Part shown: piece by piece, positions 1 through 64,000 of the stretch
How positions within the stretch are numbered: position 1 is the stretch's first letter
Layout of the letters: each line of letters opens with the position of its first letter
NCBI GenBank assembly: GCA_020054475.1
Contig: JAHWGJ010000004.1
Coordinates: 5,384 to 69,383 of the forward strand
Reading direction: 5' to 3'
DNA: 64,000 bases
Origin: Thermoplasmata archaeon
Lineage (GTDB): Archaea > Thermoplasmatota > E2 > DHVEG-1
Position numbers and translations under genes: made by a program
The notes under the pieces: generated by a model
Databases searched by the model: none
What the model was told of the DNA's origin: nothing
Seen by the model: only the letters and a program-made list of their open reading frames with translations

Positions 1-936
1 GATTCTTGTGAATTCTATAATAATGCAGGGGGTATTAATTTGTTTAATACCTCAAATTCAATTTTAAATAATTGTAGAATTAAAAATCACTATAGACTGT
101 GGGGCATATCATTTCAAAGAGCAGACAACAATGTATTATCAAATTGCAATGTTTCAGATAATATTGGTTTTGGTTTAGCTATGACTCAATCTGATAATAA
201 TATAATTTTTGATAATATCTTTTTTAATAATGATAATGGTATACTAATCGCTATTACTTCAAAGGAACCTTGTAAATATAATGTATTTTATTCAAATGAT
301 TTAATAAATAACATTGTTCTTAATGCAAGAGACTATTGTGAAAATGAATCTTGGGATAACGGAATTAAAGGTAATTACTGGTCGGACTATGACGATTCAA
401 GCGAAGGTGCTTGGGATAATGATAGTGATGGAATTATTGACCGCCCTTTATACATTATTCCAACATCAGTTGGTAACAAAGATAGTTTTCCCTTAATATC
501 GCCAGCTAATATTGGTGAAGAGAAACCCATAATTAATAATCCTCCAATAATATTAAATGAGGATCCAAACCATAATTTAATTTCATTATCAATTTCTTAT
601 TCTTCTTTAAGTATCTATATTAATGATTTAGAATTGGATACTTTTAATTGGACAATTGAAACTTCCCCTTATATAGGAGAAAATAGCGGGTTTAATGAAT
701 ATAATGGTATTAAAACTTGTAATATTACTGATTTAGCTTTCAATACTACTTATACTTGGTTTATTAATGTAACTGATTCACGGGTTAGTGGTGTTTATAC
801 TAGAGAATTTTTTATTTTTACTACTGAACTATTAGAAAATGATGGCGGCGGGGTTCCTAGTTTTCAAATTTCATATTTTTTATTATCAATATTTTTACTA
901 TATTTTATTATACGTTACAGGAAAAATAACAATTAA
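1..936 (+). CDS. Secreted parallel beta-helix repeat protein, 5' partial (frame is open to the window start). Hydrophobic, PGF-CTERM-like C-terminal tail.
   Basis: Repeated N-x-D/N-rich beta-helix turns (NNCRIKNHY, SNCNVSDNIGFG, DNNIIFDNIFFNNDNGI). GNYWSDYD motif shared with ORF 27290..28261. C-terminus PSFQISYFLLSIFLLYFIIRYRKNNN is TM helix plus basic tail. No stop upstream of 40 in frame. Confidence 0.5.
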   Translation, partial: DSCEFYNNAGGINLFNTSNSILNNCRIKNHYRLWGISFQRADNNVLSNCNVSDNIGFGLAMTQSDNNIIFDNIFFNNDNGILIAITSKEPCKYNVFYSNDLINNIVLNARDYCENESWDNGIKGNYWSDYDDSSEGAWDNDSDGIIDRPLYIIPTSVGNKDSFPLISPANIGEEKPIINNPPIILNEDPNHNLISLSISYSSLSIYINDLELDTFNWTIETSPYIGENSGFNEYNGIKTCNITDLAFNTTYTWFINVTDSRVSGVYTREFFIFTTELLENDGGGVPSFQISYFLLSIFLLYFIIRYRKNNN

Positions 937-1061
937 TAATCTATGATTTGGTTTGAAGATTTTTTAAATTGGAGATAACTATTCTTATATTAAGGAATCT
1001 TTTTTATTAAAAAGACAATAGGGTGCAAAATATTGATCCTTATATTTGTTCCAAAATTTTT

Positions 1062-2525
1062 TTAGTTGAAATTGCCCTGAATCCAACCGTTAAGTCTAGA
1101 ATTTCTTGTTTTCCATAAGCCCGTGAATTTTTCGCTATATAAGTCGATTCTAACTTTACCTATAATATTAATATATCTGTCATTAATTGGAATTTGTAAA
1201 ACAAAAAAATTATCTCTGAAAAAACCTTGAAATCTATTTTCTCTCCCCTCCTTGTTTACCATTCCATTTACAACAATGAATCTCCCTCTAATTCTTTGAG
1301 TCCCAACTAAGTTTGCTAAAGATTCTCGTTCATTATTCAAACCTATTTCTGCATGAAAATCTCCAAGATTTAAAAAGGATTGTTGTTTTAATCTAGGCAT
1401 ATTAATTTCTAAAGTTGCCCATCCGCTTTCAATATCATGTATGTCTTTTGCTTTCACACGAATATGGTAAGTTCCTGATTCTTCCCAGATATGTGAGATA
1501 TTAAGGTTTTCACCAGATTCAAAAGGACCTAACCACTGCATTTCTGAATCATCACCCCAGTCAACACAGTATGAAACCTGATCTGATTCGGGATCAGTTG
1601 TAAAAAACTTGTAAGTATATTCAGTACCTTTATTACCGGAGGTGGGGCCATTAATAGTAGGAGTTCGAGGTGTATTATCAATAAATTCATATCTATATAA
1701 GCCAAAATTTTCGGTTAGAGGATATCCTTCTAACTTTACAGAAAAACTATCATTGCTTGTAGATAAAATTTTGTAGATATGTTCATTAACATTAGGAGCA
1801 GGGCCACCGCATTCAATTGTTCGAATCAATGTCTTTTCTTCATCAACAAATTCTTTGAATAAGATTACATGGTAATAGGGGATATTCAAAATATCGCCAC
1901 TTTGTAACTCATAATATCTAATAGGAGTAACAACATCAGAAAACGTATATGTTGCATGTTTATATGGTAGATTCCAACAACGAGAAACAAAACCTGAGCA
2001 GTCCAATCCACAGGCTTGTGAGGTATAATCCTCAAAATTAATATCGCCAGCGAAATGAATTCTACCCTCAAAAAATCCTGTTCCGGTATACTGTTCATCA
2101 AAATCCTTTGGGGCACTAAGATTATAACCCGTTATACTGCTAAAACCACCCCATTGATAGGGGATACCTTGAGCAGGTTGATTTGCTTTCCAACCATGGT
2201 GATCTGGCCAATCATTGTAAGTATCTCTATCAGGTGTATCAACTTCACGGCCAATATATGTCCCATGAAAAATATTATCCTCTGTTGGATACCATTCATG
2301 ATTCAGAAAACCCTCTGCAATTTCTATTATTCTATCTCTAGTAAGATAATTATAGTTAATATTGATTTGATTATAAGGTTTAAAATTGAATAATTCTTCA
2401 CCCAAAATCATATCTTCTAAAATATCCGATTCTAACTGTTTTGATTCTTTACTATTCACTGTTGGTATAAGGATTATTCCAAAAAACAAAATACATGATA
2501 GGATACTTAATATTTTTTTATTCAT
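1062..2525 (-). CDS. Secreted NlpC/P60-like cysteine peptidase domain plus PKD domain protein
   Basis: N-terminal signal peptide (MNKKILSILSCILFFGIILIPTVNS). CGLDCSGFVSRCW matches the NlpC/P60 catalytic Cys motif, with a downstream YYHVILF His. VDWGDDSE...GTYHIRVKAKD is PKD-like (WxxGDG-type). Confidence 0.5.
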   Translation of the reverse strand: MNKKILSILSCILFFGIILIPTVNSKESKQLESDILEDMILGEELFNFKPYNQININYNYLTRDRIIEIAEGFLNHEWYPTEDNIFHGTYIGREVDTPDRDTYNDWPDHHGWKANQPAQGIPYQWGGFSSITGYNLSAPKDFDEQYTGTGFFEGRIHFAGDINFEDYTSQACGLDCSGFVSRCWNLPYKHATYTFSDVVTPIRYYELQSGDILNIPYYHVILFKEFVDEEKTLIRTIECGGPAPNVNEHIYKILSTSNDSFSVKLEGYPLTENFGLYRYEFIDNTPRTPTINGPTSGNKGTEYTYKFFTTDPESDQVSYCVDWGDDSEMQWLGPFESGENLNISHIWEESGTYHIRVKAKDIHDIESGWATLEINMPRLKQQSFLNLGDFHAEIGLNNERESLANLVGTQRIRGRFIVVNGMVNKEGRENRFQGFFRDNFFVLQIPINDRYINIIGKVRIDLYSEKFTGLWKTRNSRLNGWIQGNFN

Positions 2526-2936
2526 ATAATCCCTCCATATGAGTAATATAATGTATTTTGCATTTAAAAGAGTATCTTAACATTAATTACTTGCGGATTA
2601 TAATGTTGATAAAAAATTATAATTTAAATGATTCTTAGAGACAAAATATTGTTATGAATAAAGGTGAAAATTGAGAATTGATTACAATTGAAAAAAGAGA
2701 TTATTCAATAAAAAAAATTTTAAGTATATATATTTTCAATAAATATTTAATTTTTGTTCAGATATTTATTTTTTGTTTCTCTATCCTCAATATTCTAAAT
2801 ATAAATGGTTATATTTATATTATACATTAAAATTATTTTACAATAATTCTAATCTATTTGAAAAATAAAAGTTTTATTATATAATTTAATAAAAATATAA
2901 AAAGAAAAAAGAGGGGGGGAAGTGGAAAAAGATTGT

Positions 2937-4054
2937 TTATGGTGCAATAGTATCCATGGTGTATTCAATTCGACAGCCGTAGAAACTTAAGTAATATCCA
3001 GCTGAAGTTACTTCCCAAACAATATTAATATAATAATGACTGTGTTCATTGTCTATTGTTGCATTATCAATATCAATTATGTTATCATAGAGACTTTTAA
3101 CAGTATATGAATCTCCGCTACTTGTAAAGGAACCAATTTTTGCAATTCCATCAGTCCCAGCATGCCAATTGGGATTAGTACGGTTAAAAAGCCATGCAGT
3201 TACGGTCAGGTCATATGAAGCCTCTGCATCCATATAATCAAGTGAAAAGTTTGTAATAGTTGCACCTTGAGGAAGATGCACCGATCCTATAAGTTGAATT
3301 TCTTTATCTTCGATATCCATTGGATCAATAAGACCACTACCCGTTGAACTATACACCCAACTATCAGATTCGTAATCAGCAAAAGACTTTGGAATGAAGT
3401 CACTGGCAGGCATAGAATAGTAATACGTTTTTGGGGTTGCATACTTATAGTCGCCGCTCACCTGCACATCTCCTGCAACATCAAGTTTCTCAGAAGGACT
3501 AGATGTACCAATACCAACATTACCATCGTTATAATAAGTATCAAGACTATTTAAACTCCAATGTGAATCGCCAGGTAGACCCTGAGGACCTTGAGGTCCT
3601 GTATCGCCGAAGGGGCCCTGCGGTCCAGTTGGCCCTTGAAGACCAGATTCACCCTGAGGCCCTGTGGACCCTCTGGCCCTGGAGGACCCTGAGGTCCAAC
3701 AGCACTTATCTCCCATGTACCAACACCATTTTCATCACATGTAAGCACATATCCATTATTAGCACCAAATGGCATCTTAAAACCAGTCATCTGCACTGTA
3801 CCAACAACATCTAATTTCTCACCGGGATGATCTGTTCCGATACCAACATTACCGTCAGGTATTGTAAACAGATTTGGTGGCCCTGTCCAGTAATCCCAAT
3901 CACCGTTAAAAAGAGATTTAAAAAACGGTAAAATCATAGGTTTATTTGTTTTTGATGGTTCATTGCTTTCATTATCTATAGAGCTAACTGCTGGTAGAAC
4001 AGCTGCTGAAATTAATAGCGTTAAAACTAAAAATCCGATTAATTTATTTTTCAT
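2937..4054 (-). pseudogene. Collagen-like (Gly-X-Y) repeat secreted protein, disrupted by a frameshift inside the triplet-repeat block (ORFs 3551..4054 and 2937..3716 overlap)
   Basis: Upstream ORF: signal peptide, then NVGIGTDHPGEKLDVVGTVQMTG, then GPQGPPGPEGPQG. Downstream ORF in another frame: GPQGESGLQGPTGPQGPFGDTGPQGPQGLPG, then NVGIGTSSPSEKLDVAGDVQVSG. Locally GC-rich 3590-3700. Confidence 0.45.
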
Positions 4055-4178
4055 GTTTATGCTCCCCGTTTGATTATTTACAATAATTATAATAGATTCT
4101 TATAATATAAGATTTATTATATATATACAATTATCAATAAAAATATGATACAAATCAACCCTAAAAAAGTTCTTTATT

Positions 4179-5060
4179 CTAGTTATATACATTTTCAATA
4201 AATATCTTCCCATAAGGAAACTTTTTTTGATAAACCGTAATTTTATTATCATATGCTAAAAAAAGTACAGATATCAGAGTTTTTATAAATTCCTCTCGAT
4301 TTTTTGAATCGCAAAGATCAATTAATGATATAGTTTTATTATTAAATGTATTTATTTTTTTCCAAATTGCTTCTACGTCTTCTTCTAGATTATCTTCATG
4401 AGCTGATCCGATCATTCTTTTTCTTGATTTAATTTTAAGTCTTTCTCTTTCTTCTTGTCTTTGTTGTTCAATAAGTTGATATTCTTCAGATTCTTTTCTT
4501 GCTTGATTAAATGCACCTAATAATTCAATTAATGTTACCTTCCTTTTAGAATCTCTTCTAACAGGTTTGTATAATGGGGATTCAGGCATTTTCATAATTA
4601 GGTTAGTATATGAGTAATCTTGATCATTTTCAAGCCACATTTCAGATGGCAAATCATTCCAATCGAAAATTTCTTCACTTTCTTGGTTTTCTTCAACACT
4701 AACTACTAGATTATCACTTTGTAATTTCAATATTTTCCATGCCATTAGTATTATTCGACCGGCTGTTATTAAATCAATTTTTTCCTCCTTCGCTCTTGCA
4801 ATATACATCGTAGAGAAATTTACTAAATCAATATCCCATGGATCTAAATGTTGCCTCATAACAAGCTCAAAGGCTATAGCTATAGACCTCTCAAATGGAT
4901 TTTCAATTGAGATATGTTCTCCTTCATTTGTTTTTTGTAACATTTCAACATAATAATTAATCATTGCAGCATCATCATTTTCATCAATAAGCGATTTATG
5001 AAATAATAAATGATTAATTACATCATTATCTATTTTTAGCTGTTCCATTCTTCTAAACAC
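4179..5060 (-). CDS. scpA: Segregation and condensation protein A (kleisin) ScpA
   Basis: Immediately downstream of and overlapping smc on the same strand. Size and the LDPWDIDLV...LITAGRIILMAWKILKL pattern are typical of ScpA. Confidence 0.65.
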   Translation of the reverse strand: MFRRMEQLKIDNDVINHLLFHKSLIDENDDAAMINYYVEMLQKTNEGEHISIENPFERSIAIAFELVMRQHLDPWDIDLVNFSTMYIARAKEEKIDLITAGRIILMAWKILKLQSDNLVVSVEENQESEEIFDWNDLPSEMWLENDQDYSYTNLIMKMPESPLYKPVRRDSKRKVTLIELLGAFNQARKESEEYQLIEQQRQEERERLKIKSRKRMIGSAHEDNLEEDVEAIWKKINTFNNKTISLIDLCDSKNREEFIKTLISVLFLAYDNKITVYQKKFPYGKIFIENVYN

Positions 5061-8000
5061 CTGAATTTAATTCACCTTTTGGACCTACAGAGGAGGGGTC
5101 GATATTTCCAATCATATCAGAAATACCTGTATCTCTCATTGTAACACCATATACATGGTTTGCTTCTTTTAATGCAATTTTACGCAATGAAACCATAATA
5201 AATTGGGAATCTTGTGAATTTATTTTGATTGTTTTTGATACTGTTTCTGCGTTTACTCCATCAAGAAACATATCTACTTCATCAAGAACATAAAATGGGC
5301 TTGGGTCATAATTTTGAATTGCAAAAATAAAAGCTAAAGAGGCTATACTTTTTTCACCACCAGAAAGAGCTGATAATAATAAAACTTTTTTTCCTCTTGG
5401 TTTTGCTTTTATTGTGAGACCATTTTCAAATATTTTTTCCTGATCCTCAAGTTGTAATTCTCCTTCTCCACCTTCAGAAAGTTGTGAATAAATTTTTTTA
5501 AAGTTATTATTGATCTCAATAAACACTTCAAAAAATCTATCTGTTTTTTTATTTGTAATTTCTTTACAGAGTTTCACAAGGTTTTTCTTCTGATCTTTTA
5601 AATGTTTTACATCTTCATCTAACTTATTTTTCCTATCCGTTTGATGTTCATATTCTTCAAGAGCACGCATATTTACTGGTTCCAATTCTCTCATTGTTTC
5701 TTCGATTATTTTTATTGAATCTTTTAATGATTCAACATTTGGAAGGTTTTTGTCTTTAATTTCAATATTATAAAGTTTCATTTCCTCTTCAATTTCGTTA
5801 ATTGCGATTTCCAATGTTGGTAATCGATATTTCGCTCTTGAAATTAGATCATAATATGATTCGACACGCGTATTTGCTTTATCAAGTTCATTTTCAATTG
5901 AGATTGTCTCCTTATAAAACTCATCTCTTTTTGAAGTATATTTTTTAATTTTATCTGTTATTTGATTTTCAACATTCATTAGAGCTTTTATTTCATCTCT
6001 ATATTTTGCTCTTGATTGTTTATATTCTTCAATTGATTTGTTATGTTCCCCCATCTGTTTTTCTTTTAATTTTATATTTGAATTAATCTCATTTTTTCTA
6101 TCATTTAAAATTTCAATTTTCTTTGAAATAGTGTCTAAATTTGAGGAGATATTTAGTATTAATTCATTTAATTGAGATACGTCTTTCTCTAGATTTCTAG
6201 CCTTTACAGCTTGTTCTTTTTTTGTACCAGTTAGTAATATCTTACCTTTTTCTTCTTTTAATGAATCAATTTCCTCTAATTTTTTATTGATTTCCCGTAT
6301 CTTGTTAATTAACTCTTGTCTTCTTGATTCATTTTTTTCTTTTTCAATATTTTTTAATTCTAATTCCTTTTTTATTAAATCTAATTTATTTTGAAAATCT
6401 TTTCTACGAATATCAATATCTTTTATTTGTATTTCTTTATCAGCGGTTGTTCTAATTTCTCCTAATTGATTTTCAAGATCGATAATTTCTTTTTTAATGA
6501 TAATAATTTTATCAGATAATACTTCATGATTTGTTAGGGATTTTTGAAGTTCGTTAGTTATTTTTTCCAACTTAGTGCGATCTAAATCTGTAAAACTTAG
6601 TGAACTTTTTTGTATACTTCCACCAATCATTGCTCCACTGGATTCAATTAAAGATCCTTTCAAATCAACTAATCTAACTCCACCCATTAGACGTCTAGCA
6701 TCATCCAACGAATTTATAACAACTGTATCACCAAAAACAAACCAAAATGCGTCATAATATTTTTTGTCAAATTTTATTAGATCAAGTGCAAAACCATGTG
6801 AGCTTTTATCCTTTATGGTCATCAGAGCTTTTCCCCGTGGTTTACTTGTTATCATTTTATTTAATGGAATAAAAGTTGCTCTTCCTAATTTTTCTTTTTG
6901 CAAATATTTTATTGCTTTAGCAGCTTTTTCGTCTGTATCAACAACAATTGATTGCATTCTTGCACCTGCTGCAGTTGCAACAGCAATTCTATATTTATCA
7001 TCGACATTTGCAAGTTCAGCTATGGTTCCATGAATTCCTTCTAAAGTACCTTGATTACGTGCCTTTAATATTTCACTTACGGCTCTATTGTATTTATTCT
7101 GAACATTTTGTAACGCATCAAATTCTGCTTGTAATTTAGATTGTTCTCTCTGTAATTTTCTTATTAAATTATCAAATTCATTTAACTGTTGTGTATATTC
7201 AGATTCAGTTTTTTTCTTTTCAAAAAGTTTTTTCTCGATATCTCTTTGTTTTGAATTTTTTTTCTGATAATCATTCTTAAATTCATTAGCTTGCCAATCA
7301 ATATCTTTTAACTCAAATTCATATGTTGATTTTGTTTCCTGAATTTCAGCTATTTGTAATTCAAGAGCTTCAATTTTATCTGTTAATCTATTTCTTTTAA
7401 GTTTAATTTCATGAAGTTCACTCGTTTTTTCATTATAATCCTCCCTCATTTTAGTTAATTCATGAGATAATTCCATGGATTTGTCATCATGACTGGCTAT
7501 GGTTTCCTTTAAATCATTCAGTTCTTTTTCTTTTTTTTCTAATTCATTTTTATTTTCAATTAATTTATTGTTTAATTCCTCATTTTCAATATTATATTTA
7601 TTAATCTCATTTTGAATATCTTCTAAAATTGTTTTTTGCTCTTTTTCATTATTTTGAATATCAATAATTTCATCGCTAGAATAATTTAATCTCTCTTCAA
7701 TTTTAATTTCTTCACTTCTTAATGAATCAATTTGATCTTTTATTTCTCTTACCTCATCCCCACCTACTTCTCCGATCTTATTTTCTATCTCTGTGAGATC
7801 ATTTTGCGATTTATTATATTTAATTTTTAGATCTTTGACTTTTTTATCAAGCTCACCTTGCTCCTTTTCATATGATCCAATTTGTTTGTAAATTTCACTT
7901 ATTTGTGATTCAATTTCAATTTTTTTCTTTAATGCAATCTTTGCTTTTGTTTCGTAAAGATTATCTTTTAATTCTTTGTATCGATAGGCTTCATCTCTAT

Positions 8001-8682
8001 CATTTTTTAATTGTTTAATTTGATTGTTTATTTCCTTAAGTATTATCGAAATTCTATCTAAATTTGAATCAACATCAGTTTCTTCTCTTTCAGCTTTTTT
8101 TATATCATTATCAAAATTACTTATTCCCGCAATATCATCAATTATTCTTCTTCTATCAACTCCACCCATTTCTGTTAAATTAGTGACATCTCCCTGTTTG
8201 ACGATATTGTAACCCTCACCAGAGATTCTGGCATGTACCAACACATTTTGAAAATCAGAAAAAGAACAGGAACGACCATTAATGTAAAAATAACTGTAAT
8301 AATTTTCAGTATTATTTTTAAGAGGAGCACGCTTAATCATTCTAGTTAGAATTACCTCATTTGTGTCAACATTCATTTTTCTATTTTTATTATCAAAAAC
8401 AAGAGAAACTTTACAATATTTAGATGGATTTTTATGTTTTTTCCCACCATTAAATATAAGATCTGTTAATTTACCTGCACGCATAACTTTTGAACTTTTT
8501 GGACCTAAAACAAATAGAATTGCATCTGCAATATTACTCTTACCCGATCCATTTGGACCTGTAATTGCGGTATATCCTGGAAAAAACGGTACTGAAAGTT
8601 TTTTCCCAAAAGATTTAAAATTTTCCATTTGAACTTCTTTTAGGTACAGTTTTATCCCATCCCAAATTATTTTTTTAGGCAA
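5053..8682 (-). CDS. smc: Chromosome segregation ATPase SMC
   Basis: 1209 aa. N-terminal Walker A FTAITGPNGSGKSN. Long coiled-coil arms and hinge. C-terminal LSGGEKS signature and Walker B VLDEVD. Confidence 0.9.
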   Translation of the reverse strand: MPKKIIWDGIKLYLKEVQMENFKSFGKKLSVPFFPGYTAITGPNGSGKSNIADAILFVLGPKSSKVMRAGKLTDLIFNGGKKHKNPSKYCKVSLVFDNKNRKMNVDTNEVILTRMIKRAPLKNNTENYYSYFYINGRSCSFSDFQNVLVHARISGEGYNIVKQGDVTNLTEMGGVDRRRIIDDIAGISNFDNDIKKAEREETDVDSNLDRISIILKEINNQIKQLKNDRDEAYRYKELKDNLYETKAKIALKKKIEIESQISEIYKQIGSYEKEQGELDKKVKDLKIKYNKSQNDLTEIENKIGEVGGDEVREIKDQIDSLRSEEIKIEERLNYSSDEIIDIQNNEKEQKTILEDIQNEINKYNIENEELNNKLIENKNELEKKEKELNDLKETIASHDDKSMELSHELTKMREDYNEKTSELHEIKLKRNRLTDKIEALELQIAEIQETKSTYEFELKDIDWQANEFKNDYQKKNSKQRDIEKKLFEKKKTESEYTQQLNEFDNLIRKLQREQSKLQAEFDALQNVQNKYNRAVSEILKARNQGTLEGIHGTIAELANVDDKYRIAVATAAGARMQSIVVDTDEKAAKAIKYLQKEKLGRATFIPLNKMITSKPRGKALMTIKDKSSHGFALDLIKFDKKYYDAFWFVFGDTVVINSLDDARRLMGGVRLVDLKGSLIESSGAMIGGSIQKSSLSFTDLDRTKLEKITNELQKSLTNHEVLSDKIIIIKKEIIDLENQLGEIRTTADKEIQIKDIDIRRKDFQNKLDLIKKELELKNIEKEKNESRRQELINKIREINKKLEEIDSLKEEKGKILLTGTKKEQAVKARNLEKDVSQLNELILNISSNLDTISKKIEILNDRKNEINSNIKLKEKQMGEHNKSIEEYKQSRAKYRDEIKALMNVENQITDKIKKYTSKRDEFYKETISIENELDKANTRVESYYDLISRAKYRLPTLEIAINEIEEEMKLYNIEIKDKNLPNVESLKDSIKIIEETMRELEPVNMRALEEYEHQTDRKNKLDEDVKHLKDQKKNLVKLCKEITNKKTDRFFEVFIEINNNFKKIYSQLSEGGEGELQLEDQEKIFENGLTIKAKPRGKKVLLLSALSGGEKSIASLAFIFAIQNYDPSPFYVLDEVDMFLDGVNAETVSKTIKINSQDSQFIMVSLRKIALKEANHVYGVTMRDTGISDMIGNIDPSSVGPKGELNSGV

Positions 8683-8960
8683 TAGAACTATCTAATATTA
8701 CTATTGTTGCATCCCTATTTTCCTAAAACAAAACGGAGTATATAAATTTTTTAGTTTTTTTTAATAAATATTTATTAAATATAATATTTTCAATATTAAA
8801 TACTTTGATCCTTAAAGATCTTAAAATTAAAATAAATATTATATTTAAAATTATTATAATAATTATTTTAAAAATTTTGTTAAAATTATATAAAAAATAA
8901 TAAAAAATTTTATTTATAACTTAATCAATTATAAATAAAAGATAAAAATGGAGGTATTAA

Positions 8961-11303
8961 ATGAAAAAAATTTTAATTTTAGTAATAGTAGGAATACTAT
9001 TTATAAGTGGATTTGGAACAGCTAGTTTACAAAATAAAGTTCAATTTACAGATAAGATCATTAATAATTATCAATTTTCTTATGAACCAATTATATCAAA
9101 TTTTGAAGAGTATATAAGCATAGAATTTGAAGGTTCAAATTCTTATATAAATGATCCAGGAAACCCTGTATTACCTAAATATAGACAAATTTATGAATTT
9201 TCAAAAGAAGTAAAAATAAATGGTTTAGATTTTGAATATAATGATATCTATGAAAAGAGTATTAAAGGTAAAATTATTCCCGCAGCTCAATCCTTTCCAT
9301 TAGATGAACACTATAATAATGATCAAGATTTTGTAGAAAACGAGATAGTTTACAAAAGTGATTCATTTTATCCTACTAATTGGTATGATTATAAAATTAA
9401 ATGTGGTTTAAATGATAATAAAGTAAAAACAACTTTTTTAATTTTAGATATTTACCCTATTAGATATAATCCAATTAATGAAAAATTATTATTTATAACG
9501 GATTCTAAGATAATTATTGATTATGTAGATCCAGGATATAATAGCTTCAAGACAACATATGATTCATACGATATGGTTATAATTACTCCGGAAAAATTTA
9601 AACAAGGTTTAGAACAACTTGTGGATCATAAAAATAATCATGGTGTAAGAACTAGAATCAAAACTGTAGAGGAGATATTTAGTGAATATAGTGGTAGAGA
9701 TGAACCTGAACAGATAAAACTTTTTTTAAAGGATGAAAGTGAAATTGAGAATATAAAATATGTTTTATTAATTGGTGGTTTAAAATCATATTTATTTGCA
9801 AATGATAAAGAAGATTCAAATCATGGTAGTTCAGATGGTTGGTATGTGCCCGTGAGATATACTAATATTAAGCATAGTGAAGAAGTTGGTGTTATTTCAG
9901 ATTTATATTTTTCTGATCTTTTTAAATATAATGAATCTTCAATGGATTGGGAATTTGAAGATTGGGATTCCAGTGGAGATGATATTTTTGCTAATGGGGG
10001 GCCATTTGGTAAGGATGATCTAGATCTTATCCCCGATATTTATGTAGGCCGGTTAGCATGTAGAAATACTTTTGATCTTAAAACAATTGTAAATAAAATT
10101 ATTACTTACGAATCAACATCAGCGGATAGTAAACCATGGCTAAATAAGATGATTGGAGTTGGTGGAAGAACTTTTGATTTATATAGCGGTGAAGATCAAA
10201 GACAAAATTATGCTGAGTATTCTATAAATATATCAAATTATGAATGGCAGGAATTTGTTACTAGAAATATGAAAATAGTTAGAGTTGAAGTAAAAATCAA
10301 GAAATGGTCTGAAGATCCATCATCTTTGAAACTCTCAATTGAGAAACCTTTAGGTACTGAATTAGCAAGCTATGAGGTATCGTCCAACTCAATCTCATCG
10401 GAATCTTTAGATTGGATTTCCTTTGATATACCTGATATTGATCTTGAAATTGGCGAAAATTATTTCATCAATATGTCGTATGGTTTAGAAAATACCTTAA
10501 GCTGGGGCTATGGAGAAATAAATCCTATTGGAATTGAGCGTTATCCATTAGGTGATTCTAGTTTAGGTGAAGGCTTTGACTGGTGTTTTAAAACATTTGA
10601 TTTAAATGAAGATGAAGAACAAGCAGATGGAGAATATTCTGTTGATGCTGCGTTTGATTATATGAGCAATATAGTTGATGAAGAAGTTAGAATTTACTGG
10701 TCAAATGAAGGATCTAATGATCCTATACCTGAAACAGAAGACATTCTTGTTGAATTAAATGAAGGTGCAGGATATGTGATAATGGAAGGTCATGGGAATC
10801 CTTTATCATGGGCAACACACCCAATTCCACCAGGTTCACCTTTCAGAGGAGGTCTTTCTATAACTGATTTTCCTGATATTAAAAATGGTGAAAAATTACC
10901 TATTGTTGTAATAGGTGGTTGTCATAATGCATTATTTAATGTATCCCTTATAAAAACAATTATTGGTAGACCTTATTCAAATTGGTATTGGACAAGTGGT
11001 TTAATTACACCTATCTGTTTTTCTTGGGCGTTATGTGTATCTCCATTAGGTGGAGCTATTGCCAGTACTGGATGTACAGGCTTAGGATTAGGCGGTAATC
11101 CACCTCATCTTATCAATAGTGGAGGTCTTGACTGTAATTTATTTTATCAAATAGGGGCAGGGTCAGAAAATTTAGGAGATGCTCATAGTGGAGCTATAAG
11201 AAAATATGTTCTTGAAAATACTCTTAATACCGATGAAGAATTTTGTATAGTTGAATTTCATTTATTTGGAGACCCAAGTCTAAAAATTGGAGGATATGAT
11301 TAA
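8961..11303 (+). CDS. Secreted clan CD (gingipain/C25-like) cysteine peptidase
   Basis: Signal peptide. His-Gly ... Cys dyad context: MEGHGNPLSW followed by the hydrophobic stretch PIVVIGGCHNA. Size and layout fit C25. Confidence 0.45.
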   Translation: MKKILILVIVGILFISGFGTASLQNKVQFTDKIINNYQFSYEPIISNFEEYISIEFEGSNSYINDPGNPVLPKYRQIYEFSKEVKINGLDFEYNDIYEKSIKGKIIPAAQSFPLDEHYNNDQDFVENEIVYKSDSFYPTNWYDYKIKCGLNDNKVKTTFLILDIYPIRYNPINEKLLFITDSKIIIDYVDPGYNSFKTTYDSYDMVIITPEKFKQGLEQLVDHKNNHGVRTRIKTVEEIFSEYSGRDEPEQIKLFLKDESEIENIKYVLLIGGLKSYLFANDKEDSNHGSSDGWYVPVRYTNIKHSEEVGVISDLYFSDLFKYNESSMDWEFEDWDSSGDDIFANGGPFGKDDLDLIPDIYVGRLACRNTFDLKTIVNKIITYESTSADSKPWLNKMIGVGGRTFDLYSGEDQRQNYAEYSINISNYEWQEFVTRNMKIVRVEVKIKKWSEDPSSLKLSIEKPLGTELASYEVSSNSISSESLDWISFDIPDIDLEIGENYFINMSYGLENTLSWGYGEINPIGIERYPLGDSSLGEGFDWCFKTFDLNEDEEQADGEYSVDAAFDYMSNIVDEEVRIYWSNEGSNDPIPETEDILVELNEGAGYVIMEGHGNPLSWATHPIPPGSPFRGGLSITDFPDIKNGEKLPIVVIGGCHNALFNVSLIKTIIGRPYSNWYWTSGLITPICFSWALCVSPLGGAIASTGCTGLGLGGNPPHLINSGGLDCNLFYQIGAGSENLGDAHSGAIRKYVLENTLNTDEEFCIVEFHLFGDPSLKIGGYD

Positions 11304-11334
11304 TACCTTTATCGAATTATTAAAATAAAAAGGA

Positions 11335-13401
11335 TCATTCTCTCCTAATAATTTTTCTTAAAGGAATATAAGCTAATAATAGAGCAATAAATAACCAAAT
11401 AATTAAACCTGGCCAAACAGGTGCATTATAAAATATTGAAAAATTTAATCCCATAACTATGAGAACTGCAATAATTATGCCCATTAATGCCTCACCTGCA
11501 ACAAGTCCTGCTGTAAAAAGTAAACCTGTACGAATTGTTTTTTCTTTTGGCTTAATGCCCTTAATTTTTATTGCCAAATCCCAGTCACTAGATACTTCAT
11601 CTTTTACTGTTCCAAATTTTTTGAAAAGTATTTTATCTGTAATTAAACGAATTAAACCTCCAGAGAAAATAGGAATTGATAACGTAAATGGAAGATATAT
11701 TCCAATTGCTACAGGTAAAACCGGTAAATCAATTAAAATTAATACTAAAGCAAGAACCATGCCAACTAAAACATATGGCCATAACATTTCACCACCCAAT
11801 ACTCCTTGAACTATTCCTTTCATTAGAAATGCTTGAGGTGCAGGTAACTGCCTACTCCCTATTGTAAAAGCGTTATGAAGAACAGCAATTATCAATCCGA
11901 TTACAGAAGATATTGCTATTACACCAAAAGTCATTGAAATTTGTAATTTTTTTGGTGTAGCACCAAGCATTTGCCCACAAGCCATAGATTGTAATAAATC
12001 TCCAGATATTGAGCCACCAATGCAAATTACAGCTGATATAAATATAACAATAGCCATACCTTCTGGCCCAGTTACGCCTAATGCTAACATAATTAAACTT
12101 ACAATTAAAAGAACTGTAACAGTTACTCCAGAAATAGGACAATTTGATGATCCTACAAGACCAGTTAGGTAACCTGCTAAAGCACTTGCTAAAAAAGCAA
12201 AAGCAATTGTAATTATTGCCATTAATATTGATATTGTATAAATGTTTGATAGCCAAATATATAATAATGATATTGGAATCACCATTAAAAATATAGAAAT
12301 AAATACTAATTTATAGCCAATATCTTGATTAGTTCTTTTTTTTGTTTTAATTTCACCTTCTTTTATCCCCATAATTGCTTCTCTAATACTATCAACAAGA
12401 TTCATTCTAATTGTCCAAATTGCCCATAAACCTCCCACCAACATTGCTCCAACACCTATATATCTAATTTGATTTCCCCAAATTTGAAAAAACCCCCATA
12501 TATGGAAACCAAGATCCTGATTTCCATAGCCCATAGCAATTGCATTAGAAATATCAATAGTTGTTATTGGAGATGGCAATCCTGATGAAAGAGCTATTAG
12601 AGGCGTAATAATAACCCATCCAATTAAACCTCCAACAAGGACATATGATGAAATTTTAAAGCCAATTATCCATCCCACACCTAACAAGGCTGGAGAAGTT
12701 GTTAACCCGCCATATAACCATCCATTCTGAACCCTCCCCCCAATAGAAAATTTTCCAATACTTATGATATTTTCTATCGTACCTCTAAAAATATTTAAAG
12801 ATAATTCTCCAAATTTATATAAACCTGCAATAATAGCACCAAAAAAAAGCCAGATTTCACCGACGTCACCTTCTCTTTTTTTATTAGATGACGATGCATT
12901 CTCCCCTCCAACAGTTGTTGTTAAAACAGCAGCAACTGCAACTCCTTCCGGAAAAGGCAAATCTGTTTTAATGACTAATGCCCTTCTAAGAGGAACCATC
13001 CATAAAACACCTAAAATACCACCAATTAATGATATTATACTTGTTTCAAAATAATGTATCTCTGACCAAGCCCCCAATAAAACAAGAGCAGGAATTGTAA
13101 AAATTACGCCTGCGGCAATTGCCTCTCCTGCTGCTGCCCCCATAGTAGAAAAATTAACTTCTAATATTGTACCCTTAAATGGTTTCAAAATTGCTAAAGC
13201 TATAACAGCACCTGGAATAATAGCAGATACGGTCATTCCTGCATATAATCCAAGATATGCATTTGCAGCACCTAACAATATTGCGAGAAAAACACCAACC
13301 AATATAGATTTAAAAGTAAGCTCGGGAATTGATTTATTACCTGGTATAAATGATTTAAATTCCTCTCTAGAGGCCATGTAAATTAAATATATAAATTGCA
13401 T
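11335..13401 (-). CDS. OPT-family oligopeptide transporter
   Basis: 688 aa, about 16 predicted TM helices. The N-terminus and Gly/Ala-rich helices fit the OPT superfamily. Confidence 0.65.
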   Translation of the reverse strand: MQFIYLIYMASREEFKSFIPGNKSIPELTFKSILVGVFLAILLGAANAYLGLYAGMTVSAIIPGAVIALAILKPFKGTILEVNFSTMGAAAGEAIAAGVIFTIPALVLLGAWSEIHYFETSIISLIGGILGVLWMVPLRRALVIKTDLPFPEGVAVAAVLTTTVGGENASSSNKKREGDVGEIWLFFGAIIAGLYKFGELSLNIFRGTIENIISIGKFSIGGRVQNGWLYGGLTTSPALLGVGWIIGFKISSYVLVGGLIGWVIITPLIALSSGLPSPITTIDISNAIAMGYGNQDLGFHIWGFFQIWGNQIRYIGVGAMLVGGLWAIWTIRMNLVDSIREAIMGIKEGEIKTKKRTNQDIGYKLVFISIFLMVIPISLLYIWLSNIYTISILMAIITIAFAFLASALAGYLTGLVGSSNCPISGVTVTVLLIVSLIMLALGVTGPEGMAIVIFISAVICIGGSISGDLLQSMACGQMLGATPKKLQISMTFGVIAISSVIGLIIAVLHNAFTIGSRQLPAPQAFLMKGIVQGVLGGEMLWPYVLVGMVLALVLILIDLPVLPVAIGIYLPFTLSIPIFSGGLIRLITDKILFKKFGTVKDEVSSDWDLAIKIKGIKPKEKTIRTGLLFTAGLVAGEALMGIIIAVLIVMGLNFSIFYNAPVWPGLIIWLFIALLLAYIPLRKIIRRE

Positions 13402-13620
13402 TATATTAATATTTAATGTTTTTATAAAAATAATTTGAAAAATAAATATTAAAAAATTATGAAAAGGAAAAATATTATATAGTTGATTTTTAATCCGCCA
13501 TTTGGGGAGAGACCTTTAGATGTTAGACGATAAACATAGATACGTTAATAGTCATGATTTTGGCAAATTAGAATTAGTAGATAAGGAAATATTTTTTATT
13601 TCATTTAATAGAAGAGATAA

Positions 13621-13818
13621 TTAGAGAAAATTAGTAAGAATATTTTGAATAAAATCAAAAACATTTAAAAAATCTAAACCTAATAATATTAAAAATGCTA
13701 TTATCAGTATCAAAAATATTTTTATTGCAAATTTAATTAGTTTCCATGCAATAAAAATAATGATTATTCCAATTAATAATATTATCCATAAAGGTAAACT
13801 TCCAAATATTTCAATCAT
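13621..13818 (-). CDS. Small two-TM membrane protein
   Basis: 65 aa, entirely hydrophobic. ORF only. Confidence 0.25.
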   Translation of the reverse strand: MIEIFGSLPLWIILLIGIIIIFIAWKLIKFAIKIFLILIIAFLILLGLDFLNVFDFIQNILTNFL

Positions 13819-14428
13819 TATTATTCACAAAATTAAATCAGTACTATACAATATATACTTATCTAAAAATAAATAATATATTTTAATTATTGTTAATTTA
13901 GATTAAAAACTAAAACGTTTTATTTAATTCAAATTATCATCTTTTTTTATTGTTATAATTCTTTAATAATTAATAATTATTGTAACATTTATATCATATA
14001 ACAATTGAATAAGGAAAATTATATATACAATATAACAAATATATTATTTCAAATCAAGCGGGAGAGAAGAAAAGAATTGTTATTTCTACGCTTCCTTGAT
14101 ATGTCCCCCTTTTTTCTTCTCTTCGCCTCCGTTTTTTATTTATAAAAATTATGGTAATATTTATATTTTAATAGTTAATATCTTAATTATTAGGGGAGTA
14201 ATACGTTTGTTTAATAAGAATTTTGTTGAGGGTTTAGAAGATATTTTCTTTAAAATTGAAAATAATTATGGATAATAATTTAATAGATTTGATTTGTATG
14301 AATTGCAATAAAACTTTCGGGTTTTATATTATCAAACGTTCATAATGTAAATCAGTTAAAATTAATTTTTGATCAAGATAATAATTTGGTAAATTATTTG
14401 TTAATATTCGGAAGTTTTTTAATTTTTT

Positions 14429-14488
14429 AGCTTGGGACTGATCCAAAAAAGAATTACCAAAATTGGTAATTCAATTTAATCCCAAGCT
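14429..14488. promoter_or_regulatory. Nested inverted repeat. Outer arms AGCTTGGGA / TCCCAAGCT enclose a 22-nt near-perfect palindrome GAATTACCAAAATTGGTAATTC.
   Basis: Read directly from the sequence in the 730-bp non-coding gap 13819-14547. Confidence 0.4.
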
Positions 14489-14547
14489 ATATTTTTAATA
14501 AAATTTGTAGTATTTAAATTATCATCTCTTTTTTCCCTTTTTTTTAA

Positions 14548-14736
14548 TCACTTCTTATATGCTCTATGGTTAAATTCAGCAGCTAAAACCAGCAATCCAA
14601 TAATAAAAATTATTCCAGCTATATAGGTATTTGCAAAATAATCAATGTTAACTAAACCAGTGATACCAATAATCAACAGTATAATACTTTTAATTATAAC
14701 TACAATAAAACATGTATCCATTTTATAATACCTCAT
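14548..14736 (-). CDS. Small membrane protein
   Basis: 62 aa, two hydrophobic helices. Confidence 0.25.
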   Translation of the reverse strand: MRYYKMDTCFIVVIIKSIILLIIGITGLVNIDYFANTYIAGIIFIIGLLVLAAEFNHRAYKK

Positions 14737-14949
14737 AAATTATACATTATTACCCTATTAAAAATGTTTAAATTTTTGAGAATTTTATAAAATTATTTTT
14801 CAATATTATTTTCCATCAAATGTAATAATAAAACGATGATTCAAAATAAGAGTATTTATACAATATACTCCTTATCATTTAAACAATCATATTATAAATA
14901 TTATAAAAAAATTAATTAAAACTTGAATTGTTTAATTTATGCTTCAATA

Positions 14950-15225
14950 TTATAAATCTTTATCTTTTTCAAAAATATTCATCCCCTCGATAATGTTATT
15001 TGAACAATCTAAACAAATATCCTCATTTGCCATTTCAAACTTTGTTTTATATTTTCCACATATTGAACAAATATTTTTTTTGATATTAGATTTTTTCTCT
15101 TCAATTTTTATTTTTTGTTTTTTTATATTTACCGAGGTTTTGCATCTTGAGCATGGTGCATACCATTCAGATTTCCCATGATAATTCCATTTATATCCGC
15201 ATCTTTGACATTTAAGAATAACCAT
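14950..15225 (-). CDS. Multi-CxxC zinc-ribbon protein
   Basis: CQRCG...CSRC plus CSICG...CLDC, i.e. two Cys4 knuckle pairs. Preferred over the overlapping + strand ORF. Confidence 0.45.
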   Translation of the reverse strand: MVILKCQRCGYKWNYHGKSEWYAPCSRCKTSVNIKKQKIKIEEKKSNIKKNICSICGKYKTKFEMANEDICLDCSNNIIEGMNIFEKDKDL

Positions 15226-15373
15226 GTGTAGTAGTAGGTAGTGGGTAGTATTTAAATTTATTTATATAATTTAATAAACAAAATATATGAAAATGATTTT
15301 CAAAAAAAAAATTAATAAAAAGGAAATTTTTTTTATGCAAATTACTAAAAATATAAACCATATTCTAATTTAA

Positions 15374-17656
15374 GTGCAAACAAAATATATAAATTATAAA
15401 AAAATAAAACTCAAAAAAATTGAATTTAGAGAATATCAAGTAAATATTGCTGAAACCTCTTTTAAAAAAAATACTTTAATAGTTTTACCTACGGGTCTAG
15501 GAAAAACTGTTATTGCTCTAATATTGATATCAAAAATCATTCAAATATGTAAAAAAGAAGAAAAAATTTTATTCTTAGCACCTACAAAACCACTAGTATT
15601 GCAACACGCAAAATTTCTTAAAGAATCTCTCAAAATTGACTGTGAATCGATTTCAATATTTACCGGTGAAATATCACCTGAAGAACGGAATAAATTATGG
15701 ACTCGAAGTAAAATAATAATATCTACACCTCAAGTTGTAGAAAATGATCTTTTATCAAAAAAAATTGATATAAAAGACGTTTCTTTTATTATATTCGATG
15801 AAGCACATCATGCTGTTGGAAAATATTCATACGTCTTTATTTCTGAAATGTATAAAAAACATAGGGCGGATGGATATATTTTAGGTATGACTGCTTCACC
15901 AGGGAACGAAATTCCAAAAATTAAGGAAATATGTAAAAATCTTAATATAAAAAATATAGAGTTACGTACGAAATATGATTCTGATGTTAAGCCATATATC
16001 CATAATTTAGAAGTAATATGGAAAGAAGTTTTTCTTCCAAAGGAATTTTCGTATACAATTCAATTACTTAGAAAATCATTATCTGATCGTTTAAAATTTT
16101 TAAAAGAATTTAAATTTATTGATTCTGCATCAGTTGCAAGAATAAATCGGACAAAACTTCTTGATGCCCAAATTAAAATTCAAAAGGAAATAAAATCAAG
16201 AGTAAAAATTCCAAAAATATTGTTTCAAGCGGCATCAATCCAAAGCGAAGCATTGAAATTATATTTTGCTATTGAATTATTGCAAACTCAAGGAGTAAAT
16301 GCTTTAAATAATTATTTTCAGAGAATGAATAAGGAAGTTCTCACTAAAAATAGCACCAAATCTTCTAAATCAATTATGTCTGATCAAAATATAAGTGAAG
16401 CTGTTGCATATGTTAAATCATTAGATATTGAACACCCTAAATTACAAGAGATAATAAATATAGTTGAAAAACAGTTATCCAAAGCACCTAATTCAAAAAT
16501 TATAATTTTTACTCATTATAGAGATACATCGTTAAAGGTATATGATATTTTAAAAAATATTGATAATTATAAACCAGTTCGATTTATTGGGCAAGCTGGA
16601 AAAGATAAAGATAAAGGCTTAACTCAGAAGCAACAAGCTGATATTATTTCAAAATTTAAAAATGGAGAATTCAATATTTTAATAGCAACGTCAGTAGCAG
16701 AAGAAGGACTTGATATCCCATCAACAGAATTAGTCGTATTTTTTGAACCAATACCCTCGGAGATTCGTAATATTCAGAGAAGAGGTAGAACCGCAAGGAA
16801 AATGTCAGGAAAAGTTATTATTCTAATAACAAAAGGAACACCTGATGAAGGATATTATTGGGCGTCAAAAAGAAGAGAAAAACTTATGAGAACAGAGCTT
16901 GAACTTTTAAGATCAAAAATTGATAATAAAACACACACTGATTTTTTTAATTATGATAATATAGATAATATCAATAATCAATCAACTTTGAAAGATTATG
17001 AAAAAAATAATCAAGAAATTAAAATAATAATAGATCATAGAGAATATCGATCAAGAGTAGTTAGAAACCTTATGGAATTAGGTATATCTATTGAATCTCA
17101 ACAGTTAGCTGTAGGTGATTATATATTATCATCTAGAATCGGAGTAGAAAGAAAAAATGTAGATGATTTTTTAAATTCACTTATTAATGGTAAATTATTT
17201 TTACAAATATCAAAATTAAGAGATGCATATTCAAGACCAATGTTAATTATAGAGGGGGAAGGTCTTCTTACAAAAAGAAATATTAAACATAATGCAATTT
17301 TTGGTAGTTTAGTTTCAATAATGATTGATTATGGAATTCCAATTTTTACAACTAAGGATGATATAGAGACAGCGAATATTTTATCATTAGCAGCAAAAAG
17401 AGAACAGAAAAAAGATAAAAAATCTGTATCAATAAGAGGCGAAAAAACCTCGATGTCAATTCAAGAACAACAGCAATTTATTGTTGAAGGATTACCAAAT
17501 GTATCTTCAATTCTTGCAAAACGATTACTATCAAAATTTGGATCAATTAAGTCGATAATTAATGCAACAGAAAATGAACTTCAAGACGTAAATGGTGTAG
17601 GAAAAAATATTGCATTAAAAATTATTGAAATACTTAATTCTGAATTTGATGAATGA
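15374..17656 (+). CDS. hef: Hef-type helicase/nuclease (SF2 helicase + XPF-family nuclease + HhH2)
   Basis: GTG start. Helicase motif I PTGLGKT, motif II FDEAHH, motif VI QRRGRTAR. C-terminal ERKNVDDF nuclease block and a C-terminal HhH region. Confidence 0.85.
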   Translation: MQTKYINYKKIKLKKIEFREYQVNIAETSFKKNTLIVLPTGLGKTVIALILISKIIQICKKEEKILFLAPTKPLVLQHAKFLKESLKIDCESISIFTGEISPEERNKLWTRSKIIISTPQVVENDLLSKKIDIKDVSFIIFDEAHHAVGKYSYVFISEMYKKHRADGYILGMTASPGNEIPKIKEICKNLNIKNIELRTKYDSDVKPYIHNLEVIWKEVFLPKEFSYTIQLLRKSLSDRLKFLKEFKFIDSASVARINRTKLLDAQIKIQKEIKSRVKIPKILFQAASIQSEALKLYFAIELLQTQGVNALNNYFQRMNKEVLTKNSTKSSKSIMSDQNISEAVAYVKSLDIEHPKLQEIINIVEKQLSKAPNSKIIIFTHYRDTSLKVYDILKNIDNYKPVRFIGQAGKDKDKGLTQKQQADIISKFKNGEFNILIATSVAEEGLDIPSTELVVFFEPIPSEIRNIQRRGRTARKMSGKVIILITKGTPDEGYYWASKRREKLMRTELELLRSKIDNKTHTDFFNYDNIDNINNQSTLKDYEKNNQEIKIIIDHREYRSRVVRNLMELGISIESQQLAVGDYILSSRIGVERKNVDDFLNSLINGKLFLQISKLRDAYSRPMLIIEGEGLLTKRNIKHNAIFGSLVSIMIDYGIPIFTTKDDIETANILSLAAKREQKKDKKSVSIRGEKTSMSIQEQQQFIVEGLPNVSSILAKRLLSKFGSIKSIINATENELQDVNGVGKNIALKIIEILNSEFDE

Positions 17657-17724
17657 AAATATATACCAAATATTTTTATCCTATTCTTATATACACAGGT
17701 AAAACACTCGAAGGGTGAATTAAT

Positions 17725-17976
17725 ATGTCAGATGACGTTATTATTCAAGTTTGTGATGGATTAGATATGTTAAATGAGGATAATTCAATTCCCAGAAATA
17801 TTAGAAGAGGCGCAGAAGAAATTAAAACTGTTTTACTAAAAGAATCTGACCCTTTAGATGTAAGAGTATCTACCGCTACTTCTAGACTAGATGAATTAGC
17901 AAATGACCCGAATATCCCTTTACATGGTAGAACTCTAATTTGGAATATAATGAGCCGTTTAGAGGAATTAGCATAA
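17725..17976 (+). CDS. UPF0147-like small conserved archaeal protein
   Basis: 83 aa helical protein. Composition and length match the archaeal UPF0147 family. Confidence 0.5.
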   Translation: MSDDVIIQVCDGLDMLNEDNSIPRNIRRGAEEIKTVLLKESDPLDVRVSTATSRLDELANDPNIPLHGRTLIWNIMSRLEELA

Positions 17977-18034
17977 ATTTAATTGAATGTAAAATTATTT
18001 ATTTGGAATAAATAATTAAAAAAAGCTAATTTAA

Positions 18035-18931
18035 TTGGAGAAATTATTAATGATAAGGATTGGACAAGCTGGAATACCTCTTTCTTGTAAAGGTAGAACA
18101 AATAAAGATGGTTTAAGATATACAAAAGAAATTCTTGATCTTAATGCAATGGAAGTTCAATTTGTTCGAGGCTTATATGTAATGAAGGATGAAGAAGCAG
18201 ATTTTATGAAAGAATATTCTATTGAAAATGATGTTGAATTACATGTACATGCACCTTATTACATAAATTTAGCTGATGACGATGAAGTAGAATTAAGTTT
18301 TGATAAAACGATTTTTTCAGCAAAATTAGCTGAAAAAATGGGAGCAAAAACCGTAATTATTCATCCAGGTTATTACGGTGATAAAAATGAGAAAAAAACC
18401 TTAAAAAATATAATTAAAAATACCAAAAAACTTAATAAGATTTTTAAAAAGGAGAAAATTAATACAAAACTAGGTATAGAAACTATGGGGAAGCAAAGAG
18501 TATTTGGTAGTATTGATGAGATTATTGAGGTTTGTAGTAATGTAAAAGATGTGCAGCCAATCATTGATATTGCTCATATTCATGCAAGAGGTAATGGTTG
18601 TTTAAAAAATTATGAAGATTTTGAAGGTATATTCAATAAATTGAAAAAACTCAAGTTAAAACATTATGTCTTGCATATTACTGGTGTTTTATATGATGAT
18701 TATAATGAACAATATCATTTACCAATAAAAAAAGGCGATATGCCACTAGCTCCTTTATTAGATGTCATACTAGATAATGATTACAATGTAACCTTAATTT
18801 CAGAATCACCACTATTAGAACATGATGCAGTATATATTAGGTTACAAGTAGAAAAAGCCATAATGAAAAGAACAGCTAGGGAAGAAGCAGATTATAGAGA
18901 TATTGAGAAAAAAAATTGGAAAAAAAATTGA
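18035..18931 (+). CDS. nfo: AP endonuclease family 2 (endonuclease IV-like) TIM-barrel protein
   Basis: HVHAPYYINLA and IIHPG motifs, plus a later DIAHIHA metal-binding block. Confidence 0.55.
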   Translation: MEKLLMIRIGQAGIPLSCKGRTNKDGLRYTKEILDLNAMEVQFVRGLYVMKDEEADFMKEYSIENDVELHVHAPYYINLADDDEVELSFDKTIFSAKLAEKMGAKTVIIHPGYYGDKNEKKTLKNIIKNTKKLNKIFKKEKINTKLGIETMGKQRVFGSIDEIIEVCSNVKDVQPIIDIAHIHARGNGCLKNYEDFEGIFNKLKKLKLKHYVLHITGVLYDDYNEQYHLPIKKGDMPLAPLLDVILDNDYNVTLISESPLLEHDAVYIRLQVEKAIMKRTAREEADYRDIEKKNWKKN

Positions 18932-18955
18932 TCATCAAAATTATTTGAAATTGAA

Positions 18956-19519
18956 ATGACAAAAAAAATGATTTTTAATAATTCATTAAATTACATACAA
19001 TCAAAAGTTAGTGAAATAGTAGAAAAAGTTTCACAAAATGATATTAAAAAAATTAAGGAATTGTTTTTTAATTCCAATCATATATTTGTATATGGGGCAG
19101 GAAGATCGGGACTTGTTGCAAAAGCATTTGCAATTAGGCTTGTTCATTTAGGATTTCAAACATTTGTTATAGGTGAAACAATCACTCAACCAGTTCAAAA
19201 AGGTGATCTAGTTGTAATTGTATCTGGTTCAGGCGAAACAATTCCAGCTGTTATGACGGCAGAAATTTCCCATAATCTTGGAGCAAATGTTGTATCAATT
19301 ACAGCGAAGAAAAAATCAGAAATAGCAAAATTTGCAGATGTAACATTATTTATTTCAATTGATTATAATGATATTGGAAGAAAACAATATGCCCCACTTG
19401 GAACTCTTTTTGAAGCAAGCGTATGGATATTGCTTGATGCTATGATTGCTGATTTGTTAGATAGTAAAAATGAAACAGAAGATATAATGCGTAAACGTCA
19501 TGCGACGCTAGAACAATAA
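18956..19519 (+). CDS. SIS-domain sugar-phosphate isomerase (6-phospho-3-hexuloisomerase-like)
   Basis: VYGAGRSGLVAKAFAIRL...VVIVSGSGET is SIS-domain topology. Size 187 aa. Confidence 0.55.
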   Translation: MTKKMIFNNSLNYIQSKVSEIVEKVSQNDIKKIKELFFNSNHIFVYGAGRSGLVAKAFAIRLVHLGFQTFVIGETITQPVQKGDLVVIVSGSGETIPAVMTAEISHNLGANVVSITAKKKSEIAKFADVTLFISIDYNDIGRKQYAPLGTLFEASVWILLDAMIADLLDSKNETEDIMRKRHATLEQ

Positions 19520-19598
19520 TTTTTTTTTAAATAGTTTAAATTAGGTCTACCACAGTTTTATAAACATATAGTTAATTACGTGTAAAAAGGTAATTTTT

Positions 19599-20549
19599 AT
19601 GGGGAAAGACGATAATGATAAGATTGATAAATTACCGGGCGTTGGACCTGCAACTGCAGAAAAATTAAGGGACGCCGGTTATACTGACATACTGAGCATA
19701 GCAGTGGCATCTCCAAAAGAGTTATCAGATGCAGCAGAATTAGGCGAATCTTCAGGTGCAAAAATAATTCAAGGAGCAAGAAAACAAGCTGATGTTGGTA
19801 AATTCGAAACAGGTACAACTCTACTAGAGAAGAGAGCAAAAATAGGAAGAATCACATCAGGATCTAAATCATTTGATGAATTATTAGGTGGTGGTTTTGA
19901 AACTCAATCTATTATTGAACTTTTTGGAGAATTTGGATCAGCGAAAACGCAAATTGCGCATCAATTGTGTGTTGCAGTTCAACTTCCAACAGATCTAGGG
20001 GGTTTAAATAAACAAGCATTTTTTATTGATACTGAAAATACTTTTAGACCTGAACGTATTCAACAAATGGCTGAGGCATTGGATTTAGATCCAGATAATG
20101 TTCTACAAAATATTCATGTTGCACGTGCTTATAATTCAAGTCATCAGATGCTTTTGGTAGAAAAGGTAAAAGAATTATCAAAGGAAATACCCGGAGGATT
20201 ACTTGTTGTTGATTCATTAACTGCTCATTTTCGTGCAGAATATATAGGTAGAGGTGCTTTAGCTGACAGACAACAGAAACTCAATAAACATATGCATGAT
20301 CTTCTAAGATGGAGTGATTTAAATAATGGCGTTGTTTGTGTGACTAATCAAGTTTCATCAAAACCAGATGCATTTTTTGGAGATCCAACTAGACCCATAG
20401 GCGGTCATATAGTAGGTCATACTGCAACTTTTAGGATATATCTTAGAAAAAGTAAAGGACCAAAAAGAATAGCAAGACTAATTGATTCTCCTCATCTGCC
20501 AGAGGGGGAAGCAGTTTTTAATGTAAGTGAAAAAGGGATTACAGATTAA
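19599..20549 (+). CDS. radA: DNA repair and recombination protein RadA
   Basis: N-terminal HhH ([12 protein letters not shown]). Walker [10 protein letters not shown], Walker B LLVVDS. Archaeal RadA length. Confidence 0.9.
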
Positions 20550-20615
20550 AATTTAATAAATAAGGAAAAACTTAAATGGAAGTTTAAACATTTCATAATA
20601 CGAGGTGAAGATAGT

Positions 20616-20801
20616 ATGGTATTTGAATATGAAGGATGGACATTATATACGAGAGATGTAAATCTTAAGGGAGGGCGAATTCAAACAATTTATTTTTTCA
20701 GTAAAAGAACACCAAAAAGTGGGACACAATGCGATAAACCAGAAAATATGGAAGTTGGTGTAAATAAAAGAACAGGTTTACCATATTTAAAAAAGAAATG
20801 A
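20616..20801 (+). CDS. Small hypothetical protein
   Basis: 61-aa ORF directly downstream of radA. No recognisable motif. Confidence 0.2.
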   Translation: MVFEYEGWTLYTRDVNLKGGRIQTIYFFSKRTPKSGTQCDKPENMEVGVNKRTGLPYLKKK

Positions 20802-20817
20802 TAATTTCATTTTTTAT

Positions 20818-20850
20818 GCTGACATTAAATTGTCAGCAAATTTTATTTTA
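20818..20850 (+). terminator. Perfect hairpin GCTGACA-TTAAAT-TGTCAGC followed by a T-rich run
   Basis: Seen in sequence downstream of radA and the small ORF. Confidence 0.4.
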
Positions 20851-20919
20851 ATTATTAATTAGATTTAAAAATATATATTATTTAAATAAGAAAATTTTGT
20901 TTTAGGTATAGAATTTTTT

Positions 20920-22050
20920 ATGAAAACAAAAATTGGCTTTATTATTAATCCTATTTCAGGAATGGGTGGTAGGGTAGGTTTAAAAGGTACAGATGGAGTT
21001 TTTGAAGAAGCATTAAAATTAGGCGCAAAAAGAATATCTCCATTAAAAGCGAAATCTATGCTAGACTATTACTTTTCTCATTATTCAAAAAATGATAAAA
21101 TAAAATGGTTAACATGTTCAAAAGAAATGGGGGAAGAAGAATTAAAAAAAGCAGGTCTAAACGATATTGAAATTGTATATAAATTAAAAAAGGAAAAGAC
21201 AAATTCGTTAGATACTAAAAAAGTATGTAAAAAAATGTTAGAAAATAATGTTGATTTAATCCTTTTTTGTGGCGGAGATGGAACCGCAAGAGATATATTT
21301 CATATAATAAGGGATAAAATACCAATGCTTGGAATACCTTCCGGTGTAAAAATGCATTCAGGAGTATTTGGTATAAATACAGAAGCTACAGCGAAAATGT
21401 TACATGAATTTGTAAATCATAGACTTGTCATTGGGGAGGTTGAAATACTTGATGTTGATGAAAAGTTATATAGGAAAGGAGAATGGAAAATTCGATTTTT
21501 TGGAACCGCGAAAGGCATTGTTGAACCAACATTTGTGCAGGTAGGAAAAACTGTTTATGAATCTATTGATGATAGTGATATAAAAAATGAACTGACTGAA
21601 CATATTGAAGATGAAATGGAAAAATTCAATGATTTTCTATTCTTATTTGGTCCGGGGGGAACAATTAATCATATATTAAATAAATCGGGTTATAAAAATT
21701 CAATACTCGGTATAGATGCAATTTATAATAAAAAATTAGTAGGAAAAGATCTTAATGAAGAAAAAATTCTTGATCTTTTAAAAAATTATAAAAAAATTAA
21801 ACTAGTTCTTAGTCCAATTGGAGCCCAAGGTTTTATTTTAGGTAGAGGTAATCTGCAATTAAGCCCTAAAATTATTAGAAAAATTGGGATTAACAATATA
21901 ATTGTTATTTCAACGCCATCTAAAATAATTTCAACTCCATTTATTAGAGTTGATACAGGTGATAAAAATTTAGATAATATTTTTAAAAAAGAGGAATTTA
22001 TAATGGTGGTTATAGGTTATAGACTTAGTAGAGTAGTCAAGTTTGGGTAA
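20920..22050 (+). CDS. ATP-NAD kinase / diacylglycerol-kinase-like family protein
   Basis: GGDGT motif (LILFCGGDGTARD) and NAD-kinase-like fold signature. Confidence 0.5.
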   Translation: MKTKIGFIINPISGMGGRVGLKGTDGVFEEALKLGAKRISPLKAKSMLDYYFSHYSKNDKIKWLTCSKEMGEEELKKAGLNDIEIVYKLKKEKTNSLDTKKVCKKMLENNVDLILFCGGDGTARDIFHIIRDKIPMLGIPSGVKMHSGVFGINTEATAKMLHEFVNHRLVIGEVEILDVDEKLYRKGEWKIRFFGTAKGIVEPTFVQVGKTVYESIDDSDIKNELTEHIEDEMEKFNDFLFLFGPGGTINHILNKSGYKNSILGIDAIYNKKLVGKDLNEEKILDLLKNYKKIKLVLSPIGAQGFILGRGNLQLSPKIIRKIGINNIIVISTPSKIISTPFIRVDTGDKNLDNIFKKEEFIMVVIGYRLSRVVKFG

Positions 22051-22700
22051 AAAAATAATGTATTTTAAAAGATATTTTATTATATAATTTTAAATCTATT
22101 TTTTTATAATCATTTATTAATCTAAAAATTGTGGTTAAATACCATTTCAATTAAACACCAATTAAACTCAATATCATTTAGGAGGCGAGATCCTTTTTTT
22201 TAAATTGTCTTTCTCTCCTTCTCTCTCTTCTTAATCATTTTCTTAATAAATTGATATATCTTTAGTTAAATAAAAGGAGAAAAAATATTAATTAAAATTA
22301 TTACTAATAGTTTTTAATAATTTATTTATATTTTAATCATATTCTGAATTGTTTTATTATTTAATTTATTAAATATTATAGTATAACCAATTAAATTTAT
22401 ATATTTCAATTTTTATAATTTTTTAACATTTGTTACAAGGTTATTGATTAAATTTGAGCAAAAGTTACATCATAAATTGGAATCAGTGAGCATTAGTTAC
22501 TTTTTATTTTGGATGAAATGGACATATGTTTTAATTGGCTTTATTTTTTTCAAAGATTTAAAATTAAATATTCATTGTTTTTTTTTTATTTTGAAATTTG
22601 TTAAATATATATTGTAAACCAACAACTTTTAATATACCCATATGTTTCCAAAAAAATCAATATAAATCATAAGAGTACATTACTGGAGGCAAAACGATAT

Positions 22701-23885
22701 ATGAAAAGAAATTCTAATGCATTTTTAAAGAATGAATATGAAGAACTTGTAAAGAACGATTTTGATTGGAAGCTAAGGATACTTCAATCCGGATCAGCTC
22801 CACATTCAATTGTTGATGGAAAAGAGGTAATAATGCTATGTTCAAACAATTACTTGAATCTAAGTAATCATCCAAAATTGATTAAAGCGGCGATTGATGC
22901 AGCAAATAAATATGGGGCGGGATCTGGGTCTGTTAGAGCTATTGCAGGTACAATGAAAATTCATATGGATGTTGAAAAAAAACTCGCTAAATTTAAAGGT
23001 ACAGAATCCTCTTTAATATATCAAACAGGTTTTGCTGCAAATGCTGGTTTAATTCCTCAGCTTGTGGGTAAGGGTGATGTTATAATCAGCGATGAACTAA
23101 ATCATGGTAGTATTATAGATGGAGTAAGATTAACTAAAGCAGATAGAGCGGTTTATAAACATAAAGATATGGGCGAATTAGAAAAAGTATTAAGTGACGC
23201 TGATAAAAAATATAATAGAATCTTAGTAATAACCGATGGTGTTTTTAGTATGGATGGAGACATTGCACCTATGGATAAAATTGTTGAGATATCAAAAGAA
23301 TTTGGGGCAATGACTTATGTTGATGATGCACATGGGGAAGGTGTAATAGGGCCCGATGGTAGAGGTATTGGTGCACATTATGGCTTAGAGGGTGAAATTG
23401 ATGTAGAAATGGGAACATTTAGCAAAGCATTTGGAGTTGTAGGTGGTCTTATTGCAGGTAGTCAAGATCTTGTAAACTTTGCATACAATAAATCCAGAAC
23501 TTGGTTACTTAGCGGATCACATCCTCCTGCAGTAGCTGGAGCCCAATTTGCTGCGATAGATGTCCTTGAAAAAGAACCTGAACATGTTAATAATTTATGG
23601 AAAAATACAAAATATTTTAAAAATGAATTAAAAAACATGGGTTTTGATACTGGAGAAAGTGAAACACCGATCACGCCCGTGATGGTTGGCGAATCAAGCA
23701 TTGCAAAGGAACTTTCTGATACTTTATTTAAGCAGGGAGTTTTTGCATTGCCAATAGTTTTTCCGATGGTTGCTCGCGATAAAGCTAGGATTAGAACAAT
23801 GATGAACGCAGGCTTAAATAAAGATGATTTAAATAAGGCATTAAGAATTTTTGAAAATCTTGGTAAAAAATTAAAGATTATATAA
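22701..23885 (+). CDS. PLP-dependent 2-amino-3-ketobutyrate CoA ligase / 8-amino-7-oxononanoate synthase family enzyme
   Basis: Class-II aminotransferase blocks (SNNYLNLSNHP, DELNHGSIIDG, GTFSKAFG with lysine). 394 aa. Confidence 0.75.
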   Translation: MKRNSNAFLKNEYEELVKNDFDWKLRILQSGSAPHSIVDGKEVIMLCSNNYLNLSNHPKLIKAAIDAANKYGAGSGSVRAIAGTMKIHMDVEKKLAKFKGTESSLIYQTGFAANAGLIPQLVGKGDVIISDELNHGSIIDGVRLTKADRAVYKHKDMGELEKVLSDADKKYNRILVITDGVFSMDGDIAPMDKIVEISKEFGAMTYVDDAHGEGVIGPDGRGIGAHYGLEGEIDVEMGTFSKAFGVVGGLIAGSQDLVNFAYNKSRTWLLSGSHPPAVAGAQFAAIDVLEKEPEHVNNLWKNTKYFKNELKNMGFDTGESETPITPVMVGESSIAKELSDTLFKQGVFALPIVFPMVARDKARIRTMMNAGLNKDDLNKALRIFENLGKKLKII

Positions 23886-23903
23886 TTTCATTACATAGAT
23901 ATT

Positions 23904-24284
23904 ATGATTCAAAATTTAATATTAAATCATATTGCTTTAAGTTGTAATTCTTAAAATGATGCAGATTTATTTTTTAATAAAATACTTGGCATTCCGTTAG
24001 TAAAAAAATTCAATCTTTCAAAAAATTTGGCAAATAAAATTTTTAAAATTCCTAAGGATGTTGAGATTTTAGTATATGAAAATAATAAGATAAGGTTTGA
24101 AATTTTTATTACTGATAACAAAAATTACACAATTTTTAATCATATTTGTTTGGAAATTAATAATAAAGATGAGTTAATAAAAAAATGTAAAGAAAGTAAT
24201 ATTAATTTTTTTTATGTAAACAAGGATGATAAAAAATTATTATTCATAAAAGATAATTTTGGAAATTTATTTGAAATTAAATAA
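23904..24284 (+). pseudogene. VOC (glyoxalase/bleomycin-resistance) family gene with an in-frame TAA at 23952-23954
   Basis: ATG 23904 gives MIQNLILNHIALSCNS, then TAA. The same frame continues NDADLFFNKILGIPLV...NHICLEIN...DNFGNLFEIK, a typical VOC layout. Confidence 0.4.
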
Positions 24285-24793
24285 AATATCACTCTATAAT
24301 TTTTTTTTTTATTTTCTCTTAAAATTTTTTCAATTTTTCTTTCTCTTTCATCTTCAGATAGTTTACTTTCATTTATTTGATTTTTTATTATTGTTTCATT
24401 AATGATGTTTTCTTGATTCGTTTCAGTTATCTCTTTATTTTTATCATCATTTAATTTTGAATTTTTATTAAAAAGGATAATTTTTTCTTCATTTTTTTCT
24501 TTAGATTCAGAATTGAATTTATCGTTCTGTTCAGAATCTTTATCAATATCTGATATTTTATCAGAAAATTTAAAAATATTTTTTACTTCTTTTTTTTCTA
24601 GATTTGAATTAATTATAAGTCGAAAAGCGTCTATTATAAATTCTTTTTCTTTAAGAGTAGGTTTCCATAAATAATAATCCCCCTCTTTAAAAAAATTTGA
24701 TGAATTTGTGTTGAAATAAGTAATGATTGAAAGATTTTGATTTTTATCTTTGTTTAACTCTAGTTTAATGTTTATTTCATTATCATCTTCCAT
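24212..24793 (-). CDS. Low-complexity K/E/N-rich hypothetical protein (C-terminal 73 nt overlap the VOC gene)
   Basis: ORF only. Compositionally biased. Confidence 0.25.
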   Translation of the reverse strand: MEDDNEINIKLELNKDKNQNLSIITYFNTNSSNFFKEGDYYLWKPTLKEKEFIIDAFRLIINSNLEKKEVKNIFKFSDKISDIDKDSEQNDKFNSESKEKNEEKIILFNKNSKLNDDKNKEITETNQENIINETIIKNQINESKLSEDERERKIEKILRENKKKNYRVIFYLISNKFPKLSFMNNNFLSSLFT

Positions 24794-25171
24794 CTATTAT
24801 CCCAAACCTAGCTATTTAATTGAATGTTTTATTATATTTTAAATTTTTTCATTTTCATTATTTATGTATATTATTCATTATTATATACTAAATTATTAAA
24901 ACATTTAATTTATATTATTTAAAATATATATCTAATAATTTCGTAAATATACGGTAAATGTTAATATAGTATTTTTTAATTGTATTATTTGGAAAAAATG
25001 GTTAAAAAAATATTATATTCTTTAATTGGCTCATTATGTTCTATTGGTGGAATTATTGGGATAATTCTTTCTAATGCTTTTTCAGAAATATTAATATTTG
25101 TTATTGCAGCAATATCCGGTTTATTTACTTTAGCAATATCAGGGCAAGAAAAATAGAATATTATTAACTCT

Positions 25172-26215
25172 CTATCTTGTTAAAATTGTTTTTAATATTG
25201 GCATTATATTTAGTATCATTTCAATTAAATTATTAAAATTTTTACTATTATTTTCTTCATTATTTTTATTAATTTCATTTATTTTATTTCGTTGATTATA
25301 TTCAATATTTTTGTCTAGATTTATTTTTTCATTTTTTAACAATATTTCTTTTTGTTCTAAATCAATTAATAAATTTTCAGTTGAATCATCAGTTATTATT
25401 ATATTGCCATCATTGTTACCCCAAAAACTACAACTTATAATTTCATTATATGAAGATGATGAAATATATATGCCATTTACTTTATTATTATAAATATCAC
25501 AATTTTTTAATATATTTCCATTATTTGATGAAACTATAGCATCAATACCCGTGTGTGAATTATTAAAAATTGAACAATTTTCTATTAAATTATTTGATGA
25601 AAATTGAAGTTCAATACCATCACAATTATTATAAAAAGTACAATTTGAAATAATATTGAAATCACATTTAGAAATTTTGGTTCCAATCATTGCAATCCCC
25701 TCATCCTTACAATTCCAAAAGATACAATTATCAATAATATTTTCATTTGAAAAAATTGCAACTCCTATTGGATTATCATATAGATTACAATTATATATTT
25801 TTGAATTATCTGCACTAATTCTTACACCCGTTGTATATAATCCTGAAGCCCCATTTTTTATACTTAAATTTTTCAAAACAATATCAGAAACTCCTAATCT
25901 TATAGCATATTTATTTTCTTCAGAAATAGGATTAATAATAGTAGAAAACTTATTTTCCCCAATAATATTTACTTTTTTATTGATATCAAGTATTTCAGTA
26001 TATATGCCTGTTTTGATAATAATTGTTGATCCATCACTTGCATGATTGATCGCATCTTGTATATTTGAATAATCTCCACCAAATCTACTTACAATAACAA
26101 TATTTTCTGGTAAATTATCTATAGATATATCCGCTGAAATATTTGTAATAAAAATTAAATCTACAATTAAAAGAAACAAAAGAAAAAACATTATTGTTGC
26201 CCTCATTCCTCTCAT
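25172..26215 (-). CDS. Secreted right-handed parallel beta-helix repeat protein (NosD/pectin-lyase-fold like)
   Basis: Signal peptide. Many NxxxNN/IxNC turn repeats (NCNLYDN, NCIFWNC, NCTFYNNCDG, NCSIFNN, NCDIYNN, SCSFWGNNDG). Confidence 0.5.
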   Translation of the reverse strand: MRGMRATIMFFLLFLLIVDLIFITNISADISIDNLPENIVIVSRFGGDYSNIQDAINHASDGSTIIIKTGIYTEILDINKKVNIIGENKFSTIINPISEENKYAIRLGVSDIVLKNLSIKNGASGLYTTGVRISADNSKIYNCNLYDNPIGVAIFSNENIIDNCIFWNCKDEGIAMIGTKISKCDFNIISNCTFYNNCDGIELQFSSNNLIENCSIFNNSHTGIDAIVSSNNGNILKNCDIYNNKVNGIYISSSSYNEIISCSFWGNNDGNIIITDDSTENLLIDLEQKEILLKNEKINLDKNIEYNQRNKINEINKNNEENNSKNFNNLIEMILNIMPILKTILTR

Positions 26216-26437
26216 CCTATCAAACCTTTAAATTCAATCGTGTTACTATCCAACGTGATAAAGTTTCACAATAATTGTATTTAAAGATAATTGTAAAAAA
26301 TAACAAGATGGTAAAATGTCAAAACTCAAATTGAACAAAACTGAAAATACTAATATATTAAATAAAATGAAATTTATTCTTCAAAATATTTAATAATTAA
26401 GAAGTATTATATTTTAATAATAAGAAAATAAATATAA

Positions 26438-27178
26438 ATGGATAATATGAAGAAAAAAATAATAATTATTTTTGTTGTAGGGTTATTCGCAATATCTTTA
26501 TTAAATATAATTCTTGTAGTAACAGCTATTCCAATTAAAAGAAATGATAACTATAACCTACTTGAATCAAATAATCAATATGAATTACATAAAAATATCA
26601 TAATTTCTGAATTAGAACCAGGGGATATAGCATTTAAACATCCAGATATATTTCCAGATTATTTTCCTACAATAATTGACCATTGTCTGATATATATAGA
26701 ATATAATAAATCAACTGAAAAATATGTTTTTATTGAGGCAGGTATTCACAATAGTTGCGTTCAATATAGATATGAAACAAAAGAAAATATAACAGGAAAA
26801 ATGTGGGGGACATTTGCCAGAGTTAGGAATGCAAATTCAACTCAGAAACTCAATGCAATTAATTTTACAAAAAGACAGCTTGGTAATAAATTTCAAGGAG
26901 AATTTTTTGGAATAAAAGCTAACAAAAATTACAATCCAAATGATGTTGATAATGATCTTCTTGCAAATGAATGGTATTGTAGTGAACTTATTTGGGCTGC
27001 ATATTATAATTGTAACAATCCTTTCCCCGAAGATGAACCTGAATATGGTTATATATATGGTGATGGAATTGATATTGATCGAAATGAATGGAAAGAAAAT
27101 ATTTTAGGTCATACTGTAGTATGGCCTAAGGAAATATATAATAATGTAAGAGATATTAAAAAAATATTTTTAAATTAA
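26438..27178 (+). CDS. Membrane-anchored permuted papain-like amidase (YiiX/C92-like)
   Basis: LEPGDIAF, HCLIYIEY and WYCSELIWAAY blocks in the order typical of the permuted papain fold. Confidence 0.4.
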   Translation: MDNMKKKIIIIFVVGLFAISLLNIILVVTAIPIKRNDNYNLLESNNQYELHKNIIISELEPGDIAFKHPDIFPDYFPTIIDHCLIYIEYNKSTEKYVFIEAGIHNSCVQYRYETKENITGKMWGTFARVRNANSTQKLNAINFTKRQLGNKFQGEFFGIKANKNYNPNDVDNDLLANEWYCSELIWAAYYNCNNPFPEDEPEYGYIYGDGIDIDRNEWKENILGHTVVWPKEIYNNVRDIKKIFLN

Positions 27179-27289
27179 TATTTCAATTTTGAATCACTTT
27201 TTTTTTTAATATCTAATTTTTAGCATTATTATTATAAATATGTTTTATTATCTAGAATAATAAAAAACGGAACAGGTGAAAAAATAAAT

Positions 27290-28261
27290 ATGAATCTTAA
27301 AAAATTTATAATTAATTTTTTAATAATCTTAAGTATTTTATTATTAAACGGTTGTATAGACGAAGAAACAACAAATGGGAAATATGATATATATGTAGGA
27401 GCAAATGTTACTAATGGTTATTCAACAATTCAAAAAGCAATAGAAAATTCTTCAAATGGAGATTCAATATTTATTTACGATGGAGTATACAATGAAAATT
27501 TAATAATAAATAAATCAATAAACATTACTGGAGAAAGCAATGATAAAACCATAATAAATTACATAAAAGATCAAGAACAAGAAATCATTATTATTACAAT
27601 ATTGGCAGATAGCTGCATATTAAATAATATAAATATAAATAATTCCAATGGAACTGATAATGTTTTAGGGATAGTTATTAAATCATCAAATAACACTATA
27701 ATAAATACTTCAATCACAAACACAGAAAAAGGAATTTATATTGATAGTGATTATAATGTTAACTCCAGAAATAATTCAATAATTATGAATAATATTTCAA
27801 ATAATAATTATGGTTTATATGTAACTTATTCAAATAATAATAATATTTCAAAAAATAAAATTTTTGATAACAAAGAATATGGCATATATCTGTTAAATTC
27901 AAATGATAATATATTATCATATAATTTCTATTATAATAACACTGATTATGCCCTTAGAATAAAAGGATCAAGGTATAATAAATTATACAACAATAATATA
28001 TTTTTAAATCAGAAAGGGCTGTATTTTTGTTGTGGTGCAAGAGATAATATAGTATATAATAATAATTTTCAGGATAACATAATTTGGCATGCAAATGATG
28101 CTTTGGGCAATCAATGGGATAATGGAATAATTGGAAATTATTGGGGCGACTATGAAGAAAAATATCCTAATTCAGAAATAATTAATGGAAAATGGCAAAC
28201 CCCCTATAATATATCGGGCGGTAGTTATAAGGATAATTATCCATTAGTAAATCCAATTTAA
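27290..28261 (+). CDS. Secreted parallel beta-helix repeat protein
   Basis: Lipoprotein-like signal (LLLNGC). Beta-helix turn repeats. GNYWGDYEEKYPNS motif shared with ORF 1..936. Confidence 0.5.
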   Translation: MNLKKFIINFLIILSILLLNGCIDEETTNGKYDIYVGANVTNGYSTIQKAIENSSNGDSIFIYDGVYNENLIINKSINITGESNDKTIINYIKDQEQEIIIITILADSCILNNININNSNGTDNVLGIVIKSSNNTIINTSITNTEKGIYIDSDYNVNSRNNSIIMNNISNNNYGLYVTYSNNNNISKNKIFDNKEYGIYLLNSNDNILSYNFYYNNTDYALRIKGSRYNKLYNNNIFLNQKGLYFCCGARDNIVYNNNFQDNIIWHANDALGNQWDNGIIGNYWGDYEEKYPNSEIINGKWQTPYNISGGSYKDNYPLVNPI

Positions 28262-28316
28262 TTTAGATATATTTAAAAAAAATGAATAATACATATTTTA
28301 TATAAAATGAAAAAAT

Positions 28317-29081
28317 ATGAATGAAGGAATTATTTTTGATGTCAAGAGATATGCAATAAATGATGGACCAGGTATTAGAACTACAGTTTTTTTTAAAGGA
28401 TGTCCTCTAAATTGTTGGTGGTGCCACAATCCAGAAGGGATTAATTCAAAAATTGAAAAATTTAATAAAAAAGATACAGTAGGGTATAATCTAAACGTAA
28501 AAGATATAATCAATGAAATATTAAAAGACCATATATTCTATAATGAATCTGGAGGAGGAGTAACCTTTTCAGGAGGAGAACCACTTTTACAAATTAATTT
28601 TTTACATTCAATCCTAATAGAATGTAAAAAAAATAATTTAAATACTGCTATAGATACTTGCGGATATTCAACAATTGATAATATTGATAAAATATATGAT
28701 AAAGTAGATTTATTTTTATTTGATTTGAAATTTATTAATGAAAAGGAACATTTAAAATATACGGGAAAATCAAATAAAATAATTATAAAGAATTTAATAT
28801 ATTTATCAAACAAAGGAAAAAAGGTTCAAATAAGAATCCCGCTAATTCCAAACATTACAGATACATCAGAAAATCTATTATCAATTAAACAATTCATTGA
28901 CAAACTGAGATATATTGATGAGATATGTCTCTTACCATATAATAAATATGCAGAAGTTAAAATTGCAAAATTCAAATTAAATTCAAAAATTAAAAAACTA
29001 TCAACACAAACAGATAAAAAACTTAATCAAATAAAAAAAATTTTCGATTCTAAAAAATATAAAGTGAAAGTCGGCGGATAG
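28317..29081 (+). CDS. Glycyl-radical enzyme activating protein (radical SAM)
   Basis: CPLNCWWCHNPE is the Cx3Cx2C cluster. GGEPLL SAM motif. 254 aa. Directly upstream of the glycyl-radical enzyme. Confidence 0.85.
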   Translation: MNEGIIFDVKRYAINDGPGIRTTVFFKGCPLNCWWCHNPEGINSKIEKFNKKDTVGYNLNVKDIINEILKDHIFYNESGGGVTFSGGEPLLQINFLHSILIECKKNNLNTAIDTCGYSTIDNIDKIYDKVDLFLFDLKFINEKEHLKYTGKSNKIIIKNLIYLSNKGKKVQIRIPLIPNITDTSENLLSIKQFIDKLRYIDEICLLPYNKYAEVKIAKFKLNSKIKKLSTQTDKKLNQIKKIFDSKKYKVKVGG

Positions 29082-29087
29082 ATAATT

Positions 29088-31451
29088 ATGAACGAAAGAA
29101 TTAAAAAACTTAAAGAGCAAAGTTCAAATTCGCAAGCCGTTCTATCAATTGAAAGAGCAAAATTAATCACAGAATTTTATAAAAAAACAAAAGAAATTAA
29201 ATTATCAAAACCAGTTGAAAGAGCGCTAGCTTTCAAATATATACTTGAAAATAAAAAAATTTGTATTAATGAATTTGAATTAATCGTTGGAGAACGAGGC
29301 TCTTTTCCGAAAGATACACCTACTTACCCTGAAATTTGTATACATTCCATTCAAGATTTAAAAAAAATTAATGATAGAGAAAAAATTAATTTTAAAGTTA
29401 ATAAAGAGGCAATGAAACTTCAAAATGAATTAATTATACCTTTCTGGAAGGAAAATTCTATAAGAGAAATAATATTTGAAAAGATGGATGCTAATTGGAA
29501 AAATGCCTATGATGCAGGTGTTTTTACTGAATTTATGGAACAAAGAGCACCAGGTCATACGGTATTGGATAATAAAATCTACAAAAAAGGATTATTAGAT
29601 TTTAGAAAAGAAATATTGAAAAATATTGAAAAAATAAATAATATAAATGATAGTGAAGCTCAATATAAAAAAGAAGAATTAAATGCAATGATAATTGCAA
29701 TAGATGCAATTATTAATTTTGCAAAAAAACATTCTAAAAAAGCAACACAACTCGCACAACAGGAGAAAAATTTGATAAGAAAAAACGAACTTGAACAAAT
29801 ATCTCGTATATGTGATAAAGTTCCAGCTAAACCACCAGAAACCTTTTGGGAAGCACTTCAATATTATTGGTTTATCCATCTTGGGGTAATAATAGAATTA
29901 AATACTTGGGATTCGTTTAATCCTGGTAGATTGGATCAGCATCTTTATCCCTTTTATATTAAAGATATAAAAAAAGGAATATTAACTAAGGATAAAGCAA
30001 AAGAACTTTTACAAACATTCTGGATAAAATTCAATAACCAGCCTGCTCCTCCTAAAGTAGGGGTAACTGCGAAGGAAAGTAATACATATACAGATTTTTG
30101 TTTAGTCAATTTAGGAGGTCTAAATAAATTAGGAGAAAATACGGTTAATGAATTGACTTATCTAATACTAGATGTTATAGAAGAAATGCGCTTATTACAA
30201 CCAAGCTCAATGATTCAAGTAAGTGAAAAAACCCCTGATCTATTATTAAGAAGAGCTTTAAAAATAATAAAAACGGGGTTTGGTCAACCTTCAATATTTA
30301 ATTCAGAATCAATTATAAAAGAATTAGTTAGGCAAGGAAAATCAATAAAAGATGCAAGAAATGGAGGAGCTAGCGGATGTGTGGAATCAGGAGCCTTTGG
30401 AAAAGAAAGTTATATATTAACTGGTTATTTTAATTTAGTAAAAATTCTTGAATTAACCTTAAATAATGGTATAGATCCATTCATAGGTAAAAGAATTGGA
30501 TTAGCAACAGGAAAACCAGATGATTTTTTATCATATAATGATCTTTTTAATGCATATAAAAAACAATTAAAATATTTCATTGATATTAAAATCAAAGGAA
30601 ATAGAATAATTGAACAATTATGGTCAAAAAATCTTCCTGCACCATTTATGTCGATATTCATAGATGATTGCATCAAAAATGCTAAAGATTATAATAGCGG
30701 TGGAGCTAGATATAATACAACTTATATCCAAGGCGTTGGATTAGGAACAATAACAGATTCATTAACCTCAATTAAATACAATATTTTTGATAAAAAAATA
30801 ATTACAATGAATGAATTAATTAAAGCAATAAAAAATAATTATAAGGGATATGAAAAAATCGAAAATGATCTAATATACAATACGCCAAAATATGGTAATG
30901 ATGAAGATTATCCTGATGAAATATTAAAGCAAATATTTCAGATTTTTTTTAAATTAATTGATGGAAGAGATAATACTAAAGGAGGTAAATATCGAATTAA
31001 TTTATTACCGACAACTTCACATATATATTTTGGAAGTAAAGTGGGTGCAACGCCAGATGGAAGAAAATCCAAGAATCCTTTATCAGAAGGTATATCACCT
31101 GTTCAGGGAGCTGATATAAAAGGGCCAACGGCAGTTATAAAATCTGCTTCAAAAATAGACCAAATAAAAACTGGTGGTACTCTTCTTAATCAAAAATTTA
31201 CACCACAAATATTTGATAAAGAAGAAAATATTGATAAAATTATAGCATTAATCAGATCTTATTTTAGATTGAATGGTCACCATATTCAATTTAATGTAGT
31301 TACAGCAAATACTTTGAAAAAAGCACAAAAAGATCCTGTAAAATATAAGGATTTAATTGTAAGAGTTGCAGGATATAGTGATTATTTTATAAATCTAACT
31401 TTAGAATTACAAAATGAAATAATTAAAAGAACAGAACAAATTATATCTTAA
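29088..31451 (+). CDS. Glycyl radical enzyme (PFL-like family, single-Cys GCVE type)
   Basis: 787 aa. Active-site SGCVESG. C-terminal glycyl radical motif RVAGYSDYF. Confidence 0.85.
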   Translation: MNERIKKLKEQSSNSQAVLSIERAKLITEFYKKTKEIKLSKPVERALAFKYILENKKICINEFELIVGERGSFPKDTPTYPEICIHSIQDLKKINDREKINFKVNKEAMKLQNELIIPFWKENSIREIIFEKMDANWKNAYDAGVFTEFMEQRAPGHTVLDNKIYKKGLLDFRKEILKNIEKINNINDSEAQYKKEELNAMIIAIDAIINFAKKHSKKATQLAQQEKNLIRKNELEQISRICDKVPAKPPETFWEALQYYWFIHLGVIIELNTWDSFNPGRLDQHLYPFYIKDIKKGILTKDKAKELLQTFWIKFNNQPAPPKVGVTAKESNTYTDFCLVNLGGLNKLGENTVNELTYLILDVIEEMRLLQPSSMIQVSEKTPDLLLRRALKIIKTGFGQPSIFNSESIIKELVRQGKSIKDARNGGASGCVESGAFGKESYILTGYFNLVKILELTLNNGIDPFIGKRIGLATGKPDDFLSYNDLFNAYKKQLKYFIDIKIKGNRIIEQLWSKNLPAPFMSIFIDDCIKNAKDYNSGGARYNTTYIQGVGLGTITDSLTSIKYNIFDKKIITMNELIKAIKNNYKGYEKIENDLIYNTPKYGNDEDYPDEILKQIFQIFFKLIDGRDNTKGGKYRINLLPTTSHIYFGSKVGATPDGRKSKNPLSEGISPVQGADIKGPTAVIKSASKIDQIKTGGTLLNQKFTPQIFDKEENIDKIIALIRSYFRLNGHHIQFNVVTANTLKKAQKDPVKYKDLIVRVAGYSDYFINLTLELQNEIIKRTEQIIS

Positions 31452-31871
31452 ATACATCTAAATTAATAGAATTTATCTAAATGTATTTTTTATTTATTGT
31501 TTTTCTTTTTTATTTAATTAAAGAATGTAATAAATTCGCAGATCGTATAAAACAAAAATAAATAAATTAACTTTAAATATATAATGGGGGAGGGGGAGAG
31601 AAAAAACAATTTCAAGTTTTTTTTAGGAGCATAAAACTTTAAAAAAACATTTTTCTCTTATACATAGCTTAGATTTCCCTCCACATTATACAATAATATT
31701 AATAAAACATCAAATATATAAAATTTTAGTTTAAAAATTTAATTAAAATAAATAAAATGTAAGATTTGTTAAATTATTATAACTTTTTTTAAAATAATAA
31801 AAACTTTGTTATAGGGAAATCAAAAGAGAACATTTACCATCAGTTCAAATTTAACAAAACATCAAACCATA

Positions 31872-32159
31872 TTAACCAATTTTTAATATGTAATGATTAT
31901 AGCCACATCCTGATGCAAATCCATATATTATCATATAGCTATACATATTAACCAAATAATTAGTAGTATCACCTGTATAAATAATGTAAAAATGCGTACT
32001 TGTCATTAATGCAGCAGCAAAAAATAAACCAACAAAAAACATATATTCAAACCAATTTTTATCAATCTTTGAATAAATTTTCTTTATAATATAACCAATA
32101 ACTACAGCAATTATCCCGCCTATTACTGCAATAAATAACGGTAATACCAAATATATCAT
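31872..32159 (-). CDS. Small membrane protein
   Basis: 95 aa, three hydrophobic helices. Confidence 0.25.
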   Translation of the reverse strand: MIYLVLPLFIAVIGGIIAVVIGYIIKKIYSKIDKNWFEYMFFVGLFFAAALMTSTHFYIIYTGDTTNYLVNMYSYMIIYGFASGCGYNHYILKIG

Positions 32160-32338
32160 TTTTCTCCCAAAAAATTAAATAACAATTCTCTAAATAAATT
32201 TTATTATATTTTCAAATGCCTAACTTTAATTAGGCATTTTGAAAGATAAAATAATTAATGAAATATTTTTTCCTTTTGTAAAATTATTATACTAATCCTA
32301 AAAATAACAAAAACCTTATTATACTCAATATTGATTAA

Positions 32339-32371
32339 TTACATTGTTTTTGGTGAGAAGGAGAGAAAAAA
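32339..32371 (+). promoter_or_regulatory. Purine-rich leader/RBS TTTTGGTGAGAAGGAGAGAAAAAAATG. Near-identical to the leader at 38041..38067.
   Basis: Seen in sequence. Paralogous operons share leader and signal peptide. Confidence 0.4.
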
Positions 32372-34018
32372 ATGGTAAATAAATATTATATTTTAACAAT
32401 AGGCATATGTTTAACATTAATAGCGGCATCTTTTAGTGGATGTGTTGAAGAAGAAGCTGAAGAAATGGTATTAATATTTGCAATGGCTGGAGATGCTGAT
32501 AAATTAGATCCTGCTGATGTAACAGATGGGGAATCAATTTCAAGAACAGATAATATTTTTGAAAGTTTAGTTGAATATACCGAAGGTGGAACTGATATTC
32601 AACCTGCTTTAGCAACCTCTTGGGAAGTCTCTAATGATGGTTTAGATATTACTTTTAACTTAAGAAAAAATGTTAAATTTCATGATGGGACAGATTTTAA
32701 TGCTGATGCCGTAGTATTTTCATTTGAGAGACAATATAACACGAGTAATCCATATCATGATTATGGGGAATGGGCTTACTGGAGTTATATGTATTATGAC
32801 ATTGACTATGTAGAAAAAATTAATGATTATAAAATAATAATTCATCTAAAAAATTCAAATGCAGCAATAATGACTAGTCTAGCTATGTTTACTGTAGCTA
32901 TTGTAAGTCCAACAAATGCAGAAAAATGGGGTGAAGATGCCTTTAAACATCCAGTTGGAACAGGACCATTTAAATTTGTTGAGTGGATAAAAGACGATCA
33001 TATAACAGTTGAAGCAAATGAAAATTATTGGCGTGCAAGACCAACATTAGATAAAATAATTTTTAGAGTTATTGAGGATCCATCAGCAAGATTATTAGCC
33101 ATCCAAGCTGGAGAAATTCATGGTATGGAATATCCAGATCCATCTAGTTTTGATTTGATAAAATCAGATTCTGATTTACAACTTCTAACTCAAGCTGGTA
33201 TGAATGTTGGATATTTAGCTATGAATACTGGCTATGGATATTATGATGAAAATGAAAATGGAGTGCAAGATTCGGATGAGAATTGGGTAGAAACTCCGGG
33301 ATATTTTGAACCACTAACTAATAAACTAGTTAGAAAAGCTATTAATTATGCAATTGATAAAAATTCAATAATTGATAATCTATATAAAGGTACAGCAATA
33401 GTAGCAAAGAATGGAATGCCACCGTTTATGCTCGGCTATAATGATGATATTGTTGATTATTCATATGATCCAGATATGGCAAAAGATTTACTTGAGGAAG
33501 CTGGATATCCAAATGGATTTAACACAACTTTATGGGTTATGCCTGTAAGTAGACCTTATATGTTTGATCCACCTAAAATCGCAGAAGCTATTCAGAGTTA
33601 TTTAGCAGATGTTAATATAAATGTTGAACTTTATCAAATAGATTGGTCGACATACCTTGAAGAAACTGAAAATGGTAATCATCCAATGTGTCTTTTAGGT
33701 TGGACCGGTGATAATGGTGATCCAGATAATTTTATGAGAGTATTATATGGGTCAGATTCAGCTTCAATTGGTACTGCTGGAAACGTAGCTTTTTACAATA
33801 ATTCATTAGTTCAAGAAAAATTCACTGCAGCATTACAATCATACGATGTAACAGAAAGAGCAAAACTCTATGAGGAAGCACAAGTTTTAATTCATGAAGA
33901 TGCACCCTTCGTATATTTAGCTCATGCTACACAGAATATGGTTTTCTTATCAAATGTAAAGGGTTATGTTTTAAATCCAACTGAAAGAAAATTCTTCTAT
34001 CCCGTGGAAATTGAATAA
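32372..34018 (+). CDS. ABC transporter substrate-binding protein, family 5 (oligopeptide/dipeptide/nickel type), lipobox-like SGC
   Basis: Signal peptide plus SGCVEE. Family-5 SBP blocks (ATSWEVS, HDGT, NENYW). 548 aa. Confidence 0.8.
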   Translation: MVNKYYILTIGICLTLIAASFSGCVEEEAEEMVLIFAMAGDADKLDPADVTDGESISRTDNIFESLVEYTEGGTDIQPALATSWEVSNDGLDITFNLRKNVKFHDGTDFNADAVVFSFERQYNTSNPYHDYGEWAYWSYMYYDIDYVEKINDYKIIIHLKNSNAAIMTSLAMFTVAIVSPTNAEKWGEDAFKHPVGTGPFKFVEWIKDDHITVEANENYWRARPTLDKIIFRVIEDPSARLLAIQAGEIHGMEYPDPSSFDLIKSDSDLQLLTQAGMNVGYLAMNTGYGYYDENENGVQDSDENWVETPGYFEPLTNKLVRKAINYAIDKNSIIDNLYKGTAIVAKNGMPPFMLGYNDDIVDYSYDPDMAKDLLEEAGYPNGFNTTLWVMPVSRPYMFDPPKIAEAIQSYLADVNINVELYQIDWSTYLEETENGNHPMCLLGWTGDNGDPDNFMRVLYGSDSASIGTAGNVAFYNNSLVQEKFTAALQSYDVTERAKLYEEAQVLIHEDAPFVYLAHATQNMVFLSNVKGYVLNPTERKFFYPVEIE

Positions 34019-34091
34019 AAGTTCAATATATACTGACCAACTCATATGCATTAAATAAAGACATTATGTTAATTTTAAGTGTAGATTATAG

Positions 34092-35096
34092 ATGAAATGG
34101 TATATAATAAAGAGGTTAATTCAACTTATTCCAGTAATAATTGGAGTTACGATAATAGCATTTTCATTAATTCAGCTTGCACCAGGAGATCCTGCCAGGA
34201 CAATGCTCGGTCAACATGCTACACAACAAGAGATTAATGAAATTAGAGAAAAATATGGTTTAGATGAACCCATATATGTTCAATATGCTATCTGGCTAAA
34301 TGGAGTATTACACGGTGATTTAGGGCGATCAATTTTAACAAGAGAATTAGTTGTAATTGAAATCTCTGAGAGATTTCCAAATACGATAGAACTTGCAATT
34401 GCAGCAATGATTTTTGCAATAATTATTGGTGGTTTAGCCGGTATAATATCAGCGTCAAAACAGTATTCAATTACTGATTACACTGTAATGGGTATCGCAC
34501 TTTTTGGTATATCAATGCCTGTTTTTTGGCTTGGAATTATGTTAATGTTGATATTTGGTGTAATTCTAGGTTGGCTCCCAATTGGTGGGAGAATTGATCT
34601 AATAATACCATTCCAACGAGTAACCGGATTTATGGTTTTAGATAGTATAATTACTGGAAATTTTAATGCATTAATTAGTATATTAAAACATTTAATTCTT
34701 CCTGCAATAGCTTTAGGTACTATACCTATGGCTATAATAGCTAGGGTTACACGTTCAAGTATGCTTGAAGTACTAAGGCAAGATTTTATTCGAACTGAAC
34801 GTGCAAAAGGATTATCTGAAAGAGTGGTTATATATAAGCATGCTTTAAGAAATGCAATGGTGCCAGTTGTAACTGTTATTGGATTAAATTTTGGTTTACT
34901 ACTTTCAGGGGCAATTTTAACAGAAACTGTTTTTTCTTGGCCTGGTTTAGGTAGACTTGTTGTAAACGCAGTATATCAGCGTGATTATCCACTTGTTGTG
35001 GGTTGTATTTTAATTTTTGCAATAGTATTTGTTATTGTCAATTTAATTACAGATATTTTATATACATTTATAGATCCAAGAATAAAATATGAATAG
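34092..35096 (+). CDS. ABC transporter permease (DppB/OppB-like)
   Basis: N-terminal YIIKRL...IPVIIGVT. EAA-like loop RTERAKGLSERVVIYKHALRNA. Confidence 0.85.
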   Translation: MKWYIIKRLIQLIPVIIGVTIIAFSLIQLAPGDPARTMLGQHATQQEINEIREKYGLDEPIYVQYAIWLNGVLHGDLGRSILTRELVVIEISERFPNTIELAIAAMIFAIIIGGLAGIISASKQYSITDYTVMGIALFGISMPVFWLGIMLMLIFGVILGWLPIGGRIDLIIPFQRVTGFMVLDSIITGNFNALISILKHLILPAIALGTIPMAIIARVTRSSMLEVLRQDFIRTERAKGLSERVVIYKHALRNAMVPVVTVIGLNFGLLLSGAILTETVFSWPGLGRLVVNAVYQRDYPLVVGCILIFAIVFVIVNLITDILYTFIDPRIKYE

Positions 35097-35103
35097 GTAG
35101 AAA

Positions 35104-35985
35104 ATGATAAGAGAACGAGAAACAAAAACTCAAGAATTAATTAGAAGATTCAAATATAACAAATCTGCTGTTTTTGGATTAATATTAATTTTATTTCTTG
35201 TTTTTATAGCAATTTTTGCTGATTTTATTGCTCCAAATGATCCAACACCTTCGCCTCCAGAATTGGAAAATAGTTTAAAACCTGGTTTTTGGAGTAATGA
35301 AGGTTTAGAAGGGTATCCCCTTGGAACGGATATGCTTGGAAGATGTATCTTAAGTAGAATTATTTTTGGGGCAAGAATCAGTCTAACTGTAGGTTTTATT
35401 GCAGTTGGAATCGCATCAATACTTGGAATAATTATTGGAGTTACGGCAGGTTATTTTGGTAAATGGATTGATAGTTTATTAATGAGAATCGTTGATATAA
35501 TTTTTTCATTTCCAGCTCTACTGCTTGCAATAGTTATTGTGGCTACTATAGGACAAGGACTTGATAAAGCTATGATAGCTATTGGAATAGTTTATTCTCC
35601 ACAGATGGCAAGAATAATGAGAGGTTCAGTATTGTATATCAAAGAAATGGAGTATATTGAGGCTCAAAAAGCAATTGGATCAAAAAATTTAAGAATTATT
35701 TTTCGTCATGTTATACCTAATAGCTTGGCACCTGTAATAGTATATGGTACGCTTATGATGGCAAGTGCAATTTTAGATGCTGCAGCTTTAGGTTTTTTGG
35801 GATTAGGCGCTCAACCACCAACTCCAGAATGGGGTGCAATGCTGTCTGAAAGCAGACTTTACATTGTTAGTGGGGCTTGGTGGGCAGCAACGTTTCCTGG
35901 AATAGCAATAATATTAGCAGTATTAGGTTTAAATCTATTAGGGGATGGTTTACGAGATATCTTAGATCCAAGACTTAAAACATAG
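35104..35985 (+). CDS. ABC transporter permease (DppC/OppC-like)
   Basis: Six TM helices. EAA loop EAQKAIGSKNLRIIFRHVIPN. Confidence 0.85.
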   Translation: MIRERETKTQELIRRFKYNKSAVFGLILILFLVFIAIFADFIAPNDPTPSPPELENSLKPGFWSNEGLEGYPLGTDMLGRCILSRIIFGARISLTVGFIAVGIASILGIIIGVTAGYFGKWIDSLLMRIVDIIFSFPALLLAIVIVATIGQGLDKAMIAIGIVYSPQMARIMRGSVLYIKEMEYIEAQKAIGSKNLRIIFRHVIPNSLAPVIVYGTLMMASAILDAAALGFLGLGAQPPTPEWGAMLSESRLYIVSGAWWAATFPGIAIILAVLGLNLLGDGLRDILDPRLKT

Positions 35986-35986
35986 G

Positions 35987-36970
35987 ATGAAAAATATGAT
36001 AGAATTACTTAAAATCGAAGATCTTAAAACATACTTCTATACATATGAAGGAATAGTAAAAGCTGTAAATGGAATTAGTTTAAAAATAAATAAAGGTGAA
36101 ACTCTTGGACTTGTTGGAGAATCAGGTTGTGGAAAAAGTATAACAGCTTTATCTATATTGAGATTGATTCCAAGCCCTCCAGGTAAGATTGTAAATGGAA
36201 ATATTATTTTTGAAGGTAAAAACCTATTAGAATTAAATGATGAAGAAATGAGGAAAATAAGAGGAAAAAAAATATCCATGATATTTCAAGAACCAATGAC
36301 TTCATTAGATCCAATGTTTACAATTGGTCAGGAAATAATTGAAGTAATAAAACTTCATCAAGGATTAAAAAATGAGGAAGCAAGGAAAAAAGCAATAGAA
36401 TCTCTTAAAGCCGTTGGTTTTCCAGATCCTGAAGAACGAATAGATAATTATCCACATGAATTATCGGGGGGAATGAGACAAAGAGCTATGATTGCAATGG
36501 CATTATCATGTAATCCAGCTTTACTTATTGCAGATGAACCTACAACAGCTTTAGATGTAACTATTCAAGCTCAGATATTAAAATTGATTGATAAATTAAA
36601 AGAAAATTTTGATACTTCAATATTATTAATAACCCATGATCTTGGTGTTATTGCTGAAACTTGTGATAATGTAGCATTAATGTATGCAGGATATATTGTA
36701 GAATCTACTGATGTTCATAGTTTTTTTAAAAATCCCTTACATCCATATGCACAAGGATTATTAAAATCAATACCACGTCTTGATCTAAAAGTTAAAAAAT
36801 TAGATATTATAAAAGGAATTGTACCAAATTTATTAGATACTCCAAAAGGATGTCCATTTAACCCTAGATGCGAATATTGTTTTGAAAAATGTACAAAAAA
36901 ACTTCCAGAATTGATTGAAATCGAAAAAAATCATTTAGTTAGATGTTGGTTATTTGGAGATAAAAAATAA
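35987..36970 (+). CDS. ABC transporter ATP-binding protein (DppD/OppD-like)
   Basis: Walker A GESGCGKS. Signature LSGGMRQR. Walker B LLIADEPTTALD. C-terminal CxxC pair. Confidence 0.85.
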   Translation: MKNMIELLKIEDLKTYFYTYEGIVKAVNGISLKINKGETLGLVGESGCGKSITALSILRLIPSPPGKIVNGNIIFEGKNLLELNDEEMRKIRGKKISMIFQEPMTSLDPMFTIGQEIIEVIKLHQGLKNEEARKKAIESLKAVGFPDPEERIDNYPHELSGGMRQRAMIAMALSCNPALLIADEPTTALDVTIQAQILKLIDKLKENFDTSILLITHDLGVIAETCDNVALMYAGYIVESTDVHSFFKNPLHPYAQGLLKSIPRLDLKVKKLDIIKGIVPNLLDTPKGCPFNPRCEYCFEKCTKKLPELIEIEKNHLVRCWLFGDKK

Positions 36971-37936
36971 ATGGATAAACTAGTCGAAATTAAAAATTTA
37001 AAGAAATACTTCTGGATTGAACAAGGACCTTTTAAGAAAAAACTTCCTGTAAAAGCAATTGATAATATTAATTTATATATAAAAAATAGAGAAATACTTG
37101 GGCTTGTTGGAGAATCAGGATGTGGAAAAACAACAGTCGGTAAAGTAATATTAAGAATTCTTGATCCAACTGATGGTAAAATTATATTTGAAAATAAAGA
37201 CATAACTAAATTAAAACAAAACGAAATGTTCGAGTATAGAAAAAAAATGATGATTATATATCAAGATCCTTTTGGTTCTCTTGATCCAAGAATGAAAATA
37301 GGTTCTACAATTGCTGAACCAATGGAGGTACATAAATTATTTTCAAAAAATGAAAAAGAGGAAAAAGAAAATAGAATAGTTGAACTTATGGAGAAGGTAG
37401 GATTAACAGATGATCAAATTAATAGATATCCGCATGAATTTAGCGGGGGACAAAGACAGAGAATTGGTATTGCAAGAGCCTTAGCAACAAATCCAATATT
37501 TATTGTGGCTGATGAACCAGTATCTGCATTAGACGTTTCAATTCAAGCTCAAATAATCAATTTATTAAAAGATTTGCAGAAGGAATTTGGATTAACACTT
37601 CTTTTTATAACTCATGATTTAAGTGTTATTAAACATATAAGTGATAGAGTTGCTGTAATGTATGCTGGAAAAATTGTTGAATTAGCTCCAACAAAAAAAT
37701 TATTTAAAAAACAATATCATCCATATACCGAGGCATTACTATCAGCAATTCCAATACCAAATCCAGATAAAGAAATTAAACCAAAACTTTTAGAAGGGGA
37801 GGTACCAAGTTTAATTAATCCACCAGAGGGTTGTAGATTTCATCCAAGATGTAATAAATGTAAAAAAATTTGCACAAAAATTGAACCAGAATTGAAAGAA
37901 ATATCCAAGGAACATTTTGTTGCATGTAATTTATAA
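36971..37936 (+). CDS. ABC transporter ATP-binding protein (DppF/OppF-like)
   Basis: Walker A GESGCGKT. FSGGQRQR. IFIVADEPVSALD. Confidence 0.85.
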   Translation: MDKLVEIKNLKKYFWIEQGPFKKKLPVKAIDNINLYIKNREILGLVGESGCGKTTVGKVILRILDPTDGKIIFENKDITKLKQNEMFEYRKKMMIIYQDPFGSLDPRMKIGSTIAEPMEVHKLFSKNEKEEKENRIVELMEKVGLTDDQINRYPHEFSGGQRQRIGIARALATNPIFIVADEPVSALDVSIQAQIINLLKDLQKEFGLTLLFITHDLSVIKHISDRVAVMYAGKIVELAPTKKLFKKQYHPYTEALLSAIPIPNPDKEIKPKLLEGEVPSLINPPEGCRFHPRCNKCKKICTKIEPELKEISKEHFVACNL

Positions 37937-38067
37937 TCGATTTAACAATGTTTGATAGTAATAAATTTTTTATAATAATTATTTTTTAAAATATCTACTA
38001 AATCAAAAAGTTTATTATATTCTATTATATTTTAAATTTCAATTTTGGTGGAAAGAGGAGAAAAAAA

Positions 38068-39705
38068 ATGAATAAAAAGTTTTGTATATTAGCTATAGGC
38101 ATTTGTTTATCAATGACACTAACGGCTTTTAGTGGATGTGTTGAAGAATCTACAAAAATTGAACTCAAAAATCCTGATACTTTAGTATACTACACTTTTG
38201 GTGATGCAAAAACACTTGATCCGGCTGATGCGTATGATTCAGCTTCTGCAGAAGGAATATTTTCAATTTATGAGGGATTAATAACATATAAGGGTGATGA
38301 TTTAGATACTTTTTATCCATCATTAGCAACAAGCTGGGATGTGTCTGAAGATTCAAAAACATGGACTTTCAATTTGCGAGAAGGAGTTAAATTTTCCAAT
38401 GGTAATGATTTTACTGCAGAGGATGTAAAATATTCATTTGATAGAGTTCTAACTATGAACTCCCCAGAATCCGGTGTTGCTTGGATTTTACAACAAAGTA
38501 TGGATTTAGACAGCACTAAGATAATCGATGATTATACTATTGAAATTAATTTAATTGAACCATATGGTGGATTTTTATCTACTATAGCATATACAGTCGG
38601 TTTTATTGTGGACAAAGATTATGTTGAAGAACATGGCGGCATTGTTGCAGATACTGAAAATGAATATCTTAAATTAAACCCTATTGGAACCGGCCCATAT
38701 ATGGTAGATCATTGGACAAGAAATACCGAGTTAGTTTTAGTTCAAAATCCTGATTATTGGGGTGGCTGGGATGGAAAACATGTTAAAAAAGTTGTAATTA
38801 AATATGCTAACGAAGCAGCAACAAGAATCTTAGCCTTAAAAAATGGTGATGCTGATATAGCAGTAATACCAAATGAGAATCTAGAGGATGTTGAAGATGA
38901 TGAAGGCATTATAGTTATCGCCTATGATAGTTTTGACTTGGTAATGGCAGAAATGAATACTTTATCAGATAATTCAATGTATTTAGCGAATCCTGAGGTG
39001 AGAAGAGCACTTTGTTATGCTTTTAATTATCAATCTGCAATTGATGATGCATATGTTGGATATATGAGTAGGGTAGCTGGAGCAATTCCAAATGGTATGC
39101 CATATTATGATTCACAGAATAATGGAGTTCCAGTATATGATTATGATCTTGAAGAAGCTGAACAGATATTAGATGAAGCAGGATTCACATTAAACGAAGA
39201 TGATCAAAGATTTGATGGGGCAACAATAAGGATATTTTATAACGCTGGAAATACTGAAAGATATAAGATGGCTTTATCATTCCAAGAAGAATTAAATAAG
39301 ATAGGTATTCTTTCTTCAGTAATTGCTGAAAATTGGCCTCAACTATTACATCGAATGTATACAACAGCAGATTGGGATTTAATATTTATTGGATGGGGTC
39401 CAGATTATAATGATCCTGATGACTATGTATTCCCATTTGTTGCATCATCAGATGTTAATGGCGATACTTTTAATACGGGATATAAAAATGAATCAGTTGA
39501 TGAATATCTACTAGAAGGAAAATATTCAGCAGATCCAAATGTTCGTGAGAATGCATACAAAAATGCTTTTGATATTTATATTCAAGATCCATCTATGATT
39601 TACATTGGACAAAGACAGTTCATAAGACCAAAAAGAGATTGGGTTCAAGGATACTATTATAACCCTGTAAGAGATTGGTATTGGTACGACTATTACAAAG
39701 AATAA
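38068..39705 (+). CDS. ABC transporter substrate-binding protein, family 5 (paralog of 32372..34018)
   Basis: Same leader and signal (ILAIGICLSMTLTAFSGCVEE). SBP_bac_5-like blocks. Confidence 0.8.
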   Translation: MNKKFCILAIGICLSMTLTAFSGCVEESTKIELKNPDTLVYYTFGDAKTLDPADAYDSASAEGIFSIYEGLITYKGDDLDTFYPSLATSWDVSEDSKTWTFNLREGVKFSNGNDFTAEDVKYSFDRVLTMNSPESGVAWILQQSMDLDSTKIIDDYTIEINLIEPYGGFLSTIAYTVGFIVDKDYVEEHGGIVADTENEYLKLNPIGTGPYMVDHWTRNTELVLVQNPDYWGGWDGKHVKKVVIKYANEAATRILALKNGDADIAVIPNENLEDVEDDEGIIVIAYDSFDLVMAEMNTLSDNSMYLANPEVRRALCYAFNYQSAIDDAYVGYMSRVAGAIPNGMPYYDSQNNGVPVYDYDLEEAEQILDEAGFTLNEDDQRFDGATIRIFYNAGNTERYKMALSFQEELNKIGILSSVIAENWPQLLHRMYTTADWDLIFIGWGPDYNDPDDYVFPFVASSDVNGDTFNTGYKNESVDEYLLEGKYSADPNVRENAYKNAFDIYIQDPSMIYIGQRQFIRPKRDWVQGYYYNPVRDWYWYDYYKE

Positions 39706-39869
39706 GGATGATAACGTCATCCTTTTCTCTTTCTTATTTATTAAAATTAAATTAATAAATATTGTTTAAAATATTGTATAAATAAAAGGATAAAATATTA
39801 AAATAATATCTACAACGAAATTTAAATTGGAATTAATTCAACATTACTTATAATTTAAATGGAGATAAT

Positions 39870-40892
39870 ATGAAAACATGGGAATACATAGTAAGAAGAT
39901 TGCTATTACTTATCCCTGTTTTGATAGGAGTAACAATTATTACATTTGTAATATCTCATGTTATACCTGCCGATCCAGCTATAGCTTTTGCTGGAGGGCC
40001 AAAAGCTCAACCTGAAACCATAGAAAGAATAAGAGAAGAACTACATTTAAATGAACCGTTATTGGTTCAATATTTCTACTATTTAAATGATTTACTTCAT
40101 TTAAACTTTGGAAAATCATATTTAGAAAGTAGACCAGTCCTTGAAAGTATAACACAATACTTTCCAGCAACTTTTGAATTAACAATTTTTGCTATGCTTA
40201 TTTCTGTACCTTTAGGAATTCTGGGTGGAATTATTTCTGCAATAAGAAGAAATAAACTTTCAGATCATATAACTAGAATAATTGCAATATTAGGTTATTC
40301 AATGCCAATTTTTTGGCTAGCACTTATGCTTCAATACCTATTAGCATATCAATTTCCAATTTTACCTTTAGAGGGAAGACTATCAATAGGTCTTATTGCA
40401 CCACAATCCATTACAGGTTTATATGTGATAGATAGCATTTTAACAGGCAATATAAATACTTTATCTGCATCTTTATATCATCTTATTTTACCTTCTTTCA
40501 CACTTGGTTTTGCTACAATGGCTTTACTTCTAAGGATGACAAGATCAAGTATGCTTGAAGTAATGGGTATGGATTATGTTAGAACTGCTAGAGCAAAAGG
40601 TCTATCAGAAAGAGTAGTAATAATGAAACATGCACTCAGAAATGCTTTAATTCCAACAATAACAGTTTCAGGTCTTCAATTCGGAGCATTACTTGGAGGT
40701 GCGGTTCTTACCGAATCAATTTTTAATTGGCCAGGTATGGGCAGATTTGCCGCAAATGCTGTAATGGGACTTGATTTCAATTCTGTAATGGGCTTTACAA
40801 TTATTGTTGCAATAATTTATGTTATAGCAAATCTAATTGTTGATTTATTATATGCAGTTATCGACCCAAGAGTCAAATTAGGAGGAGAATGA
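39870..40892 (+). CDS. ABC transporter permease (DppB-like paralog)
   Basis: RTARAKGLSERVVIMKHALRNA loop. Confidence 0.85.
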   Translation: MKTWEYIVRRLLLLIPVLIGVTIITFVISHVIPADPAIAFAGGPKAQPETIERIREELHLNEPLLVQYFYYLNDLLHLNFGKSYLESRPVLESITQYFPATFELTIFAMLISVPLGILGGIISAIRRNKLSDHITRIIAILGYSMPIFWLALMLQYLLAYQFPILPLEGRLSIGLIAPQSITGLYVIDSILTGNINTLSASLYHLILPSFTLGFATMALLLRMTRSSMLEVMGMDYVRTARAKGLSERVVIMKHALRNALIPTITVSGLQFGALLGGAVLTESIFNWPGMGRFAANAVMGLDFNSVMGFTIIVAIIYVIANLIVDLLYAVIDPRVKLGGE

Positions 40893-40962
40893 TATATTTA
40901 AGATAAAAAAAATAGATGAATTTCTTAAAAAAAATGAATCAAGAATTAAAGATCTAAAATAT

Positions 40963-41835
40963 ATGCTTCATCTTTTTAGACGAAGTTTATTATCAATGAT
41001 AGGTCTTATTCTTATTCTATTCATCATATTTATTGCAATTTTTGCTCCGTATTTAGCTATACAACATCCAACTTATGTTGAAGTTTCAACCGAACAAGGT
41101 ACAAGACGAATTGAAGAAAGATGGGATATCAATTTTCAAGATAAATTTATTCCACCAAATTCAGAGCACTATTTTGGCACTGATGATTTTGGAAGGGATA
41201 TATATAGCATGGTAATTTATGGAACTCAGATATCATTGAAAATATGTTTAATGGTAGTATTTTCTGCAACAATAATCGGAATTATCTTAGGAGGAATTGC
41301 TGGATATTTCGGCGGTAAAATTGATGAAATACTAATGAGAGTAACAGATGTTTTTTTGTCTATACCTTATCTAATTTTAGCAATAGCTGTAGCAGCTGCA
41401 TTAGGTAGAAGTATAGAAAATATAATGATGGCATTAGTATTAGTTTGGTGGCCTCAATATGCTCGTTTATTAAGAGGACAAGTACTTTCAATCAGAGAAA
41501 ATCAATATGTAGAAGCAGCTCGTAGTATAGGGGCAAATAATTGGAGAATTTTATTCAGACATGTAATTCCAAACTCATTTGCACCATTATTAGTTCAAAT
41601 AACATTAGATTTAGGAGCCGTTTTACTTGTAGCAGCAGGATTAAGTTTCATAGGTCTAGGTGCCCCACCGGGAACTGCTGAATGGGGATTAATGATATCC
41701 TCCGGGAGAATGCATATGTTCCATTCATGGTGGTATGCAACTTTTCCAGGATTGGCAATTGTAATAACTGTTTTAGGTTTTAACTTATTAGGAGATGGAA
41801 TAAGAGACATAACAGATCCAAAATTAAGAAGGTGA
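40963..41835 (+). CDS. ABC transporter permease (DppC-like paralog)
   Basis: EAARSIGANNWRILFRHVIPN loop. Confidence 0.85.
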   Translation: MLHLFRRSLLSMIGLILILFIIFIAIFAPYLAIQHPTYVEVSTEQGTRRIEERWDINFQDKFIPPNSEHYFGTDDFGRDIYSMVIYGTQISLKICLMVVFSATIIGIILGGIAGYFGGKIDEILMRVTDVFLSIPYLILAIAVAAALGRSIENIMMALVLVWWPQYARLLRGQVLSIRENQYVEAARSIGANNWRILFRHVIPNSFAPLLVQITLDLGAVLLVAAGLSFIGLGAPPGTAEWGLMISSGRMHMFHSWWYATFPGLAIVITVLGFNLLGDGIRDITDPKLRR

Positions 41836-41839
41836 TTAA

Positions 41840-42910
41840 ACGAAGGAAAAACCATTAATATCAATAAAAAATCTTAAAACATATTTTTACACCTATGAAG
41901 GAGTAGTTAAAGCATTAGAGGATACAAATTTTGAAATATATAATGGAGAAACCTTTGGATTAATTGGGGAAACAGGATGCGGAAAAAGTGTAACAGCTTT
42001 GTCTGTTATGAGATTAATTCCCGACCCACCTGGAAAAATTATTGATGGTGAAATAAAATTCAAAGATGAAGACTTAATAAAAAAAACTGATTTAGAGTTG
42101 CAAAATATTAGAGGAAATGAAATATCAATGATATTTCAGGAACCCATGACAGCATTAAATCCTGTATTTAAAATCGGAGACCAAATTGCAGAAGTAATCA
42201 TTCTTCATGAATCAAACCCTAAATTAAATAATAAAAATTACAGGTTTTATAATAAAAGAAAAATTAGAAAGAAAATGGAAAAACAAGCATTTGAAAAAGC
42301 AATTGAAGCATTGAAAATGGTAAATATTCCGGATGCAGAAAAAGTTGCAAATCAATATCCACATGAATGTAGTGGAGGAATGCGACAAAGAGCTATGATT
42401 GCAATGATGCTTGCTTGTGATCCAGATCTATTGATTGCTGATGAACCAACAACTGCTCTTGATGTAACAGTTCAGGCACAAATATTAGCTTTAATGAAGG
42501 ACCTTCAAAAACGAAAAGGAACAGCGATCTGGTTAATAACACATAATTTGGGAATAATTGCTGAAATGTGTGATCGAGTAGGAGTAATGTATGCTGGATA
42601 CATTGTTGAAATGGGTTCAACCGAATTAATATTTGATAACCCTGATCATCCATATACAAGAGGATTAATAGGTTCTATACCAAAAATTACAGAAGATATT
42701 GATGAATTAGAGATTATTCCAGGTAATGTCCCTAATTTAATTGAACCACCATCAGGATGTAGATTTCATCCAAGATGTAAATTTTGCAAACAAATTTGTA
42801 AAGAAAAACCACCCGAATTAATTGAAGTTGAAAAAAACCATTATGTTGCTTGCCATAGATATAAAGAAGTAAAATATTCTGAGCTAGTAGATTTTCTAAA
42901 AAAAAAATAG
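41840..42910 (+). CDS. ABC transporter ATP-binding protein (DppD-like paralog). No canonical start codon upstream of the Walker A motif.
   Basis: Open frame from 41840, after TAA at 41837-39. It encodes KPLISIKNLKTYFYTYEGVV...GETGCGKS. The first ATG (41999) lies after the P-loop. Confidence 0.6.
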   Translation, partial: TKEKPLISIKNLKTYFYTYEGVVKALEDTNFEIYNGETFGLIGETGCGKSVTALSVMRLIPDPPGKIIDGEIKFKDEDLIKKTDLELQNIRGNEISMIFQEPMTALNPVFKIGDQIAEVIILHESNPKLNNKNYRFYNKRKIRKKMEKQAFEKAIEALKMVNIPDAEKVANQYPHECSGGMRQRAMIAMMLACDPDLLIADEPTTALDVTVQAQILALMKDLQKRKGTAIWLITHNLGIIAEMCDRVGVMYAGYIVEMGSTELIFDNPDHPYTRGLIGSIPKITEDIDELEIIPGNVPNLIEPPSGCRFHPRCKFCKQICKEKPPELIEVEKNHYVACHRYKEVKYSELVDFLKKK

Positions 42911-42920
42911 TGGTAAAAAG

Positions 42921-43901
42921 ATGGAAAAAGATCAAATAATTAAAGCAAAAAACATCAAAGAATACTTTCCAATAAGAAAAGGTATATTTTCAACTGTAAA
43001 AGAGTATGTTAAAGCAGTTGATAATGTAAATTTTTATATAAAAAAAGGAGAAACTTTTGGTCTTGTAGGAGAGTCAGGATGCGGGAAAACAACATTGGGT
43101 AGGACTTTAATACAATTAATTCCACCGACTTCTGGAACTGTTTGTTTTATGGGTAAAAATCTTTCAGAAATATCAAAATCAGAATTAAGAAAACTAAGAT
43201 TACACATGCAAATTGTTTTCCAAGACCCGTCATCCTCGTTAAACCCAAGAATGACAGTTAAACAAATTATAGGTGAACCACTAAAAATAAATAAAAAAAT
43301 CAAAAATGAAGAAATAAATAAAAAAGTATTATTATTATTAAAAACAGTTGGATTAGATGAACAACACATGTATCGTTTTCCGCATGAATTTAGTGGAGGA
43401 CAAAAACAAAGAATAGGTGTTGCAAGAGCTCTTGCTTTAAATCCAGATTTTATAGTATTAGATGAACCAACATCAGCTTTAGATGTATCTGTTCAAGCAA
43501 AAATACTAAATCTGTTTAAAGATTTACAAAAAAAATTCAATTTAACATATTTATTTATAACTCATGATTTAAGTGTTATAAAATACATAAGCGATAGAGT
43601 AGCAGTAATGTATGCTGGTAAAATAGTCGAATTATCAACCACAAAAGAATTATTTAAAAAACAACTTCATCCATATTCAATTGCTCTACTATGTTGTATA
43701 CCTATTCCAGATCCGAAAATAAAAAAAGAATTTATTGTAATAAAAGGTGAAGTACCTAGCCTAATTAATCCTCCGCCAGGTTGTAAATTTCATCCAAGAT
43801 GTCCCAAAAGAATTTCAATATGTAAAAAAATTGAACCTGAATTAATTGAAATAAAAAAAGAACATTTTGTAGCATGTCACTTATATCAAAAAAAAGTATG
43901 A
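42921..43901 (+). CDS. ABC transporter ATP-binding protein (DppF-like paralog)
   Basis: GESGCGKT, FSGGQKQR, FIVLDEPTSALD. Confidence 0.85.
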   Translation: MEKDQIIKAKNIKEYFPIRKGIFSTVKEYVKAVDNVNFYIKKGETFGLVGESGCGKTTLGRTLIQLIPPTSGTVCFMGKNLSEISKSELRKLRLHMQIVFQDPSSSLNPRMTVKQIIGEPLKINKKIKNEEINKKVLLLLKTVGLDEQHMYRFPHEFSGGQKQRIGVARALALNPDFIVLDEPTSALDVSVQAKILNLFKDLQKKFNLTYLFITHDLSVIKYISDRVAVMYAGKIVELSTTKELFKKQLHPYSIALLCCIPIPDPKIKKEFIVIKGEVPSLINPPPGCKFHPRCPKRISICKKIEPELIEIKKEHFVACHLYQKKV

Positions 43902-43931
43902 TATTTTTTATTTAAAATTAATGGTAATTTT

Positions 43932-44258
43932 ATGAATTCAAGATGGGATAAGAAATTAGAAATTGTAGAAAATACCTTTAAAAGATATTCTGAAAGAAGA
44001 AGAAAAAATATTTATCAAAGTCTATTAAGACCTTTATATCAAGAAATTCTAAAATGTATTTTTTTTATAATAACTATGATTTTTAATACTTTTTTATTAT
44101 TAGAAATCATTATAATTTTTAATTACCCATTAAATGTAATTATTTTTTTAATATCAATTTTACCCCTTTTTTATATTGAAATAAAAATTTACAATATTTA
44201 TTGGGGGACTAAAGGAAAATGGTCAATTAATAAATATAAAAAGATAAAAAAGAAATAG
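43932..44258 (+). CDS. Small membrane protein
   Basis: ORF only. Two hydrophobic helices. Confidence 0.25.
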   Translation: MNSRWDKKLEIVENTFKRYSERRRKNIYQSLLRPLYQEILKCIFFIITMIFNTFLLLEIIIIFNYPLNVIIFLISILPLFYIEIKIYNIYWGTKGKWSINKYKKIKKK

Positions 44259-44271
44259 AAAAAGATTATTA

Positions 44272-45297
44272 CTAAATTGTTTTAATGTAATATGCAATAC
44301 ACGAGGCTATTATGTATAAAAGACCATCGCCATCTCCTTGATCAAAGTAACCAGAAAAATATAAAAATGCAGCGACTAAAGCAATAGGTATTGCTAGTAT
44401 TATAAGTACTCCAATAATAGATAATCCCACTGCAAATATACTTCCTAATAAGGATCCTATTGCGATTGATAAAAAAGCTGAAATAGCGGCAAAAATCGGC
44501 GCTCCAATACTAGCTAAAGTCTTGATAATATTCTTACTTAATACTCCAAGAGAAATTATATATAATCCTGCCAATAGTAAAATTGTTTGAATATCCGCTA
44601 ATATCAATACAATAATGCCAATGATTGCTCCAATAGTTTTTATTAGACCTCCAAATAAAGTAAAAAATCCTTGCAATAATGCTTTTAAAATTGTAATAAT
44701 AAATTGTAATACAGTTAATATTAATGATATTATATTTTGAAATGCACCGTTATCTAATAATAAATAACTATCTTTATTTATATCTTCATTGTTATAAAAT
44801 TTGTTGGTAAAAACATTGTCAATTTTTAATAAATAACTTTTTATGATATTTAATGAGTCATATTCTTTATTATTTAACTCATTATCATTTTGAATAATAT
44901 TAATATTATTTGAAAGTGAAGAAATACACTCTTTAGTTTCTATTATAACAACTTTTTCATCAATAATATTATTTTGATCTATTTCAGAAACGGTATTTAT
45001 AAAATCTGTATTATGATTTGAACTACCAATCATATCAATTTCTAATCCAATTATTTGAGTAAATATATAAAGTTCATTTATTGTTGTTGATTCATATTCT
45101 TTTTTATTCAAATCAAAATTTTTTGATATCAAATCAATTATAATTTCATTTTGTTTTAATTCATCTATTTTTTCAATTGCTATTGAGCCATTAACTTGAG
45201 GCACTGCAGTAGCAGAGGAAATAAATAATAAAGAAATCATGATTGAAAATAGGATAATGCTCTTTCTCTCAAATCCAAAATACTTAGATTTATTCAT
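44272..45297 (-). CDS. Secreted/membrane protein with an N-rich low-complexity ectodomain and a C-terminal multi-TM region
   Basis: Signal peptide. About 5 C-terminal TM helices. Confidence 0.35.
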   Translation of the reverse strand: MNKSKYFGFERKSIILFSIMISLLFISSATAVPQVNGSIAIEKIDELKQNEIIIDLISKNFDLNKKEYESTTINELYIFTQIIGLEIDMIGSSNHNTDFINTVSEIDQNNIIDEKVVIIETKECISSLSNNINIIQNDNELNNKEYDSLNIIKSYLLKIDNVFTNKFYNNEDINKDSYLLLDNGAFQNIISLILTVLQFIITILKALLQGFFTLFGGLIKTIGAIIGIIVLILADIQTILLLAGLYIISLGVLSKNIIKTLASIGAPIFAAISAFLSIAIGSLLGSIFAVGLSIIGVLIILAIPIALVAAFLYFSGYFDQGDGDGLLYIIASCIAYYIKTI

Positions 45298-45411
45298 GCT
45301 TTTTTTACCTCCTATATTTAAATAATATTATTTGTTTATAAAATAATAGTTAACAAAGTATATAAATTATTCTATATAACTCTGTCCGATATTAAAAAAG
45401 ATTTATTTAAT

Positions 45412-46680
45412 TCAAATATTATCCATTTTTTTTAATTTTGAAAATATGATGTCTCTAATAAGTTCATTACATTCTATATTAATATTTATATCATCACCAT
45501 AAGAAATTTCAAATACATTTGCTTTATCATAAATCCAGTTTATTAACGTTTGAGTTTTTTTATTATTTGCTAATTTAATATTAAATTTTACTATATTAGG
45601 TAAAGAACTATAAATTCCATCCAATAATTTAGTAATATTTATTTTTTTATTAACTGATATAGGAATAATTTTCCTATCTTTTGATAACTCATTATTATTC
45701 AAAAAATCGATTTTATTTTTAAGATTTTTACTAGATATTAAATCAATTTTATTTAATATAATTAAAATTGATGATTTAACGCCAATTTCAATTAATTCAT
45801 TGTAAGATGTTTTTAATTTTTTTTTAAAAATTTCAAAATCATCACTAACATCAACAACTAATAAAACAATATCTGATACTTCAATTTCTTCTAAAGTTGA
45901 GTGAAAAGCATTAATCATCCATGCAGGAAGCTTTTCAATAAAACCGACAGTGTCCGTAATTAAAATTGGAATATTATTATTTTCAATTTTTCGGATTGTG
46001 GTTGATAAAGTTGAAAATAATTTTTCTTCAACTTTAATTTTTTCGTTTGATAAAAGATTCAGAATGCTACTTTTTCCTGCATTTGTATATCCTGCTAAAG
46101 ATAATAAATAATAACCACTAAAATGTCTATTTTTTCTAAGTATTTTTCTTTTAATTTCAATTTTATTTAAATTTTTTTTAATTTTTTTAATTTGTTTTTT
46201 TATCATTTCAAAATAATCATCAACTTGATATTCACCACCCGCCATAAAACCCGGATGCTCTCCACTTCTTGCTCGATGGATGAGTTCCTTAACAAATGGT
46301 TTTTCATACTGAAGCTCAGCTAATCTTACTTGTAATTTAGCTTCTTTTTTATCTGCTCGTTCTTTAAAAATTTCTAATATTAATCTAATACGGTCATAAA
46401 CATTAACATTTAATTTTTTTTCAAGATTAAACCACTGAGATGGTTTTAATTTTCCATCGATAACAATTAAATCAATAATTTCATTACTATTATTAATAAA
46501 ATTTTTAATTTCTTCAAGTTTACCTTGACCTATATAACTATTTACATCAGGTTTTTTTCTATTTTGAATAAAAGTTTTATACACCTCATATCCAAGTGTA
46601 TTTGTTAATTGCTCAATTTCAAGCATATCATCAATTATAGAAATAATAATTGCTTTTCTTTTTTCATTATATATAACCAT
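45412..46680 (-). CDS. hflX: GTPase HflX
   Basis: HflX N-terminal domain, then G1 GYTNAGKSS, G3 DTVGF, G4 NKID. Confidence 0.8.
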   Translation of the reverse strand: MVIYNEKRKAIIISIIDDMLEIEQLTNTLGYEVYKTFIQNRKKPDVNSYIGQGKLEEIKNFINNSNEIIDLIVIDGKLKPSQWFNLEKKLNVNVYDRIRLILEIFKERADKKEAKLQVRLAELQYEKPFVKELIHRARSGEHPGFMAGGEYQVDDYFEMIKKQIKKIKKNLNKIEIKRKILRKNRHFSGYYLLSLAGYTNAGKSSILNLLSNEKIKVEEKLFSTLSTTIRKIENNNIPILITDTVGFIEKLPAWMINAFHSTLEEIEVSDIVLLVVDVSDDFEIFKKKLKTSYNELIEIGVKSSILIILNKIDLISSKNLKNKIDFLNNNELSKDRKIIPISVNKKINITKLLDGIYSSLPNIVKFNIKLANNKKTQTLINWIYDKANVFEISYGDDININIECNELIRDIIFSKLKKMDNI

Positions 46681-46789
46681 TGAATTTCAATCTATTAAAG
46701 AAATCCAAATACATTAAATCTACTATTGATGTTAAAAATTCGAATATCAAAAAGTTTTAATCATTTTAAATAATAACCTAAGTGAAACA

Positions 46790-48124
46790 ATGGAAGATGA
46801 TCTAAATATATTGGGGGTTATACCTTCAGATAGAAAAAAATTAGAAAACATGGGAATTACAAAAATTCCACAAATAGCAATGATGTCTGTTAATTCTCTT
46901 GGGATGGGAAATAGTAAAGGGAACATGCTCATACAAAGAGCTAGAAATATAATTGCAAATGATAATATCGCGGATATTGATATTATAGATGATGATCATA
47001 TTACTGTTAAAGTAAAAAGAATAGATAGAGCAATTATAAAATCAGTATTAAACGCATTAGATATTTATTCCGCTAAATGGGGAAATGCTGCATTAAAAAC
47101 TGAAGGGAATATCTTAAAAATTTCAAGAAATTCTCAAGCCTTTGATAAAATTATATCAAAAGCAAAAACATTATCAGAAATTATTGAAATTAAAAAAATT
47201 GAAGAAAGAGAAAAAATTGGAATATATTTACCAGATGAAGAACTAATTGAATTTGCAAAAAAAAGAGGTTTTAAAGGTTTTTGGAAAAACGTTTTTCAAG
47301 AAATTCATGGTAATGACATAATGAAAAAGGTAATTTCATCAAGCATGTTCTCGACTTTTAGGGATCCAATTCACTCATTAATAATAGGCGAGCCAGGTAG
47401 CAGCAAAACAATGGCAAAGGAAATAATAAGTGAACAATTTGATGATATAACTAATATTGGTGCAAACACTACTAGATCTGGTTTAGTCTGTAACTTAGGA
47501 ACTGGCGATTTAGGGGCCTTATCACACTCAAATAATAAATTAGTATTAGTTGATGAATTTGATAAAATTCCAGAAGAAGATATTGAATATTGCTATGAAT
47601 TATTATCTAATGGGAAGTGTAGTGTTCATTCTGCTAAAATTCATCAAAATATTGAAAGTGAATTTATTATGATAGCTTTTGCAAATCCAAAATCAAAAGT
47701 ATTCCGTAAAAACGCAATTTTAGATATAGGGTTATCGCCTTTATTAGTTAGTAGATGCGCATTAATTGTTAGAGTAAAAAATATATCAAAAAGCGACAGA
47801 CTAAACTTATTTGAAAAAAAATTTTATGGTGCTGGAGAAATTGAAGAAAAACATGAATATTATAATCAATGGATGCGATTATCTAGAACGTATAATCCAG
47901 AAATAATAGCATCTGAAAAAATAGTAAAAAAATATATAAATAATATGAGTGAAATTGTTGAAAAATATTATTCAACAAACCTCCGAAGAGATCTAAGAAT
48001 GGCGGACTATATAAGAAGAATACCATTATCAATTGCTCGTTCATCTTTTTCATCTGTAAATAATGATATAATTGAAGAAGCAGGAAATATTATTGAAGAT
48101 TCAATTAATACATGGAACGAATAA
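46790..48124 (+). CDS. Mini-MCM: MCM-type AAA+ ATPase core with an N-terminal helix-hairpin-helix region. Lacks the MCM N-terminal zinc/OB domains.
   Basis: Walker A IIGEPGSSKT, Walker B LVDEFDKI, sensor-1 IAFANPKSK, Arg-finger-like LLVSRCALIV, and a lid R-rich helix RRDLRMADYIRRIPLSIARS. N-terminus LGVIPSDRKKLENMGITKIPQIAMMS is HhH-like. Confidence 0.6.
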   Translation: MEDDLNILGVIPSDRKKLENMGITKIPQIAMMSVNSLGMGNSKGNMLIQRARNIIANDNIADIDIIDDDHITVKVKRIDRAIIKSVLNALDIYSAKWGNAALKTEGNILKISRNSQAFDKIISKAKTLSEIIEIKKIEEREKIGIYLPDEELIEFAKKRGFKGFWKNVFQEIHGNDIMKKVISSSMFSTFRDPIHSLIIGEPGSSKTMAKEIISEQFDDITNIGANTTRSGLVCNLGTGDLGALSHSNNKLVLVDEFDKIPEEDIEYCYELLSNGKCSVHSAKIHQNIESEFIMIAFANPKSKVFRKNAILDIGLSPLLVSRCALIVRVKNISKSDRLNLFEKKFYGAGEIEEKHEYYNQWMRLSRTYNPEIIASEKIVKKYINNMSEIVEKYYSTNLRRDLRMADYIRRIPLSIARSSFSSVNNDIIEEAGNIIEDSINTWNE

Positions 48125-48324
48125 AAATAATACTAATTTATCTTGTTAAATAAGTTAATTAATGGTGTGATAAATTATAAATATAACCTATTGAATATTA
48201 TATATTGTAACAGCGGGGGGTAATAAATAGAAGCAATTATTGTGAAATAAAATGAATTTTTTATTATTTATGCTCCTATTTTATTATTTGTATTATTTCC
48301 ATATTACATACCTCCGTTTAAGAC

Positions 48325-48356
48325 GGAAGTGGGGAAAATTAATTTTTCCCACTCCT
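48325..48356. other. Imperfect ~15-bp hairpin GGAAGTGGGGAAAATT / AATTTTTCCCACTCC
   Basis: Seen in sequence about 200 nt downstream of the mini-MCM stop. Confidence 0.3.
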
Positions 48357-48649
48357 TTCTAAATATTCGCATATAAAAAAAAAATGAATAAATCTAATAT
48401 CAAAGATAATAAACCAACAATCAAATAAGTAATATCTATAAACTATCCTTCTAACTACAAAAATATAAAAATCAATTTCTTGAAAACATAACTTAAAAAA
48501 TATAATTGGGGAGATAAAAAATAATTTCAATATTTTGGGAGGTAAACATGAAAAAATTTTTCCTCTTATACTTTGCTTAGAATTCTGATTACATAATAAC
48601 TCAATAAAATTACTTCTCACAATTTAATTTGAATAAAAAATCTGAGAAT

Positions 48650-49700
48650 TATAAATAAATGATGAATCAAAAAATTAAACTATCTTCCTATAACCATTTT
48701 TCCTAAGATTCCTCTGTCTTTCATGTAATTCTTGATATCTTCTATCTTTATGTCTTAAAAAATTATTCAACAAATTAAAACCCCCTAATATAATAATACA
48801 ACCTTAAACCTAAAAACTACCTAATAGATTCTCATAATAACTCTTTATAACATTGTAACGAGCTAATTCCAACTGTTTTTTCAATAAACCGTTTTTCAAC
48901 ATTATAATATATAAGAGCCTCATACTATAACTAATTTACGTAAATTGTCGTAATATATATACGTTTATTAACGTAATTTTACAATAATGAAAAAAAAATA
49001 GAATCAGGAGAGAGAAAAACCTTCCCTCCAAAAACTACCTTTTTTACCTCCGAAAAAACTAAATAAAACAAAAAACTAACAGAAAAATCTACTAAATAAT
49101 TCTCATACTATAGTAATATCACTGTAGCCGTTAGCCGTCTTAATTTCAACTGTTTTTTTGATAATCTTCCATGTCTACGCATAAAATAACATATGCTGCA
49201 CCTAGTATAACTAATTGCCGATATAAAATTCGATATATGACGAATTTTAATAAATATTCTTTTTAATACTAATTATTTGACAATAAAATACAACAATAAA
49301 AATTTATCAAAATCAGAAATATATTTCTTAAAATTCTCATAAACATAACGCAACAACAACTAATTAGCTAAATTAACCGTTTCATACTACTCTTAAATAT
49401 CAATATTTTAAATAAATCTATCATAATAATCATTCATTACAACATTTATATAATAATCTAAAGCTACCTTATTACGCCTTTTAAAATTGCCTTCTATCTT
49501 ATCATAATAAAAAATTCTAAAATTTTTTCGAATTAAACAAGGAATGGATTCAAGTGAACTATTATCTAAAAACCTTCAAAAACCTCAACCTAATTCATTA
49601 TTTCAACCATTTCTATTATTTTGAAATAAATAACAAAATATTTATTCCAATCAAATATTAAAGATAAGAATATATAAAACTTACAAACTCAATAAAATAT
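48650..49700. repeat. G-depleted (+ strand) non-coding block with at least two degenerate ~170-bp direct repeat units (about 48800-48965 and 49085-49260) and a possible third partial unit near 49330
   Basis: Shared strings include ttctcata-taa, ttccaactgtttttt / tttcaactgttttttt, and actataactaatttacg / agtataactaattgccg. No ORF larger than the 48339..48620 artefact. Confidence 0.45.
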
Positions 49701-49732
49701 TGTGAGTCTAAAACTATAATGTTGGTGAAATA

Positions 49733-49924
49733 GTGAGAGATGGTGCAAATTACATTAAACAATTTGAATCTGAGGAAATTAAAAAAATTATTAATCTTAT
49801 ATATGATAGTAAACCAGAAAAAATTGAATTCAGTGATTCAATAAAACAAAAACACTTGGAAGTAATTAATTATGTAGATTCACTTGAAAAACCAAAGATT
49901 AGTTTTTGGAAGAAAAAAAGATAA
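49733..49924 (+). CDS. Small hypothetical protein
   Basis: ORF only. Confidence 0.2.
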   Translation: MRDGANYIKQFESEEIKKIINLIYDSKPEKIEFSDSIKQKHLEVINYVDSLEKPKISFWKKKR

Positions 49925-50109
49925 TTTCACATTAATTTTAATAATTTATTTTCATTTATAATTATTACAAAGATTTAAATACTCAATTATCAAATACATG
50001 ATTAGAAATCTAAAATTAATTTTGTAAATTAAATACATAATAATTATTTTATTATATACAATAAATCTTCTAAAATATTAGATTATTTATTAAGATTTAG
50101 GAATAAATT

Positions 50110-50457
50110 ATGAAATATGATGAATTATTAAATAAAAAAAAGGAATTAAAAAAAATTATTATTAATTCAAATTTTAACAATAAAAATGAAAAATATTATG
50201 AAGGATTCAAAAAAGGAGTATTAGAATCCGTTAATTTATTTAATTCTACAATTGCTTTTTATAAACAATATAAAGATGACGTTAAATTATTGATGAAGGA
50301 GCAAAATAAACTTTGGCTTAAATGGGTTGACTATTATAATGGTCAAACAAGTATAGATAATTCAAATTATAAAAATCGATACAATAAATGGCTTTTTGAT
50401 AATATTTTTTCAAATATAAAAACAGAAGAAAATGAGGAATTATTAGAATTATTTTAA
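50110..50457 (+). CDS. Small hypothetical protein
   Basis: ORF only. K/N-rich helical. Confidence 0.25.
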   Translation: MKYDELLNKKKELKKIIINSNFNNKNEKYYEGFKKGVLESVNLFNSTIAFYKQYKDDVKLLMKEQNKLWLKWVDYYNGQTSIDNSNYKNRYNKWLFDNIFSNIKTEENEELLELF

Positions 50458-50462
50458 AATAT

Positions 50463-50732
50463 TTATTTTGTTATTTGATTTGAATTATTGTGGTTTCTTA
50501 TTTCATCAAAATATCTGCGGCAACTTCTTTTAATTTGAGCAAGTTGTTGTTGGGGAATTTTATAGGATTGTTGAGTTAATTCAAGGGCAAATATTAAACC
50601 ATGTACGAATGCTCCAGGATTATAATTTTTCTCATTACTAAGCTTAAATATTTCATCAGTTATTTTCATTGCATCTTCAATAGTATATGAAGTTTCAATT
50701 TTCTTGTCATCCTCTTTAGATATTTCAGTCAT
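50463..50732 (-). CDS. Small hypothetical protein
   Basis: ORF only. Confidence 0.25.
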   Translation of the reverse strand: MTEISKEDDKKIETSYTIEDAMKITDEIFKLSNEKNYNPGAFVHGLIFALELTQQSYKIPQQQLAQIKRSCRRYFDEIRNHNNSNQITK

Positions 50733-50855
50733 AAAATTACATTCAAACTTAGCTATAAATAAATTTGTTTTATAGGATATTATTTAAATTTATACTGTTT
50801 TTTCTTAATGTTTATAAACTATAAATGTATTCTTTTATGTAGTGCGTGATAATAT

Positions 50856-51059
50856 ATGAATGAAGAAGATAAAAAAGAATTTTTAGAAGATTTTCGAAAA
50901 GCAAATGGAGATGCAAAACTTGATATGTGGTATTACGCACTTGAACAAGAAGTTTTATGGGAATCAATATTAGCAGATATGTCAGAAATTGCAAAAGAAC
51001 AAAAAATGGATAAAAAATTAGACGACATGATGAAAGAAGATATTAAAAAAATTTCATAA
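50856..51059 (+). CDS. Small acidic hypothetical protein
   Basis: ORF only. Confidence 0.2.
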   Translation: MNEEDKKEFLEDFRKANGDAKLDMWYYALEQEVLWESILADMSEIAKEQKMDKKLDDMMKEDIKKIS

Positions 51060-51451
51060 TACTTTAAAATATTTTTCTTCTAGATTATAATAATAAATTT
51101 TTGTTTTATAGCATAAATATTAGTATATTTAATTGTTAGATATTAACAATAATTCTTTATTAAATGGAGGTAATAATTTGGATAAAATTGAAATAATAAG
51201 AAGAGCAGAGAATGCTATTTTATGGTTAGAAAATGCTGAGCGAGCTGTAGTTGATGCTAAGGAAGATATAATCAAATTAATTGAAGAGGCGAAAAAATAA
51301 TATTTTTTTTTCAATTAAGATTTGACATGACATTTAATACAAACATTATGTTTTATATCAAAACAATTTCTACAAACTAACGTCCCGCATAATATACAAG
51401 TAAACAATACACTAGGTTTTCCACAAATATTACATAAACCAGAAATTTCCA

Positions 51452-52195
51452 TTATTTTTCACCAATTATAATTAATTTTTTAGTTAAATCATCTAAAGGA
51501 AGATCAGTAGTAACAAGAGGGATATCTTCCCTTTCAGCTAATTTAACAGCAAGTTGGTCAACAGCTCCGGGTTTATGATATACTACTATTGTAGGTTTAA
51601 CTGGATGCACCCGAACAGCAATCATGGGACTTCGTCCATATCGTATGCCCGTAAATATTAGCGCTCTTTCAGGGGACCAACCATAGAGATTTGCATAATC
51701 AATTGGGGTAATATTTTCAATTATTTTAATACTATCAACAAGAGTAAAACCCTTTACTTTTTTCTTGAAGCCAATTTTTCCAGAAGTTAAAATATTCCCA
51801 TTTATATTATTAATAAAATTTTCTACTGTAACTGCATATGGATATTCCATAATTTCAATAATTCCATCATGTGTCGTAACCATTGAATCATATTGATGTA
51901 TTATTTTTCCTCCAAGGTTTTCATCGATTTTAATAAACCCTTCGATTATTTTTTTAACAGTTTGAATTCCCGGAGATTTTCTTCTACCTGATTCATAGTC
52001 ACTTATTACGCTAGGTGATAAATTTAAATAAGAAGCAAGCTCGGTTTGACTTATTCCAAAAATATTCCTCCATTTTCTAATAGTTTTTCCGGGTTTAGGG
52101 CTAAGAGTTATTTCGCCAGCAATTTTTTCTGATAAAATATCTTTTACATCCATCTTATTTCTCCATAGGTTTAAATTTATATCCATAATGTTCAA
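51452..52195 (-). CDS. XRE-family HTH transcriptional regulator with a C-terminal uncharacterised domain
   Basis: ISQTELASYLNLSPSVISDYESGRR is an HTH_3-type helix-turn-helix. Divergent from the integrase gene. Confidence 0.5.
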   Translation of the reverse strand: MNIMDINLNLWRNKMDVKDILSEKIAGEITLSPKPGKTIRKWRNIFGISQTELASYLNLSPSVISDYESGRRKSPGIQTVKKIIEGFIKIDENLGGKIIHQYDSMVTTHDGIIEIMEYPYAVTVENFINNINGNILTSGKIGFKKKVKGFTLVDSIKIIENITPIDYANLYGWSPERALIFTGIRYGRSPMIAVRVHPVKPTIVVYHKPGAVDQLAVKLAEREDIPLVTTDLPLDDLTKKLIIIGEK

Positions 52196-52238
52196 AGTGG
52201 GAATATATTAATATAATACTTTTTCTATAACATATATT

Positions 52239-53633
52239 GTGGTTCATATGGTTACTACTCCTTATGATGTCGATAGATATATCGTCAATATGTTAAATAA
52301 TTTTCGTAATAAATCGCATAAAAAAGATGCTGAAGAATACCTATTTATTAGAGAAAGAATAGACAAAGTAAACAACTATACTAGACGAAATGATGTACAA
52401 GCTCTTTTATCCCTTGATTTTTTCCTAAAAGGTAAATCCTACGAAAAAGCAACACAAGATGATATACTTGCCTTTGAACAATATCTGGAAAAAGAATATG
52501 TAAGTCCTGGTAAAAAAGAAAGATACGAAAAAACAATAAAAGCAGGGAATGAAGCAATAAGACCAAAGGTTGGCCTTGACTCTGGATCAGTAGAACAATA
52601 TGAAGCACATATCAAAAGATTCTATAAATATCTATCAAATAAAAATGAATATAAGAAAGGGAAAAGATTTCAGAAAAATATTCCTTATCCGAATAGTGTT
52701 TCATGGATTTCTGCAAGTTCTCAAAATAGTAAAGAATTTCCAATTGACAAACTATTGAAAGAAGAAGAACTTCTTAAACTCCTAAATATGTGTGATAATA
52801 CAAGGGATAAAGCCATGATCTCTGCTGGATTTTATGATGCAGGATTGAGGATAGGGGAATTAATTTCATTAAATATACGAAGCGTAGGTTTTGATAAATT
52901 AGGTGGATATTTTATTTTGCCAAAAAAGGGAGAAAATCTTAAAACAGGCGTGAGGCGAATTAGATTATTTATTATGCCAAGTTCAACTAAATATCTCAAG
53001 GATTTTATTAATAATCATCCATTCAAAAAATATGAGGATGCACCATTATTTTTCACCCAGAATTATTCAACATTTAATAAGATAATCAATAAAATTAATA
53101 ATAATACTTTTAAAAAGGATGATTTTGAGGAAGTAAGACTATCAAGACCAGGCATTGAAAACAAGATTAAAAAATATTGTAATCTTGCAGGAATCTCAGT
53201 TCTTACCCCGCATCAATTAAGACATAATTCTGCAACTCTTTCTTGTAAAGCAGGATTTAATGAAGCACAAATGAGGTTGCGATATGGATGGAGTAAAACA
53301 TCAAAGATGCCGAGTAGATATACTCATCTTGTATCTGCTGATCTTGATGAAAAAATAAAACAGATTACTGGTTTTAAAGAACCTGATAAACCATTGAAGA
53401 GTAAACTTGAGAGTATAATCTGTTGGAATTGTAATGATGAGAATGTACCGACTAATAAGTTCTGTTCAATGTGTGGGAGCAATCTTAATCCCAAAAAAGA
53501 AGAAATTACTCCAACTGCTGCAGAAACTGGAATTGCATTACAAAAAAGCATGAATCAAGATGAAATGTATCAACTAATGTTTAAGAAATTACAGGATATG
53601 GAAAAAGAACTTAAAAAGCTAAAAAATAAATAA
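52239..53633 (+). CDS. Tyrosine recombinase / phage-type integrase with a C-terminal zinc-ribbon tail
   Basis: Catalytic-box residues: LRIGELISL (Arg), HQLRHNSATL (HxxR), SKMPSRYTHL (Tyr). C-terminal CWNC...CSMCG. Confidence 0.7.
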   Translation: MVHMVTTPYDVDRYIVNMLNNFRNKSHKKDAEEYLFIRERIDKVNNYTRRNDVQALLSLDFFLKGKSYEKATQDDILAFEQYLEKEYVSPGKKERYEKTIKAGNEAIRPKVGLDSGSVEQYEAHIKRFYKYLSNKNEYKKGKRFQKNIPYPNSVSWISASSQNSKEFPIDKLLKEEELLKLLNMCDNTRDKAMISAGFYDAGLRIGELISLNIRSVGFDKLGGYFILPKKGENLKTGVRRIRLFIMPSSTKYLKDFINNHPFKKYEDAPLFFTQNYSTFNKIINKINNNTFKKDDFEEVRLSRPGIENKIKKYCNLAGISVLTPHQLRHNSATLSCKAGFNEAQMRLRYGWSKTSKMPSRYTHLVSADLDEKIKQITGFKEPDKPLKSKLESIICWNCNDENVPTNKFCSMCGSNLNPKKEEITPTAAETGIALQKSMNQDEMYQLMFKKLQDMEKELKKLKNK

Positions 53634-53801
53634 TCCCCATTCCTTTTTATTATACAACCAAAACAATTTTAGATTTAACTTTTCAATTAAATTTTCTAAT
53701 CATAATCATTCAAAATAGAGAAAGTTATATATCCATGTATTATTATATTATTTATTCCTATTATCATATGGGGGGGAATAATAAACGGAGGGTAAATTAT
53801 T

Positions 53802-54917
53802 ATGAATACCAAGATTGATTGGAAGAAAAATATTGTAATTTTAGTTATATGTTTATTTATAGGGGCAAGTATAATACCACATGTTATTGGTAACGAAGAA
53901 AATCCACGTAAAAATATTCAAAAAGAATCTAATTTTTACACGTTTTTTGACGGAGAGAATCAAATCTATATTATTGATAAGGAACAATGTAATACTGAAA
54001 AAAATATATTCTCGCAACATAAAGGAGATAATCTAGTTTCTAATCCGTCGTTTGAAGAAGGGGCTGGGGATTTACCAGATGGATGGAATCATTATCAAAT
54101 TAAACATGAAGAATTGTATAGATGGGATGATTCAGATGTTTATACTGGTGAAAAAGCAGTTGGGTCATCTTATTTAACAGAATTAAACTCTTATGCAATA
54201 TGGTACAGTACCGAATTAATACCTGTTGATCTCGAAAATAATCTATATGTCTTATCTGCATATACAAAATTCTCCGATGAACCATCAGAGGATCAAGTAA
54301 TATACCTTGGTACGCACCACTATGATGAAAATATGGATTCTATGAACATAATATACTTAAAATATTTTTATTTTTGTAATAATTGGACATTAAAAGAGTT
54401 TGACACAGGTTGGAACAATCCAGAAATTAAACAACAGACCAAATATATTCGCATTCTTTTATCTCATGGAATGAAATATAATTCAAATAATCTCCCCAAT
54501 CCAAATGTTGAAGTTCGTTTTGATGATGTATTCTTTGGCATTATAGGAAATAATCCACCTAGGAAACCTGAAATCCCTGATGGCCCAGTAATTGGTAAGC
54601 CATTAGAGTCTTATACTTATACTACTAAGAGTATTGATCCTGATGGTGATACAATTTATTACGCTTGGTCATGGGGGGATGGAAATTATACTTATACTGA
54701 GTCATATTTATCTGGGGAGGAATGCCAAGCAACTTATACATATGCAGAAAAAGGAACATATTTAATTTCAGTATGTGCAATTGATAAATATAATCAAGCA
54801 AGTGCTTGTGCAACACTTGAGGTTAAAATGCCTGTACAAAAAATTTTTAATCAGGTACCAAGAATCCTTGTATGTTTGTTTGAACGATTTCCATTCCTAC
54901 AACTATACTTTCTTTAA
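53802..54917 (+). CDS. Secreted PKD-domain protein
   Basis: N-terminal TM/signal. YYAWSWGDGNYTYTE...GTYLISVCAIDKYNQAS is PKD-like. The same C-terminal layout as ORF 1062..2525 (LEVKMP vs LEINMP). Confidence 0.45.
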   Translation: MNTKIDWKKNIVILVICLFIGASIIPHVIGNEENPRKNIQKESNFYTFFDGENQIYIIDKEQCNTEKNIFSQHKGDNLVSNPSFEEGAGDLPDGWNHYQIKHEELYRWDDSDVYTGEKAVGSSYLTELNSYAIWYSTELIPVDLENNLYVLSAYTKFSDEPSEDQVIYLGTHHYDENMDSMNIIYLKYFYFCNNWTLKEFDTGWNNPEIKQQTKYIRILLSHGMKYNSNNLPNPNVEVRFDDVFFGIIGNNPPRKPEIPDGPVIGKPLESYTYTTKSIDPDGDTIYYAWSWGDGNYTYTESYLSGEECQATYTYAEKGTYLISVCAIDKYNQASACATLEVKMPVQKIFNQVPRILVCLFERFPFLQLYFL

Positions 54918-55463
54918 TTTAATAAATTTGGAATATAAAATAATAAGGAGAGAGGGGAGAAGATAGAAAAACCCTATTCGTCTCAAGATTAGGATGGGCT
55001 AGGCTAAAAGAAATATCCGTTTTATAACTCCCCACTCACTTAATATATTTGTAACTAATGTTATTTATAGTTTAACATTTTTTAGATGTAACATCTATAA
55101 ATAAAGAAGGAAAGAGAGGGATTCGTATATTCAAAAACGGAGGTAAAAAGAGTTTTAGGTAATATACATAAAAAGGAATCCATCTCTCATTAATATATTG
55201 TTTATCATTGTTATTATATAAAATAAACGATTATATATTCGTCAATAAGCGATATTTATTCATTTTTAGATGTTTAGATTAAGGATATTAGAATGTGTTA
55301 AAGGAAAGATGGAAGAGAATAGAGGTATAAATGAGAGATGGGATGGAAGGGAAGAGGTGGAATAAAAAATATTAATCCTAAATCCTCTATTCTCTGATAT
55401 TATACTCTGTAATTTGGCTATATAAAGATTATTTGACAAGTATTATCAAAAGATTTATAACAT

Positions 55464-55694
55464 ATGTATTACAAATATTATAATAAGGTGACCTCTATGC
55501 CAATGAAATGTCAAATATGTAGAAAATTTTTTGGTATTGTATATAAAAAACATAAATTGAAAGATGGTAGAATTGTTTGTATTGATTGTTTAGAGAGATT
55601 ACACGAAAAAAAACACCAATCTCAAGAAATGGCAAAAAAAAATATATGTGAATATTGTAATAAGAAAATTCATAGAATAAGTGAAGGGTGGTAA
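55464..55694 (+). CDS. Zinc-ribbon protein (three CxxC pairs)
   Basis: CQICRK...CIDC...CEYCNKK. Confidence 0.35.
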   Translation: MYYKYYNKVTSMPMKCQICRKFFGIVYKKHKLKDGRIVCIDCLERLHEKKHQSQEMAKKNICEYCNKKIHRISEGW

Positions 55695-55862
55695 TAGTTA
55701 ATATCAGAAGATTTATTAGATGTTGAGTATACCATTACAATATGGACAATAGCATTCATTAAATTGTTCGACATATACCCTATTGATTCTATTTTCCCAA
55801 TCCTTATCCATCATCTTAACGAAATCTAAACCTACCATTACTATCAAAATGGAAATATCATC

Positions 55863-55948
55863 TGAAGTATATTAATAGTCAGAAAATGTTTGGGATATAC
55901 CAAATGATTTATTAGATATGTTTTTGTTACAAAATCTGGGAGTATATC
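55863..55948 (+). repeat. Promoter/leader module type B, copy 1 (TGAAGTATAT ... TTTATTAGATATG ... AAATCTGGGAGT)
   Basis: Seen in sequence. Shared with 56362..56440, 57611..57656 and 57798..57889. Confidence 0.45.
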
Positions 55949-55959
55949 TATGAAACATT

Positions 55960-56328
55960 ATGGAAGAATATAATATGAAAACACATATTGTTATTGGATT
56001 GACATTTGTATTAATTTTGGTTGGTTTTAGTGGATGTGTAGAGCAAAATGGAAATGAAGACTATAGTTCTTTATTTATTGGTAGTTGGGAACGACCTGAC
56101 GGAAAACCTTTGATTATGTATGAAAATGGTTCATATTTTACAGATGCATCTCAATTAAATTCACCTTTGAGTTTTTGGGGAACTTGGAATGTCATAGATG
56201 ATACTAGATTTTTATTACATTATCAAGGGGAGACATTGTCTTATACATTTGAATTTGTGAATGATAATAAGTTTATTGTCACGGATATTGAATCAGGAAT
56301 TATAAAAACTTATAGTAGAATAAGTTAG
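55960..56328 (+). CDS. Small secreted lipoprotein-like protein
   Basis: Signal plus VGFSGCVEQ lipobox-like, as in the SBP genes. Confidence 0.4.
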   Translation: MEEYNMKTHIVIGLTFVLILVGFSGCVEQNGNEDYSSLFIGSWERPDGKPLIMYENGSYFTDASQLNSPLSFWGTWNVIDDTRFLLHYQGETLSYTFEFVNDNKFIVTDIESGIIKTYSRIS

Positions 56329-56361
56329 TGAAATTAAAATTAGTATGTGAAAAAGTACATT

Positions 56362-56440
56362 TGAAGTATATCTTATTAAAATCTGTTAAGCATAGTTTTA
56401 TTAGATATGGTTTAGTTACAAAATCTGGGAGTTTGCGTGT
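56362..56440 (+). repeat. Promoter/leader module type B, copy 2
   Basis: gaagtatatcttattaaaatctgttaagcatagttttattagatatggtttagttacaaaatctgggagt. Confidence 0.45.
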
Positions 56441-56773
56441 ATGGAAAATAATTATAAAATAGGTTTAATTTTGATTGTTGTTGGCTATATATCTATTATA
56501 TCTGCATTAATTATTTCGTATGCTAGTTTTTTATCTATCCGTGATTATTCAAATTATGATTTATTTAATAATTTACATACTATATTCTTATTTGTTTTTA
56601 TAGCTGGATTAATATTAATTCCAATAGGACTTATTTTACAATCTTTAAAAATTAAAATTAAGAAATTCTCTAAAAAACCAGTTGAAATGGCAAGAAAAAT
56701 ACTATATGAAAGATATGCTAAAGGAGAGATTTCTAAGAAAGAATTTCAAGATATGAAAAAAGATTTAGAATGA
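56441..56773 (+). CDS. Two-TM membrane protein with C-terminal SHOCT domain
   Basis: C-terminus ILYERYAKGEISKKEFQDMKKDLE matches the SHOCT consensus (L..RYA.GEI..EE....K). Confidence 0.5.
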   Translation: MENNYKIGLILIVVGYISIISALIISYASFLSIRDYSNYDLFNNLHTIFLFVFIAGLILIPIGLILQSLKIKIKKFSKKPVEMARKILYERYAKGEISKKEFQDMKKDLE

Positions 56774-56796
56774 TATGTTGAAAAGAAGTAGAACTA

Positions 56797-57090
56797 ATGA
56801 AAAATAATTACATTACTGTTGGAGTGACTATTATTCAAGTATGTGGTGTATTAGCAGTTGTATTCTATGCTTTGTTGTTTGAATCAATATTAACTTATGC
56901 TATGATTCTAGGTGTGATTATAGGTATTATTATATTGATTATTGGAAAAACAGAAAGTGAGAAAGAAGTTATTAAGAGTAATCCATCAAAACAAGATAAT
57001 AAAGCATTACAAATCTTAAAAGAGAGATATGCAAAAGGTGAGATAACAAAGAGAGAATTTAAGGATATGAAGAAGGATGTAGAGGGATAG
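56797..57090 (+). CDS. Two-TM membrane protein with C-terminal SHOCT domain (paralog)
   Basis: ILKERYAKGEITKREFKDMKKDVEG. Confidence 0.5.
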   Translation: MKNNYITVGVTIIQVCGVLAVVFYALLFESILTYAMILGVIIGIIILIIGKTESEKEVIKSNPSKQDNKALQILKERYAKGEITKREFKDMKKDVEG

Positions 57091-57093
57091 AAT

Positions 57094-57513
57094 ATGGGTT
57101 TAATGAAATATTTAGGTGGTATTGGACTTTACTTGTTAGGTGGATTTTTAATATTTATTGGTATAGTATCTTCAATTGTTGCTATTGAAATGTGTGCAAT
57201 TTTAGTTGTTGTTGGTATTATTATTTTATTATCAGGTGTTTTTTATACAAGAACTTCAACTTATGACGTTCCAAGACATATAAAAATTGTAAATAAGAAA
57301 AAGAAAAGAGATGATGATATAAGATGCACAAATTGTGGAAGAGTAATACCTATAGATGCTAAAATTTGTCCATATTGTAGTAAGAAATTAATTGAGGATG
57401 TTAAAGAAATAAATGATAGCAACTCTCCAATTGAAATTTTAAAGAATAGATTTGCAAAGGGTGAACTTACTGAAGAAGAGTATGAAAGAATGAAGAAGAA
57501 ATTAGAAGGATAG
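57094..57513 (+). CDS. Two-TM membrane protein with internal zinc ribbon and C-terminal SHOCT domain (paralog)
   Basis: CTNCGRV...CPYCSKK, then ILKNRFAKGELTEEEYERMKKKLEG. Confidence 0.5.
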   Translation: MGLMKYLGGIGLYLLGGFLIFIGIVSSIVAIEMCAILVVVGIIILLSGVFYTRTSTYDVPRHIKIVNKKKKRDDDIRCTNCGRVIPIDAKICPYCSKKLIEDVKEINDSNSPIEILKNRFAKGELTEEEYERMKKKLEG

Positions 57514-57516
57514 AAT

Positions 57517-57609
57517 ATGAATAAACGAAGATGGAAGAAATGTGGTAAATTGTTTATGCCTACAGACATTTATGACTATACTTGTGAAATCTGCTCTATG
57601 GAAAGTTAA
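57517..57609 (+). CDS. Micro zinc-ribbon ORF (30 aa)
   Basis: MNKRRWKKCGKLF...YTCEICSMES. Start overlaps the stop of the upstream gene. Confidence 0.2.
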   Translation: MNKRRWKKCGKLFMPTDIYDYTCEICSMES

Positions 57610-57610
57610 G

Positions 57611-57656
57611 CATAAATTTATTAGATATGTTAAGTTATTTCAATTGGAGTTACAGA
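57611..57656 (+). repeat. Promoter/leader module type B, copy 3 (partial)
   Basis: cataaatttattagatatgttaagttatttcaattggagttacagaATG. Confidence 0.35.
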
Positions 57657-57794
57657 ATGACAGTATATAGATGCAATATCTGTGGTATTGAATATCCAAA
57701 AGATGAATTAGAGAGTGGTGTTTGTTTGGATTGTCTTGCATCTATAGTTCAAAAAGATGAAATAAATTTAGGATGTGGGGAGGATAGTTTATAG
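57657..57794 (+). CDS. Small zinc-ribbon protein (45 aa)
   Basis: CNICG...CLDC...GCGED. Confidence 0.3.
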   Translation: MTVYRCNICGIEYPKDELESGVCLDCLASIVQKDEINLGCGEDSL

Positions 57795-57797
57795 ATT

Positions 57798-57889
57798 TGA
57801 AAGAGATATCTTATTAACATCTGTTAAGAAAACTTTTATTAGATATGTTTTAGCTACAATTACTAGATAATATTAGGGAGGTTATTAAA
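57798..57889 (+). repeat. Promoter/leader module type B, copy 4
   Basis: tgaaagagatatcttattaacatctgttaagaaaacttttattagatatgttttagctacaa...tagggaggttattaaaATG. Confidence 0.45.
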
Positions 57890-58159
57890 ATGATAAGAAA
57901 AAATGTTGGTTTTTTAATTATGTTCATTGGTGGTCTTGGCTTAGGATTACTATTAGGAAATGAGTTTTCAAGTTCTTATATAACAATAGTTGGAGCTATA
58001 TTATTATTAATTACTATAGGTTCAATAATAATATTGTCTTATAACAAAAAGGATAAGGATTTAAAACCTGGTTCAAAAGCATACGATGAAATTGGAGATC
58101 TTACTGAACTATCTTATGAACTCAGAGATAGAAGTAAAGGTAAGGATAAGGTGAAATGA
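57890..58159 (+). CDS. Small two-TM membrane protein with K/D-rich tail ending GKDKVK
   Basis: ORF. The tail motif recurs in micro-ORFs 58330..58380 and 60809..60856. Confidence 0.4.
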   Translation: MIRKNVGFLIMFIGGLGLGLLLGNEFSSSYITIVGAILLLITIGSIIILSYNKKDKDLKPGSKAYDEIGDLTELSYELRDRSKGKDKVK

Positions 58160-58287
58160 AAGGAATTAAAGAAAAGAATTTTTGTGATAAATGTAAAACA
58201 ATGACTTGGCATGAATATAGAGGAACAACAAAAAAAAGAAAAGGACAAACAGAGTGTCTTGAGTGTCATAATATAAGAATTTTATAA
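58156..58287 (+). CDS. Small zinc-ribbon protein (43 aa). ATG overlaps the upstream TGA (GTGAAATGAAAGG).
   Basis: NFCDKCKTMTWHEY...CLECHN. Paralog of 60589..60786 (NYCDNCKTNTWHRY...CQVCKH). Confidence 0.4.
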   Translation: MKGIKEKNFCDKCKTMTWHEYRGTTKKRKGQTECLECHNIRIL

Positions 58288-58370
58288 AAAAAAGATAAAG
58301 ATATTGGTTTGATTAATGAGGAAATTGAGATGAGTTATTATAAACCTGATAAAAAGAAAGGTGTGGGTAA

Positions 58371-58598
58371 GGTGAAATAATCGTTTTAAAATTTAAGAAG
58401 AGAAAAAAGATTAAGTTAAAATCAAAATATAAAACAAAAATCGCTTATTGGATTTGTAGTGATTGCCATTGTGAATTTACAGACTCAGAGGATTATAAAA
58501 AATTGACAAAAAAGATAACATGTCCTTATTGTGGTAGAAAAAATATGACACATTTTAAAGAAGGAAAATATTCTGCCGATGTTATAAATAACATCTAA
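58371..58598 (+). CDS. Zinc-ribbon ORF (CSDCHC...CPYCGRKN) with no canonical start codon. Open stop-to-stop.
   Basis: Frame opens after TAA 58368-70. It overlaps the tail of micro-ORF MSYYKPDKKKGVGKVK (58330..58380). Confidence 0.25.
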   Translation, partial: GEIIVLKFKKRKKIKLKSKYKTKIAYWICSDCHCEFTDSEDYKKLTKKITCPYCGRKNMTHFKEGKYSADVINNI

Positions 58599-58620
58599 AA
58601 AATTACATTTAAATTTTTTT

Positions 58621-58712
58621 AAATCCCCCCTGTTGAAAAATAGTGTTATAATGCCTTAAAACCTGTTTTTCTCATGTTACACCCATGTTTTATAGGAGAA
58701 ACAACCTTATAA
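58621..58712 (+). repeat. Conserved intergenic element type A, copy 1 (AAATCCCCCCTGTTGAAAAATAGTGTTATAATGCC ... hairpin ... AGGAGAAACAACCTTA)
   Basis: Seen in sequence. Four copies share a TGTTATAATGC box, a T-run, and a CTCCTGTTAC...AGGAGAAA hairpin. Confidence 0.55.
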
Positions 58713-59036
58713 ACATTATAATAATAAAATTTATATCTTTTAATTTTATATAATTGTTGGGAGATAATATAGAGGGATTTATATTGAAGTTTATTAAATT
58801 GTCATTTATTATTAGTATACTCTTTTTTAGTTTGTTTATATCATTTTCAATAATATATCCAAAATCCAATATTGCATCTGCTGTAGATCCATATACAATT
58901 TGATTCAATTGTAATATTAGAAATTGAAGATTCAAGTGTTTTAGATATACCCATTCATCCTTTAAAAGGTGTTAAAAACATAGATATTAAGATTAAATAT
59001 TTTAATACAATTCCAAAAGAAATTAAGGACAGTTTT

Positions 59037-59798
59037 ATGATTAAAGGATTACTTTTTGGATTTAATAAATTTTCATTTATAACACCAGTTAATTTAACCA
59101 TAGAACGTACTAGCATACCAAATTGGTGTAATGTATCAATAATACCGCCAATTATAATTTTTGATGCATTTGATGATGGAGAAAATCTTGAACGTAGAGC
59201 TACTCTGCAGGTAGCTGTTAATAAAAAATCAACAGCTTTATTCCCATTTACATTGAGCATAATTGCTAAAGCAGATACACCAGACCCAAACATTAAACCT
59301 CCTCCTATTGCTACATTACCAATTACAATAACCCCGGGGTATGTTCCATTAATCTCCACTGATCCAGGTGCAGCAATTAAAAAAACTATACCGGGTAAAC
59401 CTGTTAATTGGAATATAAGAATATCTAACAATGGAAATGGTGAAGCTTTAGTTAAAGCTCGAATAATTAACTATCTTGAAGGATGGATTGTATCAGTAAA
59501 CCCTCAGATATTAATTCCATCACTAGCAGATGGAAAAAATAATGAAAATAACTTGTCATTAACAGCATTACCTCCTTTAAATATGGGTTATTATAATGAA
59601 AATGTAAAGATTGAAATTGAATTAACACCAGAATTTTCATCTCCAGGGGCTGGATCTTTGATTAATTCAATGAAAGGTGAACCAATGTATCTTACACTAT
59701 TAGTACAACTGAGAGGTTTCTCATTACCAGGATTTGAATTTATATTCATTATAATTGGAATATTGATTATTATAATTGTTAGAAAAAATAAGATATGA
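59037..59798 (+). CDS. Surface protein with canonical PGF-CTERM archaeosortase sorting signal
   Basis: C-terminus RGFSLPGFEFIFIIIGILIIIIVRKNKI is PGF, then a TM helix, then a basic tail. Pro/Thr/Ile-rich body. N-terminal signal not evident. Overlaps the minus-strand ORF 58955..59431. Confidence 0.45.
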   Translation: MIKGLLFGFNKFSFITPVNLTIERTSIPNWCNVSIIPPIIIFDAFDDGENLERRATLQVAVNKKSTALFPFTLSIIAKADTPDPNIKPPPIATLPITITPGYVPLISTDPGAAIKKTIPGKPVNWNIRISNNGNGEALVKARIINYLEGWIVSVNPQILIPSLADGKNNENNLSLTALPPLNMGYYNENVKIEIELTPEFSSPGAGSLINSMKGEPMYLTLLVQLRGFSLPGFEFIFIIIGILIIIIVRKNKI

Positions 59799-59853
59799 AA
59801 AAATTTATAATTGCAAATAAAAAAGAAAAATAAGTATTTTTGGAGATAATCAA

Positions 59854-59982
59854 ATGGATGAAACAAGAAAATGTCCGTTATGCAATCAGAACTTATTTGA
59901 AAATATTGTATGGAGTAATCAATTAGTCAGATACTGCCACGATTGTCAGAAAATCTTTATTAATAATAACGAGTATTTTTAA
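59854..59982 (+). CDS. Small zinc-ribbon protein (42 aa)
   Basis: CPLCNQ...CHDCQK. Confidence 0.3.
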   Translation: MDETRKCPLCNQNLFENIVWSNQLVRYCHDCQKIFINNNEYF

Positions 59983-60029
59983 GGTGATAATATAGAAATT
60001 TGTTGAACTGGAATTAAATAAATAATTGT

Positions 60030-60128
60030 TTTTCCCTCCTTTTGGAATTAGTGTTATAATACCTTAAAACCTGTTTTATCTCCTGTTACACCCCCATCTA
60101 CCAAGGAGAAACAACCTTTTAAAGCAAA
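60030..60128 (+). repeat. Conserved intergenic element type A, copy 2
   Basis: tttttccctccttttggaattagtgttataataccttaaaacctgttttatctcctgttacacccccatctaccaaggagaaacaaccttttaaagcaa. Confidence 0.55.
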
Positions 60129-60153
60129 TTCATATTATTAAGTATTGGTAAAG

Positions 60154-60273
60154 ATGGAAGATAAGAAACCTATGATCTGTAATTATTGTAAAAAAATAAT
60201 ATATGCAGATCATGAATGTTTTGAAGAACATGAAGGTAAATACTATCATGCAGACTGCAAGGACAAAATTTAA
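60154..60273 (+). CDS. Small zinc-finger protein (39 aa)
   Basis: CNYCKK...HECFEEHEGKYYHADC. Confidence 0.3.
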   Translation: MEDKKPMICNYCKKIIYADHECFEEHEGKYYHADCKDKI

Positions 60274-60319
60274 CAATTGAAATTGAATAATTTAATAATT
60301 GCAATAGAGGATTAAATAG

Positions 60320-60580
60320 ATGATTTGGCAGGATTATGCAATAACAATAATCGTTTACATGTTCGTTGCAGTAACTATACCACAATTAATAGATGTAATT
60401 AAAGGAAGAACGTCGTTGAATCTTTTCACTGCTGGAGCAACATCTCTTGGTAACTATGGTCTTGCATATATATTCTTCACTTTAGATTTATGGTTATCAG
60501 TAACATCAGCAATTCTTATTGCAACTCTTTGGATGTTATTGTTTTTATTTTCAATGAGAAACAAAAAAAAGGGAAAATAG
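60320..60580 (+). CDS. Small two-TM membrane protein
   Basis: ORF, hydrophobic. Confidence 0.4.
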   Translation: MIWQDYAITIIVYMFVAVTIPQLIDVIKGRTSLNLFTAGATSLGNYGLAYIFFTLDLWLSVTSAILIATLWMLLFLFSMRNKKKGK

Positions 60581-60588
60581 GATTATAA

Positions 60589-60786
60589 ATGATTAATAAA
60601 ATGTTGGAAGAAAATATTGAAGGAATAAAGGAACGCAACTATTGTGATAACTGCAAAACAAATACTTGGCACAGATATTTTGAATCAAATGTAATTGGAG
60701 ATTCATATAATCAATGTCAAGTATGTAAACACAAACGATTCCAAAAAGATTTTATTGGAATTCGTGATAGAAAATTTAAACAATGA
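60589..60786 (+). CDS. Small zinc-ribbon protein (paralog of 58156..58287)
   Basis: NYCDNCKTNTWHRY...CQVCKHKRF. Confidence 0.4.
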   Translation: MINKMLEENIEGIKERNYCDNCKTNTWHRYFESNVIGDSYNQCQVCKHKRFQKDFIGIRDRKFKQ

Positions 60787-60855
60787 TGTGATTGGTGAGA
60801 AAACCGAGATGAGTTATTACGCACCAGATAAGAAAGATAAGGATAAGGTGAAATA

Positions 60856-61155
60856 ATGAAGGTTAGATATTATCTTATTGGATTGATACTAATAATATTA
60901 GGTTTCCTATCTTTTGTATCGATAGCTGTATTAAATGAATATTCCTGGATGAATATTACATATCATATTATTCTAACAATATCTGGTTTTCTATTGATAG
61001 CTCTTGGTATAATCAGTATGATTATATTTCTTAGACCGAAGAATAAAGCAAAACCATCTCAAGAAGAACAGGACGTTGATCTTGCTGATAAGCTTGAGGA
61101 TTCAGCAGTTTATCATGCTCAACATAAAAAGAAAGTTAAGGATAAGAGGGAATAA
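60856..61155 (+). CDS. Small two-TM membrane protein with K-rich tail. ATG overlaps the TAA of micro-ORF 60809..60856.
   Basis: ORF, hydrophobic N-terminal half. Confidence 0.4.
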   Translation: MKVRYYLIGLILIILGFLSFVSIAVLNEYSWMNITYHIILTISGFLLIALGIISMIIFLRPKNKAKPSQEEQDVDLADKLEDSAVYHAQHKKKVKDKRE

Positions 61156-61157
61156 AA

Positions 61158-61448
61158 TTGTTATTTGAAAAGAAGGAAAACAAAGACAAGGAAGAAAAAA
61201 TTAATCCTGTTTATCATCCTTATGTTAACAAACCTTATTATCATGATAGTATATTTTTCAATGGTAAATATTATCATGGTACTATTAAGGAGGGGATTGC
61301 TGAATTATGTGATGATCCTATCAATCCATGTAGACTTTCTATGCTTGTAAAAGTTAAAACACAGAGGATAAAAACTATTTATGACGGCGGGGATACTGAG
61401 ATAATTGTTATTGAAGGGGAAATATTAAAAGATTATACAAAAATGTAA
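61158..61448 (+). CDS. Small hypothetical protein (His/Tyr-rich N-terminus)
   Basis: ORF only. Confidence 0.3.
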   Translation: MLFEKKENKDKEEKINPVYHPYVNKPYYHDSIFFNGKYYHGTIKEGIAELCDDPINPCRLSMLVKVKTQRIKTIYDGGDTEIIVIEGEILKDYTKM

Positions 61449-61545
61449 TTTCCCTTATGTTGGAAATTGTGTTATAATGCTTTAAAAGGTACTTTTTACT
61501 CCTGTTAACCCCTAGGTCTATAGGAGAAATAATACTTTTAATTAC
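61447..61545 (+). repeat. Conserved intergenic element type A, copy 3
   Basis: aatttcccttatgttggaaattgtgttataatgctttaaaaggtactttttactcctgttaacccctaggtctataggagaaataatacttttaattac. Confidence 0.55.
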
Positions 61546-61589
61546 CCTTTGTCTTTATTAAAATATTATTTATTTCATCAACATTAATT

Positions 61590-61778
61590 ATGAAATCTAG
61601 AGAAACCTGTATTAAATGTGGTCGTAACAAATCATCTGATAATGTGTCTTTGTTTTGTGTATCATGTAAAAACAAGATCATCAACTATTGTTGGAATTAT
61701 CAAAATAAACTACAAGATAGTTATTTAAATCGTAAGAGTCCCACAACAGGTCCAATTTTTTTTAAATTATCATCCTGA
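61590..61778 (+). CDS. Small zinc-ribbon protein
   Basis: CIKCGRNK...CVSCKNK. The 3' end overlaps the convergent eRF1-like gene. Confidence 0.3.
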   Translation: MKSRETCIKCGRNKSSDNVSLFCVSCKNKIINYCWNYQNKLQDSYLNRKSPTTGPIFFKLSS

Positions 61779-62788
61779 CTAAATTCAACAATCGCATCAG
61801 TTCGTTCCGCGATTTTAACGATCTCTTCGACAATATCAACTTCGGATGTTTTCTTTCCACAGGCCGGACAGATAGATAAGATACCTTCTTCAATGAGTTG
61901 ACAGCGTTCGCAAATCCAACCTTTTTGTTTAACATCTTTTTCTACAAGCAATGCCTCCACTTGTCCATTTTTCACTGCTGTTAATGTATTTTTAAGACCA
62001 TATACTGCCAATCCGTTTTTCAAAATCTCAATTCGAATCAGTTCAAGTAACCGTTGATGTTCCTGTTTACCTTTTTCTTTCATTATTTCATGTGTTTCAT
62101 TGAACAATCCATATTCATCATCCATATCAACATTCACTTCTGCAATTACGCCTTTTTGAAGCATTATTGGTAACATGTCACGAAAGTGTTTCTTCGTTTC
62201 CCCTGGGCCTGCAAGAAGAATGTTATCTCGTGCAATTTTTTGAAGAGCCTCAACAATTTCTGTTAAAAAGGTATGTATATTTCCTTTTCTTAATCGTTGG
62301 AATCGTGCTTGGGACATACCACCTTTTTTATGCTTATTCATAATATCTGCAGAGAGATCTTTTTCGGTATTTAGTTCTCCGCAGGAAAAAGAAAATATTT
62401 TTGCATGATTAGAATTCAGCAACACAAGAGTATAAACCTGCCATTCATCAGCTAACTCAGCTATCTGATGAATATAAGGAGATACGTCAACAACAAGAGA
62501 ATTTTTTACGTTCACGGGAAATGTGATAGCCTTGAAAAAATTATTTTTATCAGATGCAAAAATTGCGTGATTTGATCCCTTGTTTTTCTTCAAATATGTC
62601 TTTATCTCATTGATTGTTTTTAAGAAATTTTTTAATTCATCATATTTTAAAATGTGTTGAATCACTTTTTCTCTGTGTTGAATAAAATGTTCATCTTTTC
62701 CATCAAAATATAGACTAACAAATGTTTTCAAATTATCTTTATCATAAATTTCAATAAGTCCAGGTAATGATTTATCACATGTCTTCAT
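61721..62788 (-). CDS. eRF1/aRF1-like release-factor paralog: divergent N-domain, GGQ loop replaced by [16 protein letters not shown], C-domain with a CxxC-x12-CxxC zinc ribbon
   Basis: Central and C-terminal blocks align by eye to eRF1. [29 protein letters not shown] matches [43 protein letters not shown] matches [32 protein letters not shown] matches [29 protein letters not shown] matches GIGGILRYRVDF. No NIKS or YxCxxxF motif in the N-domain. Confidence 0.55.
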   Translation of the reverse strand: [355 protein letters not shown]

Positions 62789-63209
62789 AAGAAAAAAATA
62801 TAAACATATTCTATTTAAAACATTTCTAATTATCTAATGGGAACTGATGAAAAATATAGGTTGTGTTTATAGTAGGGAGGAAAAGAGGGGGCAAAAACCC
62901 AAAAAGCACCTCAAAACTTATCTTCAAGACAGGTTTTAAATATGAAAACTTGTGAAACATTTTAATTCCGAGATAAATCAATATTTTACCAGTAAACTGG
63001 TGTTCAAATCCCTTCCCCTGCATAATTTTTTAAAAAATAATTGGATATATATACTGATTTACTCAAAACTAGATTACTATTAAAATTGAGAGAAATATCC
63101 CCCTAGATTAAATTATATAAAACTCGGCAAAAACGTTATTATAATAAATAAAATTTATAATCTCTTGTAATATACAAATATTGGGGGATGTATTAGGAGG
63201 GAATAAAGA

Positions 63210-63404
63210 ATGGATAAAAAAAATATTGATTATAAGGCTATTTATTCGTTAGGTATAATTTTTACGTTTAGTGGTATTCCAATAACAATTGCAACAAGAA
63301 ATCCAGCTTTTTTGGGATTAATGGCTTTTGGTATAATATTAATGCTAACTGGTTATGTAAATAGAGATAAATGGGAAGGTGCGATTAAAAAAAAAGGAAT
63401 TTGA
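63210..63404 (+). CDS. Small two-TM membrane protein
   Basis: ORF, hydrophobic. Confidence 0.3.
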   Translation: MDKKNIDYKAIYSLGIIFTFSGIPITIATRNPAFLGLMAFGIILMLTGYVNRDKWEGAIKKKGI

Positions 63405-63503
63405 GGAGATGAAAGAGGATTTTAAAAAGCAATATGAAAAAGAATTTGAGGAGATTAAAAAGGGTTTTAAAAAACAAAATAGAAAAAAAATTGAAAATAA
63501 CTG

Positions 63504-63600
63504 AAATCCCCCCTGTTGAAAATACTGTTATAATGCTTTAAAACCCTTTTTTTCTCCTGTTACCCTCTATTTACTAAGGAGAAATACTACTTTAAAGCAA
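63504..63600 (+). repeat. Conserved intergenic element type A, copy 4 (perfect 8-bp stem TTTCTCCT / AGGAGAAA)
   Basis: gaaatcccccctgttgaaaatactgttataatgctttaaaaccctttttttctcctgttaccctctatttactaaggagaaatactactttaaagcaa. Confidence 0.55.
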
Positions 63601-63663
63601 TAAAATTTATATCCCTTTATAATATACAATTATTTGGGAGTTACGTCAGGGAGGTAATATAAA

Positions 63664-63996
63664 ATGAAAATTAAGATATATCTAATTATTTTTATTATTC
63701 TAACACCTTTTTTCTATTCAGTATTAGGATATGAAAACATTTTAGAAGAAAATCATCAAAATTCTTCTCAAATACTTGAAACAAACATTTGTAATTCAAT
63801 ACCGACTTGGGAAATAGGAGATATGTGGACATATAAGATAAATGAAATTGTATATATTAATGAAGATTTGACAAATCTCATAAATATTCAATTTAGTGAA
63901 AGTACGCTATTTCTTAATGTTGTAAGTATCTCAGATGATAATTATAATCTAGATTTTATTACCAGTCAGTATGGAAATTTTGAATTAATTATTTAG
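63664..63996 (+). CDS. Small secreted/membrane-anchored hypothetical protein
   Basis: N-terminal hydrophobic signal-like segment. ORF only. Confidence 0.3.
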   Translation: MKIKIYLIIFIILTPFFYSVLGYENILEENHQNSSQILETNICNSIPTWEIGDMWTYKINEIVYINEDLTNLINIQFSESTLFLNVVSISDDNYNLDFITSQYGNFELII

Positions 63997-64000
63997 AATT

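Follow-up and report, generated by a model that had tools for sequence, protein, structure and literature searches.

The C-terminal domain of aRF1, Pelota, and Balon binds a GTPase of the EF1α/EF-Tu type. Family 10 of baeRF-1 (Pfam PF18854) was originally described as a bacterial clade that keeps the three domains and the zinc ribbon of aeRF-1, with conserved Arg residues in the helix after the loop and a well-conserved Gln in the fixed-length loop itself (Burroughs & Aravind 2019, PMC6514570). The same authors took an invariant GG and Gln in a loop whose length is constrained as the signature of an active peptidyl hydrolase, singled out family 10 as a possible hydrolase that keeps the conserved Gln, and reported GGxSQ in aVLRF-1 and acVLRF-1. 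Balon sensu stricto (Helena-Bueno 2024), represented by the proteins of P. urativorans, M. smegmatis (Msmeg1130), and M. tuberculosis (Rv2629), has an aeRF1-like three-domain fold without NIKS and GGQ and binds the A site of hibernating ribosomes with EF-Tu/EF1α. Its HP motif, an N-terminal insertion, contacts the decoding center; a lasso loop and bL27 trap mark the M-domain; and a β-hairpin in the C-domain replaces the zinc ribbon (PMC10901736). Lastly, a "potential archaeal Balon" has been described by its distribution only (Madru et al., Nat Commun 2026, PMC13324472). It occurs in Thermoplasmatota, Methanosarcinia, and Syntropharchaeia/ANME-1, lacks NIKS and GGQ, and stands apart from aeRF1 and Pelota, and every genome that has it also carries aeRF1.

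The window that we analyzed, a stretch of 64,000 nt from a Thermoplasmata archaeon, carries on its minus strand a complete gene (61721..62788, with the stop codon at 61721-61723) that encodes, from an ATG start, a 355-aa paralog of the aRF1/eRF1 superfamily. Matches in Pfam, NCBIfam, and the PDB identify the product as a three-domain eRF1-superfamily protein, and the homology is far beyond chance. In Pfam, baeRF_family10 (67.8 bits), eRF1_2 (56.3), acVLRF1 (33.6), and eRF1_3 (30.8) all exceeded their gathering cutoffs. The top model of the clan was PF18854 itself (cutoff 27.1 bits), which ranked first for 10 distant family members as well; bacterial members reach 110-120 bits on this model, whereas the window protein, at 68, and its archaeal relatives score lower. 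The best NCBIfam match was aRF1_eRF1 (TIGR03676, E=1.5e-29), at 103.1 bits and below the equivalog cutoff of 234.7. Scores also fell below the cutoff for pelota (TIGR00111, 24.9 against 177.65 bits) and for the three Balon/RHF equivalog models (65.5/480, 54.6/330, and 38.2/320 bits), the latter likewise for ten other family members. The Balon-type models cover residues 41 or 68 to 353, and with them part of the N-domain, and the aRF1 model only residues 101-340. The Pfam model of domain 1, eRF1_1, did not match the window protein, yet gave 99.9 bits on the Pelota of a related locus (L026). Among solved structures, aRF1 (4af1) matched with E=8.5e-11, and the closest was ribosome-bound Balon, with sequence identity to Balon at 12-18%. 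Profile search thus agrees with the preliminary description, which had called the gene a divergent eRF1/aRF1 paralog from four conserved blocks; these are present, including LAGPGE, GLAVYG..TL.A..NGQVE.LLV, and the C-terminal GLLRFK. The gene is under purifying selection, with dN/dS of 0.07-0.14. A TATA-like box, TTTAAATA, lies ~30 nt 5′ of the ATG and probably gives the gene a promoter of its own. By blastn, the similarity to the closest relative (L006) is limited to 61703-62996 and takes in a conserved upstream region (62789..62996, minus strand).

Like classical aRF1/eRF1, the protein has the M- and C-domain blocks, a loop of equal length, and the RFxRxR helix, and its zinc ribbon lies in the same position. 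It lacks NIKS, YxCxxxF, and the Gln of the GGQ site and has a shorter N-domain (~105 aa). This N-terminal domain (~residues 1-105; 62474..62788, minus strand) has a compact eRF1-N-like fold in which we found neither NIKS nor YxCxxxF, just as the absence of stop-codon-recognition motifs had been reported at the outset. Across 316 family sequences, the tip of its helical hairpin (residues 48-52) varies, and the domain ends in the family motif VDxSPYI[R/H]P, with P104 in 312 of the 316; VDxSPYI stands in the region of YxCxxxF. The PFIHPL of Msmeg1130, a candidate for the HP motif of Balon, aligns with the SPYI[R/H][P/Q]L of the family (H107-Q108 in the window protein).

The middle domain (~residues 106-228; 62105..62473, minus strand) is RNase-H-like and of the PTC-reaching type. 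Its loop (62288..62332, minus strand) aligns with the aRF1 loop KGGQSAQRFARLR without gaps, and Met158 therefore occupies the site of the catalytic Gln of aRF1, so that the replacement of GGQ by GGMSQ holds in both the translation and the alignment. This residue-for-residue match to the aRF1 GGQ loop left no sign of an extra loop of the lasso type in the M-domain. Position 158 is Trp in 179, Met in 95, Cys in 23, and Gln in 7 of the 316 sequences, a few members thereby retaining GGQSQ, while G156, G157, S159, and Q160 are each found in 299-313 and R162, F163, R165, and R167 are nearly invariant. Including R162, R165, and the four Cys residues of the zinc ribbon, the lowest count is 299/316, or ~95%. 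Canonical aRF1/eRF1 leaves the position two residues after the Gln site free (H. salinarum has Ala there, and the 8hku aRF1 has Gln), but in this family it is fixed. GG-M-SQ is no local quirk; GG[W/M/C]SQ is the loop of the whole family, and the Met form is one of its variants.

The C-terminal domain (Pelota/eRF1_3, L7Ae-like; ~residues 249-355; 61724..62044, minus strand) holds a C4 zinc ribbon formed by C293, C296, C307, and C310 (61850..61921, minus strand). Its Cys residues are present in 304-313 of the 316 sequences, and in the predicted structure the ribbon has a pLDDT of 88-92. A pair of CxxC knuckles had been noted before and is indeed there; its spacing, C293-x2-C296-x10-C307-x2-C310, corrects the x12 given earlier to x10. 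The further claim that the knuckles are an insertion into the C-domain did not hold up, as the ribbon aligns where H. salinarum aRF1 carries its own Cys/His knuckle, the ancestral aRF1 position, and a zinc ribbon is a standard feature of classical aeRF-1 (PMC6514570).

Our searches yielded 470 homologs. Clustered at 50% identity, the family counts no fewer than 382 representatives (E<=1e-30). Its members occur in Thermoplasmatota, ANME-1, Methanosarcinales, and Archaeoglobaceae as well as in many bacteria (e.g. WOR-3), and its hallmark is GG-[W/M/C]-S-Q-x-R-[F/Y]-x-R together with the C4 zinc ribbon. PF18854 was defined as bacterial, whereas the window protein and hundreds of its relatives are archaeal. 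Across species-representative genomes the distribution is patchy, with 242 loci, the best 80 of which are labeled Thermoplasmatota, Theionarchaea, Archaeoglobaceae, ANME-1/Methanophagales, and Methanosarcinales; some MAGs have two copies (L008 and L037; L038 and L057). In a rough NJ tree, too coarse to order archaeal and bacterial members by ancestry, the labeled sequences cluster largely by taxon and the family lies apart from the aRF1 and Pelota outgroups. By distribution and motifs, the family is almost certainly the "potential archaeal Balon" lineage of Madru et al., to which the analysis of the GGxSQ loop and zinc ribbon is added here. Both PF18854 and that lineage being on record (PMC13324472), the family is already catalogued. 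We found no canonical aRF1 in the 1.25 Mb of family loci; a Pelota gene lies 3 kb from the family gene in three of them (L022, L023, and L026). Since aeRF1 is present in all genomes of the lineage (PMC13324472) and Pelota stands beside the gene in these loci, the protein probably replaces neither factor.

The explanation that we favor, and hold at about even confidence, is that this chromosomal, lineage-conserved aRF1 paralog of the GG[W/M/C]SQ and zinc-ribbon family may serve as a Balon-like hibernation factor. From sequence comparison, the protein has kept the tRNA-mimicking three-domain architecture of aRF1, basic residues of the post-loop helix predicted to face the PTC, and a putatively GTPase-facing C-domain with its zinc ribbon. 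Such a protein would enter the ribosomal A site regardless of the codon, probably escorted or stabilized by aEF1α, and would seat its GG-x-SQ loop inside or beside the PTC. The site at which release factors hold the water-coordinating Gln would be filled by a bulky hydrophobic side chain, Met in the window protein and Trp in the majority of the family. The decoding and catalytic centers of idle ribosomes would thus be occupied and protected with no peptide release, and the return to translation would require subunit splitting, e.g. by ABCE1. The top match to PF18854, the reach of the Balon-type NCBIfam models into the N-domain, the loss of motifs with reversed constraint, the correspondence to the "potential Balon" lineage, and purifying selection are consistent with this explanation. 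Against it stand the features by which characterized Balon differs. The lasso loop, bL27 trap, and β-hairpin are absent from the alignment of the window protein, which has an aRF1-length GG-x-SQ loop and keeps the C4 ribbon, whereas Msmeg1130 has no Cys at those positions; bL27 itself is absent from archaeal ribosomes. Scores on the NCBIfam Balon equivalog models lie below cutoff, and no conserved stress or hibernation operon was seen at the archaeal loci. Also, GG and Gln in a fixed-length loop are the hydrolase signature of PMC6514570, and G157-x-S159-Q160 fits the Vms1-type GxuQ. The preliminary description had proposed a conflict or ribosome-rescue function. A role tied to the state of the ribosome, be it rescue or hibernation, is the sensible class of function; the conflict or toxin component has no support.

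A serious rival, though the less likely, is that the protein is a stop-codon-independent peptidyl-tRNA hydrolase with a shifted Gln. Gln160 of GG-x-S-Q would then be catalytic, as proposed for Vms1-like GxuQ/GGxSQ loops. Like ArfB or Vms1, the protein would need no codon to let nascent chains go from stalled archaeal ribosomes, and splitting might then fall to ABCE1. The near invariance of G156, G157, S159, and Q160 in a loop that aligns to aRF1 without gaps, with the +2 position fixed here and free in canonical factors, speaks for such a mechanism, and the few GGQSQ members, the acVLRF1 score of 33.6 bits, the flagging of family 10 as a possible hydrolase (PMC6514570), and the adjacency of ABCE1 in two separate lineages point the same way. 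The loop of the Vms1-like clade (aVLRF-1, acVLRF-1, and Vms1/ANKZF1) is matched by G156-G157-M158-S159-Q160, but the window protein fits neither architecture of that clade: aVLRF-1 lacks the C-terminal Pelota domain and has a long N-terminal coiled coil, and acVLRF-1 lacks the N-domain. The retained N- and C-domains imply the A site of a whole 70S ribosome, not the 50S context of Vms1. Furthermore, the classical Gln site is filled by bulky hydrophobics and not by small residues, and Pelota and aRF1 already coexist with the protein.

We consider it quite unlikely that the protein is a non-catalytic rescue adaptor, a second, specialized Pelota that would sense a stalled or vacant A site and bring in ABCE1 to split the ribosome. 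A three-domain tRNA mimic without the catalytic Gln does recall Pelota/Dom34, and ABCE1 is linked to the family gene: it is nearby in ~19 Thermoplasmatales loci, and in L081 and L082 it lies immediately upstream in the same orientation. In L083, L085, and L087, an HflX-type GTPase is encoded 2.4 kb downstream. The Thermoplasmatales linkage, however, is divergent in orientation, spans 1.5-6 kb, and is confined to a single clade, so it may be plain synteny. The low pelota score and the failure of eRF1_1, which recognizes the Pelota neighboring a family gene in L026, also argue against a Pelota, as does the true Pelota in the same loci. Finally, the PTC loop is unconserved in Pelota (PMC6514570), whereas it is conserved in this family.

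The surroundings of the gene had suggested cargo of a mobile element with a role in conflict, be it a translation-targeting toxin or a counter-defense rescue factor. A block of small ORFs, for zinc-ribbon and membrane proteins, borders on the gene, and genes for an MCM-type helicase, a regulator of the HTH type, and a tyrosine integrase lie 8-15 kb off; the integrase (52239-53633), placed beside the gene in the preliminary description, is 8 kb distant. The flanks are wholly different even from those of a 97%-identical copy, and a 75%-identical copy (L007) adjoins toxin-antitoxin and helicase genes. Other homologs lie among metabolic and housekeeping genes, however, and because neighborhoods vary between lineages, the island context is incidental. 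In the explanation that we favor, the adjoining integrase/MCM block is an unrelated insertion beside the gene. Relatives were found neither in 50,697 phage records and IMG/VR viral contigs nor on plasmids, where the sole matches were canonical aRF-1 genes; PADLOC gave no match to defense systems, and no convincing att-like direct repeats bracket the gene or the block at 46.8-61.7 kb. Together with the largely taxon-wise tree and the strong purifying selection, these results largely refute the mobile-cargo explanation, which we regard as very improbable. The survey for conserved neighborhoods that had been suggested at the outset covered 88 loci, whose 1,300 ORFs were clustered. It revealed no universal operon partner, only clade-limited synteny with AlaDH/saccharopine dehydrogenase and small ORFs; in addition, ABCE1 recurs in two lineages, and Pelota and HflX in one each. 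One bacterial GGWSQ member has a tandem-USP gene on one side and a DosS/DosR-like two-component pair on the other, and no HPF/RaiA neighbors were seen in four loci of such bacterial members. The ABCE1 genes of the Thermoplasmatales loci and of L081/L082, this USP and DosS/DosR-like setting, and the lack of mobility were also counted toward the hibernation reading.

That the protein is the organism's only aRF1, a housekeeping factor with drifted motifs, is hardly credible: JGI pipelines label homologs "peptide chain release factor subunit 1" and aRF1_eRF1 is the best NCBIfam match, but its 103 bits against 234.7, the missing stop-codon motifs, the patchy distribution over 242 loci with two copies in some MAGs, and aeRF1 in every genome of the lineage (PMC13324472) speak for the earlier judgment that this is not the housekeeping factor. 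A second aRF1 related to pyrrolysine or recoding was likewise considered and rejected, given an N-domain without codon-reading motifs and a family also widespread in bacteria.

The locus itself is ordinary: the gene is chromosomal and conserved, belongs to a family already on record, and happens to stand beside an integrated element. Its interest lies in the family, on which two papers differ, one seeing in family 10 a possible hydrolase (Burroughs & Aravind 2019, PMC6514570) and the other seeing in the archaeal lineage a potential hibernation factor (Madru 2026, PMC13324472). We think it unlikely that the family is an active release factor whose Gln has moved by two residues, from GGQ to GG-x-SQ, and that would provide stop-codon-free release in archaea and bacteria, delivered by aEF1α/EF-Tu and coupled to ABCE1. 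If the shifted-Gln reading were true, the zinc-ribbon archaeal members would be the still-active ancestral form of the inactive bacterial Balon proteins and, in mechanism, a bridge to the GxuQ loop of the Vms1 type. The study of how archaea hibernate and rescue their ribosomes is still at an early stage, and this family is the one archaeal candidate homologous to both the termination factor and bacterial Balon. Its pattern of constraint, in which the Gln gives way to Trp, Met, or Cys while the GG, the Gln two residues on, and the zinc ribbon are kept, is a concrete, testable handle on the question over which the two papers differ.

The release-factor-like ORF occupies 61721..62788 on the minus strand (ATG start, 355 aa), exactly as placed in the preliminary description. 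Its G+C content is 32.7%, versus ~27.5% in the window, within which no tRNA, rRNA or Rfam match was found. Pfam matches above the gathering cutoffs were obtained for baeRF_family10 (67.8 bits, residues 104-224), eRF1_2 (56.3 bits), acVLRF1 (33.6 bits) and eRF1_3 (30.8 bits, residues 249-355). The NCBIfam model aRF1_eRF1 matched at E=1.5e-29 and 103 bits, short of its equivalog cutoff of 234.7, and weaker full-length matches were found to three Balon-type "ribosome hibernation factor" families and to Pelota. PDB sequence matches comprised H. salinarum aRF1 (8.5e-11), the Balon Msmeg1130 (2.4e-7) and Pelota (6.8e-5). Judged from these comparisons, the protein is unambiguously homologous to class-I archaeo-eukaryotic release factors. 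The stop-codon motifs NIKS and YxCxxxF are absent from its sequence. Compared with the copies at four homologous loci (L001, L007, L009 and L011; 73-83% nucleotide identity), dN/dS was 0.07-0.14, and the gene is under purifying selection.

Since the loop that would contact the peptidyl-transferase centre (PTC; 62288-62332, minus strand) aligns without gaps to the aRF1 loop K-GGQ-SAQRFARLR, Met158 stands at the position of the catalytic Gln, and the following "SQ" is the counterpart of the "SA" or "SQ" found after GGQ in ordinary aRF1. Among 316 distinct family sequences, this classical Gln site is occupied by W (179), M (95), C (23), Q (7) or F (6), so that the GG-M-SQ of the window protein is one allele of the GG[W/M/C]SQ loop found throughout the family. 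The surrounding residues are nearly invariant (G156 in 313, G157 in 312, S159 in 305, Q160 in 299, R162 in 302, F/Y at 163 in 304, R165 in 308 and R167 in 277 of the 316). Where NIKS would be expected, at the tip of the helical hairpin in the N-domain, the same sequences vary, and a family-specific VDxSPYI[R/H]P, with P104 in 312, replaces the YxCxxxF region. In this alignment, the family's pattern of constraint is opposite to the one seen in true release factors. A few metagenomic members (sequences P0137, P0138 and P0224) have Gln at the classical site, giving GGQSQ, and have the NIKS-less N-domain and zinc ribbon in common with the rest of the family. Their combination of loop and N-domain suggests that the family descends from a GGQSQ-type aRF1, and they are possibly still-active intermediates.

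The AF2 model of the protein (25-sequence alignment, pLDDT 76, pTM 0.45) has three domains, with a confident zinc-ribbon region (pLDDT 88-92). In fold comparison, the M. tuberculosis Balon Rv2629 scored 16.9 (next after the top match) and P. urativorans Balon 15.7, followed by aRF1 (8hku, 15.4) and ribosome-bound eRF1 (8ipa, 15.0, 284 residues aligned); Vms1, at 7.2, fell well below all of these. Within this predicted structure, the closest fold is that of Balon, an A-site hibernation factor without NIKS and GGQ whose features include an HP motif, a lasso loop, a bL27 trap and an EF-Tu-binding beta-hairpin (Helena-Bueno et al. 2024, PMC10901736). The ribbon itself is formed by C293-x2-C296-x10-C307-x2-C310, each Cys being present in 304-313 of the 316 family sequences; the CxxC pairs had been recognized correctly, and the x12 spacing first given was a miscount. 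It had also been taken for an insertion in the C-domain, which does not hold: in the alignment, a Cys/His knuckle of H. salinarum aRF1 falls at the same place, and a ribbon inserted in the Pelota domain belongs to the standard aeRF-1 architecture, decaying to a two-strand insert in many bacterial families (Burroughs & Aravind, PMC6514570). The ribbon is therefore ancestral. It has been lost in Msmeg1130, whereas the window protein keeps it. Because both PTC loop and ribbon differ from those of characterized Balon, the protein is filed under baeRF family 10 or "potential archaeal Balon" rather than Balon proper. The baeRF-1 families were defined by Burroughs & Aravind 2019 (PMC6514570), who regarded family 10, with its conserved Gln, as a possible hydrolase and also described the GGxSQ motif in aVLRF-1 and acVLRF-1, and a search of archaea with a Balon HMM led Madru et al. 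2026 (PMC13324472) to list a lineage of potential archaeal Balon; the window protein is thus a further member of an already catalogued family. No experimental test of any GGxSQ member was found in the literature searched.

A word-indexed search returned 470 relatives, of which the best 120 are 49-97% identical to the window protein, nearly all 353-375 aa long (the exceptions being a handful of fragments and a single sequence of 474 aa) and, where named, from Thermoplasmata MAGs. When 1.84 billion cluster representatives were searched exhaustively with a profile, 4,964 matched at E<=1e-3; 382 of these reached E<=1e-30 and, fragments aside, were ~360-380 aa long and covered nearly the whole profile. 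The top Pfam match of distant members, including bacterial ones (WOR-3), was always baeRF_family10 (up to 120 bits), and all of those examined fell short of the NCBIfam cutoffs, both for aRF1 and for each of the three Balon equivalogs. Scanning species-representative genomes yielded 242 loci; the best 80 carry the labels Thermoplasmatota, Theionarchaea, Archaeoglobaceae, Methanophagales/ANME-1, Methanosarcinales and Halobacteriota, the same picture as the archaeal distribution in Madru et al. 2026. Two MAGs hold two copies each (JBFEOQ01, L008 and L037; CAZFFN01, L038 and L057), so the "GGM" clade of the window and the "GGW" clade may be paralogous; identity to the window protein is 85% for one JBFEOQ01 copy (GGM) and 51% for the second (GGW).

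The mobile-element and conflict setting first proposed for the gene found no support. Relatives were absent from 50,697 phage records (tblastn) and from a viral-contig scan, PADLOC gave no match, and the only plasmid matches by tblastn were haloarchaeal megaplasmid genes for a canonical 358-aa aRF-1. These short aRF-1 paralogues (L088 1018-2094, Haloferax mediterranei pHM100; L089 811-1887) have intact NIKS, YxCxxxF and GGQ and no C-domain zinc ribbon, and the Haloferax copy lies ~1 kb from a PemK/MazF toxin gene. Homologues at 82%, 75%, 57% and 51% identity are surrounded by metabolic and housekeeping genes, which vary from clade to clade, and clustering of 1,300 ORFs from 88 loci revealed no universal neighbour. 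For the 97% identical copy at L006, DNA similarity to the window is limited to 61703-62996, that is, the gene and ~200 nt upstream, with both flanks different. In three Thermoplasmata MAG loci (L083/L085/L087, ~3977-7415), an HflX-type GTPase, 50-52% identical to that of the window, lies 2.4 kb downstream of the family gene. The window's own HflX (45412-46680, minus) abuts an integrated-element-like block (46790-53633) with an MCM-type helicase (46790-48124), an HTH regulator (51452-52195, minus) and a tyrosine integrase with a C-terminal zinc ribbon (52239-53633); many small zinc-ribbon/SHOCT membrane ORFs also separate it from the gene. No flanking att repeats were found, nor a tRNA gene nearby. 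If the intervening block is an insertion, HflX and the gene may once have been neighbours. Four bacterial loci were examined and one was informative: at L090 (6741-11576), a GGWSQ member is flanked on one side by a tandem universal-stress-protein gene and on the other by a GAF-GAF-HisKA_3 kinase with a GerE-type response regulator, an arrangement reminiscent of DosS/DosR-type two-component loci.

Elsewhere in the window, direct intergenic repeats of ~100 nt occur in four copies, 65-82% identical (58625-58704, 60033-60123, 61451-61532 and 63507-63587; consensus TCCC.CCTGTTG..GTTATAATGC.TTAAAACC...CTCCTGTTAC). Each begins just 3' of a small plus-strand ORF, and two bracket the release-factor-like gene region. 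They have no Rfam match and might act as shared terminator/promoter modules or represent a small mobile repeat. At 56441-57513, three small membrane proteins are encoded in tandem, all terminating in a SHOCT domain and the third also containing a zinc ribbon; their genes are surrounded by several tiny CxxC..CxxC ORFs. Two paralogous operons arranged in tandem (32372-37936 and 38068-43901) encode Opp-type peptide ABC transporters, each comprising a binding protein, two permeases and two ATPases; matching genes are 27-58% identical.

The window protein retains the tRNA-mimicking three-domain architecture of aRF1, together with the GTPase-facing C-domain and the basic helix that follows the PTC-contacting loop, and has lost codon reading and the classical Gln. 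Family genes coexist with Pelota, which is encoded 3 kb upstream at three loci (two with the label Archaeoglobaceae), and, according to the literature, with aRF1 (Madru et al. 2026, PMC13324472). The earlier view of a specialized non-terminating paralogue stands, shorn of its inserted ribbon and conflict setting. The best explanation, to which we give about an even chance, is codon-independent A-site binding, by which the decoding and peptidyl-transferase centres would be shielded in idle ribosomes. In place of the water-coordinating Gln of release factors, the protein would present a bulky hydrophobic residue; its partner would probably be aEF1alpha, and the return to translation would probably run through ABCE1. 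The chief alternative, a hydrolase with a shifted Gln, is unlikely but weighty: GG and Gln160 are invariant in a loop of fixed length, G-x-S-Q conforms to the GxuQ pattern of the Vms1 type, and the +2 position, free in ordinary aRF1, is fixed in the family, these being the criteria by which Burroughs & Aravind (PMC6514570) predict activity. More doubtful still is a Pelota-like adaptor for ABCE1. Within one Thermoplasmatales clade, the gene for this ribosome-recycling ATPase lies divergently upstream, at 1.5-6 kb, in ~19 loci; at L081 (1539-3104, labelled Halobacteria) and L082 (7857-9728, labelled Methanophagales), where the product has Fer4_RLI and two ABC domains, it is the immediate upstream neighbour in the same orientation. 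A housekeeping aRF1 and a mobile toxin are both close to excluded. The choice between hibernation factor and hydrolase is a real, directly testable question, and one that belongs to the family rather than to the window locus.
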